Assembly (NCBI GenBank): GCA_015233115.1
Contig: JADFYJ010000003.1
Coordinates: 40,536 to 104,535, forward strand
From: Candidatus Omnitrophota bacterium
GTDB taxonomy: Bacteria > Omnitrophota > Gorgyraeia > Zapsychrales > Zapsychraceae
Direction: 5' to 3'
Length of the DNA: 64,000 bases
Made by a program: the position numbers and the translations under genes. Shown here in pieces: positions 1 through 64,000 of this stretch (its first letter is position 1; every line of letters starts with the position of its first letter). The notes beneath the pieces are model-generated. The model was not told the DNA's origin. It was given only the letters and a program-made list of their open reading frames with translations, and searched no databases.

Positions 1-420
1 CAGTTTTTAAGAGATTTCAGCGTTAAAGTCAAATTGAATCCTATCCGCAATGTCCTGAAAGATAAGCGAGTGATTGTCGTGGATGATTCCATTGTGCGAG
101 GAACTACGTCGAGAAACCGGGTGGAAGCTTTACGAGCTGCTGGCGCGAAAGAAATTCATATGCGCATCAGCTGTCCCCCTATTGTGTCGCCGTGTTTCTA
201 TGGAATTGATTTTCCGAGCAAAAAAGAATTGATCGCGTCTGACCATACGGTCAAAGAAGTCGCGGATTACATTAAAGTCGATTCTTTGGCGTATTTGAGT
301 TTGGAAGGCATGCTGGCTGAAGTGAAGAACCGGGAGCAGTTCTGCACCGCGTGTTTTACGGGAAAATATCCGATTAATATACCGAAAACCCAAAGCAAAT
401 ATCTTCTGGAAGGAAAATAA
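1..420 (+). CDS. purF: Amidophosphoribosyltransferase, C-terminal fragment (5' end lies outside the window)
   Basis: The frame is open from nt 1. The motif [16 protein letters not shown] is the PRPP-binding loop and it is followed by a PurF-type C-terminus. The track's start at 34 is an internal TTG. Confidence 0.8.
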
Positions 421-425
421 CTTCT

Positions 426-2033
426 ATGGGTAAATATATTTTTGTGACAGGTGGAGTGGTTTCAAGCTTAGGAAAAGGGTTGGCCGCTGCGTCAATCGGC
501 AAACTTCTCGAAGCGCGGGGGTTGACCACGACTATGATCAAGTGTGATCCCTATCTCAACGTGGATCCCGGAACCATGAGCCCTTTTCAGCACGGGGAAG
601 TGTATGTCACGGATGACGGAGCGGAAACAGATTTAGATTTGGGGCATTATGAAAGATTTACTAACGGGACATTTACCAAAGATAATAATATCACGGCCGG
701 AAAAATTTATTATTCAGTGATCACGAAAGAACGCCGCGGAGATTATCTGGGTAAAACTGTGCAAATCATTCCGCATATTACAGACGAGATTAAACGCGCG
801 ATTAAAAAAGTGGATAAAGAACGGGAAGTGGATGTGACGATCGTCGAGATCGGCGGGACAGTGGGCGACATTGAAAGTTTGCCTTTTTTAGAGGCGATTC
901 GTCAGCTGCGCTGGGAAGTGGGAGAAAATTTCGCGTTGAATATTCACGTGACATTATTGCCGTATATTAAAGCGGCGGATGAGCATAAAACCAAGCCTAC
1001 TCAGCATAGTGTCGGAAAATTGCGCGAAATTGGTATTACACCAGATATTTTATTGTGCCGGATGGAAAAGCATATCACGAAGGAGCAGCGGGATAAAATT
1101 TCATTGTTCTGCAATGTGGAACGCGAATCCGTCGTTGAAGCCGTGGATGTTAAGTGCATTTATGAGGTTCCTTTGTGTTTTAGAAAGGAAGGGCTGGATA
1201 ATCTTATCTTAAAAAAATTGCATATCAAGCGCGAGGATAAAGATCTGAAGGGTTGGGCAGATTATGTAGTCCATCGGATGAAACATCCTAAACATGAAGT
1301 TAAAATTTATGTCGTCGGAAAATATGTGGCATTGCAAGACGCGTACAAATCTATTTATGAAGCTTTAGTTCACGGGGGAGTTGCAAATTTTGCTAAAGTG
1401 AACATCGTCAAAGTTGACTCGGAATTATTGGAAGACGAAGATGTGGCGAAACGGTTAGAAGGAGCGGATGGGATTTTGATTCCGGGCGGGTTTGGCGATC
1501 GCGGCATTGAAGGAAAAATCCAGGCTGTTCAATATGCCCGTGAAAAAAACATTCCTTATTTTGGAATTTGTTTGGGCATGCAGGTGGCGACGATCGAATA
1601 CGCACGGCATATTTTAAAAATGGAAGATGCCAATTCGACGGAATTTAATAAAGAAACCACGTATCCGGTCATTTCATTATTGGAAGAACAGAAGGACGTT
1701 AAGAATATGGGCGCGACCATGCGTTTGGGCGCTTATCCTTGCAAACTTGAAAAACATACTAAGAGTTTGCGCGCATACGGAAAAGAAGAAATTTCCGAAC
1801 GACATCGTCACCGCTATGAGTTTAATAATGAATACCGTCAAACATTTATCGATGGCGGAATGGTTTTTTCAGGACGCAACGCGGCGCAGGATTTGGTGGA
1901 AATTATCGAACTTCCTGACCATCCTTGGTTCGTCGGGTGCCAATTTCATCCGGAATTTAAATCTAAACCGGATGCCGCGCATCCGTTGTTTAAGGATTTT
2001 ATTAAAGCAGCCGTAGAGAAAAGTAAAAAGTAA
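426..2033 (+). CDS. pyrG: CTP synthase
   Basis: N-terminus [18 protein letters not shown]. Glutamine amidotransferase signature GICLGMQ. 535 aa, the typical length. Confidence 0.95.
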
Positions 2034-2043
2034 ATAAATTAGC

Positions 2044-2125
<82 letters not shown>

Positions 2126-2142
2126 TTTAAAAGTAAAATATT

Positions 2143-2865
2143 ATGCCTAATAAAATCCAAATCAGCGCGAGCATTTTGTCTTCTGACTTTACCCATCTGG
2201 CCGATGAGATTAAAAAGATTGAAGATTCCGGCGCGGATATGGTTCATGTTGATGTCATGGATGGGCATTTTGTTCCGCCCATTACCATTGGCAGCGTTAT
2301 CGTCAAGGCCATTCGGCCGCTGACCAAGCTTCCTATTGATGCCCATCTTATGGTTCTTTATCCCTGGTCACAGATTGATGATTTTATCCGTGCGGGCGCA
2401 GATATTATTAGCATCCATGCGGAATGTTATGGAGAGTTGCGGCCGCCATGCAAAGGTCCCGGACAATTTCCGAAAGAAGTAGATCACGTCAATTCTGAGC
2501 TCATGCGACAGGATATAAAAAAAATTCATGCGGCTGGACGGAAAGCGTATGTGGTGTTGAATCCCGGCACGCCTTGTTGCATCGGCGGGTTACTTAACGA
2601 AATTGATGGGGTATTGGTGATGTCTGTGAATCCAGGTTTTGCTAATCAAAAATTTATGCCCGAGGTTTTACCTAAATTGCGTGAACTGAGAAAACAATTT
2701 TCCGGGTCTATTATGGTTGACGGAGGAGTAAAAGAAGATACTGCTTTGTTGATTGTTGATGCGGGGGCGGATATTTTGGTGAGCGCGAGTTATTTTTTTG
2801 GATCGAAAGATCCGCGGGCGGTTATAAAATATTTAAAAAGTTTGTCAAAGGACAACAAAAAATGA
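2143..2865 (+). CDS. rpe: Ribulose-phosphate 3-epimerase
   Basis: Motifs ISASILSSDF, HVDVMDGHFVPP and MSVNPGF. The stop overlaps the next small ORF as ATGA. Confidence 0.9.
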   Translation: MPNKIQISASILSSDFTHLADEIKKIEDSGADMVHVDVMDGHFVPPITIGSVIVKAIRPLTKLPIDAHLMVLYPWSQIDDFIRAGADIISIHAECYGELRPPCKGPGQFPKEVDHVNSELMRQDIKKIHAAGRKAYVVLNPGTPCCIGGLLNEIDGVLVMSVNPGFANQKFMPEVLPKLRELRKQFSGSIMVDGGVKEDTALLIVDAGADILVSASYFFGSKDPRAVIKYLKSLSKDNKK

Positions 2866-3017
2866 AACTAAACCAAAGAGCGCAATCAGCGGTTGAATAT
2901 ATGTTGTTATATTCGATTGTTTTGGCTTTGGTGCTGGTGAGTTTTAAATATTTTATGGATAAGACCCGTTCCCACACAGAAACCTATAGTAATAGTATTA
3001 GAAAAGACCTCAAATAA
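2862..3017 (+). CDS. Small (51 aa) hydrophobic protein with a Flp-pilin/class-III-signal-like N-terminus (AVEYMLLYSIVLALVLV)
   Basis: Its ATG overlaps the rpe stop (ATGA). It has a single TM helix. The E-Y motif is followed by a hydrophobic stretch as in Flp-type pilins. It is absent from the ORF track because it is under 60 aa. Confidence 0.3.
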   Translation: MKLNQRAQSAVEYMLLYSIVLALVLVSFKYFMDKTRSHTETYSNSIRKDLK

Positions 3018-3029
3018 TTGTAATGCTTT

Positions 3030-3956
3030 TCAAATCCTCCGGTCACGCACGTAATTACTCTTATCAAAAGTTTTGGCGTATTTTTTTAAGTCAGCGCCTA
3101 ATTCGGCGATTTGCGCGACGTGGGTAATCGGTTGGTATTTATTGCTCACCACAGCGATGGAAATGGCTAAGAGACTGAATTGCTGATATTCGCCTTGCCG
3201 GTTTTTGGCAATAATAAAACCGCTGCCTCGGTCATCGTCTGTATAAAAGCCAGGGACTAAAGCATCGAAATCTTTAATAATACCTTCGCAAATCTTATCC
3301 GTTGGTTCATCCGCCGCCACGAACACAAAATCATCGCCGCCGATATGACCGACAAACGTGTTGAGGCCGCCGATTTCCCTGACATTTTTGATGATGGTAC
3401 GCGCCGTGGCTTTAATAACTTCATCGCCTTTTTCAAAACCATATTTGTCGTTGTAAGCTTTAAATTTGTCTAAATCCGCATAACCAACGGCAAAAGTAAT
3501 TTTCTTGTCAATGTTGGCTTGAAGTTCTTCCATGATCGACGTGTTTCCGGGAAGATGTGTTAATGGGTTCGCGTCTAAGCTGCGGACTGTCCGGCGCAAG
3601 ATCATTTGAATTTTAGCTATGAGAATGTCGGGAGCAAAAGGTTTAACCAAATAATCATCGGCCCCAGCTTGAATGCCTTTGATTTGGTCTTGAGCTTCGC
3701 CTTTGCCGGTCAGCATAATAACCGGAATGTGCTGAAGTAAAATATCTTTTTTCATCTCTTTGCAAAAATCAATGCCGTTCATGACGGGCATCATATAATC
3801 ACAAACGACCAGGTCCGGTAATTTTTGTTGAACCATTTTTAAACCTTCAAGCCCATTAGGGGCCTGAAAAACATCATAATTTTCCGAGAGAGTCAGTTCC
3901 AAGACATCTAGAATGTCGGGATCGTCGTCTATAGTAACTATTTTTTCGCGTTTCAT
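3030..3956 (-). CDS. Response regulator with receiver domain plus GGDEF-type diguanylate cyclase domain (GGDDF variant)
   Basis: Receiver domain: DDDPD...VVCDYMMP...LTGKG. GGDEF-domain signatures: LTHLPGN, ADLDKFKAYNDKYG, IGGDDFVFV. Confidence 0.85.
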   Translation of the reverse strand: MKREKIVTIDDDPDILDVLELTLSENYDVFQAPNGLEGLKMVQQKLPDLVVCDYMMPVMNGIDFCKEMKKDILLQHIPVIMLTGKGEAQDQIKGIQAGADDYLVKPFAPDILIAKIQMILRRTVRSLDANPLTHLPGNTSIMEELQANIDKKITFAVGYADLDKFKAYNDKYGFEKGDEVIKATARTIIKNVREIGGLNTFVGHIGGDDFVFVAADEPTDKICEGIIKDFDALVPGFYTDDDRGSGFIIAKNRQGEYQQFSLLAISIAVVSNKYQPITHVAQIAELGADLKKYAKTFDKSNYVRDRRI

Positions 3957-3967
3957 AAAATATCTTT

Positions 3968-5485
3968 CTAGGCCGTTTCTTCGTGTTTAATATTGTGAGG
4001 ATCGAGCGGTAGGGTAAAATGAAAACTGGTTCCCATATTGAGCTGACTGGTGACCCAGATTTTGCCATGGTGCGCCTCAATAATTTTTTTGACCAGTGAT
4101 AACCCGAGCCCGGTGCCTTTCACGCTTTGGTTGATTTTGTTATCTATACGGTAAAATTCCGTAAATAATTTTTTCATGTCATCATTGCTCATCCCAATGC
4201 CGGTATCCACGACTTCGGTCTCAATGATTTGTTTGGCGTTGTCGTATTTGGCTTTAATCGTAATATTTCCGTGTTCCGGCGTAAATTTAATGGCGTTACT
4301 AACTAAGTTAGTAAAAACCCGGTCAATTTGTCCTTTGTCTAATAAGAGCTCCGGTATTCTAGCGTCTATTTCCGTGTACCAGTCAATATCTTTGGTTTTC
4401 ATAAGAGGGGTTAATACATCATGGACGTCTTCGATGATTTTAGCCATTTCATTTTTTGTGAACAACATTTCCGCTTTACCAGATTCAATCCGGGCTATAT
4501 CGAGCAGGTTATTGATCAGTTTAACCAGGTTATCAGAGTGGGTATTAATTTTTTCAAGGCGATTTTTTACAGATTCTGGAACTTCTCCGAGTTTGCCGGT
4601 CATGAGAATTTCCGCGTAACCTTTAATCGAGGTTAGCGGGGTGCGTAATTCATGGGATACCGCAGAAACGAATTCAGATTTTTTAAGACTGATATCCTGA
4701 ACTTCTTTTAAAGCCTGCTCAAGTTTTATTGTCCGGTCTTGTACTTTTGATTCCAGGATTTGAGTCGATTTGAAAACCTCTTCAAAGAGCCGGGCATTGC
4801 CAAGAGACTGGCCTATTTGACTGGCTAAAATAGAAATAACTTCTTCGTCCGCCCGGGTGATAGTTTCCGCATTGGATTGATTGCCGACGAAAATAATGCC
4901 GATCAATCCGTTTTGGTTTAAAATGGGCGCAATCACAAAATATTCGACAGTAAAAATGTGCTTGATCATCTCTTGTTTCTGCACCGGGGCAGTCGCGGAT
5001 GAAAAGGTGTGGCCTTCCTGGAAAGTTTTGACCAGGTCAGGATTTTTATTAATATCTGTGAGAATAAAATAAACGTCTTCAGTCTGGATGCCGACATTTA
5101 AGCGGGATTGTAAATTGTGATTATCGTCATAAAGAAAAATTAATTTTTTTTCATAACTGAGATTATTGGCCAAAGAATGCTGCAGGCGGTGAAAAATTTC
5201 ATTTTCATCTAAGGTGGTACTGATCAGGCGGGAGGTTTTTTGTAAAGATTCCAATCCGTTTAAGCGCCGGTCTAATTCTTCTTGAGCCTGGTTTATTTTG
5301 ATATCGGTTTTGATTATTTCTTTGGCTTCTTTATCCAGATTTTCAAAAGTGGATTTCAGTTGGTCGAGAGAGGTAGAGGCGGCTTCTAGTTTTTCGGATT
5401 TGCCCATGAGGATCGCGGCTAAAACCCCGGCAATGATCAACATGACGCAGATTCCAATCAATAAAATATATGAAATAATATCCAT
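3968..5485 (-). CDS. Sensor histidine kinase with N-terminal TM, coiled coil and GAF domain
   Basis: H-box SHELRTPLTSIKGYAEIL. N-box NLVSNAIKFT. G-boxes DTGIGM and GTGLGLSLVKKIIEAHHG. Confidence 0.85.
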   Translation of the reverse strand: MDIISYILLIGICVMLIIAGVLAAILMGKSEKLEAASTSLDQLKSTFENLDKEAKEIIKTDIKINQAQEELDRRLNGLESLQKTSRLISTTLDENEIFHRLQHSLANNLSYEKKLIFLYDDNHNLQSRLNVGIQTEDVYFILTDINKNPDLVKTFQEGHTFSSATAPVQKQEMIKHIFTVEYFVIAPILNQNGLIGIIFVGNQSNAETITRADEEVISILASQIGQSLGNARLFEEVFKSTQILESKVQDRTIKLEQALKEVQDISLKKSEFVSAVSHELRTPLTSIKGYAEILMTGKLGEVPESVKNRLEKINTHSDNLVKLINNLLDIARIESGKAEMLFTKNEMAKIIEDVHDVLTPLMKTKDIDWYTEIDARIPELLLDKGQIDRVFTNLVSNAIKFTPEHGNITIKAKYDNAKQIIETEVVDTGIGMSNDDMKKLFTEFYRIDNKINQSVKGTGLGLSLVKKIIEAHHGKIWVTSQLNMGTSFHFTLPLDPHNIKHEETA

Positions 5486-5488
5486 ATT

Positions 5489-6682
5489 CTAGCCTATCGC
5501 GCAAATGACCACACTGCCATTTTGTAAGTGGGTCCGTTTTGAGGCATCACCGTTTTCCGAAGGACAAAATTCCCCGTTTGAATAAAAACCAATTGTTGGA
5601 ATTTCTGAATTAAAAATTTTATTGAAACCTTCATGTTCCTGGTGAGCAGAGTGGCCGAAAAGTTTTAGGCGGCTCATGGATTCAATGACCAGGAGGAGTT
5701 GAGGTTGTTTACCCCTTAATCCCGTTAATGCCTCATTAGCGGCAAATTCAAAAGCTGATTTGCACGATTCTTTATTTCCGATCATGATGTGGACTTCAGA
5801 GCCTTGAGCCACGTCTCCCTGACATAAGATACTCCCATCATAAAGAATGTCAATAGGATTCCGGAGTAAATATTCACCTGTTTCATAGCTGAGCAGTCCT
5901 AAAGGATATAAGATGGTCATTTTGCCTATGGGATCATTACGCAAATCATCCATTTTTTGCGCAAAAAATTCTTCATAAAGACTAGCCGCGGGTTTTTTAT
6001 CAATGGTATAGATGACGTTGCCGATTGATTTGGTTACTATGCGGGGTTTTCCGATCGGTCTCCAGCCGTGAGCGCTGCCAATGGAAACGGATATGCCGGG
6101 ACAGCCTAGCAGCAGTCCGACAGCACTATTAAGAAGAACTTCGTCTTGAAATATTTGAAAAGTTTTTCGAAAATGAAAATCATCACAACTCCCTGCGCCG
6201 ACCACGGGAAATACATTACCGAAAACAGAGCGTAACCCCATCAAAAGAAGAGATAGGTTTTCAATAACACCTGGAGTAAAGCATAAAAAAAGATCCCGGG
6301 ATTGGCTGGGGAAATCCTGTAATGTTTGTTGAGCGAGAAGGGCGCCGGCTTTAGAAATGTCTTGATAAGAATCAATGGACGCAATTTGTCCGATACCGAC
6401 CGTAAGTTCCGGATGATGAATGGTTAAAACGCCTAATCCGCGGGTAGAAATGGAATGCGGCAGAATGATACCGGCTGTTGAACAGCCAATAATTTTTGAT
6501 TCCGTGAAACTTTGACGGATAATAGGAAGAGTGATTTCTGGAGGATAATGGATGGTTGAAAATACAATGGTAATGGATGGACGCTTGCCGATTAATCCCC
6601 GACGAGCTTCAATCGCGGCTTTGCGCGCGGCCAGTTCGATATTCGGGTCTTTATTAAAACCGATCCCTATTTGAAAAGACAC
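5489..6682 (-). CDS. FIST-domain sensory protein (FIST_N/FIST_C-like)
   Basis: About 400 aa, cytoplasmic. Pattern ITIVFST...IIGCSTAGII...GFYSNGEF is typical of FIST proteins. It is operonic with the HK and the GGDEF RR, 3 nt upstream of the HK start. Confidence 0.5.
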   Translation of the reverse strand: MSFQIGIGFNKDPNIELAARKAAIEARRGLIGKRPSITIVFSTIHYPPEITLPIIRQSFTESKIIGCSTAGIILPHSISTRGLGVLTIHHPELTVGIGQIASIDSYQDISKAGALLAQQTLQDFPSQSRDLFLCFTPGVIENLSLLLMGLRSVFGNVFPVVGAGSCDDFHFRKTFQIFQDEVLLNSAVGLLLGCPGISVSIGSAHGWRPIGKPRIVTKSIGNVIYTIDKKPAASLYEEFFAQKMDDLRNDPIGKMTILYPLGLLSYETGEYLLRNPIDILYDGSILCQGDVAQGSEVHIMIGNKESCKSAFEFAANEALTGLRGKQPQLLLVIESMSRLKLFGHSAHQEHEGFNKIFNSEIPTIGFYSNGEFCPSENGDASKRTHLQNGSVVICAIG

Positions 6683-6866
6683 TTTTCCCCCTTTATTTAA
6701 GCAATAATATATTAATTTTATAGATGGGTTTCAAGAGTGTCAATAGGAATAACATTAATATTGACGAGAAAACAAAATATGTTATTATTGATGCGGTTTA
6801 AATTTGGGACACAAAACTTAATTCGATAAAAATAGTTTGAATTAAGTATTATGTCCCTTGTTTCCT

Positions 6867-6940
6867 GGCCCCATCGTCTAGCCTGGTTAGGACGGAAGAT
6901 TCTCAGTCTTTAAACACGGGTCCGAATCCCGTTGGGGCTA
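6867..6940 (+). tRNA. tRNA-Glu (anticodon CUC as folded by eye); integration target of the downstream element
   Basis: Acceptor stem GGCCCCA/TGGGGCT with discriminator A. D-arm GTCT..GGAC. Anticodon stem GAAGA/TCTTT with loop TTCTCAG. T-arm ACGGG-TCCGAAT-CCCGT. No CCA is encoded. Confidence 0.75.
6892..6940 (+). repeat. attL core: 49-bp 3' portion of tRNA-Glu, directly repeated at 15974-16022
   Basis: ACGGAAGATTCTCAGTCTTTAAACACGGGTCCGAATCCCGTTGGGGCTA is identical at both sites. Confidence 0.85.
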
Positions 6941-7041
6941 TTTGTACAATTTGTCGACGGAAATCGTACTAAACACACGGTTTCCGTTTTTTGGTCTATT
7001 TCCTGATTTTTCCCCTGTTTTTCCTGCTTTTACCATAGCTT

Positions 7042-7064
7042 GGGTTACAATTTGGGTTACAAAA
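7042..7064 (+). promoter_or_regulatory. Putative recombinase arm-type binding repeat (GGGTTACAA x2), left copy; right copy at 15924-15946
   Basis: GGGTTACAATTTGGGTTACAAAA lies ~100 nt inside attL. GGATTACAATTTGGGTTACAAAT lies ~30 nt inside attR. Confidence 0.4.
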
Positions 7065-7480
7065 TTTTTAAGCCTTCAAGGTTATTTCTTGAGGGCTTTT
7101 TTGTTTAATACCGCTTTTTTTGACCTCTGGGTTTGGCGGAATATAAATCAAACTTGGAACGATACGGCTCGTGTTGTGCCTTTCCGAACCACCGAAAACA
7201 AACGTCTTTGGGTGAGACAGCTAAGCTGTTCAAGAATCCTGAACGGTGCGAGGGAAGAAATAACTAAGAAAGAGTTTTGACCAACCAACCTGCATACATC
7301 TGGTCAACACTTAACTTAGTGTTTAGATATATTCATACAAGCAGAAAAGAACAGTCTGCAGGGAGGGGTGAACTATGTCGCTAGCGCTCAGAAAAGCCTA
7401 TGCACAATTCAATAAACGTGTTGGGGGTCAAATTAACTATAAAGGAAATCTAGTTCCATTCAAACCAAAGGAGCCTAAAA

Positions 7481-8095
7481 ATGAAAAACATCGGAATCTA
7501 CGCCCGCGTAAGCACCGGAGATCAAACCTCGGAGCAACAATTAGCCGTATTAAGGAGTTATTGCGAGAACGCGGGGCATAAAATTGCAGATGAATATATT
7601 GACGAAGGAGAAAGCGCGTTAAAGCAGAATCGGCCTCAATATTTACGATTATTAGATGATGCCCGAAAACGAAAAATAGACACGATTCTGGTTTATAAAT
7701 TGGATAGGTTTAGCAGAAGCTTAAAGGAGCTGGTTAATACGATTAGTACGATTAAAGGCTATGGGGTTAATTTTATCAGCTACACAGAAAAAGATTTTGA
7801 TACAACAACCGCAACCGGCCAGCTTATGTTTCATATTGTCTCTGCCTTTGCCCAATTTGAACGGGATATGATTTCAGAAAGAACAAAACTCAAACTCGCT
7901 TATTTAAAAAGCAAGGGCGTTAAACTTGGCCGTCCTCGTAAGGTTGAATATGATAAGGTTTTTGCTTTAAGGGCCAGAGGGCTGTCCTTGAGCCAAATAG
8001 GAAAAGAATTCAGCTGTGGTAGGGCAACAATATGTAAGGCGTTAAAAAAACGTATTTTTGATGAAAAGAAACAGACCGTGGCGGTGGTGGGGTAG
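7481..8095 (+). CDS. Small serine recombinase (resolvase/invertase family)
   Basis: N-terminus IGIYARVSTGDQTSEQQ contains the catalytic Ser. The C-terminus has an HTH. SD AAAGGAG. Confidence 0.85.
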   Translation: MKNIGIYARVSTGDQTSEQQLAVLRSYCENAGHKIADEYIDEGESALKQNRPQYLRLLDDARKRKIDTILVYKLDRFSRSLKELVNTISTIKGYGVNFISYTEKDFDTTTATGQLMFHIVSAFAQFERDMISERTKLKLAYLKSKGVKLGRPRKVEYDKVFALRARGLSLSQIGKEFSCGRATICKALKKRIFDEKKQTVAVVG

Positions 8096-8144
8096 TTTTT
8101 TATGTGTTTAGCCGCAAGAATGTGAAGAAAGGAAACCCATTAGG

Positions 8145-8504
8145 ATGGATGATCGTGATTTAAAGGGACGGTTTAAAAAAGGGAGCAACGCTAATCCTAA
8201 AGGAAACAACCAATTCACCTCGATTGTTCCAATGATAGAAGCTTTAGATAAAGTTGGAAAACAAAAAAAAGAGGATTTTTGGGTGATGGTAGCTCGAAAA
8301 GCTTGGGTATCGGATACTGTTTTAGTGCATATTTTGAAAAAGATACTACCAGATCGGAAAGAATTGGCTTATGACGAGAAAGATAATGGATTTAACCGTT
8401 TAGTCAGAAGCGTTTCTGAGATCTCAACTGAAGAATTAAGCGCCATAACTGAAATGTTACGAAATAGCGTTCAGAAAGGTGATCAGAACCAGATCAGGGA
8501 TTAA
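8145..8504 (+). CDS. Hypothetical protein with a phage-associated N-terminal motif (GRFKKGSNANPKG, DUF5681-like)
   Basis: ORF inside the island. No recognisable catalytic motif. Confidence 0.4.
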   Translation: MDDRDLKGRFKKGSNANPKGNNQFTSIVPMIEALDKVGKQKKEDFWVMVARKAWVSDTVLVHILKKILPDRKELAYDEKDNGFNRLVRSVSEISTEELSAITEMLRNSVQKGDQNQIRD

Positions 8505-8598
8505 CAATTGTATTTTTGGAAAAATTAAAATATAATGCATACAGTTTCGTGTGACGCAAGAATATGTTATACTAATTGTAAATTAGGGGGAGAAGTTT

Positions 8599-9255
8599 AT
8601 GGAAATTGAAAATAAATTTTGTAATATTGTTGTATTAGGTAATTTTAATCCTGCCATTCTTACGCACGAATTTTTGGTTGATATCTGTAAAATTGATTTA
8701 GAAAAGCCTATTAATTTGCAATTAACGCCAATACATTCTCAGATAAAATATCAAAAAAATAATATTTCATTTCTAACATCTTTAGATAGGTTTGAAATAA
8801 GCGAATTAAAACCAGAGGTTTTTGAAAATTCTATTATTCCGAAATGCGCAAATTCATATTTGAATGTGTTGAAATATACACCTATGGTTCTTTGTGGTGT
8901 CAATTTTCAGATTGATGCAAAAAATGTTGATTTGGTAAATTTACAGAACAGCTTTGTTAAACAAGGGATTGAGTTAAAAAAATTTTTAAAAGCCAAAAAT
9001 GTGACCAATAGGCATTCAATTGATATTGATGAAGCAAATAAAGAACAATATGTGGGATATGACGTTAAGTTTACGTTGCGGGATGGTATTTCCGGGAATA
9101 TAAGAGTAAAAGTGCTTGGTGAAAAAAATATAAATTTAAACTATAATTTTGAAGTTAGTTTAGAAAACAAAGATAATTTGAAATTGATCCTAGCTGATTA
9201 TTACCAAAGGGCAGTAGAATTTAAAGATTTTATTAATCATTTTATTAAAGGCTAA
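8599..9255 (+). CDS. Hypothetical protein, cargo operon gene 1 (218 aa, no recognised domain)
   Basis: SD GGGGGAG lies upstream. AT-rich. Its stop sits 1 nt before the next gene's start. Confidence 0.5.
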   Translation: MEIENKFCNIVVLGNFNPAILTHEFLVDICKIDLEKPINLQLTPIHSQIKYQKNNISFLTSLDRFEISELKPEVFENSIIPKCANSYLNVLKYTPMVLCGVNFQIDAKNVDLVNLQNSFVKQGIELKKFLKAKNVTNRHSIDIDEANKEQYVGYDVKFTLRDGISGNIRVKVLGEKNINLNYNFEVSLENKDNLKLILADYYQRAVEFKDFINHFIKG

Positions 9256-9256
9256 A

Positions 9257-9949
9257 ATGAATTCTCTTCAAGAATTATCAAGAGTTGCTACAATAACGAA
9301 TTTAAGATTTACAACGCCTAATACGGATGCTTGTAATGAAGCCTTTAAGGTAAAACTTGAAAAGAGAGATGCTCTTTTGTATACGCAATGGACAAGATTG
9401 TTCGGACAAAGCCCTGTTGAGCTAAGAGATTCAAGTGATATAAAGTATGTTGTTAGCGTCGAGAATGATGATATTATGACGACAACTTTAATCAGCGATT
9501 CGTTTTATGTTTACAGTCAAAATTGGCGGCAAAGTACAAATGGTGCAGATTTTGGCGAAATATTCGCTTATGAAAAAGATGACAGCTGCGATGAGATAGA
9601 ACAAATTTATTTTAGTTTAAATTCATCTTTAAATTTGAAGCCAGCTGCCATCGGCGAAGAGATAGAAGACGCGGTTTTTGATTTCTGTAAAAAAGAAAAT
9701 TTATTACAAGAATTTTATGCGTTTGATTGTTTTATTAAAAAATGTTTCATAAATATAATAAATATCAATGTCAAGGCAAAGCCAGATCCGGAAATAAAAA
9801 ATAAAAATCAAGTGATAGTTGAAGTGTTTATTAAGGATTCTATTCGCGGGATTATTGATATGCAAAATAATTTTTTTGAGTTGGTTTTTAAGGAATTTAA
9901 TGGCTCTATTTTCGATAAATTCGTTTTAAAGTGTGAAAAATATGGATGA
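9257..9949 (+). CDS. Hypothetical protein, cargo operon gene 2 (230 aa, acidic, no recognised domain)
   Basis: Translationally coupled to gene 1 (TAAaATG). It overlaps gene 3. Confidence 0.5.
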   Translation: MNSLQELSRVATITNLRFTTPNTDACNEAFKVKLEKRDALLYTQWTRLFGQSPVELRDSSDIKYVVSVENDDIMTTTLISDSFYVYSQNWRQSTNGADFGEIFAYEKDDSCDEIEQIYFSLNSSLNLKPAAIGEEIEDAVFDFCKKENLLQEFYAFDCFIKKCFINIININVKAKPDPEIKNKNQVIVEVFIKDSIRGIIDMQNNFFELVFKEFNGSIFDKFVLKCEKYG

Positions 9950-10346
9950 GATTAATTTTTTGAATTTGGCTAAAGAACTTGATGAACGGCCTCCGGTGAC
10001 CGAAGAAAAAATTCGAACAGCTGTTAGTCGGGCGTATTATTATTTATTTTTAAAAATAAGAGCTTCCTTAGAGTCTGTAGGGTTAAAGTTCAAAAGGGCT
10101 GCCGAAGATCACGACGAAGTAAAAAATATGCTTTTAAAAACTGATATTACTGAAGCTCGAGCAGTTGGACTTTCTTTAGAAGAATTAAGAAGAAAAAGAA
10201 ATGATGCTGATTATGAAATGGAAATAGGAGGGTTTGGATTTGGATCAAACTCTGCTACTTTGGCAATTGCACAAGCGGAGAATGCAGCAGAACAATTTAA
10301 TCGCATAAATCGGAATTGTCTTAAAGAGAAAATTCGCGTAAATTAA
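9942..10346 (+). CDS. HEPN-like alpha-helical protein, cargo operon gene 3
   Basis: VSRAYYYLFL and LRRKRNDADYE resemble the HEPN Rx4-6H region, but Y sits in place of H. The ATG at 9942 overlaps the stop of gene 2. The track offers an alternative GTG at 9933. Confidence 0.4.
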   Translation: MDEINFLNLAKELDERPPVTEEKIRTAVSRAYYYLFLKIRASLESVGLKFKRAAEDHDEVKNMLLKTDITEARAVGLSLEELRRKRNDADYEMEIGGFGFGSNSATLAIAQAENAAEQFNRINRNCLKEKIRVN

Positions 10347-10377
10347 TTTTTAAAAATTATTTATACGCGCGCTTTGT

Positions 10378-10710
10378 TTATTTTCGATGTTCACAAATAT
10401 TTTTATAAATGCTAAGCAGTAGGTGGGCATCTTTGAAATTGTGTTTATTGAGAAGTCTTTTTAATTCTTGAGTAGATTTTGTCGTATCCTCGCTGCTTAT
10501 TACCTCCTCAAATAATTCATTTATTCTTACCTCTAAAGTCTCTGCTATTCGGGTGATGGTGTCTAGGGAAGGTTGTTTAATCCCTCGTTCGATTAATCCG
10601 ATATAGTTGTCGCTCGCTTCAATTTTCTCAGCTAATTGTGATTGAGTTAATCCCGCTTGTTCTCGAAAGAAACGAATCCGTTTGCCTAACATCCGGTAAG
10701 GTTTTTCCAT
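10378..10710 (-). CDS. XRE-family helix-turn-helix transcriptional regulator
   Basis: HTH_3 signature LTQSQLAEKIEASDNYIGLIERGIKQPSLDTITRIA. Divergent from the downstream cargo gene. Confidence 0.8.
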   Translation of the reverse strand: MEKPYRMLGKRIRFFREQAGLTQSQLAEKIEASDNYIGLIERGIKQPSLDTITRIAETLEVRINELFEEVISSEDTTKSTQELKRLLNKHNFKDAHLLLSIYKNICEHRK

Positions 10711-10883
10711 AGTAAACCTCCTTGCCAGATATGATATTCAAAAAAATTATTAAGACCACATACCATAAGTATGTTTTTTGCTGGAAAAAACTATCCATAA
10801 GTTATATTATTGTTAAAATTGGATAAATTTTTCCAATGTAAAGCGACAAAAAATAGAATTGGGTCTTAATAGAGGTTAGGAGT

Positions 10884-11837
10884 ATGCAAAAAAATATTGG
10901 TAAAATTTTAAAAGTTCCTTTACGCAATCTTTGGAAAAAAGAAGATAAGGATTTTACTAAATGGATGGAAGAAAATATTGATTATTTGAATGACATTTTG
11001 GATTTTGAAATTTCAATTGAATCGAGCGAAGAAAATGTTGGCCCCTTCCGCGTAGATCTTTACGGTGAAGATGGTTTTGGGCGAAAAGTTATTATTGAAA
11101 ATCAACTTGAAAAAAGCGACCACGATCATCTCGGTAAACTTTTGACATATTTAATCAATCTTGAAGCTAAAATTGCAATCTGGATTTCTAGCGATCCCGT
11201 TGAGGAGCACTCTGCTGTCATAGATTGGTTAAATGAAGTTGCCCCGGATGATATGCTTTTTTATTTAATTAAGATTGAGGCCATTGAAATAGAAGGGCAG
11301 TCTATGGCTGCCCCACTATTTACAATTGTTAAAGGGCCAACAGCTGAGGCTAAACAGTTGGGAAGTGAGAGGAAAGAATTTGCACAACGTCATATTGTAC
11401 GAAAGCAATTTTGGGAGCAACTTTTAGAGAGAAGTAAGAATAAAACAAAGTTGTTTTCCAATATTTCTCCGAGTATGGATCATTGGTTGTCTACGGGTAT
11501 TGGAAAATCCGGCATTGCATTGAGTTATTTGATTACAAATAAGTACGCTGGTTGTGATCTTTATTTTTCGAGAGGAAGGAATAAGGCAGACGATGAAAAT
11601 GTAAATAAAATTTGGTTTGATGAATTATACAAAAATAAGGATCGGATTGAAAAAGAATTTGGCGCGCCGTTGGATTGGCAGCGATTAAATGATAAATGGG
11701 CTTCAAGGATCGCGTGTCATTACCAAGGCTTGACTTTGCAAGATGAGAAAAATTGGCCTATGATTCAAGATAAATTGATTGAAACAGCAATTCGTATGGA
11801 AAAAGTCTTTGCGCCGTTTATAAAGCAATTGGAGTAA
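10884..11837 (+). CDS. PD-(D/E)xK nuclease-like protein (DUF4268-like pattern)
   Basis: The motif VDLYGED...VIIENQLEKSDHDHLGKLLTY fits D...E-x-K plus the conserved IENQLE.tDHDHLG block. Assigned from memory of the family. Confidence 0.4.
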   Translation: MQKNIGKILKVPLRNLWKKEDKDFTKWMEENIDYLNDILDFEISIESSEENVGPFRVDLYGEDGFGRKVIIENQLEKSDHDHLGKLLTYLINLEAKIAIWISSDPVEEHSAVIDWLNEVAPDDMLFYLIKIEAIEIEGQSMAAPLFTIVKGPTAEAKQLGSERKEFAQRHIVRKQFWEQLLERSKNKTKLFSNISPSMDHWLSTGIGKSGIALSYLITNKYAGCDLYFSRGRNKADDENVNKIWFDELYKNKDRIEKEFGAPLDWQRLNDKWASRIACHYQGLTLQDEKNWPMIQDKLIETAIRMEKVFAPFIKQLE

Positions 11838-11838
11838 A

Positions 11839-12744
11839 ATGAAAAAAATAGTTATTGGTCTTATATTATTTTTGTGCTTTCAAATAGCTATTGTTAAGGC
11901 AGAACCCAATATTTCCATCCCCGAAGATATTTTCAAAGCCTTGGATAATCTCAAAGACGACAATTTGCAATTGAACTGTACGGAAGCCGCCCTTTATCTT
12001 TATGATCGAAGAGAAAAAATTGTTGATATTTTAATAAATGTATTACCGAAACTTGATTGGCAAGGCCAAGATGTCATATTAAAAATACTTACTGAGACCG
12101 AAACCTATAGTCCGAATGAATATATTATAAAACTTATGCTTGAGCGGATTAAAGATGAAAGGAGTCCAAATATACGTAACGCTCACGACATTTATCATTA
12201 TGACTATATTCCTTACATTAGAAAATATGCGAAGCAGTTTAAGGACGAGCTTAGGACATATATAAAGATTGGAAATATTAGACAGCTCTGGGTTGTGACG
12301 CACATACTAGTCAAAGAAAATATTTTTGATGAAATAAGCGATGCTTATAGTCCTAAGTTGATGAATTTTGTAATCAAAAATTTGCGGGATGATAATATCG
12401 ATATGAATGCATCTTATTCGGCAAGAATTTGTTTTTTAATCGGTAAAAATAGTCTTCCGTACCTAAAACAAGAAGTGAAAGATGGCGACGCTCAATCCAA
12501 GGAAATAGCAAAGACTTTAGTCAGATATATTTCTGAAAATCGCCGTTTTAATCCGGATGATTTATGGGAATTTGTTGATGAGCTAAGTGTCTCGGGTGTT
12601 ACATTAGGAAGCACGTATTTAGACAGAATTGAGCGAGAAGGGGCCAGCAAATTGCCGGATTTTTGGTTTGGGTCAAATGTATCTAAACAGCCTAAATTTT
12701 TAATAAGTGGAAAATATACAAACAGACAGCAAATGAGCGAGTAA
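11839..12744 (+). CDS. Secreted hypothetical protein (signal peptide)
   Basis: N-terminus MKKIVIGLILFLCFQIAIVKA. Confidence 0.5.
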   Translation: MKKIVIGLILFLCFQIAIVKAEPNISIPEDIFKALDNLKDDNLQLNCTEAALYLYDRREKIVDILINVLPKLDWQGQDVILKILTETETYSPNEYIIKLMLERIKDERSPNIRNAHDIYHYDYIPYIRKYAKQFKDELRTYIKIGNIRQLWVVTHILVKENIFDEISDAYSPKLMNFVIKNLRDDNIDMNASYSARICFLIGKNSLPYLKQEVKDGDAQSKEIAKTLVRYISENRRFNPDDLWEFVDELSVSGVTLGSTYLDRIEREGASKLPDFWFGSNVSKQPKFLISGKYTNRQQMSE

Positions 12745-12750
12745 TTAAGA

Positions 12751-13431
12751 ATGAAAAGGATATTGATATTTATCATTTTTTTATTTGTTTCAAGCGTATC
12801 TGCCGCACAAGAACTATCGTCTGTAGAAAAGATTAAATTTCAAGAAAAGAAGGGAAGCTGTGAAGTCACTGGGGAGTATCCGCAATTTAAGATCCTAAAA
12901 ATTTCTGCCAACAAACTTAAAAATGTAAATAAAGAGATAAATGTGTTTGCTCGAAGTCTTTTTATAAAGTTTTTAACAAAAGATGCCATCGGACAACAAA
13001 TCAAAGAAGATTTCAAGACAAGCAGTAATGGGAATACGTTTGATATTGATTTTAATGTAATAAGGGCAGATACAAGGTACGTTAGCGTAATTTTTCAAAC
13101 TTATTTTATGCAAGAAAACGCACCTCACGGCGTTGGACATTTTTATGCGTTTAATTATGATGTCGAACATTCAAAAATTATTCATTTAAGTGATCTTTTT
13201 AAGCCGGGTACTGACTATTTAAAACAACTTCGGGGTTTTTGTAATCGCGATCTTGAAAAACAATTAGGGAACGGGTTTTATGATAAGGACGCTGTAAATG
13301 ATAGTACACAATTTACTTTTGACCAAGAAAGTTTAATTATTCATTTTAGTGCTTATGAAGTTGCTTGCTATGCTGCTGGTATGCCAGAAGTCAAAATTTC
13401 ATTTAAGAAGCTGATAGGGCTTAAAGAATGA
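12751..13431 (+). CDS. Secreted protein, DUF3298/DUF4163 (RsiV C-terminal-like) family guess
   Basis: Signal peptide. The ...APHGVGHFYAFNYDV...IHLSDLF pattern resembles DUF3298. Confidence 0.4.
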   Translation: MKRILIFIIFLFVSSVSAAQELSSVEKIKFQEKKGSCEVTGEYPQFKILKISANKLKNVNKEINVFARSLFIKFLTKDAIGQQIKEDFKTSSNGNTFDIDFNVIRADTRYVSVIFQTYFMQENAPHGVGHFYAFNYDVEHSKIIHLSDLFKPGTDYLKQLRGFCNRDLEKQLGNGFYDKDAVNDSTQFTFDQESLIIHFSAYEVACYAAGMPEVKISFKKLIGLKE

Positions 13432-13604
13432 GAATTTGTGGCTGTTAAAAAAAGGGTATCAAAAAGTCCTGTATGAAATTAGCCGATTTATGGCTGTTTC
13501 CAAAACGAACGTTTTTTAAACATTTGGAGAGAATGTTGGTAGAGGTGAGGACGGGCTCAATTATAGCGGTGTGTTATAACGGATGACAGTATAAACAATA
13601 ATAG

Positions 13605-14048
13605 ATGCGAGGTGAAGAAATGAAAATCATTGTCATTGCTTTATTGTCAGTATTTTTAATTGGCTGTTCGGCTGCATATTGGAATCAGGTAGCGGAAAAT
13701 ATGCGGAACAACCCGTATCATCCTCCTCAATATCAATCTCCCCAACAAAATAATCAGCCGTCTATGATTGACCAGTATCATCAAATGCAACAACAAACGT
13801 ATCAAAATCAATATCAACAACAACAGTTACAATTACAGCAACAGCAAATGCAGTTACAGCAACTACAAATACAAGCTCAACAGCGACAGCAGCAGCAACA
13901 AATTGGTCAATATTTAATGCAGCCTTTGTCCCAATATCATCCGTTAAATGTCCCCAATAACGTACCAGAACAGTCGGGAAGGGTAACAACACATTGTACT
14001 TCAGCATCGATAAACGGGGGAGGAGGAATGGATTGTACCTCTTATTAA
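13605..14048 (+). CDS. Gln-rich lipoprotein
   Basis: Lipobox LIGC. Long poly-Q/L region. The true start may be the ATG at 13620 (MKIIV). Confidence 0.5.
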   Translation: MRGEEMKIIVIALLSVFLIGCSAAYWNQVAENMRNNPYHPPQYQSPQQNNQPSMIDQYHQMQQQTYQNQYQQQQLQLQQQQMQLQQLQIQAQQRQQQQQIGQYLMQPLSQYHPLNVPNNVPEQSGRVTTHCTSASINGGGGMDCTSY

Positions 14049-14149
14049 TTAACAAACAAAATTAATCAGTCGTATCAGTTATTTCGGGAAAAGCTCTTCC
14101 GCTTCATTAATTTTAGAAAATATTTTTTTGTTTATGAGACATAAAGAAA

Positions 14150-14641
14150 TTAGGATGGCTTTCGGCTGTCCTTTATTGCTTCTGTAAGTCCTAAATCTTC
14201 ACAATGATTTTTTAAAACCTCTTCGCCCTCTTTGGTTAAATCCAATAAAATTTGTTTATTTTTAGTGTTTGGCATTAAAGATATTTGCGCTTTCAAGTTT
14301 TTAAATATTGAAAGGGCTTGAATAAGACTTGAATACATTGGCAGATTCAAAATCTGTTTCGACAAAGATTTTTTAACATCTTTTAGATCAAAAGGGAAAG
14401 ACCAATTGACGTAGGGGGCTGTTTCTTTGTCATCTAAGACATTAGCAAGGCTAATTGCAATAGGGTAAGATGGCTTTTGTTTGGAGGCTTCTAACCTAGA
14501 AAGATAGCCTTCTGTTATACCGACTTGTTTTGCGACTTCGAGCAAGGATAGGCCTTTATCCATACGAATTTTCCTAATTCTTTGGCCCATCGTTTTGACA
14601 TCTTTTGGATAATCTGATTTTCTCATACGTTTATAATCCAC
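14150..14641 (-). CDS. CI-like XRE-family repressor of the element
   Basis: N-terminal HTH LSLLEVAKQVGITEGYLSRLE plus a C-terminal domain. Divergent from xis-int and shares an operator region with it. Confidence 0.7.
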   Translation of the reverse strand: MDYKRMRKSDYPKDVKTMGQRIRKIRMDKGLSLLEVAKQVGITEGYLSRLEASKQKPSYPIAISLANVLDDKETAPYVNWSFPFDLKDVKKSLSKQILNLPMYSSLIQALSIFKNLKAQISLMPNTKNKQILLDLTKEGEEVLKNHCEDLGLTEAIKDSRKPS

Positions 14642-14642
14642 A

Positions 14643-14718
14643 TTTCTTACCTACTTGTCAAGAAAATAGTTTACAAAAGGGAAATATTGGGGTATAATCT
14701 TACTTGTTAGGTAAGAAA
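14643..14718. promoter_or_regulatory. Divergent switch region: 11-bp inverted repeat TTTCTTACCTA / TAGGTAAGAAA flanking a sigma70-like promoter (TTTACA-17-TATAAT with TG extension) driving xis-int
   Basis: -35 at 14670-14675 and -10 at 14693-14698 with a 17-bp spacer. The inverted-repeat arms are at 14643-14653 and 14708-14718. Confidence 0.45.
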
Positions 14719-14739
14719 CAATAAAAAAGGAGTGTCAAA

Positions 14740-14919
14740 ATGGGTGATTTTATGACGGTTCAAGAAATAGCGGCTAAAGTTAGGAAGGCGACAAAAACAA
14801 TTTATCATTACGTCGAAACTGAAGTAATTCCGGCGAATTTAATTATCCGAGTTGGCAACTCAATTCGTATGCGACCTTCGGATTTTGAAAAGTGGATTGA
14901 AGGACAGCGAGGCAGATAA
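14740..14919 (+). CDS. xis: Excisionase / AlpA-like small DNA-binding protein (HTH_17)
   Basis: 59 aa. MTVQEIAAKVRKATKTIYHYVE fits a MerR-type HTH. SD AAAAAGGAG. Immediately upstream of the integrase. Under 60 aa, so not in the track. Confidence 0.6.
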   Translation: MGDFMTVQEIAAKVRKATKTIYHYVETEVIPANLIIRVGNSIRMRPSDFEKWIEGQRGR

Positions 14920-14920
14920 A

Positions 14921-15919
14921 GTGGCGCATTTTCGTAAAAGAGATAATGGGTTTTACTATGCTTATTGGAAAGAAAAACGTTCTAATGGGTTATGGTACAC
15001 AATGGCTAAAGCATTAAAGACTAAAAATAAATTTGTTGCTCAAAAACGGTTTAATAATTTATTCGCCGAAGATTTGGGAGAAGTTAAAGAGTGTTATGTT
15101 GAAGATTGGGTAGAGCTTTTAAAGCGAAGCTTGGGTACAGAAGACTTAGATTCCAAAACTACAACCAAATATATTTTTCACGCCGAACGATTTATTGGTT
15201 TTTTTAATGGTAGGGTCAGGAAAATGAGCGATTTTAGACACGAACACATTATTGAGTTCATAAATAATTTAAATCAGTCCAATTATTCAAAGAGCACGGT
15301 TGCCGGTTACGGGCGAAGTTTACGAAAAATGTTTAACATTGCTTTGGACTTAGAATATGTCCGCAAGAGTCCAATGAAGAGGTTTAAAGTAGGCAAAATG
15401 GAACAAAGACAAAGATTCTTTAATCCATCGGAGATAATTAAGATACTAGAAGTTGCTAAGGAAGATCAATTTCAATACGCACTTGTTTTGTACTCATTAC
15501 AGACGGGTTTTCGAATTGAAGAGGTTGTGGATTCCTTCTGGGAAAACATTAACCATACAAACAGAACGATTACAGTGATAGGAAAAGGAAAAAAATCCCG
15601 GCGTCAAAAGATTCCGGCGTTAGCATACGAAGCTATAATGAAATTGAATGGTAAATGGCCTACGCTTTTTGGTAAGCAACAAAAGCAGTTGTATCGCGAT
15701 GTAAAGGTTGTTTTAGCAAAAGCTGACGTAAAAGGGTCGCCGCACGTCTTTCGGGACTCCTATGCTACATATTCGATTAAAATAATGCCTTTAAGCACGT
15801 TACGGGAGAGGATGGGGCATAGTAGCTTGCTTCAGACCGATAAATATACGCACGCATTAAATTCGGAAGTTGACCCAGAAGTAATGAAATATTTTGAAGA
15901 TTGGCAAATTCAGAGGTAA
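14921..15919 (+). CDS. int: Tyrosine recombinase / phage integrase
   Basis: C-terminal catalytic residues ...R...HVFRDSYAT...GHSSLLQTDKYTH carry the R, H-x-x-R and Y. The GTG start is coupled to the xis stop. The track's ATG at 14852 would overlap xis by 68 nt. Confidence 0.8.
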   Translation: MAHFRKRDNGFYYAYWKEKRSNGLWYTMAKALKTKNKFVAQKRFNNLFAEDLGEVKECYVEDWVELLKRSLGTEDLDSKTTTKYIFHAERFIGFFNGRVRKMSDFRHEHIIEFINNLNQSNYSKSTVAGYGRSLRKMFNIALDLEYVRKSPMKRFKVGKMEQRQRFFNPSEIIKILEVAKEDQFQYALVLYSLQTGFRIEEVVDSFWENINHTNRTITVIGKGKKSRRQKIPALAYEAIMKLNGKWPTLFGKQQKQLYRDVKVVLAKADVKGSPHVFRDSYATYSIKIMPLSTLRERMGHSSLLQTDKYTHALNSEVDPEVMKYFEDWQIQR

Positions 15920-15973
15920 TTATGGATTACAATTTGGGTTACAAATGGCTAGTTTTAGGTGAAAATAGTATGA

Positions 15974-16022
15974 ACGGAAGATTCTCAGTCTTTAAACACG
16001 GGTCCGAATCCCGTTGGGGCTA
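15974..16022 (+). repeat. attR core: 49-bp copy of the tRNA-Glu 3' end
   Basis: Identical to 6892-6940. Confidence 0.85.
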
Positions 16023-16028
16023 CTAAAT

Positions 16029-16063
16029 AAAAGGGACTGCTTTGTGCAGTCCCTCTTTATTTA
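16029..16063. terminator. Bidirectional rho-independent terminator, probably the original tRNA-Glu terminator displaced by the island
   Basis: Stem GGGACTGC/GCAGTCCC with loop TTTGT. Flanked by A-rich sequence 5' and TCTTTATTT 3'. Confidence 0.6.
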
Positions 16064-16266
16064 ATATGCTTCGCGGAAGACCCACAACGAGTGAAGCGAG
16101 TCGGACCTGAACCAAAATTTCCACCGCAAATTTAGAAAGATTTTTAATCCTCCTATTTCCTCAAACCTTCTTGACATTGTTTAAACTATTAAATATAGTA
16201 AACGTGCATCTGGAGATTTTTCTATATTATTGATATATATAGATTTTCCAAAAATAGGGGGTCAGA

Positions 16267-18435
16267 GTGTTTACAAAATCATTAACGTTTAAAAAAAGTA
16301 TTTTTATTGCGTTGACCGGGATTATTTTTTTGTTTATATCTCCTCTGTATGCTCAAACGGCAGATCCCAAAGCTCCTCTACCTGCTGCGTCAACTCCGGC
16401 ATTGCCGGCTGTTGCTCAGGAACCTGCGGCCCAAAAACAAATTATCGAAGACCCAAAAGCACCAGAAGCAAAAGTTAATGCAGCGGCTGAGACCAAACTC
16501 AAGGCTGACGCTGACGCTAAGCTTAAGGCGGAATTAGACGAAAAACAAAAAGAAGAAACGCATTTTAAAGCGGATCAAGCGGCCCGTATCGCTGAAGAGC
16601 AAGCCATACAACAGAAAATTGAAGTTGAACATTTGAGCATTAAAGAAAATCAAAAAAATCAAGAAAGAAAAAGTATCTGGAAAATAATGATTTTGGGTGT
16701 TGTGGGTTTCATTTTAATATCGGGAGTATTGGTGTTTTTCTTTAAAAAAGGTGAGGTTTTTTTAGGGCAGATTAAATTGGGAACTAAAATGATCGGCGGC
16801 TTTGTGCTCGTGGCTGTGATTGCGGCGATTATAGGAAGTATCGGGATGCTGGGGTTAAAAGATTTGATGAAAAGTAACGATTATTATGGGAAAGTGACAG
16901 TTCCTTCTTTATCTGGGTTGGCTGAGGCTTTGTTTTCTTTTGAAGGAAGCAAGGCCGCTTTACGCACCATTATTAATCCGGAAATGGCGGATAATAATAT
17001 TGAAGAAGCTTTAACGGATTTAGTCAAGTATCGTCAGATGTATAAACATGGTATGGCCATATATGATGTGGCAGGTAGGACCAAAGAAGAAGATGCCGCT
17101 TATCAGGAATTTAAAACTAAATTAGATGAGGTCATGGGTGTTGACGATAAAATTATGGCGCTGGTGGAAGAAGGACGGAAGATAAGCAAGGACGATCCTA
17201 AGCGAGCTACGGTGTATGCTCAGGCAAACGCGTTGGCGGTGGGGCTATCCAATACCGGGTTTAGACGTATACAAGTTTTGTTAGACGCGATATTGAAAAT
17301 CAATATTGATCAGGCGGTGATTGCAGGAACGATTGCGGATCGGGCAATGGCCGACGCGAATTTGGAAATCATCATGGTGACTATCTTTGGGATGATATTC
17401 GCGTTGATATTAGGATTTTCTATGGCGAAATCGACGACCACACCTCTAGCGGCGACAGTATCGGTGATGGCGGCCATGTCAGAAGGAGATTTAACTAAAC
17501 GACTCAAAATGAACCGTAAAGATGAGCTGGGTGTAATGGCTAATGCGATGGACAATTTTTCAAATAAATTGTCAGAGATGATTAGCCGGATTCGCGCGGC
17601 AGCTGGACAATTATCTTCGGCAACAGAAGAAGTATCTTCCGGTTCCCAGCAAATTGCCGACGGGGCGCAACAGCAGGCGGCTTCGTTTGAACAATTATCC
17701 AGCTCTGTTCAGTCGAATTCTGATAATGTCAGATCTGCGAATAGTCTGGCCCAAAATGTGGCGGAAGAAGCAAAAAAGACCGGCAAAACTATGGAGCAAA
17801 GCGTTGACGAGATGGCGAGTATTGAAAAAGGTTCTAAGCAAATGTCCGAGGCTGTCGCATTGATTACAGAGATTGCGGATCAGACGAATTTGCTGGCTTT
17901 AAATGCAGCGATTGAAGCTGCCCGGGCAGGAGAGCACGGAAAAGGTTTTGCGGTGGTCGCGGATGAAGTCCGTCATTTGGCAGAACGCAGTGCCACGACG
18001 GCTAAAGAAATTAAAATGTTGATTAAAAATAATTTAAAACAAGTGGAAAGCGGCGTTAATATTTCAAAACTGGCAGGGCAAAGCACGCGGTTGATCGTTG
18101 AAGATATTAAGAAAATTGCGGAGCAATTGCGGTCCGTAGCGGAAAACACTCAGGAACAGGCTGCGGCTATGGAAGAAAATATGGCTATCACCGAATCGAA
18201 TTCTTCTTCATCAGAAGAATTGGCTGGCTCCGCGGAGGAAATGGCATCGCAAGCCCAGTCTTTGCAAAATATGGTAGTTCAGTTTAAAACGATAGAAAGT
18301 TCCGCGCCTGTTCGTCAGGCAGCAGCGCCGGTGCAGTTGAAAAAAAATGAAAAAATTAAAAAAACGGTTTTAAAACCTGCGGCTAAGCCTAGAGAAAAAC
18401 ATGGCCCTAGTGAAGAAGCGTTGAGAATCGGATGA
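16267..18435 (+). CDS. Methyl-accepting chemotaxis protein with an atypical Ala/Pro/Lys-rich N-terminal region
   Basis: HAMP domain followed by the MCP signalling domain ([38 protein letters not shown]). GTG start with SD-like GGGGG. Confidence 0.85.
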
Positions 18436-18926
18436 TTTGTAAAAAAGTTATGCGATTAGATGACAATACATATATGAGGATGGCCATTGAAAAAGCTAGG
18501 GAAGGGGTATCTCAAGGCCAGACTCCTTTTGCTGCGTGCATTGTGCTTAATGGAGAAGTATTGAGTTGTTGTCATAATGTGGTTTGGCAGACTACGGATA
18601 TTACCGCGCATGGGGAAATCCACGCGATTCGGCAGGCTTGTCTGAACGCAAAAACTATTGATTTATCTGGAGCAGTGCTTTATTCTACGTGCGAACCTTG
18701 CCCCATGTGTTTTGCGGCTATTCACTGGGCCAGAATTGCTAAGGTCATCTACGGCGCGACCATTGCTGACGCGAAGCAGGCGGGTTTTCATGAATTGACC
18801 ATTTCTAATGAACAAATGAAAAGTTTAGGTGGCAGTGAAGTGGAAATCGAAGGTGGATTTTTAAGAGAAGAAAACGTGAAAGTGTTCGAATATTTTTTAA
18901 GCAGGGCAAATAAAAAGGTGTATTAA
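18432..18926 (+). CDS. CDA-fold nucleoside/nucleotide deaminase (TadA / guanine deaminase family)
   Basis: HGEIHAI plus TCEPCPMC zinc-binding motifs. The start overlaps the MCP stop (ATGA). Confidence 0.7.
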
Positions 18927-18927
18927 C

Positions 18928-19386
18928 ATGAAGCGAGTTTGTTTATTAATTTTATTATGCGTTGGTCTTTATGGGTGCGTGACAGTTGAGAAAGAAGATC
19001 GTCCGCCTGCAAATACCGCTGAGCACAAACAATTGATACCTGTTAATTTAATTCGACCGGGCATGAGTTCAGCAGAAGTAAAATCTGTATTGGGAAATAA
19101 TATGGTGATCGGATATCAAAAAAAGGACAAAACAGGGATTTATGAACCCATTAATATGGCGATCCCTTTAAAAAGCGAAGATTTTAAGAGAGCTCAAGAA
19201 AAATATCGAGCTGATTTTTATTATGTGGAGGTGAGATTACCAGACGGGATTATTTCTGACGAAGAAATAACGCCCGTTGTTTTCAAAAATGATTTGGTGG
19301 TGGGGATCGGTTGGGATTTTTACAAGAGTTTAAAAATAGGGGACAGCGCCCTATTTCTCAAGGATAAAAAAAATGATGAGAAATAG
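18928..19386 (+). CDS. Lipoprotein, hypothetical
   Basis: Lipobox LYGC. The C-terminus (IGDSALF) is encoded by the palindromic repeat element. Confidence 0.5.
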   Translation: MKRVCLLILLCVGLYGCVTVEKEDRPPANTAEHKQLIPVNLIRPGMSSAEVKSVLGNNMVIGYQKKDKTGIYEPINMAIPLKSEDFKRAQEKYRADFYYVEVRLPDGIISDEEITPVVFKNDLVVGIGWDFYKSLKIGDSALFLKDKKNDEK

Positions 19387-19402
19387 GGCGCTGTCCCCTA
19401 TT
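19335..19402. repeat. Palindromic repeat element copy A (22-bp arms AATAGGGGACAGCGCCCTATTT / AAATAGGGCGCTGTCCCCTATT, 24-bp spacer)
   Basis: The arms are a perfect reverse complement. It spans the lipoprotein stop and the trmB start. Confidence 0.75.
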
Positions 19403-20314
19403 TTGGTGGATTTTGACAGTTTCCCCAGGCCGTTAAACTGGCCGGAGATTTTTGGCAGGCCGGGAAAAATTGTCGTCGAGATCGGCTTTGGCATGGGCGA
19501 GGTTCTGATCCGGGAAGCGGGAAAAGATCCTCAGGTTAATTTTATCGGCATTGAAGAGCATTGGACGCGTATCACCCGAACCATGACAGGTATTTCTCGT
19601 CAACAGGGTGTGGTTGGAGGATTGGATAACATCCGGATTTTGAAGTTAGACGCATGGGTGGCTTTTGAGCGGTTGTTTTCTCCGCAGAGCATTGATCATA
19701 TTTTTTGCTTGTTTCCATGTCCGTGGCCAAAAGAAAAACACGAAAAACACCGTTTATTCTCTCAAAAATTTTTACGCTTAGTAAATAGCCGCCTGAAAAC
19801 GGGCGCGGCGCTGCGGATTGTTACGGATTTTAGGCCTTTTTACGATTGGGTGCTCAGTCAGAATGTGGATGCCGGATTTGCTTCTGCGGTTACGGCAACA
19901 CTTGAACCGCAATTTAATACTAAGTTTGAAAAAAAATGGGCGGCGCAAGGACAGGAAAAATTTTTCGAAATTATTTTGGAAAAGCAAAAACATATCGAGG
20001 TGCCGGTTGAGGAGGACAAGGAGTTGAAGGTTTACAAATTAAAAAATTTTGATCATAAGAAATTCGTGTTTCAGGATCACATTGGAGAGGTCACCGTGAT
20101 TTTAAAAGGATTTTTTTATGATGCTGAACAAGAAAAAGCTCTGGTTCAGCTTTTGGTGGCAGAAGAACAGATCACCCAGTATTTTTGGGCTATGATTGGG
20201 AAGCGTAAAAATGATTGGTTTCTTCAAAAAGTGGAAGGCCAAAGGTTTTTTGCGACGCCGGGAATCACGTTGGCGTTAGATTTAGTTTATCAGGCAGTAG
20301 AAAAAATAGCATAG
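19373..20314 (+). CDS. trmB: tRNA (guanine-N7)-methyltransferase with C-terminal extension
   Basis: Motifs VVEIGFGMGE and FIGIEEH. N-terminus MMRNRALSPIL is encoded by the repeat element. Confidence 0.7.
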   Translation: MMRNRALSPILVDFDSFPRPLNWPEIFGRPGKIVVEIGFGMGEVLIREAGKDPQVNFIGIEEHWTRITRTMTGISRQQGVVGGLDNIRILKLDAWVAFERLFSPQSIDHIFCLFPCPWPKEKHEKHRLFSQKFLRLVNSRLKTGAALRIVTDFRPFYDWVLSQNVDAGFASAVTATLEPQFNTKFEKKWAAQGQEKFFEIILEKQKHIEVPVEEDKELKVYKLKNFDHKKFVFQDHIGEVTVILKGFFYDAEQEKALVQLLVAEEQITQYFWAMIGKRKNDWFLQKVEGQRFFATPGITLALDLVYQAVEKIA

Positions 20315-20337
20315 GGGGCAATTCACTATTCGCCTTT

Positions 20338-20463
20338 TAAAGCGCGCGGGTTGGGCGGTTTGCATTTAAACCGAATCCTTCGCTCAAACAACCTTGGCGA
20401 AGCGCCAAGGAAACTCGCTCGGGGATTCGGTTTTAACGCCAACCTTGTGTTTGGGCACGCGGT
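20338..20463. repeat. ~125-nt highly structured intergenic repeat, copy 1 (copy 2 at 63947-64000, cut by the window end)
   Basis: ~54 nt align at ~90% identity between the two copies. Nested stems: AAACCGAATCC/GGATTCGGTTT, CCTTGGCG-AAG-CGCCAAGG, GGTTGGGCG/CGCCAACC. Confidence 0.5.
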
Positions 20464-20501
20464 TAGAGGTTAGAAAATTTTAAAAATATTAGGATAAGAT
20501 A

Positions 20502-21353
20502 ATGTTACAAAATATGTCATTGAAAATTTATAAAATAGGGATTTTTGTTTTATGCTGTTGTTGTCTGGCCGTTGTTTCCGCGGATGCCCGACGGCATAAG
20601 AAAATACGGTATACGAAAATTAAAAATGGAGTCACCTGTAAAGCTGCTTTATTTTCCGACAGTACAGAATCGCTGCGGCTTTATGGGAAAAACGTTGAAA
20701 CACCGATTTTGCCTGCGAGTACCACTAAGCTTATGACCGCCCTTCTGGTATTAGAAAAGCTGCCTATGGATAGTTATGTGACCGTGAGTAGTTATGCGAC
20801 GACTCCTCAGCCTTCAAAAATAAACGTAAAAGCGGGGGAACAATTTTTGGTCAGAGATCTCATGTATGCGATTTTGCTCAATTCTGCTAATGATGCCAGC
20901 ATTGTATTAGCGGAAGCGGTGGGTGGGAGCGAAGCGGGTTTTGTCAGTATGATGAATAACCGGGCAGCAGAATTAGGGGCAGATCAAACCCGTTTTGCGA
21001 ATTCCAACGGACTGCCTTCTCCGCGAGGAACTCAATATAGCACCGCGTATGATATGTATTTAATTTTCCGGGAAGCCATGAAATATCCTTTTTTTCGTCA
21101 GGTTATTAAGACGCCGTATAAGCAGATTCAGAGTAAAGAGGGTAGGATCGTCAATTTAAAGAGTCATAATAAAATGTTATTCGATAAAAATTTAGATGAA
21201 CCCATCCAGGGGAAAACTGGATACACCCGCTCGGCAGGAGAGTGCTTTGTGGGCACAGTTCAACAGGGTGATCGGGATTTGATCCTGTCAATATTTAATT
21301 GTCCTGATCGATGGAATGATATAAGATATTTGGTTAAAAATTATGGAAAATGA
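20502..21353 (+). CDS. dacA: D-alanyl-D-alanine carboxypeptidase (PBP5/6, S11 family)
   Basis: SxxK (ASTTK), SxN (SANDAS) and KTG (KTGYT) motifs. Signal peptide. Confidence 0.85.
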   Translation: MLQNMSLKIYKIGIFVLCCCCLAVVSADARRHKKIRYTKIKNGVTCKAALFSDSTESLRLYGKNVETPILPASTTKLMTALLVLEKLPMDSYVTVSSYATTPQPSKINVKAGEQFLVRDLMYAILLNSANDASIVLAEAVGGSEAGFVSMMNNRAAELGADQTRFANSNGLPSPRGTQYSTAYDMYLIFREAMKYPFFRQVIKTPYKQIQSKEGRIVNLKSHNKMLFDKNLDEPIQGKTGYTRSAGECFVGTVQQGDRDLILSIFNCPDRWNDIRYLVKNYGK

Positions 21354-22131
21354 AATCGGAGGTTTTATGGATAAACGAAGAATTTTGAATATCATCCTCG
21401 GACTGGTTATTGTTGGCGCGGTTATTGCTGAAGGGGCGGCTTTTGGCAAAATGTTTTCTCAGCAAAAAACGCTTTTAGTTGAATTGAAAAGCGTAAAAAG
21501 TCAATTAAATGAGATTCAAAAAAATACCAAAGAGTTTTCCGCTTTTCTGGCTAAGGTTGAGAGGCAGCAGCCGGAGCGTCAACAACGGGCAGAGGCTGAT
21601 TACGATAAGGTTTACTCTATTGAGGTAGGAAATTCTTATTTGATTGGGTCGAAAGACGCGAAAGTGACGGTGGTGGAATTTGTGGACTTTGAGTGCCCTT
21701 TTTCTGGTCGTTTTTTCAAGCCGATGATTGATTCTGTCGCGGCTTATTCGGGAAAAGTAAATTATATGATCAAGAATTTTCCATTGCCATTTCATCCTAA
21801 CGCGCGTTCTGCCGCCAAAGCGGCCTTGGCCGCTGGTGAGCAAGGCAAATACGCGGCAATGGCGACGGAGTTGTTGAAAGACAATAAGAATTTTAGCGCG
21901 GATAAATATAATGAAATCGCGAAACTGGTTGGTTTAGATATGGCGAAATTTCAGCAGGACTTAAAAGATAAAGACGCTGCTTATGAACAGATTTTAAATG
22001 AGGATATGGCATTGGGCCAAAAAGTAAGCGTACGCGGAACTCCGACCTTTTTTATCAATGGCAAACAAACCCGCGCCCGTGATGTGGATAGTTTTAAAAA
22101 AGAATTTGAGGCGATTTTAGGCGCCCAATAA
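21343..22131 (+). CDS. DsbA-family thioredoxin-fold protein with CPFS (CxxS) active-site variant
   Basis: VVEFVDFECPFSGRF ... VRGTPTFFINGK. The real start is probably M at 21367. Confidence 0.65.
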   Translation: MENEIGGFMDKRRILNIILGLVIVGAVIAEGAAFGKMFSQQKTLLVELKSVKSQLNEIQKNTKEFSAFLAKVERQQPERQQRAEADYDKVYSIEVGNSYLIGSKDAKVTVVEFVDFECPFSGRFFKPMIDSVAAYSGKVNYMIKNFPLPFHPNARSAAKAALAAGEQGKYAAMATELLKDNKNFSADKYNEIAKLVGLDMAKFQQDLKDKDAAYEQILNEDMALGQKVSVRGTPTFFINGKQTRARDVDSFKKEFEAILGAQ

Positions 22132-22257
22132 TTACATTTGCTATTTATTTCACTTTATAGTATATTTGTTGCCTCATATTGGTTCGCTCAGATCACTTAG
22201 TTCGCCTGTTGGGCTCTCTAAGTGATGAGCTCATTTAATAATAAGGAGGAAGGTTCA

Positions 22258-22572
22258 ATGTCAAGAAGAGGCGGTTTATCAGCGGTATTTTATCGCGAAA
22301 CTCGCGGGGTTAAAGTTTCCGGCGGTCAGCAAGTTAAGTCGGGAACAATTTTGACCCGTGAAGGTCATAAATGGCAAAAAGGTTTGAATGTGAATGGCTC
22401 GTCTAGTCTGGTAGCTGGCATTGACGGCGAAGTGTATTTCACGCGCAAGAAGAACAGTTATAACAAAATCATCACCGTGGTTAACGTCAAGCCGTCTGAA
22501 ACTGCGCCTGTAAAGGCAGAAAAACCGGTTAAAGCAGTAAAGACCGTAAAAACAGTCAAGGCAGCTAAGTAG
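22258..22572 (+). CDS. Ribosomal protein L27-like protein, divergent N-terminus, Lys/Ala/Val-rich C-terminal tail
   Basis: GVKVSGGQQVKSGTILTREGHKWQKGLNVNG...DGEVYF matches the bL27 fold pattern. Strong SD AAGGAGGAAGG. Not next to rplU. Confidence 0.5.
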   Translation: MSRRGGLSAVFYRETRGVKVSGGQQVKSGTILTREGHKWQKGLNVNGSSSLVAGIDGEVYFTRKKNSYNKIITVVNVKPSETAPVKAEKPVKAVKTVKTVKAAK

Positions 22573-22789
22573 TAAAAAATATCGGGAGTGAGCGCTTTTT
22601 TGTCAGAAGATATAAAAGCCTCGCTCCTTTATATTTAGTTTATGGTAATCCCGCTACGGCCGCTGGGTCGCGGCTTTGCCTGACCGGCAAACTACGCGTT
22701 GCTTTAGCTTCGCGGGATAAATTCGTGCGGCTGACTTGATGTCGCTATAAATCGCTCCATAAGTCAGGCACTCATAATAAGGACTTATT

Positions 22790-24619
22790 ATGTGCGGAAT
22801 TATTGGATATGTTGGTTTTCGGAACGCTGTGCCAATTTTGATTGGCGGACTCAAGAAGTTGGAATATCGTGGTTATGATTCCAGCGGCGTTAGTGTTTTA
22901 TCTCCGGAAAATGATATTATTGTCCGTAAAAGTAAAGGCAAGATTGCTAATTTAGAAGAATTGATTCTGCAAAAACCGATTGTGCATTCTACGTTGGGCA
23001 TCTCACATACCCGTTGGGCGACTCATGGCGAACCTAATCATATCAATTCGCATCCTCACACAGACTGTTCTCAATCTATAGTCGTGGTTCATAATGGTAT
23101 TATTGAAAATTATGAATCATTGAAGGCACAGTTGCAGGCGAAGGGCCATAAATTTGTTTCGCAGACAGATACCGAAGTAATCGCGCATCTCATTGAAGAA
23201 TATTATAAAGGGGATTTGTTTGCGGCTGTCAAAAAAACTATTCTTGATCTTAAAGGCGCGTTCGCATTGGGTATTATTTCCAAAAACCATCCTGATTTGC
23301 TTATTGCCGCTCGCGTGGGTTCGCCTTTGATTATTGGTTTGGGTAAGGGCGAAAATTTTATTGCCTCAGATGTGCCGGCGATTTTAGATCGCACTAAAAA
23401 AATTATTTATTTACAAGACGGGGAAATGGCGTGCATTTCGAAAAAAGAAGTTAAGGTGTTTAAATTTTCGGGCGAAAAAGTTATTCCTAAGGCGCAAATT
23501 GTTAAATTCAGCGTCGATGCGGTTAAAAAACAGGGGTTCGCGCATTTTATGTTAAAAGAAATGCATGAACAGCCGCACGTGATCAGCGAGATGGGTAAGC
23601 GTTATATTAAGAACGGAAAAGTTGATTTGGGTGATTTTGGTTTGACTCCGGCGCAAATTAAAGCTATTACGAGAATTGATATTGTGGCTTGCGGGACCGC
23701 TTATCACGCGGGCATGGTGGGAAAATACGCCATTGAAAAAATGGCTAAAATTCCCGTTACGATTGATGTTTCTAGCGAATTCCGTTATCGGGATCCTATC
23801 GTGGATAAAAACACCATGATTATCGCGATAAGCCAATCCGGAGAAACCGCGGATACGCTGGCCGCCGTAAAAGAAGCGAAACGTAAAGGCGCGAAAATTG
23901 TTTCGATTTGTAATGTGCTGGGTTCCTCCCTGGTGCGGGAATCCGATGCTGTTCTGTATACGCACGCGGGCCCGGAGATTGGTGTGGCATCAACAAAAGC
24001 CTACACAGCGCAATTAGGCGTGTTATTTATGCTGGCTGTGAAATTGGCCACAGTTAATAAAACGATGTCACCTGGAGAGATTAAAGAATTTCTAGACGCG
24101 TTTAAAAAAATTCCGACTTCCATTCAGGCGTTTCTGGCTGACCAGAAAACTGTCGCGCGGGTAGCGAAACGTAATTCCCATTTCGGCTGTTTTCTGTTTT
24201 TGGGACGAAATATTAATTTTCCCTCTGCTTTGGAAGGCGCGCTTAAACTCAAAGAAATTTCTTACATTCCCGCGGAAGGTTACGCGGCTGGCGAGATGAA
24301 GCATGGACCCATTGCCCTGATCGATGAGTACCGGGCTGTCGTGTGCATTGCTCCGGCGTCGGATGTGTATGAAAAAATTATTTCTAATATGCAGGAGATC
24401 CGCGCGCGTAAAGGAAAAATCATTGCGATCGCGACCGAAGGCGACCAGGATATTAAAAATCACGCGGATGATGTTTTGTACATTGCCGCGACCCATGATC
24501 TTCTAACGCCCTTATTAGCCGCTTTACCTTTGCAATTAATCGCTTATCACATTGCCGTGCAATTAGGATGCGATGTGGATCAACCACGGAATTTGGCGAA
24601 GAGCGTTACGGTGGAGTAA
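22790..24619 (+). CDS. glmS: Glutamine--fructose-6-phosphate aminotransferase
   Basis: N-terminus MCGIIGYVG. Two SIS domains. 609 aa. Confidence 0.95.
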   Translation: MCGIIGYVGFRNAVPILIGGLKKLEYRGYDSSGVSVLSPENDIIVRKSKGKIANLEELILQKPIVHSTLGISHTRWATHGEPNHINSHPHTDCSQSIVVVHNGIIENYESLKAQLQAKGHKFVSQTDTEVIAHLIEEYYKGDLFAAVKKTILDLKGAFALGIISKNHPDLLIAARVGSPLIIGLGKGENFIASDVPAILDRTKKIIYLQDGEMACISKKEVKVFKFSGEKVIPKAQIVKFSVDAVKKQGFAHFMLKEMHEQPHVISEMGKRYIKNGKVDLGDFGLTPAQIKAITRIDIVACGTAYHAGMVGKYAIEKMAKIPVTIDVSSEFRYRDPIVDKNTMIIAISQSGETADTLAAVKEAKRKGAKIVSICNVLGSSLVRESDAVLYTHAGPEIGVASTKAYTAQLGVLFMLAVKLATVNKTMSPGEIKEFLDAFKKIPTSIQAFLADQKTVARVAKRNSHFGCFLFLGRNINFPSALEGALKLKEISYIPAEGYAAGEMKHGPIALIDEYRAVVCIAPASDVYEKIISNMQEIRARKGKIIAIATEGDQDIKNHADDVLYIAATHDLLTPLLAALPLQLIAYHIAVQLGCDVDQPRNLAKSVTVE

Positions 24620-24629
24620 TTTTGACGAG

Positions 24630-24657
24630 TATGTAGTATGTGGCATGTAGCATGTAG
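24630..24657 (+). repeat. Heptamer tandem repeat (TATGTAG TATGTGG CATGTAG CATGTAG) followed by a conserved AAAAACGATTGRTG box
   Basis: Starts 11 nt after the glmS stop. Related arrays at 32424-32451, 42963-42983 and 61161-61181. Confidence 0.7.
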
Positions 24658-24710
24658 TGAAAAACGATTGATGTGAAAAACGAATAATCAAAAATCGAAA
24701 AACCAGTAAC

Positions 24711-25379
24711 ATGTTATATGTCGTCTCCACTCCTATAGGTAATTTAAAAGACATCACTCTGCGCGCTTTAGAAGTTTTACAAGACGTTGATCTCATTGCC
24801 GCGGAAGATACTCGTCATACTGCCAATTTGTTGAAACATTTTAATATTCAAAAACCCCTGATCAGTTATTTTGAGCATAATGAAGATAAGCGCGGACAGG
24901 AATTGCTGGAAAAACTTCAGGCAGGAAAAAAAATCGCTTTAGTGACTGACGCGGGAACGCCGGGCATTAGTGATCCGGGTTACCGGATTATAAAATTAGC
25001 TCGCGAGCATAATATTCCCATGACGGTGGTGCCCGGCCCCAGCGCGGTGATTGCGGCTTTATCTCTTTCAGGTCTTCCGTCGAACGCGTTTATATTCGAA
25101 GGTTTTTTGCCGGTCAAATCCGGCGGCAGACGCAAAAAACTCGAAGAACTTAAAGCGGAAAAACGCACAGTTATTTTTTATGAATCCCCGCACCGCATAT
25201 TAAAAACTTTGGAAGATATTCAAGCTATTTTAGGTGATCAGGAAATCGTGATCGTCAGGGAAATTACCAAAACCTTCGAAGAAGTCCGCAAAGGTTCCGC
25301 GCAAACATTATGCCAGCATTTTACCACTCATCCGCCTAAGGGCGAATTCGTTGTATTATTTAACTTATCCCTATCTTAA
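24711..25379 (+). CDS. rsmI: 16S rRNA (cytidine1402-2'-O)-methyltransferase
   Basis: MLYVVSTPIGNLKDITLRALEVL and AEDTRHT. Its 3' end overlaps mutL convergently by 9 nt. Confidence 0.8.
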   Translation: MLYVVSTPIGNLKDITLRALEVLQDVDLIAAEDTRHTANLLKHFNIQKPLISYFEHNEDKRGQELLEKLQAGKKIALVTDAGTPGISDPGYRIIKLAREHNIPMTVVPGPSAVIAALSLSGLPSNAFIFEGFLPVKSGGRRKKLEELKAEKRTVIFYESPHRILKTLEDIQAILGDQEIVIVREITKTFEEVRKGSAQTLCQHFTTHPPKGEFVVLFNLSLS

Positions 25380-27161
25380 AAATTGTTTAGCGAGAAAAGA
25401 TTCACTGATTTCTATGATCGTGGGCCGGCCATGCGGGCAGGTGAAAGGATCGAGGCAATTTAAAAGTCTTAGATGCAAAGCCTTGATTTCCGGCTCAGAC
25501 ATTTTATCGCCAGCCATGACAGATCCGCGGCAGGCGCGTCTGGCTATGGTATCGAAGTCACAAGCGTCGCTTGAGCCCGCACTTAATATTTGGCGTAAAG
25601 CTTGTTCAGGATTTTTAATCAGCGCTGGATGAGTATGCAGTCCTATGGCGTCATTCCCCAACGGGGTGGTTTCAAATCCACTTTCCCCTAGTTTGTCTTT
25701 AATTTCTTCCCAGAGTAAAAATTCCGGTATGGTGAGGTTCAGAATATAGGGCGTTAATAAATGTTGAACCTCTAAAGTATGTTTTTGCATTTGAGTGATG
25801 ATTTGTTCAAAAGTAATTCGTTCTGCGGCGGCGTGCTGGTCTATGACCAATAGCTCTGTATCTGCTTCTAATAAGATATATTTATTTTGAAACACGCCGA
25901 TCAGTTTCGCGTTGGTCAGTTTGTCAGACAAAGAATTTCGCGACGTAGAAAATGTCCCAAAAAATTCGGATTGTTCCTGGGCCAAATCTTGGGATGAGGG
26001 GACAGTATATTCCTGGTGAAAAACCGGTTCATTATACGCTTGGCCGGGTTCGCGGAGCATATCATGAGGGGCATCGGCTTCAAATGAGGAACCAGTATAA
26101 GCTGACCGTGAAGATTTATCGGATTGCGTATTGGGAATAGAAAAGGGACTGCTGATTTGTTTGGTCCCTGATGATTTCATCAGGCATTGTTCAACAGCTT
26201 GGCGCAAAAGCGCGCAAAGAAAATTTTCGTTTTTGATTTTGACTTCGCGTTTCGTGGGATGGACATTAGCGTCAATATCTTCCGGCGGCATGTGAATGAA
26301 CACGGCAAAAAAAGGATAAGCCCCTTGCGGCATAATTAAACGGTAGACGTTATTGATATGATAACTGATATTTTTATTTTCCACCGGGCGGCCATTAATA
26401 AAAACATATTGCAGGTCACGCCGGGTCCGGGTGATGTTGATGTCGCCTAATACCATTTCAAGCGTGACATCCTGATTTAATTTTTGTTCACCATAAATAA
26501 GGTTTTGTTCTTCGAGATTAAGGACTTGGCTAATACGGCTGACCAGGCTGTCTGTTTCGGCCAAATCAATCAAAGTTTTATTTTGATGGGAAAGGCTAAA
26601 GCGGATGTTTTTGTGCAGCATGGTATAAGGCGTAACCAAATTTAAAATATGATTGATTTCAGCGCTATTGCTTTTGAGAAATTTTTTGCGTGCGGGAGTA
26701 TTGAAAAATAATTCACGGACTTTGATCTCGGTGCCGCGTTTGTTAAAGGAACAGGGTTTAAGCCCAACGCGTTCACAGCCTCGGATATGGATTTCCCAGC
26801 CGGTTTTTTCATCTTCAGTTTTACTTTGCATGATCACATCTGCGACCGCGCCGATCGAATAGAGCGCTTCTCCCCGGAACCCTAAAGACATAATGGCATA
26901 AAGGTCATCAATATTTTTAATTTTGCTGGTAGCGTGGCGGTTAAAGATTGTTTGCAAATCATCATGGTCAATGCCGGTACCGTTATCTTTGATATGAATC
27001 AGGGTTTTTCCCGCGTCTTCTAAGATAAGTTCGATATAAGACGATTTAGCGTCAATGGAATTTTCCAACAGCTCTTTGATAACGGACGCCGGTCGTTCAA
27101 TGACTTCACCGGCTGCGATTTTACTGATAATATCTGGAGAAAGAATGTTTATTTTTGACAT
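25371..27161 (-). CDS. mutL: DNA mismatch repair protein MutL
   Basis: N-terminus IAAGEVIERPASVIKELLENSIDA is the GHKL ATPase. Confidence 0.9.
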   Translation of the reverse strand: MSKINILSPDIISKIAAGEVIERPASVIKELLENSIDAKSSYIELILEDAGKTLIHIKDNGTGIDHDDLQTIFNRHATSKIKNIDDLYAIMSLGFRGEALYSIGAVADVIMQSKTEDEKTGWEIHIRGCERVGLKPCSFNKRGTEIKVRELFFNTPARKKFLKSNSAEINHILNLVTPYTMLHKNIRFSLSHQNKTLIDLAETDSLVSRISQVLNLEEQNLIYGEQKLNQDVTLEMVLGDINITRTRRDLQYVFINGRPVENKNISYHINNVYRLIMPQGAYPFFAVFIHMPPEDIDANVHPTKREVKIKNENFLCALLRQAVEQCLMKSSGTKQISSPFSIPNTQSDKSSRSAYTGSSFEADAPHDMLREPGQAYNEPVFHQEYTVPSSQDLAQEQSEFFGTFSTSRNSLSDKLTNAKLIGVFQNKYILLEADTELLVIDQHAAAERITFEQIITQMQKHTLEVQHLLTPYILNLTIPEFLLWEEIKDKLGESGFETTPLGNDAIGLHTHPALIKNPEQALRQILSAGSSDACDFDTIARRACRGSVMAGDKMSEPEIKALHLRLLNCLDPFTCPHGRPTIIEISESFLAKQFLR

Positions 27162-27168
27162 AATTTTA

Positions 27169-29778
27169 TCACCGCGTCGGGGAGTTTTGGTCCACCGACG
27201 CGGTGGTTTTTAACTCGTTTATTAAGTTTAAAGCTTCGATCGGCGTTAAATTATTCACGTCGATGCTGTCCAGTTTATCCATAATGGCTTGCGATTTATG
27301 GTCTGGCGCAGGTGTTGTGAACAGGGTTAGCTGTTCTTGCCCACAACGCGCGTTTCTTAAGCTTTCCTTGAGATCTTGCTTTAACTCCAGTTTGGTTAAA
27401 ATAGTTTTCGCGCGATCAATGATGGTTTTAGGGATGCCAGCCAGTTTCGCGACGTATATTCCATAACTATCGTCTGTACTGCCGGGCACGATTTTGTGTA
27501 AAAAGATAATTTCTTCATCCCATTCTTTGACTGCCACATTGTAATTTTTTACGCCAGAATGTTCATCAGCCAAAGCCGTCAGCTCATGAAAATGGGTGGC
27601 AAATAAAGTACGTACTTTGGCGCGTTGTAGATGTTCAGCTAACGCCCAGGCCAGGCTTAATCCGTCATACGTGCTGGTGCCGCGGCCAATTTCGTCGAGA
27701 ATGACCAAACTGCGGTCGGATAAATTGTGCAATATATCCGCGGCTTCATTCATTTCCACCATAAAAGTGCTTTGTCCTTTGGAAATATCGTCGTGCGCGC
27801 CAATGCGGGTAAAAAATTTATCAATGATGCCGATATGAGATTTTTTAGCCGGGATATAGCTTCCGGCCTGCGCCATGATGGCGAGAATCGCGGTTTGGCG
27901 GATGTACGTAGATTTGCCGGACATATTAGGGCCGGTTAAAATGATGAGTTGATTGTCCTCACGATCGAGCAGGGTGTCATTCGCGATAAAGGTGTCAGAC
28001 AAGTGTTTTTCGACCACCGGGTGCCTGCCTTCTTCAAGCGAGAGGGTAAAATCATCACTGATTTCCGGGCAGGTATAGCCGTGATTTTGCGCGAGCGCGG
28101 TTAAAGAATATATCGCGTCAATTGAAGCAATATTTTGGCACAAATCATGCAGCACCAAAGAATGCCGCAGGATTTCTTGTTGAATTTCTTTGATAATGGT
28201 ATTTTCAATGGCTAGAATTTTATCTTGCGCTGTCAGAATTTTTTCTTCGTATTCTTTTAATTCTTGGGTAATATACCGCTCACCATTGACCAGGGTTTGT
28301 TTGCGGATGTAATGCGAGGGAACAGACGCCAGATTGGTTTTGGTGATCTCAATGTAATAGCCGAACACTTTATTAAATCCGACCTTAAGGGAATTTATGC
28401 CTGACCGCTTGATTTCATCTTCTTGAAATTTTTTAAGCCAGGCGTGGCCGTTATTCTGTATGTTCTTAAGATCATCGAGTTCCGCGTTAACCCCGGTACA
28501 AATAACTTTGCCTTCGGGTTTTGCCAAAGGGATGTCATCGTTAATCGTTTGAACCAGCTTTTCGCGTAGATCAGCAATGTCGGTCAAAGTAAAAAGAATA
28601 TTATCTTGTATTAGTTGGGACAAGAGGATCGCCATGTCCGGAATCAAAGCGAGAGTGTTGCGGATGGCTAATAGATCTTTGGGGTGTGAATAGCCACAGC
28701 TTAAGCGGGAAATATTTTTTTCCAAATCAGGAATTTTATCCAGGAAAATTTTTAAAGACGGCAGAATTTTTGAATTGTTTTTTAACAAAGTCACCGCAGA
28801 CAAACGCTGTTCAATCCGGTCTTTATTTTTTAATGGATGAAAAAGCCAAAACCATAATTTACGTTTACCCAGAGCCGTGCGGGTGTTATCAATAGCTTGG
28901 AAGACCTGGTCGAGCTCTAGTCCGCGCTGGGCAGCAGGAGAAATGAACGCGAATTCTTCATCCGTATACAGGGAAATCCGGTCGATGTGATGCAGTGGTT
29001 GTTTGTTCATCTCCTTAAGATATTGCAGTAAAGCTCCGACTGCGCCGACACAGAGCAGTTTATTTTCTAGGCCAAATCCGTGTAAGTTTAAAACTTTAAA
29101 ATGTTCGATGATGGTTTTGCGGCTGATTTCCGGGTTAAAACTCCATGTTCCATAAGGACTTAAGGTTATAGCCTTGGAACGCAGCAGGGGGGATTTGAGT
29201 AAAGTCTTGAAATGATCCGCATCATGGTCTGGAAACACACATTCATATATAGGTAAGCGGCAAAGAATTTGGATCAGCTGATTTTCATTTAAAAGTAATT
29301 CTTGTGTTTGGATGGTTCCATTGACCGGATCAGTAAAGGCCAAGCCATAAGCTTTTTTATCGCGCCATACAGCGAGGATATACCGTGTGGCATCGTCTGT
29401 TTCATCCAAATATGTCCCTGAGGTGATCACGCGGATAATGTCCCGTTTAACAATACCTTTGGCTAAAGCCGGATCTTCTAATTGTTCACAGATTGCGATT
29501 TTAAAGCCGGCTTTAACTAACCGGGCAATGTAACTTTCACTGGCGTGATGAGGAAAGCCGCACATGGGGACGTGGTTGGCAGACCCTTTTCCCCGGGATG
29601 TTAAGACTAGATCCAGGACGCGGGATACGGTTTTAGCGTCATCAAAAAACATCTCATAAAAATCACCGAGCCGGAAAAATAAAATACAATCGCGGTGCTG
29701 GGATTTAATTGAATGATATTGCCGCAGCATAGGCGTCATACTTGTTTCATCGGAAGGTATTATTTCTGCCGGATTCAT
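27169..29778 (-). CDS. mutS: DNA mismatch repair protein MutS
   Basis: Walker A GPNMSGKSTYIRQ. 869 aa. Confidence 0.95.
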   Translation of the reverse strand: MNPAEIIPSDETSMTPMLRQYHSIKSQHRDCILFFRLGDFYEMFFDDAKTVSRVLDLVLTSRGKGSANHVPMCGFPHHASESYIARLVKAGFKIAICEQLEDPALAKGIVKRDIIRVITSGTYLDETDDATRYILAVWRDKKAYGLAFTDPVNGTIQTQELLLNENQLIQILCRLPIYECVFPDHDADHFKTLLKSPLLRSKAITLSPYGTWSFNPEISRKTIIEHFKVLNLHGFGLENKLLCVGAVGALLQYLKEMNKQPLHHIDRISLYTDEEFAFISPAAQRGLELDQVFQAIDNTRTALGKRKLWFWLFHPLKNKDRIEQRLSAVTLLKNNSKILPSLKIFLDKIPDLEKNISRLSCGYSHPKDLLAIRNTLALIPDMAILLSQLIQDNILFTLTDIADLREKLVQTINDDIPLAKPEGKVICTGVNAELDDLKNIQNNGHAWLKKFQEDEIKRSGINSLKVGFNKVFGYYIEITKTNLASVPSHYIRKQTLVNGERYITQELKEYEEKILTAQDKILAIENTIIKEIQQEILRHSLVLHDLCQNIASIDAIYSLTALAQNHGYTCPEISDDFTLSLEEGRHPVVEKHLSDTFIANDTLLDREDNQLIILTGPNMSGKSTYIRQTAILAIMAQAGSYIPAKKSHIGIIDKFFTRIGAHDDISKGQSTFMVEMNEAADILHNLSDRSLVILDEIGRGTSTYDGLSLAWALAEHLQRAKVRTLFATHFHELTALADEHSGVKNYNVAVKEWDEEIIFLHKIVPGSTDDSYGIYVAKLAGIPKTIIDRAKTILTKLELKQDLKESLRNARCGQEQLTLFTTPAPDHKSQAIMDKLDSIDVNNLTPIEALNLINELKTTASVDQNSPTR
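27170..27205. repeat. CACCGCGTCGG...CCGACGCGGTG palindrome inside the last 12 codons of mutS (related copy forms the leuS terminator)
   Basis: 11-bp arms. Encodes TTASVDQNSPTR on the minus strand. Confidence 0.6.
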
Positions 29779-29920
29779 AAGAAAATAGTTATAGCATAAA
29801 AGTAAAGGTCTTAAAAGGAAAAGTCATGTGGTAAAAAAATGCTTAGTAAGAAACCGTTTTCCCATTAGGCCCTTTAGCCCCTTGTTTCCCCTCTTTTCAT
29901 AAGATATATTTTATATTAGG

Positions 29921-30763
29921 TTGTTAAATGGAGTACCGGTAATGGAGGGGGATATGAAAATACATAAAATATTGATCATGATTGGCTTTTTATTCGCGGG
30001 AATTTATCCGGCCCAAGCGGCTTTGGAAACCACCACGGATACTTTTCAATTTATTGAGAACACCCGCGCCGTGGCAGACGTGTATCTAAGCCTGGCTATC
30101 TGCGCATATAAGAAAAAAAATTATGTTTCGGCAAAGGAAGAATGCGAAAAAGCGTTAAGAGTGGATCCGAATAATTGTAAGGCCATTGACTTAATGAATA
30201 AACTTGCGTCGAAATCAGGAAGGATTCCTGATCGTAAGATTTTGCAAAGTCAAGTTGAGGAATATCAAAAACAAATTTTGGATTTAAAAATGGAAAAGGC
30301 GTCCTTAGAGGCAGAGTACAGTCGGAAGTTGCAAAAGTCTCAGATGCTGGCTAAACAGAATAAACAAACAGCTGACCGTTACGGCCAAGATATGGAAGCA
30401 TTAAAAAATCGTTTTAATACGAACGTCGCGGAGTCAGTTAAATATCAAGCCCAGTTGTCAGAATTAAACACAAAACAATTGGCGCTTAACAGTACAAAAG
30501 ATCAAGTGTTTTATACCAAGAATGAAGTGTTTGCCGCGGTAGATAATTATGCTTTGGTTCAAAATAACAAGTTACAAGAAATTGGAGATGTGACTCTGGC
30601 GAGCGCTGCGTCTTTGCAAAAAAACGCGGACAATATTGAGGAGCAGAAAAAAATTATTGATGAGCTTTCGCAACAATTGGATACGTACAAGAAAAATATA
30701 GAGGAGCAGAGGAAAATTTTGTTCCGTCAAACCCATCGATTTGAACTGATGGAGGTTAAATGA
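29921..30763 (+). CDS. Secreted coiled-coil protein with a TPR-like segment, hypothetical
   Basis: Signal peptide ILIMIGFLFAGIYPAQA. Long coiled-coil region. Confidence 0.45.
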   Translation: MLNGVPVMEGDMKIHKILIMIGFLFAGIYPAQAALETTTDTFQFIENTRAVADVYLSLAICAYKKKNYVSAKEECEKALRVDPNNCKAIDLMNKLASKSGRIPDRKILQSQVEEYQKQILDLKMEKASLEAEYSRKLQKSQMLAKQNKQTADRYGQDMEALKNRFNTNVAESVKYQAQLSELNTKQLALNSTKDQVFYTKNEVFAAVDNYALVQNNKLQEIGDVTLASAASLQKNADNIEEQKKIIDELSQQLDTYKKNIEEQRKILFRQTHRFELMEVK

Positions 30764-30805
30764 TTTTTTGTTGTTAAAATATGATAAGCCGTGTAAAATT
30801 TTTGC

Positions 30806-32404
30806 ATGAGAAAAATTTATTCCGTTTGGGGGTCTGGTCTTTTATTCTTAATTGTGATCGGTGCCTTATTTTATAAATCGCTTTTTTTTGGTTTAACCTA
30901 TCTTGACGACCAGGTTTGGACCTTGGATTACCAATGGTTTTTAGTTAATTGGCTCAACGCGGTTAAATTTTTTACCAAACCAGATTTTATTTCTCCATGT
31001 TTTTACCGTCCGTTTTTAGATCTTTCCTTTATGATCGAAGCTCATCTGGGTCATTTTCAAATTTGGGTATACCATTTTACCAATATTTTATTGCATTTTT
31101 TGGGGACCTGTTTCGCGTACAAATTTTTTGAACATTTTTTAAAAGATAAAAAACCGGCTTTGATTTTGGCTTTGGTTTTTGCCGTTCATCCGGTGTTAAG
31201 TTTAGCAGCCGCTTGGATTCCTGGGCGGACAGATTCTATATTGGCGGTATTTGCGTTGCCCGCATTTTTATGTTTTGTCAATTACCTGGATCAAAGAAAA
31301 AAAATATTATGGATTGGTTATGTGTTGCTGACTGCGGGCGCTTTTTTGTGTAAGGAAACAGCCTTGGTTTTACCGGTTATGTGTATTTTGTACTTGTTGA
31401 TCTATAAAAAAGAGTGGGGTTTTAAAAATTATACGGGCTTGTGGATTTTTTGGGGTTTAGGGATCACGGGTTTCTTAATTTTACGAAAATCGATTCTGGC
31501 TTTGCCGGCCAGCACGATTTCATGGGACCGTTTATTCACGTCGTTTTTTCAAAATTTACCGACTCTTATTTTAGGCTGGGGCAAGGCTTTTTTTCCGGTC
31601 AACGTGTCAGTTTTACCAACGCTGGGAGATTCTTCATTAGGAATAGGAATCGCAGCCTTAACAGTTATGATTGTGTTGCTGCTGGTGACCAAACAAAAAG
31701 TGTGGCCGAATATAATATTTGGCGGAATATGGTTTGTGTTTTTTTTATTGCCGTCTTTAATTTTGAGTTTTATTGAACATGAATATCGTCTTTATTTATC
31801 ATTATTGGGCTTTATTTTAATTTTAGCTCAGACGGATATTTTCAGATGGAGCATGCAGGGCCGGAGAGTTTGGCTTTGGGCGCTTATTATTATCGCTTTG
31901 GCAGGTAAGAGTTTTTATCATATAGACCATGTGCGGAACCGGTTGGAATTTTGGAAAACAGCGGTTATTAATTCTCCGCATTCCCCTCTGGCGCATCGTA
32001 ATTTAGCGGCCATGTATTTTTTGGATAAAGATTTAGATCGGGCAGAAGTAGAGTTTAAAAAAGCCGCGGATTTAAATTTTCAAGAACCAATGGTCCACAA
32101 TAATCTCGGACTTATTGATATGAACCGAGGGCGCTTCACGGAAGCAGAGAAAGAATATTTATTAGAAATTAAATTTAATCCGGCTTATGGGAATGCATAT
32201 TACAATTATGGTTTATTAAAATTTATGCAAAAGCAATATGCCGACAGCGCCAAGCTTTTCGAACAAGCTGTTTATTATGATCCCAAACATGTGGACGCGG
32301 TAAAAATGTTGATTCAGTATTATCACTTTTCTAACGATGCAACACGGGCTCAATACTGGGAAGAATATTTGCGGCGCAATGGGGTAACCCTAAGTACGAA
32401 TTAG
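30806..32404 (+). CDS. Polytopic membrane protein with C-terminal TPR repeats (GT-C glycosyltransferase-like, PMT/ArnT-type architecture)
   Basis: About 11 TM helices followed by TPR repeats (NLAAMYFLDKDLDRAEVEFKKA...). Confidence 0.5.
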   Translation: MRKIYSVWGSGLLFLIVIGALFYKSLFFGLTYLDDQVWTLDYQWFLVNWLNAVKFFTKPDFISPCFYRPFLDLSFMIEAHLGHFQIWVYHFTNILLHFLGTCFAYKFFEHFLKDKKPALILALVFAVHPVLSLAAAWIPGRTDSILAVFALPAFLCFVNYLDQRKKILWIGYVLLTAGAFLCKETALVLPVMCILYLLIYKKEWGFKNYTGLWIFWGLGITGFLILRKSILALPASTISWDRLFTSFFQNLPTLILGWGKAFFPVNVSVLPTLGDSSLGIGIAALTVMIVLLLVTKQKVWPNIIFGGIWFVFFLLPSLILSFIEHEYRLYLSLLGFILILAQTDIFRWSMQGRRVWLWALIIIALAGKSFYHIDHVRNRLEFWKTAVINSPHSPLAHRNLAAMYFLDKDLDRAEVEFKKAADLNFQEPMVHNNLGLIDMNRGRFTEAEKEYLLEIKFNPAYGNAYYNYGLLKFMQKQYADSAKLFEQAVYYDPKHVDAVKMLIQYYHFSNDATRAQYWEEYLRRNGVTLSTN

Positions 32405-32423
32405 AAAACAGAAATTAGGGGAG

Positions 32424-32451
32424 TATGTCGTGCGTAGTATGTGGTATGTGG
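32424..32451 (+). repeat. Heptamer tandem repeat (TATGTCG TGCGTAG TATGTGG TATGTGG)
   Basis: Lies 20 nt after the stop of the preceding gene. Confidence 0.6.
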
Positions 32452-32610
32452 TTGTTGAAAATTTTCACCCTTTGGGTGAAGAAAAATTTTTATTCGGAAT
32501 TGGGGGGGGAAGTTTTTTAAAAAATTGGTGCCGGCTAGCATTATTTTGGGATATAATAATAAAATTCAGATAAATTCCCGCAAGTCAGGCACTCATTTAT
32601 AGGAGGCAGT

Positions 32611-33012
32611 ATGGCTAACTTAATAGCGCCCAGGAAAGTGCTTTTTAACGTCAATAAATATCAACAAATTTTGTTTTATCCCACCATATTGGTGTTTATG
32701 ATCGGGTGCATGATGGCGTGGCTGTGTTTGATGTATTTTATGCTAACGGATTATCTGGCTAATCCAGGGCTGGGGCAGATTCACCGTTTGATTCCTTATA
32801 TGTTGGTTATTTTGGCTGCGGCATTAATTTTGGTGATTATATGGCAGAGTAAATTATCCAATCGCGTGGTAGGGGCTTTTGGACGAGTGGTTAGGGAAAT
32901 GGATGAAGTGATTGAAGGAAAAAGGCCAGGACCGATCATGGTCCGGGAACGTGATGAAATGTTTTATGAAATTGTGAAGCGGGTTAATTTGCTGATCGAT
33001 AAGAAGAAATGA
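32611..33012 (+). CDS. Membrane protein, hypothetical
   Basis: Two TM helices. SD AGGAGG. Confidence 0.45.
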   Translation: MANLIAPRKVLFNVNKYQQILFYPTILVFMIGCMMAWLCLMYFMLTDYLANPGLGQIHRLIPYMLVILAAALILVIIWQSKLSNRVVGAFGRVVREMDEVIEGKRPGPIMVRERDEMFYEIVKRVNLLIDKKK

Positions 33013-33024
33013 AAGCGAGGCAAT

Positions 33025-34428
33025 ATGATGGGGCGGGGACTTTATAATTTTTTAATTTTAGGATTGATTTTATTAACCACAAATGTTTATGCCGAAAAAA
33101 TTTTATTTAAAGACGGCAAAGAAAAAATCGGCTTGATCACGGAGCGGAAAGCTGATTCTGTCCGGATCGATGTGGATAATTTGGGTGTACCCATCACGTA
33201 TTATTTGGATGAAATTGACAAAATTCTGGATGATAATGGCAAACAAATTTATGGCGGGGCGAGTGTGGCTAAACCGGCCGCTAAAGTGAATGAACTGAAG
33301 GGCACAGAAACGAAAGTGTCTCCTGCGCAAATGCCGGATGGGCCATATAAAATATATTACGATAGCGGCAAATTGAAACAATCGGTTGGCATTAAGAACG
33401 GCAAGCGCGTGGGCTTGTTTCAGGAATACTTTGAAAGCGGAAAATTAAAGGTGGAGGTAGAGTATAAAGACGATGTGCGGGTCAGTGATTATAAGGAATA
33501 TTTTGAAGACGGAAAATTGGCATATAAAGAGCAGTATAAAAATGGATTGGTCGACGGATTGATGCAGGAATATTATCCCAGTGGTAATTTGATGAGGGAG
33601 GTTAATTTCCAAAATAATTTGCGTAACGGGCTGGCGCGGGAATACTCGGATAAGGGAAAACCCGCCGTGGATGTTACTTTTGTGAATGATGTCCGGGAAG
33701 GGCCATACGCGGAATACGACGAAAATGGCAGCAAAGTCGTGGAGGGAATTTATAAAAACGGAAAAAAAGAAGGATTATATAAATATTATTCCAAGGACGG
33801 AAAGTTGTTCGCGGAAGCCATATATGCCGCGAATAAACAAAATGGGGCATACAAAGAATATTACCCCAATGGTCAATTAAGTGTGGAGTTAAATTTTAAA
33901 GATGGTTTGAAGACTGGGCCATTTCAAGAGTTTGATGAGAAAGGCCAGGTGACCTTTAAAGGGAATTATGTTAAAGATCAAGTCGACGGATTAGTTTCGG
34001 AATTCAAGGACGGTGTTTTAGTTAAAGAAACAACTTATGAGAATAGCAAGAAAAATGGGGCATATAAAGAATTCTACAATGGAAAAAAAGTAAAATCGCA
34101 AATCATATTTAAGGATGATGTCCGTGCGGGTTATCAGGAATTTTATGAAGATGGGAAACTGCAATATGATGAAAAATATGTGGATGGAAAAGTCAGCGGG
34201 ATAGTTAAAGAATATTATCCTAACGGCCAGCTTTTAAGAGATCTGACCTACGTCGAAGGAAAGAAAGACGGGATTTATACTGAATATTCTCCAGAAGGCA
34301 AAGTGTTAGTCGAAATCACCTTTAAGCAGGATCAGGAAGTGGACCGGAAAGTCCATAACGAAAATTTACCGGCTGGAACAGCAGAAAAACCAGAGCTACC
34401 AGCTTCTGATGTCTTGCCCCAAAAATGA
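33025..34428 (+). CDS. Secreted MORN-repeat-variant protein
   Basis: Many repeats of Y.EY..nGkL...y.nG...G. Confidence 0.6.
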   Translation: MMGRGLYNFLILGLILLTTNVYAEKILFKDGKEKIGLITERKADSVRIDVDNLGVPITYYLDEIDKILDDNGKQIYGGASVAKPAAKVNELKGTETKVSPAQMPDGPYKIYYDSGKLKQSVGIKNGKRVGLFQEYFESGKLKVEVEYKDDVRVSDYKEYFEDGKLAYKEQYKNGLVDGLMQEYYPSGNLMREVNFQNNLRNGLAREYSDKGKPAVDVTFVNDVREGPYAEYDENGSKVVEGIYKNGKKEGLYKYYSKDGKLFAEAIYAANKQNGAYKEYYPNGQLSVELNFKDGLKTGPFQEFDEKGQVTFKGNYVKDQVDGLVSEFKDGVLVKETTYENSKKNGAYKEFYNGKKVKSQIIFKDDVRAGYQEFYEDGKLQYDEKYVDGKVSGIVKEYYPNGQLLRDLTYVEGKKDGIYTEYSPEGKVLVEITFKQDQEVDRKVHNENLPAGTAEKPELPASDVLPQK

Positions 34429-34551
34429 TATTGTTTGATGCTAAAATAGTGTCCTAGTTTGTCTGGCAGTGTCTACTTGACAATGGTAAAATTATTAGGT
34501 ATCTTTATCATTCAACTTTTGAATTAAATAATAATATGTAAGGAGAAACAG

Positions 34552-35157
34552 ATGAAAAAATTATTGTTATCAGTATTAGCAGGAATTGCGGTGAGTGTGT
34601 TCAGCGCAGGCGTTGCGCATGCCACGGTTATTAATTTTAATGATCTAGAGCAGGCAGGGACAGGGTACCAGGATATGTCTACCTATTCCAATAGCGGATT
34701 TACATTTACAAGTAGTGTTGGGGCTAGCAGCATTGCTTTTGCCAGTGCACAACAAAGCGCCCCGTTTTATTTTGGCTCGGCTAATTTGTTAAATAATTTG
34801 GATGGGCAAGTGACAGCTCTGGCTTTTGTAGACGGTGCTTTTACTGTCAATTCGATGGATGTGCATGGCTTGTATGATAAGGGACAAGCGCTTGATTTTT
34901 ATGCTTATTCGGGCAGTTCACAGGTAGGACATTTAAGCTATGTTATACCTGATTTAAATTGGGAGACTGTAAATTTCGGTTCAGATTTTCAAAATATCAC
35001 GTCATTACAATGGGCGCAAAATTCGCCATATCATGCGTTCGACAACATTGTTTTAAATGGTGGTTCTCCGACCAATGCTGTCCCTGAACCCGCGACCATG
35101 GCTTTGTTAGGCAGTGGTTTAGTGGGTATGTTTTTTAGACGTAAAAATAGAGCTTAA
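34552..35157 (+). CDS. PEP-CTERM sorting-domain protein (exosortase substrate)
   Basis: Signal peptide. C-terminus VPEPATMALLGSGLVGMFFRRKNRA. Confidence 0.8.
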   Translation: MKKLLLSVLAGIAVSVFSAGVAHATVINFNDLEQAGTGYQDMSTYSNSGFTFTSSVGASSIAFASAQQSAPFYFGSANLLNNLDGQVTALAFVDGAFTVNSMDVHGLYDKGQALDFYAYSGSSQVGHLSYVIPDLNWETVNFGSDFQNITSLQWAQNSPYHAFDNIVLNGGSPTNAVPEPATMALLGSGLVGMFFRRKNRA

Positions 35158-35173
35158 TAAATAGTTTAAAAAG

Positions 35174-35220
35174 AAACAGGCGCCGATTTTTAATTAAAAA
35201 ATGGTGCCTGTTTTTTTTTA
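35174..35220 (+). terminator. Rho-independent terminator
   Basis: Stem AAACAGGCGCC..GGTGCCTGTTT followed by T9. Confidence 0.65.
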
Positions 35221-35325
35221 TTATAGATCAGCGTGGGTTTACTTACTTATCGGAAATTTATTGGCATTTTATCGGCCATTTGGGTAAAATATTATTTTCT
35301 ATCAAGCAACCCTGAAGGAGGCCGC

Positions 35326-36764
<1,439 letters not shown>

Positions 36765-36784
36765 AATAAAAATTCCTAATGATT

Positions 36785-36976
36785 TTAGTCGGTAATGGAC
36801 AAATAATCAATTTTTTCCATTTCTGATAAAATTTCTAAAGATATCTGAGCAGTGGCGCGGGACTCTAAGGCTAATTTTTTCTCGAGTGCGCGTCTGGGGG
36901 ATATGTGAATGGTTTTAACCATGCGGTCAGTTTTTTGTAAAATTTTTTTATCGAGCTTTAAAGATAAATTTTTCAT
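36785..36976 (-). CDS. Small hypothetical protein (possibly a ribbon-helix-helix type)
   Basis: 63-aa ORF from the track with no strong signals. Confidence 0.25.
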   Translation of the reverse strand: MKNLSLKLDKKILQKTDRMVKTIHISPRRALEKKLALESRATAQISLEILSEMEKIDYLSITD

Positions 36977-37028
36977 AAATGACTGCCCCCTTTAATATTA
37001 CTAAAATATATCCCAAGGGATTTTTTTG

Positions 37029-37976
37029 TCAAGAGGTTAAGCGTCCCATCAATTGGAACGCCTTTTTTTCAAATTTCGAAAAAGCGAACCATTTTTTGCC
37101 TAAATCTTTCAACGATGCGCCGATGTGATAGACGTCCTTGTTATCTAATATCAAAAATCTATCATGTGCATTTTTGAATTCTTTAATTTCTATAGGCGGA
37201 TATTGCGCGTTGTATTTTTTAACGTCTAAAGCTAGTTGTGGAAAAATTTTGTTTGTAAAGATTGTGACTGCAACGTTCTTGTTTCTTTTTGCGAGGACAT
37301 TAAGGACGGAATCATCAATATAATTGTCTATGATCACAATTGATTTTTTTGCGCTGCGGATAAGATCAGACACGAATTTATAAGCATCAAAAACCTGCCC
37401 ATCGAAAAATATGCCTTTTTGAGGAATAATTTCTTTTTGCTCGATCGCGTCAAACACCCGCTTAAATTTTTCATCAGACTCGGATTTGAATTCGATTTGT
37501 TTTTTCTCAATACTATCCAGCCGGTGAAATAACTGGCCGTTCACAAGAAGAAACCTGCGCATAGCGACAAAAGCCCGCATAATTTGGATATTAACTTCAA
37601 TGGCTCTGTCGCTAGTGAGGACAGCTGATACTGCAGCGACGCCTTGCTCTGTGAAGGCATACGGTAAAGATCCTCCTAAGTATTGTTTTGAAGGTATCGC
37701 ATTTTGCGACACCATACTTTCGACCTCTTGTTCCGTTAATTGAAACATGAAATCAGAAGGGAAGCGTTTTATGTTTCTTTTGGCTTGTTCTCTTAAACGG
37801 ACAGGTTTCACCAAATAAAATTCTGCCAAATCTCTGTCTAACATTACTTGTAGTCCGCGTATTGTATAAATTTTGTTTTGAATAAAATCGGGTTTTAATA
37901 CTTCATTGTCTATCATTAGTATTAACCTTTCTAAGGTCGCATTTTGCGACCATAAAGAACTATTCTTTAAGATCAC
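37029..37976 (-). CDS. ORF6N-domain (KilA-N-like DNA-binding) protein with an uncharacterised C-terminal domain
   Basis: IRGLQVMLDRDLAEFY...KRNIKRFPSDFMFQLT...LPYAFTEQGVAAVSAVL. Confidence 0.6.
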   Translation of the reverse strand: MILKNSSLWSQNATLERLILMIDNEVLKPDFIQNKIYTIRGLQVMLDRDLAEFYLVKPVRLREQAKRNIKRFPSDFMFQLTEQEVESMVSQNAIPSKQYLGGSLPYAFTEQGVAAVSAVLTSDRAIEVNIQIMRAFVAMRRFLLVNGQLFHRLDSIEKKQIEFKSESDEKFKRVFDAIEQKEIIPQKGIFFDGQVFDAYKFVSDLIRSAKKSIVIIDNYIDDSVLNVLAKRNKNVAVTIFTNKIFPQLALDVKKYNAQYPPIEIKEFKNAHDRFLILDNKDVYHIGASLKDLGKKWFAFSKFEKKAFQLMGRLTS

Positions 37977-38084
37977 AAATTGTGACCTTAAAGAAGCAGT
38001 TACTTTTTTTAATTTTTAAATCATTTTAAAAAAGAAAGACGTCTCCCTTCACCCCGCCCTCTCCCCAGAGGTAGGAGAGGGATA

Positions 38085-39605
38085 CTACCATTTCCTATCC
38101 AAACTTCTGTACTGAATGGCCTCTGCAATGTGAGAGGTTTGAATGTGTTCGGATCCCTCGAGATCAGAGATAGTTCGGCTCACCTTGAGAATTTTATTAT
38201 AGGCCCGGGCTGACAAGCCCAATTCTTCAATCGCTTGTTTGAGCAGGTTTTTTCCGTCGTCATTTATTTCACAAAATTTTTTGATCTGCCGGGAGGACAT
38301 AAAGGCGTTGGCAAAGGTTTGGTCGTCTTTGAAGCGTTCTTTTTGAATTTCGCGAGCTTGCCCGGTTCGTTTTTTAATTTCGCTTGAATTTTCTTCATCG
38401 GTAGTTTTAAGTAAAGAGAGCGTGTCTAAAGCTGGAACATCTAAATGGATATCGATCCGGTCCAGTATGGGGCCGGAAATTCTTGATACATATTTTTCGA
38501 CCTGTAAAGGGTTACAGCGGCAAGCTTTTTTTTTATCGGCCAAGTGTCCGCACGGGCAAGGATTCATCGCGCAGACTAACATAAACTTGGCGGGAAATTT
38601 TAAAGATGTAGCGGCCCGGGAAATGGTGACCACATGGTCTTCCATGGGTTGCCGTAATGATTCCAAAACAGTCCGGTTAAATTCTGGAAACTCGTCGAGA
38701 AATAGCACGCCGTTATGGCCCAGCGTGATTTCTCCCGGCTTGGGTATGGTGCCGCCTCCCACAATGGCAGCGCTTGAGGTGGTATGATGCGGAGAGCGAA
38801 AGGGGCGCTGACTGACCAGCCCTTTTTCTTTAGCCATTAAGCCAGCGACAGAATGAATTTGGGTGGTTTCCATGGCTTCTTCCCAAGTCATATCGGGTAA
38901 TATGGTAGGTATGCGCTGAGCCAGCATGCTTTTGCCGCTTCCCGGCGGCCCGATCATCAGGACATTATGCGCGCCGGCAGACGCCACTTCTAACCCGCGT
39001 TTGACATGGCGTTGACCTCTGACTTCACAGAAATCCACCAGATAAGGACAGGCTGTTTCTGTTTTGGGTTCCGGTTGAAAGGGGGTAATAAATTCAACGT
39101 TGTTTAAAAGATTAATCACATCGTTTAACGTGTGGACAGGGAAGATGCGGGTTTTATTGAAGATGGAGGCTTCCTCGGCATTTTCAAAAGGAACAATTAA
39201 GCCTTCAAATTTATCTTTGTACGCAGCCATGGAAATGGGCAGAGACCCTTTGATGGGTTTAACTTTTCCATCTAATGACAGTTCGCCAACCATGGCGAAT
39301 TTATGCAAGTGTTGTCCATTAATCTGTTCCGACCCGGCTAAAATTCCTAAGGCCATAGGCAGGTCAAAGGAAGGGCCTTCTTTTTTAATATCAGCGGGAG
39401 AAAGGTTAATGGTGATTTTGCGAGGGTCGAAAGCATAGCCGCTGTTTTTGATAGCGGACCTGACCCGTTCTTTACTTTCTTTGATGGCATTGTCCGGCAG
39501 TCCTACAATGGTATTGCACGGAAAGCCTTTGCAAACGTCGGTTTCAATGGTCACTAAAAAAGCGTCTAAGCCGATAATACCGTAACTGTAAGTTTTGGAT
39601 AACAT
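38085..39605 (-). CDS. comM: Mg-chelatase-like AAA+ ATPase ComM/YifB
   Basis: Walker A GPPGSGKS. ChlI-like core. 506 aa. Confidence 0.9.
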   Translation of the reverse strand: MLSKTYSYGIIGLDAFLVTIETDVCKGFPCNTIVGLPDNAIKESKERVRSAIKNSGYAFDPRKITINLSPADIKKEGPSFDLPMALGILAGSEQINGQHLHKFAMVGELSLDGKVKPIKGSLPISMAAYKDKFEGLIVPFENAEEASIFNKTRIFPVHTLNDVINLLNNVEFITPFQPEPKTETACPYLVDFCEVRGQRHVKRGLEVASAGAHNVLMIGPPGSGKSMLAQRIPTILPDMTWEEAMETTQIHSVAGLMAKEKGLVSQRPFRSPHHTTSSAAIVGGGTIPKPGEITLGHNGVLFLDEFPEFNRTVLESLRQPMEDHVVTISRAATSLKFPAKFMLVCAMNPCPCGHLADKKKACRCNPLQVEKYVSRISGPILDRIDIHLDVPALDTLSLLKTTDEENSSEIKKRTGQAREIQKERFKDDQTFANAFMSSRQIKKFCEINDDGKNLLKQAIEELGLSARAYNKILKVSRTISDLEGSEHIQTSHIAEAIQYRSLDRKW

Positions 39606-39834
39606 GAGACTCCTCTAAGTAGTTGATAATGAATTACTTAGAGGGTTGTAAGGGGCAAGCGAGATAAAGTGTTGCTTTTATTTTTTCAAATAATATAATG
39701 TAACCTATCATATCAGTTTAAAACCGTCAATAATTAAATAAATCTAAATAGCATGTGGCTTGTTGTGGAAAAGCTATTGGTGTTATAATAAAAAATGGTT
39801 GATTGGAAAGAATAGAATTGCCTAATAAGTTTTA

Positions 39835-40695
39835 ATGTTTAACTATACGGGAGGGTTTGTGAATAAACGTAATTTAATTATCGCAGGGATCGCTGTGATC
39901 ATCGTGGCTTTGATTTGGCTGGGTGTGGCTAAAAAACACGCCGAATCTGTGCCGGTAGTTGAAGCCGCTTCAAGCACGACTGAAAAGAATTCTTCAGCCC
40001 GGGATATGTATCAAAAAGCCGTTGAACTGCAAAAAACCGGCAAACAAGAAGAAGCTAAAAAAGTTTATCAAAATATAATGACTGAGCATCCTGATTTTGA
40101 GCAGATCGAGACTGTTCAAACTTCATTAGGGTCATTGAATGTGGAGCAAATTTTTTCCAAAAAAATGATTGATGGTAAAACGGTAGAGTATGAAATTGCT
40201 CCGGGAGATTCATTAGCCAAGATCGCTAAAAAATTTGGGACAACGATGTCTTTAGTCAAGCGTAGTAATGGCATGAAAACAGATACAGTCCGTTTGGGTC
40301 AAAAGTTGAGGATATGGACGGGTAAATTTAACATTTTGGTCAACAAGGCGCAAAATGTTTTGATGCTCAAGGAAGGCAATGAGGTTGTTAAAGTTTACCG
40401 CGTCTCTACTGGAAAAGAAAATTCAACACCTGTGGGAACATATAAAATCAAGGTCAAACAGGTGAATCCAGTTTGGTATAGCAAAACAGGAGTGTATCCT
40501 CCAGAAAGTCCTGAGAACCAATTGGGAAGCCGCTGGATGGGATTTGACCTTGAAAGTTATGGAATTCATGGTACTATAGCCCCCGATAAAATTGGCCAGC
40601 AAGTTACCGCTGGATGTGTACGTATGGCCAATCCGGATGTAGAAGAATTGTACGATTTAGTTCCGCAAGGGACGGAAGTGCGGATAATTGATTAA
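39835..40695 (+). CDS. LysM-domain L,D-transpeptidase (YkuD/ErfK family)
   Basis: LysM: YEIAPGDSLAKIAKKFG. Catalytic GIHGT...TAGCVRM. Confidence 0.8.
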   Translation: MFNYTGGFVNKRNLIIAGIAVIIVALIWLGVAKKHAESVPVVEAASSTTEKNSSARDMYQKAVELQKTGKQEEAKKVYQNIMTEHPDFEQIETVQTSLGSLNVEQIFSKKMIDGKTVEYEIAPGDSLAKIAKKFGTTMSLVKRSNGMKTDTVRLGQKLRIWTGKFNILVNKAQNVLMLKEGNEVVKVYRVSTGKENSTPVGTYKIKVKQVNPVWYSKTGVYPPESPENQLGSRWMGFDLESYGIHGTIAPDKIGQQVTAGCVRMANPDVEELYDLVPQGTEVRIID

Positions 40696-40697
40696 AA

Positions 40698-40916
40698 GTA
40701 ACCGAGTAACCGAGTAACCGAGTAACCGAGTAACAGAGCAAAAGCGAACGGGGACAAAAATTTAAAGAACACGATAAAAGAAGACTCGGAAATAAAAACA
40801 TAAAAGCTCGGATAATCGGAATATAATTAATTTTTTGTAATTTTTAGTTTTTTTGCGAATCGTTTTTTGTTGTTTCTTTGTTACTTTGTTACTCTGTTAC
40901 TTTGTCACTTTGTTAC
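40698..40916. repeat. Inverted arrays of GTAACCGAG/GTAACAGAG units (5 units, 40698-40742) and their complements TTTGTTAC-type 8-mers (5 units, 40877-40916) bracketing the accA upstream region
   Basis: Direct reading. The left array starts 3 nt after the stop of the transpeptidase gene. A second, related element lies at 49971-50106. Confidence 0.65.
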
Positions 40917-40937
40917 TATTAAAATTGGAGACAGTGA

Positions 40938-41888
40938 ATGGCTATTTTGGAATTTGAAAAACCTATATATCAGATTGAAGAAAAAATTCAGGAATTGCGG
41001 GATTTGGGAGAAAAAAATTCAGCAGGTATTTCACCGGAAATCAAGCGGTTACATAAAAAGCTTGAGCAATTGAAAAAAGAGATTTATGGGAAGTTGACGG
41101 TATGGCAGAGAATTCAAGTTGCCCGCCATCCGGATCGTCCTTATATGCTGGATTATGTCCGTGCCATGATGACGGATTTTGTGGAATTGCATGGGGACCG
41201 GCAATTCGCGGATGATTTTGCGATGCTCGCTGGTTTTGCCATGTTTGAAGGTGAAAAAGTGATGGTGATTGGCCAGCAAAAAGGCCGTGATACCAATGAA
41301 AATATTAAACGTAATTTTGGCTGTGCTCATCCGGAAGGATACCGGAAAGCTATGCGGATGATGCGGTTGGCTGAAAAATTTCACGTTCCCATTTTAGTTT
41401 TTGTGGATACTCCAGGTGCGTATCCGGGCGTAGGAGCTGAAGAGCGCGGGCAGGCTCAGGCCATTGCGGAAAATTTACGGGATATGATGCTGATTAAGAC
41501 ACCTATTATCGCGACTGTGATTGGTGAAGGCGGCAGCGGCGGTGCTTTAGGGATAGGTGTAGCGGATCGAGTGTTTATATTGCAACATGCCTATTATTCT
41601 GTTATTTCACCGGAAGGGTGCGCATCCATTCTTTGGAGAAATGCGGTCAAAGCTCCGGATGCCGCAGAAGCGTTAAAACTTATGGGGGAAGATTTAGTAA
41701 AATTTAAAGTTATCGACGGGATCATTCCTGAGCCGTCCGGCGGAGCGCATCGTGATCCGGAATTGGTTTGCAGCGGTATGCGGAAATCCTTTCTTGAAAA
41801 TTTGGCAGCGCTCAAAGCCTTATCCACCCAAGATCTCCTGGATAAACGCTACCAGCGGTTTCGTCAAATTGGCGAATTTATAGAATAG
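40938..41888 (+). CDS. accA: Acetyl-CoA carboxylase carboxyltransferase alpha subunit
   Basis: LDFEKPIYQIEEKIQEL...ARHPDRPY...FVDTPGAYPG. Confidence 0.9.
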   Translation: MAILEFEKPIYQIEEKIQELRDLGEKNSAGISPEIKRLHKKLEQLKKEIYGKLTVWQRIQVARHPDRPYMLDYVRAMMTDFVELHGDRQFADDFAMLAGFAMFEGEKVMVIGQQKGRDTNENIKRNFGCAHPEGYRKAMRMMRLAEKFHVPILVFVDTPGAYPGVGAEERGQAQAIAENLRDMMLIKTPIIATVIGEGGSGGALGIGVADRVFILQHAYYSVISPEGCASILWRNAVKAPDAAEALKLMGEDLVKFKVIDGIIPEPSGGAHRDPELVCSGMRKSFLENLAALKALSTQDLLDKRYQRFRQIGEFIE

Positions 41889-41955
41889 AAACAGGTAAAG
41901 AGGCTATAGGCTATAGGAAAAAAAGCGATTGGTGATTAAATAACGACAAAAACGA

Positions 41956-42969
41956 ATGATAAAAAAAGATATAAAAGATTTATCGCTTAACGAGTTTGGT
42001 TCTTTCCTGCAAAAGCATCAATACCCGCCATTTCGTGCGGCCCAAATTTGGAAATGGCTTTTTCAAAAAGCCGAGCTAGATATAGACCGCATGGTTAATT
42101 TACCTGCTACGCTGCGTCAATTATTAAACGAACATTTTTGTTTTCATTCCTTAACAGAACGGTCAACGCAGACGTCATCCGACGGCACTATAAAAAAATT
42201 ATTCGTATTACCTGACGGGGAATTAATTGAGACAGTGGTGATTCCGGCTGAAGGACGGAAAACTGTCTGCGTGTCAACGCAGGCTGGCTGCAAATTCGGG
42301 TGTAAATTCTGCGCGAGCGGATTAAAAGGATTCAAACGCAGCCTGACTGCAGGAGAAATTTGTGAGCAAATTTTATTAATGGGGCCGGATGTGACACATG
42401 TCGTGTTTATGGGTGTAGGTGAACCTATGGATAACTATGAGAATGTGATGAAAGCGGTACACACGATTAACGCGAAAGAAGGCATGGGTATTGCGGCCCG
42501 GCGGATTACGATTTCAACCTGCGGCATTATTCCCGGTATCGAACGCATGGCTAAAGAAGGGTTGCAGATTGAATTAGCCGTTTCTTTGCACGCTTCGAAT
42601 GATCAATTACGCAATGAATTTATGCCGGTTAATAAAAGATATTCTCTCAAGGATCTTATCAAGTGTTGCCGGCAATATACAGAAAAAACAAACCGTCAAG
42701 TGACCTTTGAATATATTTTAATAAAAGATGTGACGTGCATAGAAAAGGCGGCGGAAGAATTGGGACGGCTGTTAAAGGGAATGTTGTGTAAATTAAATTT
42801 AATTGTTTATAACCCGGTTCCGGAATTTAATTTTCAATCTGTTTCGAAAAAAGAAATTGCCTTGTTTCAAAAATGGTTGACGCAGTACGGTATTCATTCT
42901 ACTGTGCGTGCCTCCCGTGGCCAGGACGTGTCAGCCGCGTGTGGACAGTTAAGAAGAAATAGTATGTAG
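41956..42969 (+). CDS. rlmN: 23S rRNA m2A2503 / tRNA m2A37 methyltransferase (radical SAM)
   Basis: CVSTQAGCKFGCKFCASG radical-SAM cluster. Confidence 0.9.
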   Translation: MIKKDIKDLSLNEFGSFLQKHQYPPFRAAQIWKWLFQKAELDIDRMVNLPATLRQLLNEHFCFHSLTERSTQTSSDGTIKKLFVLPDGELIETVVIPAEGRKTVCVSTQAGCKFGCKFCASGLKGFKRSLTAGEICEQILLMGPDVTHVVFMGVGEPMDNYENVMKAVHTINAKEGMGIAARRITISTCGIIPGIERMAKEGLQIELAVSLHASNDQLRNEFMPVNKRYSLKDLIKCCRQYTEKTNRQVTFEYILIKDVTCIEKAAEELGRLLKGMLCKLNLIVYNPVPEFNFQSVSKKEIALFQKWLTQYGIHSTVRASRGQDVSAACGQLRRNSM

Positions 42970-42983
42970 TATGTCGTATGTAG
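42963..42983 (+). repeat. Heptamer tandem repeat (TATGTAG TATGTCG TATGTAG) overlapping the rlmN stop codon
   Basis: The first unit contains the TAG stop of rlmN. Confidence 0.6.
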
Positions 42984-42991
42984 CGTCGATC

Positions 42992-43528
42992 CTAATTCTT
43001 AATTTTTAATTCGGAATTAGGGTGAGCACCCATTTGTTGCAGCATTTTCTGCATATTGGGATTTTTTAAAAGCTCTTCTGTTTTAGGATTATCTTTAATC
43101 GCCTCAACATTTTGGCTCATGATGGCTTTCATGAATTCAGGATCTTGAATAATATTCATGATTTCTTTGTCATTGATCAGTCCTTGAACTTGCTGCATCA
43201 TGTTGGGATCCGCCAGAATTTTATTTTGCATAGCTTTAATATCCGGACTAGCCGCATTCATTTGATTCTGTAAAACTTGAGGATTTGTTTCTGCTGGCTT
43301 AGTTTGAGGAATAGCGGGATTATTGATGTTAGCCACATCTTCGGCTTTAATGGTTAAATTACCCAGGGTTTCGGTTTTGATGGTGTATAAGCCATTATTG
43401 AGACTGGTGACTTGGCCTTTAATATTGGAACCATCTTTTAGGTGGATGATATTTTCTGCGTTAACGGTGGGGGAGAAACAAAGAGTGAACAGAAAAGTCA
43501 AAACGGGAAGAAATTTTTTAAAGTGCAT
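42992..43528 (-). CDS. Secreted/periplasmic hypothetical protein
   Basis: Signal peptide LFTLCFSPTVNA. Gln/Met-rich. Confidence 0.45.
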   Translation of the reverse strand: MHFKKFLPVLTFLFTLCFSPTVNAENIIHLKDGSNIKGQVTSLNNGLYTIKTETLGNLTIKAEDVANINNPAIPQTKPAETNPQVLQNQMNAASPDIKAMQNKILADPNMMQQVQGLINDKEIMNIIQDPEFMKAIMSQNVEAIKDNPKTEELLKNPNMQKMLQQMGAHPNSELKIKN

Positions 43529-43574
43529 GAGGGCTCCTTTGTTCGAGTCACTTCGATTCTTTATTTATAAAAAA

Positions 43575-43658
43575 TGCCGGGGAAGGGAATCGAACCCACA
43601 TGAGCTTGCGCTCACTGGTTTTTGAGACCAGCGCGTCTACCAATTTCGCCACCCCGGC
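43575..43658 (-). tRNA. tRNA-Leu (anticodon CAA), type II
   Basis: The reverse complement folds as acceptor GCCGGGG/CCCCGGC, anticodon stem CTGGT/ACCAG with loop CTCAAAA, and a long variable arm. Confidence 0.8.
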
Positions 43659-43669
43659 GTGTAATAAAA

Positions 43670-43687
43670 TCGAAAAATATGGAGCTG
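43670..43687 (-). repeat. 18-nt duplicate of the tRNA-Ala 3' end (TGGAGCTGAGGGGGATCG), a possible att remnant
   Basis: Identical to 43787-43804. The two copies are separated by a 99-nt non-tRNA segment. Confidence 0.5.
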
Positions 43688-43786
43688 AGGGGGATCGGCG
43701 CCCTACGGGTCGGCCACTCGCCTCATAAGCCAGATGCTCCTATTCGTCGCATCTAATCGGCTCTCTTCGTTTCCCCTTAACAGCAA

Positions 43787-43859
43787 ATTTTATAAATGGA
43801 GCTGAGGGGGATCGAACCCCTGGCCTATTGCATGCCATGCAATCGCTCTCCCAGCTGAG
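43787..43859 (-). tRNA. tRNA-Ala (anticodon GGC) with G3:U70
   Basis: The reverse complement is GGGGCTGTAGCTCAGCTGGGAGAGCGATTGCATGGCATGCAAT...CAGCTCCA. Confidence 0.85.
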
Positions 43860-43956
43860 CTACAGCCCCTAGTGTCCTGGGCAAAAAAGCTGACCCAATA
43901 TAACACTCAATATTTTTATTGTCAATAGATTGGCTGGGTCTGTATACTGATCTCTT

Positions 43957-44700
43957 ATGAAAGATTCAAATTTAAAAACTCGATATATCGGCCAGCCCAT
44001 GAAATGGTTTGAAGAGGTTTCTTCCACCATGGATTTGGCCATGAAATGTGGATTGGATGGCGCGGCCGAAGGATTGGTAATCGGAGCGGACAGACAGACT
44101 GCGGGCAGGGGCAGGTTTAACCGAAAATGGGAATCTCCGGCAGGAACAGGTTTGTATTTTTCAATTGTGCTCCGTCCATATATCGACGGAAAAGAACTTT
44201 TTGCTTTAACGTTTTTATCAGCTGTGGCGGTTTGTGAAGTATTGCGGGCTTTAGGCGTGAACGCTGCCATTAAATGGCCGAATGATATATTGGTTGAAAA
44301 TAAAAAAATTTGCGGTATTTTGACTCAGGCTGAATTTAAAGGCAGTAGTCTGGAATTTGTGGTTGTGGGTATAGGCGTAAACGTGAATACAGCGGAAAAA
44401 GATATGCCAGCAGGTGGCGGTTCAATATTTTCCGTGACCGGACAGATGTTTGACCGGGAAAATATTTTGGCGGGGATTCTGGCGCGCGTTGAATTTTGGT
44501 ATGACTGTTTGAAAAAAGAAGGCAGTCAGCCGATCTTGAAATCCTGGAAAGGGTTGTGCGGGACTTTAGGAACTTATGTTAAAATAACGGATGCGCAGAA
44601 AACCGTGGAAGGGCAAGCGGTGGATGTGGCAGATAATGGCGCTCTTTTAGTTGAGCAAAAAGATGGGAACAGAATAAAAGTATTAACGGGAAACATATAA
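43957..44700 (+). CDS. birA: Biotin--protein ligase (group I, no N-terminal HTH)
   Basis: GRGRFNRKWESPAGTGLYFS biotin-binding loop. Confidence 0.85.
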   Translation: MKDSNLKTRYIGQPMKWFEEVSSTMDLAMKCGLDGAAEGLVIGADRQTAGRGRFNRKWESPAGTGLYFSIVLRPYIDGKELFALTFLSAVAVCEVLRALGVNAAIKWPNDILVENKKICGILTQAEFKGSSLEFVVVGIGVNVNTAEKDMPAGGGSIFSVTGQMFDRENILAGILARVEFWYDCLKKEGSQPILKSWKGLCGTLGTYVKITDAQKTVEGQAVDVADNGALLVEQKDGNRIKVLTGNI

Positions 44701-44704
44701 ATTT

Positions 44705-45523
44705 ATGCCTTCGATAAAAACAAATCATCATATTAACTGGAATTACGAAACAGAAGGAACAGGTAAGGACTTGCTTTTTATTCATGGGTGGGGTGTGGAT
44801 TTAAGGATTTGGCGTCAGCAGCTTAAATATTTTTCGACACATCGACGGGTGATTAGTGTTGATCTTCCTGGGCATGGCTCGACCGACTGGCAGCCTGATT
44901 TTACTTTAGCCCAGATTGCCGAAGACGTCATAACGATTTTGGAAGCTGAAGAAGCGCAGGATGTGGATGTGGTGGGAAGCTCATTGGGAGGATTGGTCGC
45001 TTTAAAAAGTTTTGAAGCTGACCCTGCCATGTTTGGTTCTTTAATTTTTGTCGGATCTATGCCGCGGTTTTCTAAGACCTCGGAGTATCCGTATGGCGTG
45101 GATGTACAACAAATGTTGAAAGTGTCCCGCCAATTGCAGATGAAATTCCCGGATGTTCTGAAATCTTTTTTTCGGTCTACCTTTACTTTTGAAGAACGCC
45201 AGTCGCGCCGGTTTAAGTGGATGGAACGTTTCCGTAGGGATGCTGAGCCGCCCAATTTAAACGCTATTAAAGAATATTTGGAAATTATATATGATGAAGA
45301 TTTGCGGGACGTGCTGATGCGGGTGAATATTCCGGTCGCGTTTTTTTACGGAGAAGGAGATGTGATCTGCCCCCTTGCCGCGATGGAAGAAATGAAAAAA
45401 ATTGTTCCTGCCGGGACATTTCAAAGTTTTGAAAAGCTAGGCCATTTTCCTTTTTTAACCGCGCCGGATCAATTTAATGAAGTTTTGGATGGGTTTTTAA
45501 AGCTACGAGGTAATAGGCAATAG
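44705..45523 (+). CDS. Alpha/beta hydrolase, BioH-like (pimeloyl-ACP methyl ester esterase candidate)
   Basis: HGWG, nucleophile elbow GSSLGG, C-terminal His. Adjacent to birA. Confidence 0.55.
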   Translation: MPSIKTNHHINWNYETEGTGKDLLFIHGWGVDLRIWRQQLKYFSTHRRVISVDLPGHGSTDWQPDFTLAQIAEDVITILEAEEAQDVDVVGSSLGGLVALKSFEADPAMFGSLIFVGSMPRFSKTSEYPYGVDVQQMLKVSRQLQMKFPDVLKSFFRSTFTFEERQSRRFKWMERFRRDAEPPNLNAIKEYLEIIYDEDLRDVLMRVNIPVAFFYGEGDVICPLAAMEEMKKIVPAGTFQSFEKLGHFPFLTAPDQFNEVLDGFLKLRGNRQ

Positions 45524-45537
45524 GTTATGGCGCTTTA

Positions 45538-45687
45538 GTCGTAGGGGCGATCTCCTGATCGCCCGAACTATAAAGATTTATAAATTTAACATTCTAGGGC
45601 AGTTGTTTTGATTTGGTCTGAAATGTTTAATTGAAATATAAAAACAAATATTTTTTAAGCGGGCGATCGGGAGATCGCCCCTACGAC
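45538..45687. repeat. MITE-like element: 28-bp inverted repeats (GTCGTAGGGGCGATCTCCTGATCGCCCG / its complement with 1 mismatch) around a 94-bp AT-rich core
   Basis: The arms are at 45538-45565 and 45660-45687. Each arm is itself a hairpin (GGGCGATC-N4-GATCGCCC). Confidence 0.5.
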
Positions 45688-45693
45688 AAAAAT

Positions 45694-46767
45694 ATGAAAA
45701 ATATTATAACTAATAAATGTGTTGCTGTCGCCATGAGCGGGGGGGTGGATTCTTCCGTTACCGCGGCGATCTTAAAAGAAAAAGGCGCTAAGGTTTTTGG
45801 AGTGACTATGCGGTTTGCGTGCCGGCATCCTTTTTCCGGGAAAAATTTTTCCTGGGGAGATGAAGGCGTTGTAAAAGCCCAAAGGGTTGCCGCGATTTTG
45901 GGAATTGAGCATCATACATTGGATTTATCCGGTGCCATGGATGAATACGTTATCCGTTATTTTACGTCGGAATACATGAATGCCCGCACGCCTAATCCGT
46001 GCGTGATGTGCAACCGAAAAGTCAAGTTTGACGCGTTGTGGGCAGAAGCAAAAAAGTTGGGTGCTGAGTTTTTAGCGACCGGTCATTATGCCCGTATTGA
46101 AAATATTTCTGGAGAATGGCGAATTAAAAAGGCGGTTGATCCTAAAAAGGATCAGTCCTATTTTTTATGGGCCATCGATAAAAATGTTCTTCCGTTTATT
46201 TTATTTCCATTGGCTGATTTGACTAAGCCTGAAGTCCGTATTTTATCGGAAAAATACGGTTTGCCCTCGCATCAACAAAAAGAAAGCCAGGATATCTGTT
46301 TTGTGCCGGATGGGTATAAAAAATTTTTAGATGAACAAATAGATACATCTATTTTTAAGCCTGGAAATTTTATTGATCAGAACGGCAAAGTGGTTGGTCA
46401 GCATCAGGGAATTTTAAATTATACGGTAGGGCAAAGAGAAAATTTGGGCATCGCCCTCGGTCACCGGGTCTATATATCAAAAATTGATAAAGAAAAAAAT
46501 GAAATTCACTTGGTCCTTAAAGATCAAGTTTATTCAAATGAGCTGGTTGCAGATCAGGTGAATGTGTTGTCGGATAAGTTGCGCGATTTGAAAACAGTAC
46601 AAGCCCAGGCTCGTTATGGTGCGCCTATCTGTGGTGCGGCAGTCACGTGGATCAATAATGCTCAGGTAAAAGTTATTTTTGATGCCCCGCAGTTTGCCAT
46701 CACCCCAGGGCAATCCGTTGTGTTTTACGATCAGGATGTTTTGCTTGGGGGAGGGATCATTGTTTAA
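45694..46767 (+). CDS. mnmA: tRNA-specific 2-thiouridylase
   Basis: PP-loop VAVAMSGGVDSSV and catalytic cysteines. Start placed at ATG 45694; the track's start at 45631 would translate the right arm of the inverted repeat. Confidence 0.85.
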   Translation: MKNIITNKCVAVAMSGGVDSSVTAAILKEKGAKVFGVTMRFACRHPFSGKNFSWGDEGVVKAQRVAAILGIEHHTLDLSGAMDEYVIRYFTSEYMNARTPNPCVMCNRKVKFDALWAEAKKLGAEFLATGHYARIENISGEWRIKKAVDPKKDQSYFLWAIDKNVLPFILFPLADLTKPEVRILSEKYGLPSHQQKESQDICFVPDGYKKFLDEQIDTSIFKPGNFIDQNGKVVGQHQGILNYTVGQRENLGIALGHRVYISKIDKEKNEIHLVLKDQVYSNELVADQVNVLSDKLRDLKTVQAQARYGAPICGAAVTWINNAQVKVIFDAPQFAITPGQSVVFYDQDVLLGGGIIV

Positions 46768-46819
46768 GATTGATTTTATTGTGTTATTATGTTATTATTT
46801 TATTGGAAGGAGATGAGAT

Positions 46820-47062
46820 ATGGGGAATAAATCAAATTTAAATATTACTTTGGATAAAAAGATTATTTACTCGGTCGATTTGTGCCGAGGACAGTTGCCA
46901 CGTTCGACTTTTATTAATAAAATTTTGGATGAGGCGCTGAAAAAAGAACAGGATGCGTTTGATTGGGGTACTGAAAATGGATTGGCGGAAGCTGACATTA
47001 AAATGGGTAAAGTAAAGAAATTCACACATAAATCCGAGGCCATGAAATGGCTAAAGAGCTAG
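46820..47062 (+). CDS. Putative antitoxin of a RelE/ParE-type TA pair
   Basis: 80 aa. SD GGAGATGAG. Overlaps the downstream toxin gene by 16 nt. Confidence 0.45.
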   Translation: MGNKSNLNITLDKKIIYSVDLCRGQLPRSTFINKILDEALKKEQDAFDWGTENGLAEADIKMGKVKKFTHKSEAMKWLKS

Positions 47063-47316
47063 TCTTCACGGAACGTTTTAAGAAAAATTTCAAAGATCTT
47101 CCTCTTAATATTCAGGAACGTTTTGAAGAGAAACTCGAAATTTTTCTGAGTAATCCGAAACACCCATCGTTGCAAATCCACCGCTTCACGGGAATAGACG
47201 GGGTCTGGGAAGTATATGTGACTCAAAAATACCGTTTTACTTTTTCAGTGACAAAAGAGAGTATAATGTTTCGTAATATCGGCGGCCACAGGATTATTGA
47301 CCGAGGGAACGTTTAA
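47047..47316 (+). CDS. RelE/ParE-family toxin
   Basis: 89 aa. ...GVWEVYVTQKYRFTFSV...NIGGHRI pattern. Confidence 0.6.
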   Translation: MAKELVFTERFKKNFKDLPLNIQERFEEKLEIFLSNPKHPSLQIHRFTGIDGVWEVYVTQKYRFTFSVTKESIMFRNIGGHRIIDRGNV

Positions 47317-47334
47317 CCAGCATCAAATGATAGA

Positions 47335-49842
47335 TTGTCGAATATGTCATACAATACCAATGAAATTCAAAGAATAGAAACCAAGTGGCAGAAGATTTGG
47401 GATGAGAAAAAGATATTTAAATCCGGAGTAGATAATGGCCGGGAAAAATATTATGTCTTAGAAATGTTCCCTTATCCGTCGGGGAAAATACATATGGGCC
47501 ATGTGCGGAATTATACGATTGCGGATGTCATTGCGCGGTTTCGCATGATGCAGGGATTGAATGTACTGCATCCGATGGGCTATGACGCTTTTGGCCAGCC
47601 GGCTGAAAATGCGGCCATCAAACGCGGGGTTGATCCGGCTGAATGGACTTATGGCTGTATTGATGAAATGACGCATGAATTAAAACGCATGGGTTTTTCC
47701 TATGATTGGGATCGGAGTTTGTCGACTTGCGACGCGGAATATTACAAATGGAATCAATGGATATTCTTGAAGATGTTCGAGCGTGGTTTGGCGTATAAAA
47801 AAGAGTCGCCGGTGAATTGGTGCCCGAGCTGTGACACGACGCTGGCGAATGAAGAAGTTATAAATGGCGCGTGCTGGCGATGCAAAAGTGAAGTGCAACA
47901 AAAAAATTTAAGCCAATGGTATTTGAAGATTACGGATTACAGCGAGCGGTTGCTCAAAGATTTAGATTTATTGACGCAATGGCCGGAACGCGTCGTGACT
48001 ATGCAGAAAAACTGGATCGGCAAAAGTTTTGGCGTAGAAATATTCTTTAGAATAGGGGACAGCGCCCTATTTCAAGAAGGAAATAGGGCGCTGTCCCCTA
48101 TTCTTAAAGTTTTTACCACCAGGCCGGATACGATTTTCGGCGCAACGTATGTGGTTTTAGCTCCTGAACATCCTTTGGTTGATGCGATCACAACGCCGGC
48201 GAACAAAGCGTCTGTAGAGGCTTTTAAAAAAGAAGTGGCGGGTGTCAGTAAAAGCGAACGGGTATCTGGCGATTTAGAGAAAAAAGGAATTTTTACCGGT
48301 AGTTATGTGGTCAATCCGGTGAATCAGGAATTGATACCGGTATGGATCGCGGATTATGTATTAATGGATTACGGTACCGGCGCGATCATGGCTGTTCCGA
48401 CGCATGATCAACGTGATTTCGAATTTGCTAAAAAACATCAGTTGCCGATGAAAATTGTTATTCAAGATCCGGCGTGGCCTGATTTAAAAGTTGAACAAAT
48501 GGATGCTGCTTATGTAGAGCAAGGGAATTTGACAGGCTCTGCCCAATTTGACGGTATGAATAATCAGGACGCAATGCAGGCGATTGGCGAATGGATGGAG
48601 AAATCCAATATTGGCAAAACCACGGTGCATTGGCGCTTGCGTGATTGGCTGATTTCCCGCCAGCGGTATTGGGGCACGCCAATCCCGATGATTTATTGTG
48701 ATACCTGCGGGGTAGTTCCGGTGCCGGAAAATCAATTGCCGGTTGAACTGCCGAAAAAAATTCAGATTACCGGACAGGGCGGAAGTCCATTAGCGTATTG
48801 CCAGGATTTTGTTAATGTGAAATGCCCGAAATGCGGTAAGCCTGCCCGCCGGGAAACCGATACCATGGCCACCTTTTTTGATTCGTCGTGGTATTATTTA
48901 CGTTTTTGTTCAGCGCGGAATTCGTCTCAGGTTTTTGATAAGCAGGAAGCCAAGTATTGGATGCCGGTTGACCAATACATCGGCGGGATTGAACACGCGA
49001 TCCTGCATTTATTGTATTCCCGTTTCTTCACGAAATTTTTTAAAGATTTGGGATTGGTTGATTTTGATGAACCGTTTGTGCGTCTCTTGACCCAGGGTAT
49101 GGTGTTAAAAGACGGGGAAGTCATGTCTAAGTCCCGCGGCAACACGGTTGACCCGGATACAATTTTAGTGAAATACGGCGCTGATCCTTTGCGCGTATGT
49201 ATTTTGTTTGCCGCGCCTCCGGAAGATCAGCTGGAGTGGAGCGACGGCGCAGTGGACGGTTCGTGGAAATTTTTAAATCGTTTGGATCGATTGGCTGATG
49301 AACGATTCAAAGGGGTAAAGGTGGGTTATGATTTTAAAACTTTATCCGGCGCGGCTCAGGAATTAGAGCGCGAGCGCAACGCGACCATTAAAAAAGTGAC
49401 TGGTGATTTGGAAACGTATAAATTTAATACGGCAGTCAGCGCCATGATGATCATGTTAAATTCGATCGAGAAATTTGTGCCGCAAAATGAAATCGATCAA
49501 GCGGTATTCGACCAGACTTTGCGCTCCTTCGTATTGATGTTGGCGCCGTATGCCCCGCATTTGTGCGAAGAGCTTTGGCAGAAAATGGGATCAGATGTGA
49601 CGAGTGTCAGCCAAGTCAAATGGCCGCAATATGATGAGGCTTCATTACAGCGTGCCGTGGTTGAAGTCGTTGTGCAGATCAACGGAAAACTGCGTTCCAA
49701 ACTGGAAGTCCCTGTTGAGCTCAACGAAGCCCAAGTCCGCGAATTAGCTTTAAAAGATGAAAAAATTCAAAAGTGGGTTGAAGACAAGCCGGTGCGGAAA
49801 TTTATTTATGTGCAGGGAAGATTGATTAATATAGTCGTATAA
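47335..49842 (+). CDS. leuS: Leucine--tRNA ligase carrying an in-frame palindromic-repeat insertion
   Basis: HMGH and KMSKS (VMSKSRGN) motifs. 835 aa. Confidence 0.95.
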   Translation: MSNMSYNTNEIQRIETKWQKIWDEKKIFKSGVDNGREKYYVLEMFPYPSGKIHMGHVRNYTIADVIARFRMMQGLNVLHPMGYDAFGQPAENAAIKRGVDPAEWTYGCIDEMTHELKRMGFSYDWDRSLSTCDAEYYKWNQWIFLKMFERGLAYKKESPVNWCPSCDTTLANEEVINGACWRCKSEVQQKNLSQWYLKITDYSERLLKDLDLLTQWPERVVTMQKNWIGKSFGVEIFFRIGDSALFQEGNRALSPILKVFTTRPDTIFGATYVVLAPEHPLVDAITTPANKASVEAFKKEVAGVSKSERVSGDLEKKGIFTGSYVVNPVNQELIPVWIADYVLMDYGTGAIMAVPTHDQRDFEFAKKHQLPMKIVIQDPAWPDLKVEQMDAAYVEQGNLTGSAQFDGMNNQDAMQAIGEWMEKSNIGKTTVHWRLRDWLISRQRYWGTPIPMIYCDTCGVVPVPENQLPVELPKKIQITGQGGSPLAYCQDFVNVKCPKCGKPARRETDTMATFFDSSWYYLRFCSARNSSQVFDKQEAKYWMPVDQYIGGIEHAILHLLYSRFFTKFFKDLGLVDFDEPFVRLLTQGMVLKDGEVMSKSRGNTVDPDTILVKYGADPLRVCILFAAPPEDQLEWSDGAVDGSWKFLNRLDRLADERFKGVKVGYDFKTLSGAAQELERERNATIKKVTGDLETYKFNTAVSAMMIMLNSIEKFVPQNEIDQAVFDQTLRSFVLMLAPYAPHLCEELWQKMGSDVTSVSQVKWPQYDEASLQRAVVEVVVQINGKLRSKLEVPVELNEAQVRELALKDEKIQKWVEDKPVRKFIYVQGRLINIVV
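48051..48102. repeat. Palindromic repeat element copy B inside the leuS coding sequence (same 22-bp arms as copy A, 8-bp spacer)
   Basis: Encodes RIGDSALFQEGNRALSPIL between GVEIFF and KVFTTRPDT, i.e. ahead of the CP1 editing domain. Confidence 0.75.
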
Positions 49843-49852
49843 ACCGTTGGAC

Positions 49853-49899
49853 CACCGCGTCGGTGATCCAAAGGTCACCGACGCGGTGATTTTGTTTGG
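49853..49899 (+). terminator. Rho-independent terminator of leuS built from a CACCGCGTCGGTGA palindrome
   Basis: Perfect 14-bp stem with 8-nt loop, then ATTTTGTTTGG. Confidence 0.7.
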
Positions 49900-49970
49900 C
49901 TTTGACATTTAGATTTTTTTTCATATAATGAAACTATCTCGCAGTTCCTGATCAACCCCCGCAAAAAATA

Positions 49971-50106
49971 GTAACATAGTAACCGAGTGACAGAGTAACA
50001 GAGTAAAAGCAAAAAAACAAAAAGAAAAAAACCTGTGTTTTTTGTTCTAATGTTTTTATGCCAATAGTTTTTTCTCTGTTACTCTGTCACTCGGTTACTC
50101 GGTTAC
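49971..50106. repeat. Second inverted array of GTAACNGA octamers (left arm GTAACATA GTAACCGA GTGACAGA GTAACAGA, mirrored right arm) upstream of comEA
   Basis: A ~135-bp imperfect palindrome with a ~65-bp A/T-rich centre. Confidence 0.65.
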
Positions 50107-50125
50107 TTTCGAAACGGGCAAGCAT

Positions 50126-50464
50126 ATGTTTTTTCTTAATAAGCAGGAATCAGTCACGCTGATTGTGGTTTGCGGCGTGATTATCGGGGGTTCTGTTCTG
50201 CAGTTTGTTTCCACGCATTTCCCTTATCAATGGCGGCAGTTGGATTTTATTTCCGGGAATAAATGTTTTATTAAGGTTAATGTCAATCAGGCGACACCGG
50301 AAGAATTGGATAAGGTTCCGAATTTAGGATTGAGTACGGCTGGTCGTATTGTTTCTTACCGCAATGAACATGGCCCTTTTAAGTCCATCGAAGAAATTAA
50401 AGACATTCCGGACATCCGCAGTAAAAATTTTGAAGAATTTCAGCCTTACCTGGAGGTCAAATGA
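50126..50464 (+). CDS. comEA: ComEA-like DNA-binding helix-hairpin-helix protein
   Basis: VNVNQATPEELDKVPNLGLSTAGRIVSYR. Confidence 0.8.
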   Translation: MFFLNKQESVTLIVVCGVIIGGSVLQFVSTHFPYQWRQLDFISGNKCFIKVNVNQATPEELDKVPNLGLSTAGRIVSYRNEHGPFKSIEEIKDIPDIRSKNFEEFQPYLEVK

Positions 50465-52035
50465 AAGCGGTTTATACTCACCGTCCTTTTGTGGCTATCG
50501 CTATTAGTTTTTGTCTGGGAATTGCGGCAGGATATAAGCTGCCGGTTCCGGCTTGGATTTGGTGCGTGTCCGCTCTCAGTATGCTTTTGGTGTGCTGGCG
50601 GGTTTATTTAAAATTTCCTCCATTTCTAATTTTTTTATTAATTGGTTTTTCAGGTGCTGTTTATACCAATATTTATCAGGCTGCTATCCGCGATGATTTT
50701 GCGCGTCAAAAATTGTTAAACGCCCAGCAAGTTTATATCGAGGGTGTGGTTGCTGCAGACCCGATTTTTCGTGCCATGCGATATACAGAGAAAACAGTTT
50801 TTACGGTAGAGCTTAATCGGGCCAGGATTGTTGATAAAAATCCGCCGGAAAAATTTATTCCCATGCAAGGTAAAGTTTTGGTCAATGTGTTCCGGAAAGA
50901 AGAGGTGATTTACGGCGAGAAGTTGGGTTTAAAGGGAAAATTTAGCCGGCCGATGGAATTCGGGAAGAAAGGGCAATTTTCTTACCGGGATTATTTGGCG
51001 CGGGCCGGCATTGGTTACACATTAAATGTAAAAAAAGCTGAACCTTTAAAGCGTCTTGGGAAAGATCAGGGGCAATGGGTGGTGCGGCTGGCGTATGCTG
51101 TGCGCAAACATTTCCGCCGGATTTTTGATAATAATTTTTCGCCGGATGAATCTGGCTTAGTCAGGGCGCTCATGTTAGGCGACAGAACAGGTGTTCCGTT
51201 TTTCATATCCGACATCTTCATGAAAACTGGCACCACGCACATTTTAGCGATCAGCGGTTTTAACATCGCGATTTTGGCTGTGATGGTTTTGGTGTTTTTA
51301 AAATTTTTTCCGTTTCACCGCAACATCATTATGTCGCTCGCTGTTATTTTTTTAATTTTTAATATGATCATGACGGACATGTCCGCGTCTGTGGTCAGGG
51401 CGACCATAATGGCGTCGGTCGTTTTGATCGCGTTCATGGTTGAGCGGCCCAAGGATCATTTTAATATATTAGGCGTGGCCGCGTTTGTGGTTTTGATATT
51501 TGATCCGTTATATTTGTTTGACATCGGGTTTCAGCTGTCGTTTGTTTGCGTGTTGTCCTTGATCGTGCTCCAACCCAAAGTAAAGGCAGCGGCAGAAAAA
51601 TTGTTAGGAACACCAAAAAATAAAGTGGTTTCATGGTTGTCCGAGTCATTGCTGGTATCTTTAGCCGTTTGGATCGGCGTGATGCCGCTCATTATTTATT
51701 ATTTTCATCTCATTTCTTTTGTCTCACTTTTGGCAAACCTGCTGATTCCCTTTCTAATGTCCCTCGCCATGTTCCTAGCTATGGGCGTAATGTTTTTTTC
51801 TTTTTTCTCGGTGTATGTCATGAAATGCTTTGTAATCGTCCTGAAATTATTATTAAATCTCACCATAGGCGCCACCTTTCTGTTTGCCGAGTGTCCGTAT
51901 GGCTACGTTCAAACCAAAGAGCAAAATGGATGGTTTATTCTGGGTTACTACCTAATGTTAGGGGTCATTTTATATAAAATAAAAGAGACTGAAAAAATTC
52001 AACTTGTAAATAGTACCAAAAATGGTACACTTTAA
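50461..52035 (+). CDS. comEC: ComEC/Rec2-family membrane channel (DUF4131 plus competence domain, no metallo-beta-lactamase domain)
   Basis: Polytopic. Overlaps comEA by 4 nt. Confidence 0.7.
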   Translation: MKAVYTHRPFVAIAISFCLGIAAGYKLPVPAWIWCVSALSMLLVCWRVYLKFPPFLIFLLIGFSGAVYTNIYQAAIRDDFARQKLLNAQQVYIEGVVAADPIFRAMRYTEKTVFTVELNRARIVDKNPPEKFIPMQGKVLVNVFRKEEVIYGEKLGLKGKFSRPMEFGKKGQFSYRDYLARAGIGYTLNVKKAEPLKRLGKDQGQWVVRLAYAVRKHFRRIFDNNFSPDESGLVRALMLGDRTGVPFFISDIFMKTGTTHILAISGFNIAILAVMVLVFLKFFPFHRNIIMSLAVIFLIFNMIMTDMSASVVRATIMASVVLIAFMVERPKDHFNILGVAAFVVLIFDPLYLFDIGFQLSFVCVLSLIVLQPKVKAAAEKLLGTPKNKVVSWLSESLLVSLAVWIGVMPLIIYYFHLISFVSLLANLLIPFLMSLAMFLAMGVMFFSFFSVYVMKCFVIVLKLLLNLTIGATFLFAECPYGYVQTKEQNGWFILGYYLMLGVILYKIKETEKIQLVNSTKNGTL

Positions 52036-52047
52036 AGGAGGAAAAAT

Positions 52048-52386
52048 TTGGGGCCGATAAAAGTTGTTTTTTACGCAACGTGGACAGGCCGTGAACCTGT
52101 CAGGGAATGGTTGCAGTCATTACAAAAGGACGAAAAGAAACAAATTGGAGAAGATATTAAGACTATTCAATTCGGTTGGCCCATTGGAATGCCTGTGGTT
52201 GAGAAATTGGATCGTGATCTTTGGGAAGTTAGAACTGTAATGCGAAATAAAATTGCGAGAGTTTTATTTACAATCTATGAGAATCAAATTGTTTTGTTGC
52301 ACGGTTTTATTAAGAAGAACCGAAAAATTTCTGTTGAAGATTTGGCTTTGGCGCAACAACGATTAGGAGAAATCAAGAGAGGATAA
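52048..52386 (+). CDS. HigB/Gp49-like RelE-superfamily toxin
   Basis: TTG start with SD AAAGGAGG. Followed by an HTH partner. Confidence 0.55.
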   Translation: MGPIKVVFYATWTGREPVREWLQSLQKDEKKQIGEDIKTIQFGWPIGMPVVEKLDRDLWEVRTVMRNKIARVLFTIYENQIVLLHGFIKKNRKISVEDLALAQQRLGEIKRG

Positions 52387-52390
52387 AAAC

Positions 52391-52675
52391 ATGAAAAATA
52401 AACATGTTGGAAGTAATTTTGATGATTTTTTAAAGCAGGAAGGCATCCTGGAAGAAACAACAGCGGCTGCAACGAAAAGAGTTATTGCTTATCGCGTGCG
52501 GCAAATTATGAAAAAGAAACATCTTACTAAAAGAGCTATGACTGAACGCATGGGAATTAAGAGCCGAATCCAGCTGGACCGGTTGTTGGATCCCTCCAAT
52601 GCGTCTGTTACGTTGTTGACTTTGGATAAGGCCGCGCAAGCTCTGGGAAAGAGGCTTCGAATTCAGTTTGTTTAA
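52391..52675 (+). CDS. HigA-like XRE HTH antitoxin
   Basis: LTKRAMTERMGIKSRIQLDRLLD. Confidence 0.55.
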   Translation: MKNKHVGSNFDDFLKQEGILEETTAAATKRVIAYRVRQIMKKKHLTKRAMTERMGIKSRIQLDRLLDPSNASVTLLTLDKAAQALGKRLRIQFV

Positions 52676-52791
52676 TAAGGCTCATCACTCTCAGCCTGCT
52701 TAAATCCTCCCCAAGTGGCAAATTAAAGAAATATAGTATATATTTAAACATATTCAAAAGACACCTCCATATAATTTTTAACAGGTTTATT

Positions 52792-55700
52792 ATGAAATCG
52801 CGCGAAGCAAATATAGGGCGCAAGATTATTGCGTCATTTTTAATTTTTACATTCATGATTTCCAATGGAAGTGTGCCAGTCCGCTATGCCAACGCGCAAG
52901 AATCATTTACTTCGGGTGTAGGATTAAGTGCCGCATTTACACCGTCGCTTCTTAAAGGCGTAAAAATATACGCAGACAATCCATTTCGGTTAGATTTCAT
53001 CTTGGATAAGGGCGGCACAAGCTCACAACGTGACATGAAAATCGAGTCGGAAAGGCTAATCAAATATTTTCTCGCCGCAGTAACTGTCCCTGAAAAAGAT
53101 TTGTGGGTTAACTTGTCGCCTTATGAAAAAAACCGCATTATTCCTGATGCCTTTGGCGTAACACAAATGGGCCGCGATCTTTTGGCTCAGGATTACATCC
53201 TTAAACAAATCACCGCATCTTTAACTAATCCTGAAGGAGAAATCGGACGGGAGTTTTGGAATAAGATTTATTCATCACTATCTCGTGATCCCTGCCTTCG
53301 CGGGGATGACAACTCTTTTAACATTCCAACCGACATCTTAAGTAAAGTCTGGATCGTGCCCGAAAAAGCAGTTGTTTATGAAGCCAAAGATTCCGCCTAT
53401 GTCGTCGAAAGTAAATTGAAAGTAATGACGGACCAAGATTATGCTTTATCGGTCGGGACAGGTCCCCTTCCTGTCCGGATGGAAGAATCTACCCAACAAG
53501 TCATTCGTGAGGTGATCATCCCTCTTTTGGAAAAAGAAGTCAACACTGGCAAAAATTTCGCCCAGCTCCGGCAGGTTTATAATTCGCTTATTCTGGCCAT
53601 GTGGTTTAAAGATAAAATCAAGGAAAGCATATTCGGCAAAGCCTATGTCGATCAAAACAAAACCGGCGGCATTGATATCGCGGACAAAAACGAAAAAGAA
53701 AAAATCTGGGCCAAGTATGTCGAGACATTTAAAAAAGGCGCGTATAATTACATCAAAGAAGAATACGACCCTAATATCCAACAGATAATCCCCAGAAAAT
53801 ATTTCTCCGGCGGATTTACCGCTTTAGGGCTTCAGCATAATCTGATCAGGACGCATGATAGGGCGATGCTTCAGCCAGCAGTTTTGGACAATGCCATGAT
53901 TGTTAAAACAAATTTTACCGCTACGAATCAAAATACAGATAAGGTTGCCATGATAATGTTGGATCGCGGATTGGAATTGACGGTCTTTCGCCGGCCTGAA
54001 CCGGCCATGGTAAATAATTTTTCCTGGGAGGATATTTATTCCGGAGGCCGACTGGCTTTTGGTGATAAGGAAGATGTTGATGCCCGGGTTAAGCAAATTT
54101 TATCTTCTGTCATGTGGAAAGAATTAGAAAACGCCTTGCCTTACGTGGATCAATTTGTTGACCGTATCTTTGCGGAGTATCCGGATTATACGATTATTGT
54201 CGCTGGCCGTGATGGTGAAATTTTTTATGACGCTTTATCGTGGAAGAAACTGCCTGCCACAAAAGTACGATTGATACACAGCGGCCATTTTCTTTTATCA
54301 GATCTGATTCATAAACAAGAGGCGGCGGCAGAAAAAGGCCTCATTGATCCGGTGGTAAAGAAATTTTTGGAAGACGCGGGATTAACTCCCCAGGCTATTA
54401 AAAATAAAGAAAAATTTTTATTTGTAGATACGGGTTTCCGCGGATCAGCCGGACAAATTCTTAAGGAAATTTTTTGGTCTGTATTTCCTCATGCCGAAGG
54501 CTTGCGTTTCGAATCTGTTTTAATGGCAGGCTGGGATCCAAAACTCACGTACTTGCGGCCCATTTATGCCGAGCCGTTGATTTTTTTTGACGTACCGAAA
54601 GATAAACTAGTACATGATTTTAGCAGATCATACGCGTTGATTCCCCAAGAATATAAAAATAAAACGACGCCGTACACAACAAATTTTACTTTGGGCACGG
54701 TGCTCCAGCTTCTTCCGCGGTATCATGGACATTCTCTCAGTGCTATTTTGTCCCACGATGGAAGACTTGAGATCAAGTTTACGGAAGTCCCGGTTAATTG
54801 GGACATGGACACGATTGATTATAGAGGTTTTGACAGCGATATAGTTAATCCGCTCGCCGCGCTCATGGTACAAAAAAGAACTCTTGAATATTTTGCGGCT
54901 AAGCAACGGACTGTTTTAGGCCCTGACCGCGCGATGATGCGCGATTATGAAAAAGATGATTCAGTCGCTTTCGCGCTCAAGTCGCGTAAAATAAGTCATT
55001 CTTTAGAGGCGGCAGATGAGAATAATCCATATTCTAATATGTTTGAAATTAAATCATCCGGGTTTGTGAGTCATAGCCAAATCCATTCGTATCTTGGAGA
55101 AGATTTCGACCGGATTGTCGCGGAAAATTATTCAAAATATATTCCACAAGGCGGGCGGGTTCTGGACTTGATGAGCGGGTACCATACTCACATTGGGGAA
55201 AATCTAAATCTTAATCAAGCCGCTGGGGTTGGATTAAACGCGTATGAAATGTATGCTAATCCAAAACTGACATCTTTCAATCTTCAGGACCTTAATACAA
55301 ATCCGAAGTTTCCCTCAGATTGGAATGAACATTTTGACGCGGTTATTATGACGAGCGGAATAGCTTATCTTACTAGTCCGCAAGATGTTTTTAGATCTGC
55401 CGCCAAAACTCTAAAGCCCGGCGGAGTTTTTATGCTGGCTTTTGACCGGCATTTTTTAGTGCCTGAAGCTATGCCTCTATGGGAAACTTTTTCCAACGAG
55501 GAGCGTTTGGCTTTTGTCTTGAAAAAGCTTGAACTGGCTGGAGGTTTTAAAATTACGGAGCATAAAATTTATCCTCAAGACGGAATAACTATTATCGTTT
55601 GCCGTAAGTCTGCTATCTCCGGCCAAGAATCTGAGACACAAACACTTCCGTTGAAAGAATCTTTTCAGAGGACACAGCTCAGGACTCAGGATATGGATCC

Positions 55701-58700
55701 CATCTTTGTAGAAGCTGAACGGTTTAGCGGGGGCCCAAAAATGAAAGTTAAAATGCCGGCCGCGGTTTATCAGCGGATAGAGACCCGGGACAAGGGAGCT
55801 TTTTTTATCAAAGGGCTTGAGTCGTTGATTGGCGAGTGTTTTTACGAAATCAATCGAAAGACCAGGGCTTTGGAAATTAAGCAAATTTCACCGGAAAGAG
55901 TTAGTTTTCATGGATGGCAATATTTTAGTATGTTGCTCCATATCTTAAGAACAGCGGTCACGATAAGTCTCAAAGAGGAGGACACGAAGGGCGCCGTGAC
56001 AGTCCGGCTCACGAATCTCAATAATAATAAACAAGTTGGAGAACTGGCTTTGCGTTTAAACGGAATTTTGAATGTGAGGCTTTTCAATACCAACGTTCAA
56101 GAATGGAGCATCAGCGCTGAAAGAACGAGAGAGTTTCTTGACGCAACAAAAAAAATTTTAGACGAACAATTCAAGACTTTGCCTGATTTTGCGGCTGACC
56201 GCGCGATGATACAGGCTTCTATGATAAAAGACGGAAATAAATTTCAATCTTTTCAACTTGCGCCCCGGACTGCGCTTTACCCCGGCGGGTTGGATTTTAG
56301 AATTTTTGATTTGTTCCCGAATCTTGAGGTTGCGCATTTTGTCAATAACCGGCCTTTTCGAGTTGAATTTTTAATGGAGAATTTGTTTTTTTACGACATA
56401 TCACCATATTCAAATTTTTTCGGTCATCTGGCATATAAACAAATGATGGTGAGATATCTCCAATCTTCAGCTGATTATTTTATTAGTGATGACCTTCAAG
56501 ATTCAATAATGTATGGCACATATCTTCAAATGCATTGGGACAAGATTCAAATAGGAATGGAACCTTTTGTTTTGGCGGAACTGGAAAAGCGTGAGGCGAA
56601 GAATATCCAGGTTAAACAAATTAATGAAGATGTTTGGACTGGAAAATTATTTCAAATTGAATTCGATGATAAGACTGGCCGTCATAGAACAGTTTATTAT
56701 CATGAAACCGACGCTTTTAAAGCGCCGGGCAATAAAATTTTATCTGATGGAATAGCCAATGGCGCGGATTTAGTTTTTTTAAAGGGATGGAATGTTGAAA
56801 AATATCCGTCGATGGTCGGGCAAATATTAAGACCCGGAACAATTATTGCTCAGGATAGAACGGAAAAGCGCGAAGACTATAAAGTGTTGGGCCGGCTGGG
56901 TGGGGTTGCTTCATATTGGGGGCAATTAGGCCATAATAATTATATGCGGGTTTACGAATATCAGCCTTTAGCGGGCGACTACATGATAAAGCGGAGTCCA
57001 GCAGATGCTGCGCCGATGAGTCATGACCAGGCAATGAACAGTCTCCTTGATAATGTTATTTTTATTAATAACTTAACGCAAGCGGGTTTGTCAGGATATC
57101 TGAAAACTTTCAGAGACGTCTCTCCTAATAAAGGCAGACAGCTTGCCGGAATGGGACGGGAAGTTTTGGGTACATTTTATTTTGGATCGCAAGGGACCGA
57201 AAAGCCAACGTTGATTTTAGCGTCGAGAACTAAAAATAGTGAGGGCATAAATTCACATAGAGAATTGGCCGGGTTAATTGGCCAGGATGAAAATGCCGGG
57301 GTGCCATTTATATGGCATTTTGACGATAAGAAAGATCCGAAAGAGCTCATTCTTTTCAGTAGTAAAGATAAAGATATTAGTGAACATGAAAAGCGCGGAC
57401 AAATTATTTTTTCCGCGAAGATTTTGTTAAAAATGATACAAGGGGTATACCCCCAAGCAGACGATTGTTATCTGATCAGATTGGCAGTCCAAGAGAATGT
57501 GCTGACAAAAGAGGATATGGAAAGCCTAAGCTTTTCTCAATATCCAGGAGGTCTTTATGACCTTCGGGCGATTGCGAATCTCCCAATGGAGCATGATCCG
57601 GTAATGAACATTTTCCCTCCTCGCGTGGCAGAGCGGGCCCAAGCCTTGCGCGATACTATTGCGCAAGTCCGCAAAGAACAGCCGGATTCAGCAATCCATT
57701 TTGAAAATACTGTTGATGAACACGGCGAACTGCCGGAAGAGGAATTGGTTGCAGACCCAAAACAAAAATTATTGAACGACGAGGAGTCAGAGAGATATGG
57801 CGACCGGGAGAATCGGATAGCTTATTGGGCGAATCAATATGACGTGAAAATTGAATTTCTTAAACTTGTTCGGGATTATCAATCAGGTCAGATTAAAAAT
57901 ATAAAAGATTTTGAAAGCAGGCTTCTAAAAATGCATCGAGTCCTACTTCTTGGATACGATGGACAATCTCTTTATGCTCCACAAACTTTTTTACATTTCC
58001 ATATCAAGTCTAGGATGGAATTAAAAAATGAAATAGATGCAATAGCAGGGAGGTTTTTTGATCGGCTGCCGGATAATAAGGTAAAAATTATTTATGAAGA
58101 TTTTCAAAGACTCATGAAATATTTTAATTCAGTAAATTTAACAATTGAATTGAATAGTTTCACGGCTGATTTAAGCCGGTTCTATTCAAATTTTTTAGGA
58201 GATTGGCAAACCACGGGTTATTTATTTGAGTATGGAAATAATTCATTGGTAATGAATATGTTTAATGGGTTTTTGCGTCTAGCTGATTTTAAAGGAATCT
58301 CCCATAATGAGTTTGATTCAGAAGCTTATGACTTAACGAGAGGTTTGCGGTATGCAAAAATTGCGGCAATTAGAATGGGGACTAAGGTAGAGCTCCAAGA
58401 GTCAGATATACCACCAGTGTATAAATCTTTTTTAACGGCCATAAAGGCAGCAAATGATCGCGACCGCGCGCAAACAAGTAACACCGGCGGTATTGATTTA
58501 ACCCGTGATAAAATGGGACTGCAGGTTCGGGGCACGGGAGACGGTGTTCAGTTTAAATTTGATGCTGCTATGATTCAAAAATTACAAAATGCTTCAGGCC
58601 TCACGCCCGTTATCATCGACATTCGACCTATGACTACGACTGTGCCGGTGTTTTTAGGTTTGAGTGAAGAAATTCCTGCCGCGAAATTAAGCATGAGATA

Positions 58701-58701
58701 G
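52792..58701 (+). CDS. Giant (1969 aa) secreted protein of unknown function with an embedded class I SAM-methyltransferase-like domain (~nt 55100-55560)
   Basis: Signal peptide FLIFTFMISNGSVPVRYANA/QE. MTase motifs GGRVLDLMSG (I), FDAVIM, LKPGGVFMLAF. Confidence 0.6.
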   Translation: MKSREANIGRKIIASFLIFTFMISNGSVPVRYANAQESFTSGVGLSAAFTPSLLKGVKIYADNPFRLDFILDKGGTSSQRDMKIESERLIKYFLAAVTVPEKDLWVNLSPYEKNRIIPDAFGVTQMGRDLLAQDYILKQITASLTNPEGEIGREFWNKIYSSLSRDPCLRGDDNSFNIPTDILSKVWIVPEKAVVYEAKDSAYVVESKLKVMTDQDYALSVGTGPLPVRMEESTQQVIREVIIPLLEKEVNTGKNFAQLRQVYNSLILAMWFKDKIKESIFGKAYVDQNKTGGIDIADKNEKEKIWAKYVETFKKGAYNYIKEEYDPNIQQIIPRKYFSGGFTALGLQHNLIRTHDRAMLQPAVLDNAMIVKTNFTATNQNTDKVAMIMLDRGLELTVFRRPEPAMVNNFSWEDIYSGGRLAFGDKEDVDARVKQILSSVMWKELENALPYVDQFVDRIFAEYPDYTIIVAGRDGEIFYDALSWKKLPATKVRLIHSGHFLLSDLIHKQEAAAEKGLIDPVVKKFLEDAGLTPQAIKNKEKFLFVDTGFRGSAGQILKEIFWSVFPHAEGLRFESVLMAGWDPKLTYLRPIYAEPLIFFDVPKDKLVHDFSRSYALIPQEYKNKTTPYTTNFTLGTVLQLLPRYHGHSLSAILSHDGRLEIKFTEVPVNWDMDTIDYRGFDSDIVNPLAALMVQKRTLEYFAAKQRTVLGPDRAMMRDYEKDDSVAFALKSRKISHSLEAADENNPYSNMFEIKSSGFVSHSQIHSYLGEDFDRIVAENYSKYIPQGGRVLDLMSGYHTHIGENLNLNQAAGVGLNAYEMYANPKLTSFNLQDLNTNPKFPSDWNEHFDAVIMTSGIAYLTSPQDVFRSAAKTLKPGGVFMLAFDRHFLVPEAMPLWETFSNEERLAFVLKKLELAGGFKITEHKIYPQDGITIIVCRKSAISGQESETQTLPLKESFQRTQLRTQDMDPIFVEAERFSGGPKMKVKMPAAVYQRIETRDKGAFFIKGLESLIGECFYEINRKTRALEIKQISPERVSFHGWQYFSMLLHILRTAVTISLKEEDTKGAVTVRLTNLNNNKQVGELALRLNGILNVRLFNTNVQEWSISAERTREFLDATKKILDEQFKTLPDFAADRAMIQASMIKDGNKFQSFQLAPRTALYPGGLDFRIFDLFPNLEVAHFVNNRPFRVEFLMENLFFYDISPYSNFFGHLAYKQMMVRYLQSSADYFISDDLQDSIMYGTYLQMHWDKIQIGMEPFVLAELEKREAKNIQVKQINEDVWTGKLFQIEFDDKTGRHRTVYYHETDAFKAPGNKILSDGIANGADLVFLKGWNVEKYPSMVGQILRPGTIIAQDRTEKREDYKVLGRLGGVASYWGQLGHNNYMRVYEYQPLAGDYMIKRSPADAAPMSHDQAMNSLLDNVIFINNLTQAGLSGYLKTFRDVSPNKGRQLAGMGREVLGTFYFGSQGTEKPTLILASRTKNSEGINSHRELAGLIGQDENAGVPFIWHFDDKKDPKELILFSSKDKDISEHEKRGQIIFSAKILLKMIQGVYPQADDCYLIRLAVQENVLTKEDMESLSFSQYPGGLYDLRAIANLPMEHDPVMNIFPPRVAERAQALRDTIAQVRKEQPDSAIHFENTVDEHGELPEEELVADPKQKLLNDEESERYGDRENRIAYWANQYDVKIEFLKLVRDYQSGQIKNIKDFESRLLKMHRVLLLGYDGQSLYAPQTFLHFHIKSRMELKNEIDAIAGRFFDRLPDNKVKIIYEDFQRLMKYFNSVNLTIELNSFTADLSRFYSNFLGDWQTTGYLFEYGNNSLVMNMFNGFLRLADFKGISHNEFDSEAYDLTRGLRYAKIAAIRMGTKVELQESDIPPVYKSFLTAIKAANDRDRAQTSNTGGIDLTRDKMGLQVRGTGDGVQFKFDAAMIQKLQNASGLTPVIIDIRPMTTTVPVFLGLSEEIPAAKLSMR

Positions 58702-58703
58702 AG

Positions 58704-59107
58704 TTATATCAAGAATTGACGCTCAAATAATGCGGGAGTTAAAACTGAAAGATTTTTATAACCTGCTGTTCTTAATAAGGCTTTGTCGCCGGTTACGATA
58801 ATGGCTTTAACAGTTAAAGCACAGGCAATAAATTTATCATCATCTGGATCGTCGCATACCGCATGAAGGAGAGCTGTTGGTTTTGTCAAACGCACATTTT
58901 TTCGGATAAAAAAGAGAAGGTCTTGTCTGGGTTAAACATTGATTTATTTTGCGCGAGTTCCTGTATGACGCGTTCGTATTCATCTAGAATTTCGGTTGTT
59001 GCAAAAAGCGTGAATTGTCCTGAGTGCCATGCTTTTAGAATACGCGAGGGTGTACCGTTAAAAAATAAACCGGAGATGAGAACATTGGTGTCAAGAACGA
59101 CGTTCAT
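58704..59107 (-). pseudogene. vapC: PIN-domain VapC toxin split by a frameshift (two overlapping ORFs, 58886-59107 and 58704-58895)
   Basis: The N-terminal part carries VVLDTNVLIS and the C-terminal part carries DDDKFIACALTVKAIIVTGDKALL, in different frames. Confidence 0.55.
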
Positions 59108-59370
59108 TTGTAATGTCGAACTTTCTTAATAGCACTAGTAACATCAGCCGGTTTTAACTGAACTTTTCGGGCATAATCTTTCGCTTCAGCAAGGATAATA
59201 TTGAATTCGTCCTTTGAAGGTTCTGGCGTAGCCTTAAAAACGATGGTGTCGTCTTTCCCGTAGACGAGAAATAAATCCCCTGTTTTGAGCTTCAAATTAG
59301 CGCGTATGGCCTCGGGAATAACAACCTGCCCTTTAGATGATAATTTTGTGGTGGCTTTAATCGCGATCAT
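59104..59370 (-). CDS. AbrB/MazE/SpoVT-family antitoxin (VapB-like)
   Basis: KLSSKGQVVIPEAIR swapped-hairpin motif. Overlaps the vapC start. Confidence 0.65.
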   Translation of the reverse strand: MIAIKATTKLSSKGQVVIPEAIRANLKLKTGDLFLVYGKDDTIVFKATPEPSKDEFNIILAEAKDYARKVQLKPADVTSAIKKVRHYK

Positions 59371-59610
59371 ATGTTTCCTTTCTTACTAGTAAGATTATAA
59401 CATGATTTTATAAAAAAACAAGAGCATCTCATTAATTACCCTGAAAAAATGGTGTCAGAAAAAATGGTGTCAGATCTCGACTTGAAACATTTTGTTCGAA
59501 ACGAAAGCTTTTCGCCGGTTAACTGCCAAGCGTCAAAGGTGGGTCGAGGTCAGACACCATTTTTTAGGCTTAAATTGACAAAGCTAAAGGACTATGCTAG
59601 AGTTTTGGCA

Positions 59611-60612
59611 ATGAAAAAATCCCATGTACTACTTATATTATTAGGTTTATTTTTTCTCGCCCAAGATGCTTCCGCATTCTGGATGTGGACCCCGGAAACC
59701 AATAAATGGGTGAACCCCAAATATTCGGTCAAAGATACCCCCAAAGAGCAGTTGGATTTTGCCAAGGGATTTTATGATTCAAAACAATATCCGGAAGCAG
59801 TCCGTGAACTTAAAAAATTAATCAAAAATTATCCTAAATCTCGGGATGCGGCCAACGCGCAATATTATATTGGCCGGTGTTACGAGGATCAGGGAAAACT
59901 ATATTCCGCTTTTAAGGAATACCAACTGGTTTTGGATAAGTATCCGTTTAGTGAGATGTCGCCGGAGGTGATTGAACGGGAGTATAAGATTGGCCAGAAG
60001 TTAATGGATAATCCTAATAAGGGAACCATTTTGGACGCGGTGGCCGGCGAGAAATATGATATTGTCAAAGTGTTCCAAACTATTATTAAAAACGAGCCCT
60101 ATGGTAAATATGCCGCGCCATCCCAGTATAAGATTGGTTTGTATTTGATGGGAAAAGGATTAACTCAGGAAGCCCGGGATGAATTTGAGAAGGTGATTAA
60201 TGATTATCCGGAGAGTGAATGGGTCAAAGCCGCGAAATATCAAATCGCAACCGCGGATTCCAAACGTTCCACCAAGGCGCAGTACGATCAGAAAGTTACG
60301 GGATCAGCTGTCGATGAATTTAAAAATTTTGTCAAAGAATATCCAGACGCTGAATTAACTCAGGTCGCGAAAGATCAGATTCAGGAATTGAGAGATAAAG
60401 AGGCGGAAAATAATTTTGTGGTCGCGGAATTTTATGAGAAGCAAAAAAATTATTCTGCCGCTAAATTATATTATGAAGGCATTGTGACTGATTACAAAGA
60501 TTCTAAGTGGGCGATTAAGGCTTTGCGGAAAGTAAGAGATTTAGGCGATAAGGTTGATAAAGTTGATAAATTTGACAAAATTGAAAATCACGCCTCTAAA
60601 GGAAAAAAATGA
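59611..60612 (+). CDS. TPR-repeat envelope protein (BamD/YbgF-like)
   Basis: Signal peptide LLILLGLFFLAQDASA followed by TPRs. Start placed at ATG 59611; the track's 59449 start would translate an inverted-repeat region. Confidence 0.5.
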   Translation: MKKSHVLLILLGLFFLAQDASAFWMWTPETNKWVNPKYSVKDTPKEQLDFAKGFYDSKQYPEAVRELKKLIKNYPKSRDAANAQYYIGRCYEDQGKLYSAFKEYQLVLDKYPFSEMSPEVIEREYKIGQKLMDNPNKGTILDAVAGEKYDIVKVFQTIIKNEPYGKYAAPSQYKIGLYLMGKGLTQEARDEFEKVINDYPESEWVKAAKYQIATADSKRSTKAQYDQKVTGSAVDEFKNFVKEYPDAELTQVAKDQIQELRDKEAENNFVVAEFYEKQKNYSAAKLYYEGIVTDYKDSKWAIKALRKVRDLGDKVDKVDKFDKIENHASKGKK

Positions 60613-61151
60613 AAAGGCTGATGGGATTTTTGATTGCGCTGGGTTTTCTGTCGGCAGCGGCCGGTTGCGGCTATACGACGGCCGGAGCTTTGCCTTCCAA
60701 TTATCATACGCTTTGGGTGAAAAACTTTGAAAATAAAGTTCAATTTACCACGGATGTTGGCCAGTCTAATTATTTTCCTTTGTTAGAAGTAAAAGCTCAT
60801 GATGCCATCATTCGTCGTTTTCTGTTTGATGGTCATTTAAAAGGTGCTCATGAAGATTCTGCGGATTTGATTTTAACCGGTGTCTTGAAAAGTTATGAGA
60901 AAAAGCCTTTGCGATTCACAGATAATGAAGATGTGCAGGAATACCGGGTTTACATTACAGTCGCGTTGGAATTAACTGAACGAGAAACCGGGAAAGTGGT
61001 CTGGACAGAACCAAGTTTTACGGGGGAAGGAACTTATTTATTGCAAGGGACAGTTTCGCCTAACGTGGCAGGATCAGAACAAGGCGCAGTGGATTTGGCT
61101 ATTCAAGATTTGGCTAACCGGGTGGTTGAGCGCACGATTGAGAATTGGTAG
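60609..61151 (+). CDS. lptE: LPS-assembly lipoprotein LptE (RlpB)
   Basis: Lipobox AAGCGY. About 180 aa. Conserved lptE-holA synteny. Confidence 0.55.
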   Translation: MKRLMGFLIALGFLSAAAGCGYTTAGALPSNYHTLWVKNFENKVQFTTDVGQSNYFPLLEVKAHDAIIRRFLFDGHLKGAHEDSADLILTGVLKSYEKKPLRFTDNEDVQEYRVYITVALELTERETGKVVWTEPSFTGEGTYLLQGTVSPNVAGSEQGAVDLAIQDLANRVVERTIENW

Positions 61152-61160
61152 TAATAACAG

Positions 61161-61181
61161 CATGTCGCATGTTGCATGTAG
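61161..61181 (+). repeat. Heptamer tandem repeat (CATGTCG CATGTTG CATGTAG) followed by an AAAAAACGATTGGTG box
   Basis: Lies 10 nt after the lptE stop. Confidence 0.6.
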
Positions 61182-61302
61182 AAAAAACGATTGGTGAAAA
61201 GCGAGACATGTCGCAGATAATAAATATAAACAGCAATCGCAATAGAATTTATTTTCGCCCTGAGCCAATGGCCAGGGCGTTCTTATATAGTCGGGAGAAG
61301 AT

Positions 61303-61965
61303 ATGATTTATGTGTTTTTGGGTGACAAGGTTGAGTTGAAAGATGAAAAACTTTCACAGATCAAGAAATCTGTTTTGAAGGATTCTGTTGAGGCTGAAAA
61401 TTTTGATTATGAAGTTTTTTACGCGGATGACCTTTCAGCGGATGACCTCAAAAAATCACTGATCACTTTGCCCGCGGTTGCTTCTCACCGGGTGATTGTT
61501 ATAAAAAATATAAAAAAATTAAATAAAGCTTCGCAAGAGGTGCTTTTGGCTTTTGAAGGTTCGGGGGCAGATCATGCGTATTTAATTTTAGACGGTGATA
61601 CTGTTTCTGAAAAAGATGCTTTTTGGTCAAAAATTTTATCTAGCGCAGAAGTGCTGCGTTTGGGATTAAGCGAGAAGTCCAATAATGTTTTTGACATGAC
61701 GCACGCGATACTGGCGAATAATTCCGTTAAAGCCTTGCAGATCATGGAAGCGATATTATCGGAAAAAGGCCAGGACCCGTTAAAAATGATGGGGGCTGTT
61801 TTGTGGGCATGGAAAAACGGCCGCGCTAAGTTGAAAATGGAACAGTATAAAAAAGGCCTCCAGTATATACAGGAGGCCGATTTGAATATTAAACGGAGCC
61901 GTTTGGTTCCGGAACACGCCATGGAATTGTTAATCGTTAAGCTATGCTGTTTAGGAGCTTGCTGA
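61303..61965 (+). CDS. holA: DNA polymerase III delta subunit (short form)
   Basis: N-terminal clamp-loader delta pattern IYVFLGDK...LITLPAVASHRVIVIKN. Sits downstream of lptE. Confidence 0.5.
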   Translation: MIYVFLGDKVELKDEKLSQIKKSVLKDSVEAENFDYEVFYADDLSADDLKKSLITLPAVASHRVIVIKNIKKLNKASQEVLLAFEGSGADHAYLILDGDTVSEKDAFWSKILSSAEVLRLGLSEKSNNVFDMTHAILANNSVKALQIMEAILSEKGQDPLKMMGAVLWAWKNGRAKLKMEQYKKGLQYIQEADLNIKRSRLVPEHAMELLIVKLCCLGAC

Positions 61966-62200
61966 AGCGTGATTTACGACGAGCGGCTGTGTTATCTTTG
62001 ATGATATTGGTCTTAGCGGCTTTGTCGAGTTTTTTGTGTAAAGTTTTTAAGGTTTCTTTCGCGACATCAAGTTTTTTGTCAGCAACAGCTTTTAAGAAAC
62101 TTTTTTCACTTTTTTTGATCACAGTTTTGTGGTCAAGATTATCCATCTTGCGGCTGTGACTTTTACGTAGATCTTTAATACCTGCTTTGCGTTGTGGCAC
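61937..62200 (-). CDS. rpsT: 30S ribosomal protein S20
   Basis: GTG start after SD AAAGGAG. PQRKAGIKDLRKSHSRK...AARRKSRFSKLLNSIA. The track's ORF extends upstream spuriously. Confidence 0.7.
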   Translation of the reverse strand: MPQRKAGIKDLRKSHSRKMDNLDHKTVIKKSEKSFLKAVADKKLDVAKETLKTLHKKLDKAAKTNIIKDNTAARRKSRFSKLLNSIA

Positions 62201-62280
62201 TGTAAAACTCCTTTCTTGAAAACATTCCCACAGGGCTTTCCTGTGGAAGAGAGGCACAAATATAGCAAAAAGGATTTGGG

Positions 62281-63921
62281 ATGTCAATCAATAAATTTGA
62301 ACCAGCAAAACCTAAAGTCCGGGAACGGTGGAACCTGTCTTTTTTAAAAGGCAAAGACTCGTTTCGATCCATCATGCGTTCCACGTTTTCTATGGCAGTG
62401 GCTACGCTGATATCGCGAATACTGGGATTTGTGCGGGATGTGGTTCTGGCAAAAATGCTGGGGACTGGATTTCAGGCGGACGCGTTTTACACCGGGTTTA
62501 AGATCCCGAATTTATTCCGTTCCTTAGTAGGCGAAGGCGCCATGAATTCGGCGGTAGTGCCGACATTGTCCGGTTACGTGGAAAAAAGGAACCGTGCTAC
62601 GTTTTGGAATTTTGTCAGTGTTTTTTTAAAAGTGATGATGATTGTGCTGATTGTGCTCACGCTTGCCGGCATTATTTTTTCTCCTGCCCTGGTTCGGATC
62701 ATGGTTCCGGGTTTCGTTTCTGATCCGGTTAAGTTTAAAATGACCATTCATTTAACCCAGATCATGTTTCCTTATTTATTAATGACCGGAATCATGGCTT
62801 ATTTTATGGCCGTCCTTTTTACTTTCCGTTCTTTTTGGGTTCCTATGTTTAGTCCGACGTATTTGAACATTTCCATGATTGCCGGCGCGTTGATTTGTTC
62901 GGGGCGGATGAAAGAGCCGGTATACGGAATTGCAATCGCCGTGGTCCTTGGGGGAATATGGCAGGTTATCGCTCATTTTCCGGCGCTAAAAGCCGCAGGT
63001 TTTCGTTATAAAAAACCTAAGACCATGAATCATCCGGGCGTGATAAAGATTGGTAAATTATTAATTCCGCGGGTAATTGGCAGCGGTGTCTACCAGTTGT
63101 CTATTGTTATTGATTCTTTTTGCGCGTCCTTGAGCACCATAGTAGGAATGGGAGGCGTTTCCGCGATTTATTACGCGAACAGGATTGTGCAGTTTCCCAT
63201 GGGTTTGTTCGGCGTGGCGTTAGCCTCCGCGGTTTTACCATCCCTGTCATTATTGGTCAGCCGGAACGACATGGATTCATTCCGGAAAACTTTGGCGTTT
63301 TCACTGGAAAACATGTATTTTGTAATGGCGCCAATGGCGGTATTGATCATGGTGCTGGCTTTTCCCATTACCCGGATATTATTTCAGCGCGGCTTGTTTG
63401 ACGCGTATTCCACACACATTACAGCGTGGGCCTTATGTTTTTCCGCTTTGGGGTTGTTCACGTTTGGCGGCATTAAAATATTAGTTTCCGCTTTTCACGC
63501 TTTGGCGGATACAAAGACGCCGGTGTGGGTGGCGTTCTGGTGTTTAGTGATTAACACAATTTTGAATTTTGTTTTGATGTATCCGTTTAAAGTCGGCGGT
63601 ATCGCTTTAGCCAGCTCTATTGCCGGCACTGTGGATTTCGCAGTTTTATTTTTGGTTTTGCGTAAACGTTTAGGCGGATTAAAGTCGGACCTAAGGTGGT
63701 ATTGGATCAAGGTGACTTTTGTGTGTATACTGCAAGGATATTTGGTTTGGTGGCTGTGGAAAGAGTGGACTTTACCCTGGCCGTGGGTGAAATTATTCGC
63801 GGTAATCGCGATAGGCGCGATTTTTTATCAGGCCGCGTGTATGCTGTTCAAAGTTCAGTCAGCGCAGAAGGTGTGGAGCACGTTGATAAGAAAAATGACA
63901 AGCAACAATGTCGCAGTGTGA
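62281..63921 (+). CDS. murJ: Lipid II flippase MurJ (MviN)
   Basis: Fourteen-TM MOP-family pattern. RSTFSMAVATLISRILGFVRDVVLAKMLG. Confidence 0.9.
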   Translation: MSINKFEPAKPKVRERWNLSFLKGKDSFRSIMRSTFSMAVATLISRILGFVRDVVLAKMLGTGFQADAFYTGFKIPNLFRSLVGEGAMNSAVVPTLSGYVEKRNRATFWNFVSVFLKVMMIVLIVLTLAGIIFSPALVRIMVPGFVSDPVKFKMTIHLTQIMFPYLLMTGIMAYFMAVLFTFRSFWVPMFSPTYLNISMIAGALICSGRMKEPVYGIAIAVVLGGIWQVIAHFPALKAAGFRYKKPKTMNHPGVIKIGKLLIPRVIGSGVYQLSIVIDSFCASLSTIVGMGGVSAIYYANRIVQFPMGLFGVALASAVLPSLSLLVSRNDMDSFRKTLAFSLENMYFVMAPMAVLIMVLAFPITRILFQRGLFDAYSTHITAWALCFSALGLFTFGGIKILVSAFHALADTKTPVWVAFWCLVINTILNFVLMYPFKVGGIALASSIAGTVDFAVLFLVLRKRLGGLKSDLRWYWIKVTFVCILQGYLVWWLWKEWTLPWPWVKLFAVIAIGAIFYQAACMLFKVQSAQKVWSTLIRKMTSNNVAV

Positions 63922-63946
63922 CGATGTCATATTGTTAAGTTTTTAA

Positions 63947-64000
63947 TTAAGCGCGCGGTAGGGCGGCTTGCATTTAAACCAAATCCTTCGCTCAAACAAC
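63947..64000. repeat. Copy 2 of the structured intergenic repeat (5' portion only; the window ends)
   Basis: AAGCGCGCGGTAGGGCGGCTTGCATTTAAACCAAATCCTTCGCTCAAACAAC against 20339-20391. Confidence 0.6.

Follow-up and report, generated by a model that had tools for sequence, protein, structure and literature searches.

A predicted exported 1,969-residue protein of Omnitrophota and the large family of doubly capped modular proteins to which it belongs

One gene in the 64,000-nucleotide stretch of DNA analyzed here (the window) encodes a 1,969-residue protein from a large Omnitrophota-restricted family of modular proteins; we hold, with slightly better than even confidence, that these are exported, that their conserved N- and C-terminal caps serve as a common handle, and that the cargo between them acts outside the cytoplasm of the producer. 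In the sequences compared, the caps are terminal and paired, and they are the only parts common to the whole family. The cargo of the giant protein comprises a class I SAM-methyltransferase, a Fido-fold domain without the canonical motif, and at least four modules without an assigned function (Table 1). The family is apparently undescribed and very large, and its members are predicted to be exported modular proteins confined to Omnitrophota.

Table 1. Coordinates of the giant gene, the modules of its product, and the neighboring genes (nucleotide positions in the window)
Feature	Residues	Nucleotides	Strand	Remarks
comEC		50461-52035		left border of 7.4-kb insertion
7.4-kb insertion		52036..59448	.	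between comEC and bamD/ybgF-like gene; variable junction of conserved housekeeping array
HigB-like toxin gene (Gp49/PF05973)		52048-52386	+	E 1e-18; incidental neighbor
HTH antitoxin-like gene (HigA-like)		52391-52675	+	weak, E ~0.01; incidental neighbor
Whole giant gene	1,969 aa	52792..58701	+	ATG start; signal peptide, N-cap, mosaic cargo, C-cap
Predicted Sec signal peptide	1-35	52792..52896	+	K/R-rich n-region, 12-residue h-region, ANA/Q site
Conserved N-terminal cap (N-cap)	36-380	52897..53931	+	alpha/beta, no known fold
Cargo module A	383-721	53938..54954	+	no Pfam match; ends at DRAM linker
DRAM linker 1	712-715	54925-54936	+	at end of module A
Class I SAM-dependent methyltransferase module	745-925	55024..55566	+	subfamily signature LDLMS[SG] / GxGxN..E
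Region after methyltransferase	930-1129	55579..56178	+	co-inherited with methyltransferase in P0122
DRAM linker 2	1136-1139	56197..56208	+
Cargo module C	1151-1416	56242..57039	+	YPGGLD...FPNLE...DLLFxKAF; ends at DQAM linker
DQAM linker		57025-57036	+	at end of module C
Cargo module D	1416-1604	57037..57603	+	no Pfam match
Cargo module E	1610-1845	57619..58326	+	Fic/Fido-fold domain, non-canonical motif
Module E motif FEYGNNSLVMNMFNGFLRL...GISHNEFD	1812-1842	58225-58317	+
Conserved C-terminal cap (C-cap)	1891-1969	58462..58698	+	DRAQ-x5-GGIDLT...FKFDAAM...TPVIIDIRPM...FLGL
PIN (VapC) toxin pseudogene, piece 2		58704-58895	-	PIN_3 positions 85-115
PIN (VapC) toxin pseudogene, piece 1		58886-59107	-	PIN_3 positions 2-66, E 2.6e-12
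AbrB/MazE-type antitoxin gene		59104-59370	-	TIGR01439, E 3e-9; incidental neighbor
bamD/ybgF-like gene		59449-60612		right border of 7.4-kb insertion

Searches returned more than 3,519 matches, and the regions in common are limited to residues ~1–380, over which family members are 50%–60% identical, and ~1890–1969. All named matches are Omnitrophota. Species-representative genomes contain at least 594 N-cap loci, labeled Omnitrophota/Omnitrophica, a named candidate genus, or "uncultured Planctomycetales," the last of which we read as a mislabeling. The 80 loci retrieved include up to eight copies per MAG, frequently in tandem, and 49 of 70 N-caps have their nearest relative in another genome; the paralogy is therefore old and maintained. 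The ~345-aa N-cap (family motifs WVNLSPYE, QDYxLKQITAS, VWIVPEKA, NFAQLRQVY, and RKYFSGG) is present in the giant protein, as is the ~79-aa C-cap (family consensus GGIDLT...F.FDPAM...TPVII.I.PM...FLG), which lies at the extreme C-terminus here and in 112 of the 119 other matches listed. Both caps occur together in 118 proteins, and the cases with a C-cap only are fragments. Neither cap matches a profile in Pfam, NCBIfam, PHROGs, or PADLOC. A model of the N-cap matched no fold in the PDB, and the N-cap has neither an invariant His or Cys nor a protease signature. An AF2 model of the C-cap built from 37 sequences (pLDDT 46–76) does not resolve its fold, and searching for homologs of the C-cap by itself gave no more than three short fragments. 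No description of the family was found in the literature searchable without a subscription.

The giant protein is most likely exported by Sec. Its N-terminus has four K/R residues ahead of a 12-residue h-region (IIASFLIFTFMI), after which comes ANA/Q; this h-region is the sole hydrophobic segment of the protein, which has no internal TM segment, no lipobox Cys in the signal peptide, and no TM anchor. The same pattern, scored with a permissive regular expression, is present in 51 of the 52 family members with complete N-termini. Cys accounts for 0.20% of residues, against 1.04% for the remaining ORFs in the window (p = 2e-5); the capped family as a whole has 0.15%. These patterns bear out the Sec signal peptide proposed in the first-pass annotation, with export itself a prediction from sequence features. 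The view taken there of the protein as exported, accessory, and not housekeeping is supported; its further suggestion of an effector or surface-modifying enzyme is plausible but unproven.

The methyltransferase noted in that annotation is genuine, not a fortuitous set of motifs. Residues 761–960 on their own exceed the Pfam cut-offs (Methyltransf_23, 31.0 against 27; Methyltransf_11, 25.3 against 21.2); in the full-length scan the first scores below its cut-off (25.5) and the second exactly at it (21.2). An exhaustive HMMER search with the module found hundreds of relatives (E 1e-17 to 1e-35), and ten out of ten that were scanned lie above the Methyltransf_11 cut-off. By family, the module is a class I SAM-methyltransferase and may bind SAM. 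It has VLDLMSGYH at motif I, and GVGLN, in place of VLDxGxGxG and the acidic residue after strand 2. A pseudo-enzyme with a degenerate motif I was considered and rejected, because LDLMS[SG] is the norm for the whole subfamily (L97/D96/L93/M90%), as is GxGxN..E; the module itself has a non-consensus residue at 25 of the subfamily's 60 most conserved positions. An uncharacterized subfamily of ~400-aa methyltransferases (e.g., MGE4299052.1, from Desulfovibrionaceae) is 30%–42% identical to the module over ~170 residues and has the same signature (LDLMS[SG], GxGxN..E..N, DLN, FD, YL..P, L.PGG, W), whereas the module described here sits inside a 1,969-residue predicted exported protein. The emphasis first placed on this enzyme was correct as to its identity, but the defining features of the protein are its caps, the methyltransferase being one module in a cargo of six or more.

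A fold search with an AF2 model identified the Fido fold of module E. Only this search settled the relation to Fic; a Pfam scan of 14 module E sequences gave no Fic match, nor did a profile of the module searched against the PDB. The canonical HPFx[D/E]GN[G/K]R of the Fic/Doc/AvrB superfamily is replaced by (Y)xFxxGNNSLxMN, which reads YLFEYGNNSLVM in the giant protein, with Tyr for His, Ser for the first Arg, and Met for the second; the same substitutions are seen in 14 aligned family members. AvrB also lacks the Fic motif, and module E is closer to AvrB in this respect. Without the catalytic His and both Arg residues, the Fido module may be inactive. The only relative found for module A is P0121 (35% identity), while P0122 (4,446 aa, uncapped) is 35% identical over residues 701–1129, that is, over the methyltransferase and the following region together. 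Module C has homologs in at least 14 long proteins and no match in Pfam; a profile search against the PDB gave only E ~0.7 matches, to class I O-methyltransferases, so that it is possibly Rossmann- or methyltransferase-like, a weak lead that we do not claim. Module D is 47% identical to residues 1426–1615 of P0015. Pfam searches with modules A and D and with residues 930–1129 found nothing.

Cargo differs between family members, and modules recur in different combinations with D-x-A-M between them. Domains seen in other members include radical SAM, PPDK_N, APH kinase, transketolase, NUDIX, HAD, CheY, HATPase, GT, and HEAT. D-x-A-M is ~8-fold enriched inside the cargo across the family (131 observed, 16.7 expected), with six sites in the giant protein where 0.3 would be expected. 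It occurs at all three of the module boundaries mapped here and 5–12 residues before the C-cap in most members, and HSP starts are ~2.3-fold enriched within 40 aa of it, a moderate association. Each of 21 uncapped long proteins with the same modules has zero or one such site. Some sites are structural, lying in the beta-strand that closes the N-cap or at a helix N-cap ("FDPAM") in the C-cap. The giant protein has the variable cargo, the D-x-A-M junctions, and the strong Cys depletion of its family. At the DNA level, linkers 1 and 2 have 16 identical nucleotides in common (CTGACCGCGCGATGAT), and three sites in the gene share GACCGCGCG. A role for the D-R-A-M linkers as recombination sites was not supported; across the family, the GC3 shift is confined to the Ala codon (0.80 versus 0.57, n = 50) and does not extend to the Asp codon.

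The gene product is 100% identical to the MAG protein HQL26_02470 (Candidatus Omnitrophica), a "hypothetical protein" in the NCBI annotation. As first described, the gene is a single 5.9-kb ORF without internal repeats (none were found by self-BLAST), and it is intact. It also lies, as had been proposed, in an accessory islet: synteny defines a conserved array (leuS-comEA-comEC, then bamD-like-lptE-holA-murJ) in which at least 11 relatives have comEC directly next to the bamD-like gene, and here 7.4 kb intervenes, holding two toxin–antitoxin modules and the giant gene. The upstream HigB/HigA pair and the downstream antitoxin with a frameshifted VapC were correctly recognized, the HigA-like HTH match being weak, the antitoxin AbrB-type, and the PIN domain divided between two frames. 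Both pairs have the adjacent small toxin and antitoxin genes and the profile matches of type II modules. The "low-complexity intergenic DNA" reported alongside them is unremarkable; the 116-nt upstream spacer is simply AT-rich. No tRNA borders the islet, no direct repeats flank it, and no integrase lies inside it, and promoter and terminator scans did no better than on shuffled sequence. The HigB-like protein gives a weak match to the PADLOC NsnC model.

Physical adjacency within the insertion, together with that NsnC match, might suggest that the giant gene and the two toxin–antitoxin modules form one functional unit, such as a defense or addiction island. We consider this exceedingly improbable. 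No neighbor, toxin–antitoxin or other, recurs in more than five of 80 capped-family loci, and the comEC–bamD junction of other genomes holds unrelated cargo, or toxin–antitoxin pairs with no capped-family member. Of the two toxins, the PIN (VapC) one is a pseudogene, and the modules of the giant protein have no PADLOC match. The bracketing to which meaning had been attached is therefore not characteristic of the family, and the toxin–antitoxin genes are incidental neighbors. Nor was a conserved partner gene or dedicated transporter found beside family members at the 80 loci.

Under the preferred reading, the protein would cross the inner membrane by Sec and lose its signal peptide after ANA, and the two caps together would act as a common handle for the next step, whether the protein is secreted across the outer membrane, docks at the cell surface or with a giant scaffold protein, or is delivered to a host. 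Cofactor-dependent enzyme modules would act beyond the cytoplasm of the producer, and a host or prey cell is the most plausible site, either on its surface or within it. Enzymes requiring SAM, ATP, or Fe-S are not expected to be active in the periplasm or medium, and for this reason the model requires either that the enzymes be delivered into another cell or that their role be non-catalytic. A more specific proposal, that the paired caps are a phylum-specific sorting or translocation device carrying cytoplasmic-type enzyme cassettes (Fido, MTase, radical SAM, PPDK, kinases) into or onto host or prey, with D-x-A-M as processing sites, is speculative, and we would give it a minor chance. If true, such exported cap-addressed effector polyproteins would constitute a new effector-delivery architecture, a small-format counterpart of the giant proteins of the phylum.

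Other fates for the cargo have to be set against this. It is unlikely, though to much the same degree as the translocation device, that the protein resides in the producer's own periplasm or surface and modifies or builds its own coat, with the caps as anchors, for example by dockerin-like docking on a scaffold. That reading fits the signal peptide and the Cys depletion equally well, the presence of a ~70-aa module at the C-terminus of many different enzymes recalls the dockerin-bearing enzymes of cellulosomes, and HEAT-repeat scaffolds and dockerin-type giant proteins have been reported in Omnitrophota (bioRxiv 10.1101/2023.11.21.568195; 10.64898/2026.06.07.730766); however, there are no dockerin, cohesin, or SLH matches and no lipobox or TM anchor, and the cargo depends on SAM, ATP, or Fe-S without a cofactor supply in the envelope. 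We rate as somewhat less probable again an exported polyprotein that a protease, or else the N-cap, cuts at D-x-A-M into separate enzymes, with the caps serving export and processing only. The enrichment of the motif, its placement at boundaries and before the C-cap, and its specificity to capped proteins all favor cutting, but the N-cap offers no protease signature or invariant His or Cys, some sites are clearly structural, and the link to HSP boundaries is only moderate. Very unlikely is a membrane-tethered multi-enzyme whose N-terminal stretch is an uncleaved anchor and whose enzymes work in the producer's cytoplasm. Its cargo domains are typical cytoplasmic enzymes, and many TM-only giants of Omnitrophota face the cytoplasm in the interpretation of one preprint (10.64898/2026.06.07.730766), yet K/R residues before the h-region point to an N-in topology that would place the bulk outside, the h-region has just 12 residues and is followed by a conserved AxA/Q, and cytoplasmic proteins do not typically show a five-fold Cys depletion.

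Omnitrophota, a widespread and mostly uncultured group of ultra-small bacteria, are thought to be host-dependent, living as predators or parasites of other microbes. Attention has so far gone to their giant proteins of 10–147 kaa, which are almost impossible to study. The capped family presents the same enzyme vocabulary in tractable proteins of 0.7–3.3 kaa, whose two address-like modules are sharply conserved and unannotated and which also have a candidate junction motif. Should the caps direct delivery, they would represent a new secretion or sorting signal and provide a catalogue of thousands of candidate effectors; even if they do not, this is one of the larger protein families found here without a Pfam-A or NCBIfam profile.

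Among known systems, the Archaeovorins (West-Roberts et al. 2023) and the "multi-enzyme metabolic" long proteins (Nielsen & Lui 2026) come from the same phylum and also have a signal peptide. Like the capped family, these giants use MTase, radical SAM, PPDK_N, NUDIX, HAD, HATPase, CheY, GT, and HEAT domains, and a matching enzyme vocabulary is described for the predicted extracellular parts of Archaeovorins (bioRxiv 10.1101/2023.11.21.568195; 10.64898/2026.06.07.730766). The present protein agrees with them in phylum, signal peptide, and multi-enzyme content, and its individual modules recur in uncapped proteins of 2.6–7.7 kaa. At 5.9 kb and 1,969 aa it falls short of Archaeovorin dimensions (ORFs of >20 kb or proteins of at least 10 kaa, rich in TM helices), being 10–70 times shorter and lacking internal TM helices and C39 or SecA-like domains. 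The N-cap, C-cap, and D-x-A-M junctions are missing, or for D-x-A-M essentially so, from the long uncapped relatives compared here, and are absent from the descriptions in both preprints. Polymorphic toxins were considered and rejected; here the C-terminus is conserved, the variable part is internal, and no downstream gene recurs. TpsA passengers (FHA, CdiA, ShlA) similarly combine a signal peptide, a conserved ~250–350-aa N-terminal module, a long variable region, and many paralogs; the protein has no TPS beta-helix domain and the locus no adjacent TpsB transporter gene, and we treat the likeness as an analogy to work from when considering an N-terminal "secretion handle." T9SS cargo and dockerin-bearing cellulosomal enzymes likewise join diverse enzymes and a signal peptide to a conserved ~70–100-aa module at the extreme C-terminus. 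Pfam and NCBIfam gave no CTD, dockerin, cohesin, or SLH match in the giant protein, the low-confidence AF2 model of its C-cap resembles neither a beta-sandwich nor an EF-hand pair, and those systems have no counterpart of the N-cap to which the C-cap is coupled.

The 1,969-codon open reading frame proposed by the first-pass annotation (52792..58701, plus strand, ATG start) is borne out, and its product is 100% identical to the MAG protein HQL26_02470 (NCBI), a "hypothetical protein" of Candidatus Omnitrophica bacterium. This capped protein carries a predicted signal peptide, a conserved N-terminal part (N-cap), a mosaic cargo, and a conserved C-terminal part (C-cap). Of the 8,000 candidates scored in a search with the entire protein, more than 3,519 were significant matches, each covering just 15%–25% of the capped protein. 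By BLAST mapping, residues ~1–380 are common to all 119 other listed matches (50%–60% identity) and the last ~79 residues to 112 of the 119 (50%–80% identity), with almost nothing in common between them. In every match, no more than a few residues separate the caps from the true ends of the protein. Among 271 proteins gathered, the N-cap is found in 125, the C-cap in 123, and both in 118; all C-cap-only proteins are fragments, and several of the N-only proteins have a truncated or divergent C-cap. The two caps are coupled, and both are terminal.

Neither cap matched Pfam-A, NCBIfam, PHROGs, or PADLOC, nor, by profile, the PDB. The C-cap has a pLDDT of 46–76 in a second structure model, a low confidence that would fit a domain that folds only when bound to a partner. 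Scanning species-representative genomes turned up at least 594 N-cap loci; every one lies in a MAG labeled Omnitrophota/Omnitrophica, with the name of a candidate genus, or as "uncultured Planctomycetales", the last of which we take to be a mislabel. Among the 80 loci fetched, a MAG has as many as eight copies, often in tandem. Some family members measure just ~720–830 aa; the window contains a single copy. For 49 of 70 N-caps the nearest relative comes from another genome, so the paralogue lineages are old and have been maintained, and a recent burst does not account for them.

The Pfam domains between the caps vary strongly among matches, some of which have nothing recognizable there. They include radical SAM, PPDK_N/PEP-utilisers, APH kinase, transketolase, NUDIX, HAD, histidine phosphatase, PRTase, adenylate kinase, GNAT, GT2/GT4, CheY, HATPase_c, and HEAT domains. 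With residues 381–1880 as query, a word index yielded a single other protein; BLAST against family members and exhaustive HMMER searches resolve the center of the capped protein into modules shared piecemeal (see table). These modules are also found in proteins of 2.6–7.7 kaa without either cap, and the recurrence of the methyltransferase (MTase) block and module C in uncapped P0122, P0123, P0126, P0162, and P0167 suggests that several architectural classes of long Omnitrophota proteins draw on a common module pool.

Features of the window (nt) and modules of the capped protein (residues, res); P-numbers denote related proteins
Feature	Position	Strand	Match or occurrence
tRNA-Glu	nt 6866-6941		directly upstream of low-GC island
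Low-GC island	nt 6866-16000		GC 0.31-0.37 vs ~0.42
Serine resolvase	nt 7481-8095		island boundary
Tyrosine integrase	nt 14852-15919		island boundary
MCP chemoreceptor	nt 16267-18435		cysteine-free
MORN_2-repeat protein	nt 33025-34428		cysteine-free
Laminin_G_3 (ConA-like lectin) protein	nt 35409-36764		cysteine-free
ORF6N-domain protein	nt 37029-37976		cysteine-free
Gp49/HigB-like toxin	nt 52048-52386		PF05973, E 1e-18
94-aa HTH protein	downstream of HigB-like gene		weak match
D-R-A junctions	nt 54923-54938, 56195-56210, 58462-58470		codons GAC CGC GCG
PIN toxin part 2	nt 58704-58895	minus, different frame	PIN_3 positions 85-115
PIN toxin part 1	nt 58886-59107	minus	PIN_3 positions 2-66, E 2.6e-12
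AbrB/MazE-type antitoxin	nt 59104-59370	minus	TIGR01439, E 3e-9
Tandem and inverted repeat	nt 59444-59565		bamD-like ORF start
Module A	res 383-721		common to P0121
MTase + following region	res 701-1129		common to P0122 (4,446 aa)
Module C	res 1151-1416		at least 14 proteins
Module D	res 1416-1604		P0015, 47% identity
Module E	res ~1610-1845		at least 13 family members, at times two per protein

The internal methyltransferase domain claimed from the sequence is genuine at the level of homology. A full-length Pfam scan was marginal (Methyltransf_23 under the cut-off, Methyltransf_11 exactly at it); residues 761–960 alone exceed the gathering thresholds of both (31.0 versus 27 and 25.3 versus 21.2, respectively). 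An exhaustive HMMER search of 1.84 billion representatives with residues 690–1889 gave 1,403 matches, and most of those listed target residues ~745–925 (E 1e-17 to 1e-35). Many of these relatives are ~400 aa, all those scanned pass the Methyltransf_11 cut-off, and one is named [quoted passage not shown]. Motif I reads VLDLMSG instead of VLDxGxGxG. Since L-D-L-M-S-[SG] is 90%–97% conserved across an alignment of 126 relatives, as are GxGxN..E..N, DLN, FD, YL..P, L.PGG, and W, this is the subfamily's own signature, although it looked degenerate at first. Of the 60 positions most conserved in the subfamily, 25 deviate from the consensus in the capped protein, and the domain's function may therefore be changed or relaxed.

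Module E has the conserved motif F-x-x-G-N-N-S-L-x-M-N-x-x-N-G-x-L-R-L...G-I-S-H-x-x-x-D, which is reminiscent of HPFx[D/E]GN[G/K]R, the motif of Fic proteins; no Fic relative came up with HMMER. In the structure model, G-N-N-S (residues 230–233) lies at the start of a helix (231–245), which is also where the Fic anion nest sits. Module E is a Fido-fold domain, one outside the canonical Fic family, as 14 of 14 aligned members lack the catalytic His and both Arg residues. It is either inactive or works through other residues; conservation reaches 90% at H1838 and D1842. Some members carry two copies, including P0005 (1,143 aa). Module E directly precedes the C-cap in P0045, P0005, P0033, P0065, and P0118, as in the capped protein, which hints at a preferred arrangement.

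A short motif, D-x-A-M, marks the module boundaries of the capped protein (residues 712, 1136, and 1412), and DRAQ (residue 1891) directly precedes the C-cap. Across the 120 listed proteins D-x-A-M occurs 334 times against 23.5 in shuffles, a 14-fold enrichment, and in cargo alone the enrichment is 8-fold (131 versus 16.7). It stands 5–12 residues ahead of the C-cap in most members, and stretches of local homology begin within 40 residues of it ~2.3-fold more often than expected. Uncapped long relatives (21 proteins) have at most one copy each; P0122–P0126 have none and P0167 has one. The motif could mark where the protein is cleaved, or could join modules structurally. In the gene, the D-R-A junctions use the same codons, and two of the three share a 16-nt identity, CTGACCGCGCGATGAT, which is GC-rich in a genome of ~42% GC. 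A general DNA-level signal is unsupported, as the Ala codon before ATG alone is GC3-shifted family-wide (0.80 versus 0.57, n = 50).

The predicted Sec signal peptide fits the sequence pattern: the N-terminus, MKSREANIGRK-IIASFLIFTFMI-SNGSVPVRYANA/QE, has a basic n-region, a 12-residue hydrophobic core, and an AxA site, with no lipobox cysteine. This region is the sole hydrophobic 19-residue window of the entire protein, and self-BLAST found no internal repeats, in line with the original reading. A permissive test detects the signal-peptide pattern in 51 of 52 complete family N-termini. Exported bacterial proteins are well known to exclude cysteine. The capped protein has four cysteines in 1,969 residues (0.20%). 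In the window's 29 other large ORFs the share is 1.04% (binomial p = 2e-5); across 211,575 family residues it is 0.15%. The producing organism is diderm, as bamD-like, lptE, and murJ genes adjoin the locus. Other large ORFs of the window are also cysteine-free (see table), and the MORN_2-repeat and Laminin_G_3 proteins are likely further exported or surface proteins.

The genes leuS-comEA-comEC-bamD-like-lptE-holA-murJ make up a conserved array, present on at least 20 metagenomic Omnitrophota contigs; on at least 11 of these, comEC directly adjoins the bamD-like gene. Here, 7.4 kb (52036–59448) is inserted between them, comprising the HigBA-like pair, the capped-protein gene, a VapC pseudogene, and the AbrB antitoxin. 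Other contigs hold 1–7 kb of unrelated cargo at this junction (membrane proteins, a ThiF-like gene, and, at loci L083 and L103, TA-like pairs), and locus L091 holds another capped family member. In Omnitrophota, insertions recur at this junction, making it a hot spot (loci L081–L112). The suggestion of an accessory islet is supported, because the junction is empty in some contigs and differently filled in others. "VapB with a frameshifted VapC" was also correct: an AbrB/MazE-type antitoxin accompanies a PIN toxin split over two frames. Toxin-antitoxin (TA) modules are no feature of the family, as no neighbor recurs in more than five of 80 family loci. The islet resembles its surroundings in GC content, with no tRNA, flanking repeats, or integrase at it. 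The start of the bamD-like ORF contains a tandem AAAAAATGGTGTCAGA encoding MVSEKMVS and a 23-nt inverted repeat (91% complementary, arms 61 nt apart), which may be a regulatory hairpin or an insertion remnant. Elsewhere in the window, a low-GC island containing DUF4268, DUF3298, and six ORFs without a Pfam match is probably an integrated mobile element.

We propose that the capped protein would be exported by Sec and cleaved after A35, that the two caps would together form a common handle by which the protein is sorted onward, docked, or delivered, and that the cargo enzymes would work outside the cytoplasm of the producer. The chief difficulty with this reading is that enzymes dependent on SAM, ATP, or Fe-S lack a source of cofactors outside a cytoplasm, which would favor delivery to a host or prey cell, in agreement with the lifestyle proposed for the phylum (PMC10066038; 10.1101/2023.11.21.568195). 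The same difficulty attends residence on the producer's own surface, which a signal peptide would equally allow and which we consider unlikely. Cutting after export into separate enzymes would give the D-x-A-M motif a role as cleavage site, one of the two readings it admits, and is a rather improbable outcome. A tethered cytoplasmic enzyme, set beside the signal-peptide pattern and the scarcity of cysteine across the family, is very improbable and the least likely of these rivals.

According to two preprints, giant proteins of Omnitrophota bring the same enzyme domains together downstream of signal peptides (10.1101/2023.11.21.568195; 10.64898/2026.06.07.730766); conserved terminal caps and a junction motif appear in neither. 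We found no description of the capped family in the freely accessible literature. Its N-terminal handle would work somewhat like that of TpsA passengers, and its C-terminal tag somewhat like those of T9SS cargo and dockerin-bearing cargo, but the capped protein does not qualify as any of the three. We rate it as belonging with the exported multi-enzyme proteins of Omnitrophota, and there is a real if unproven chance that its caps constitute a new sorting system.
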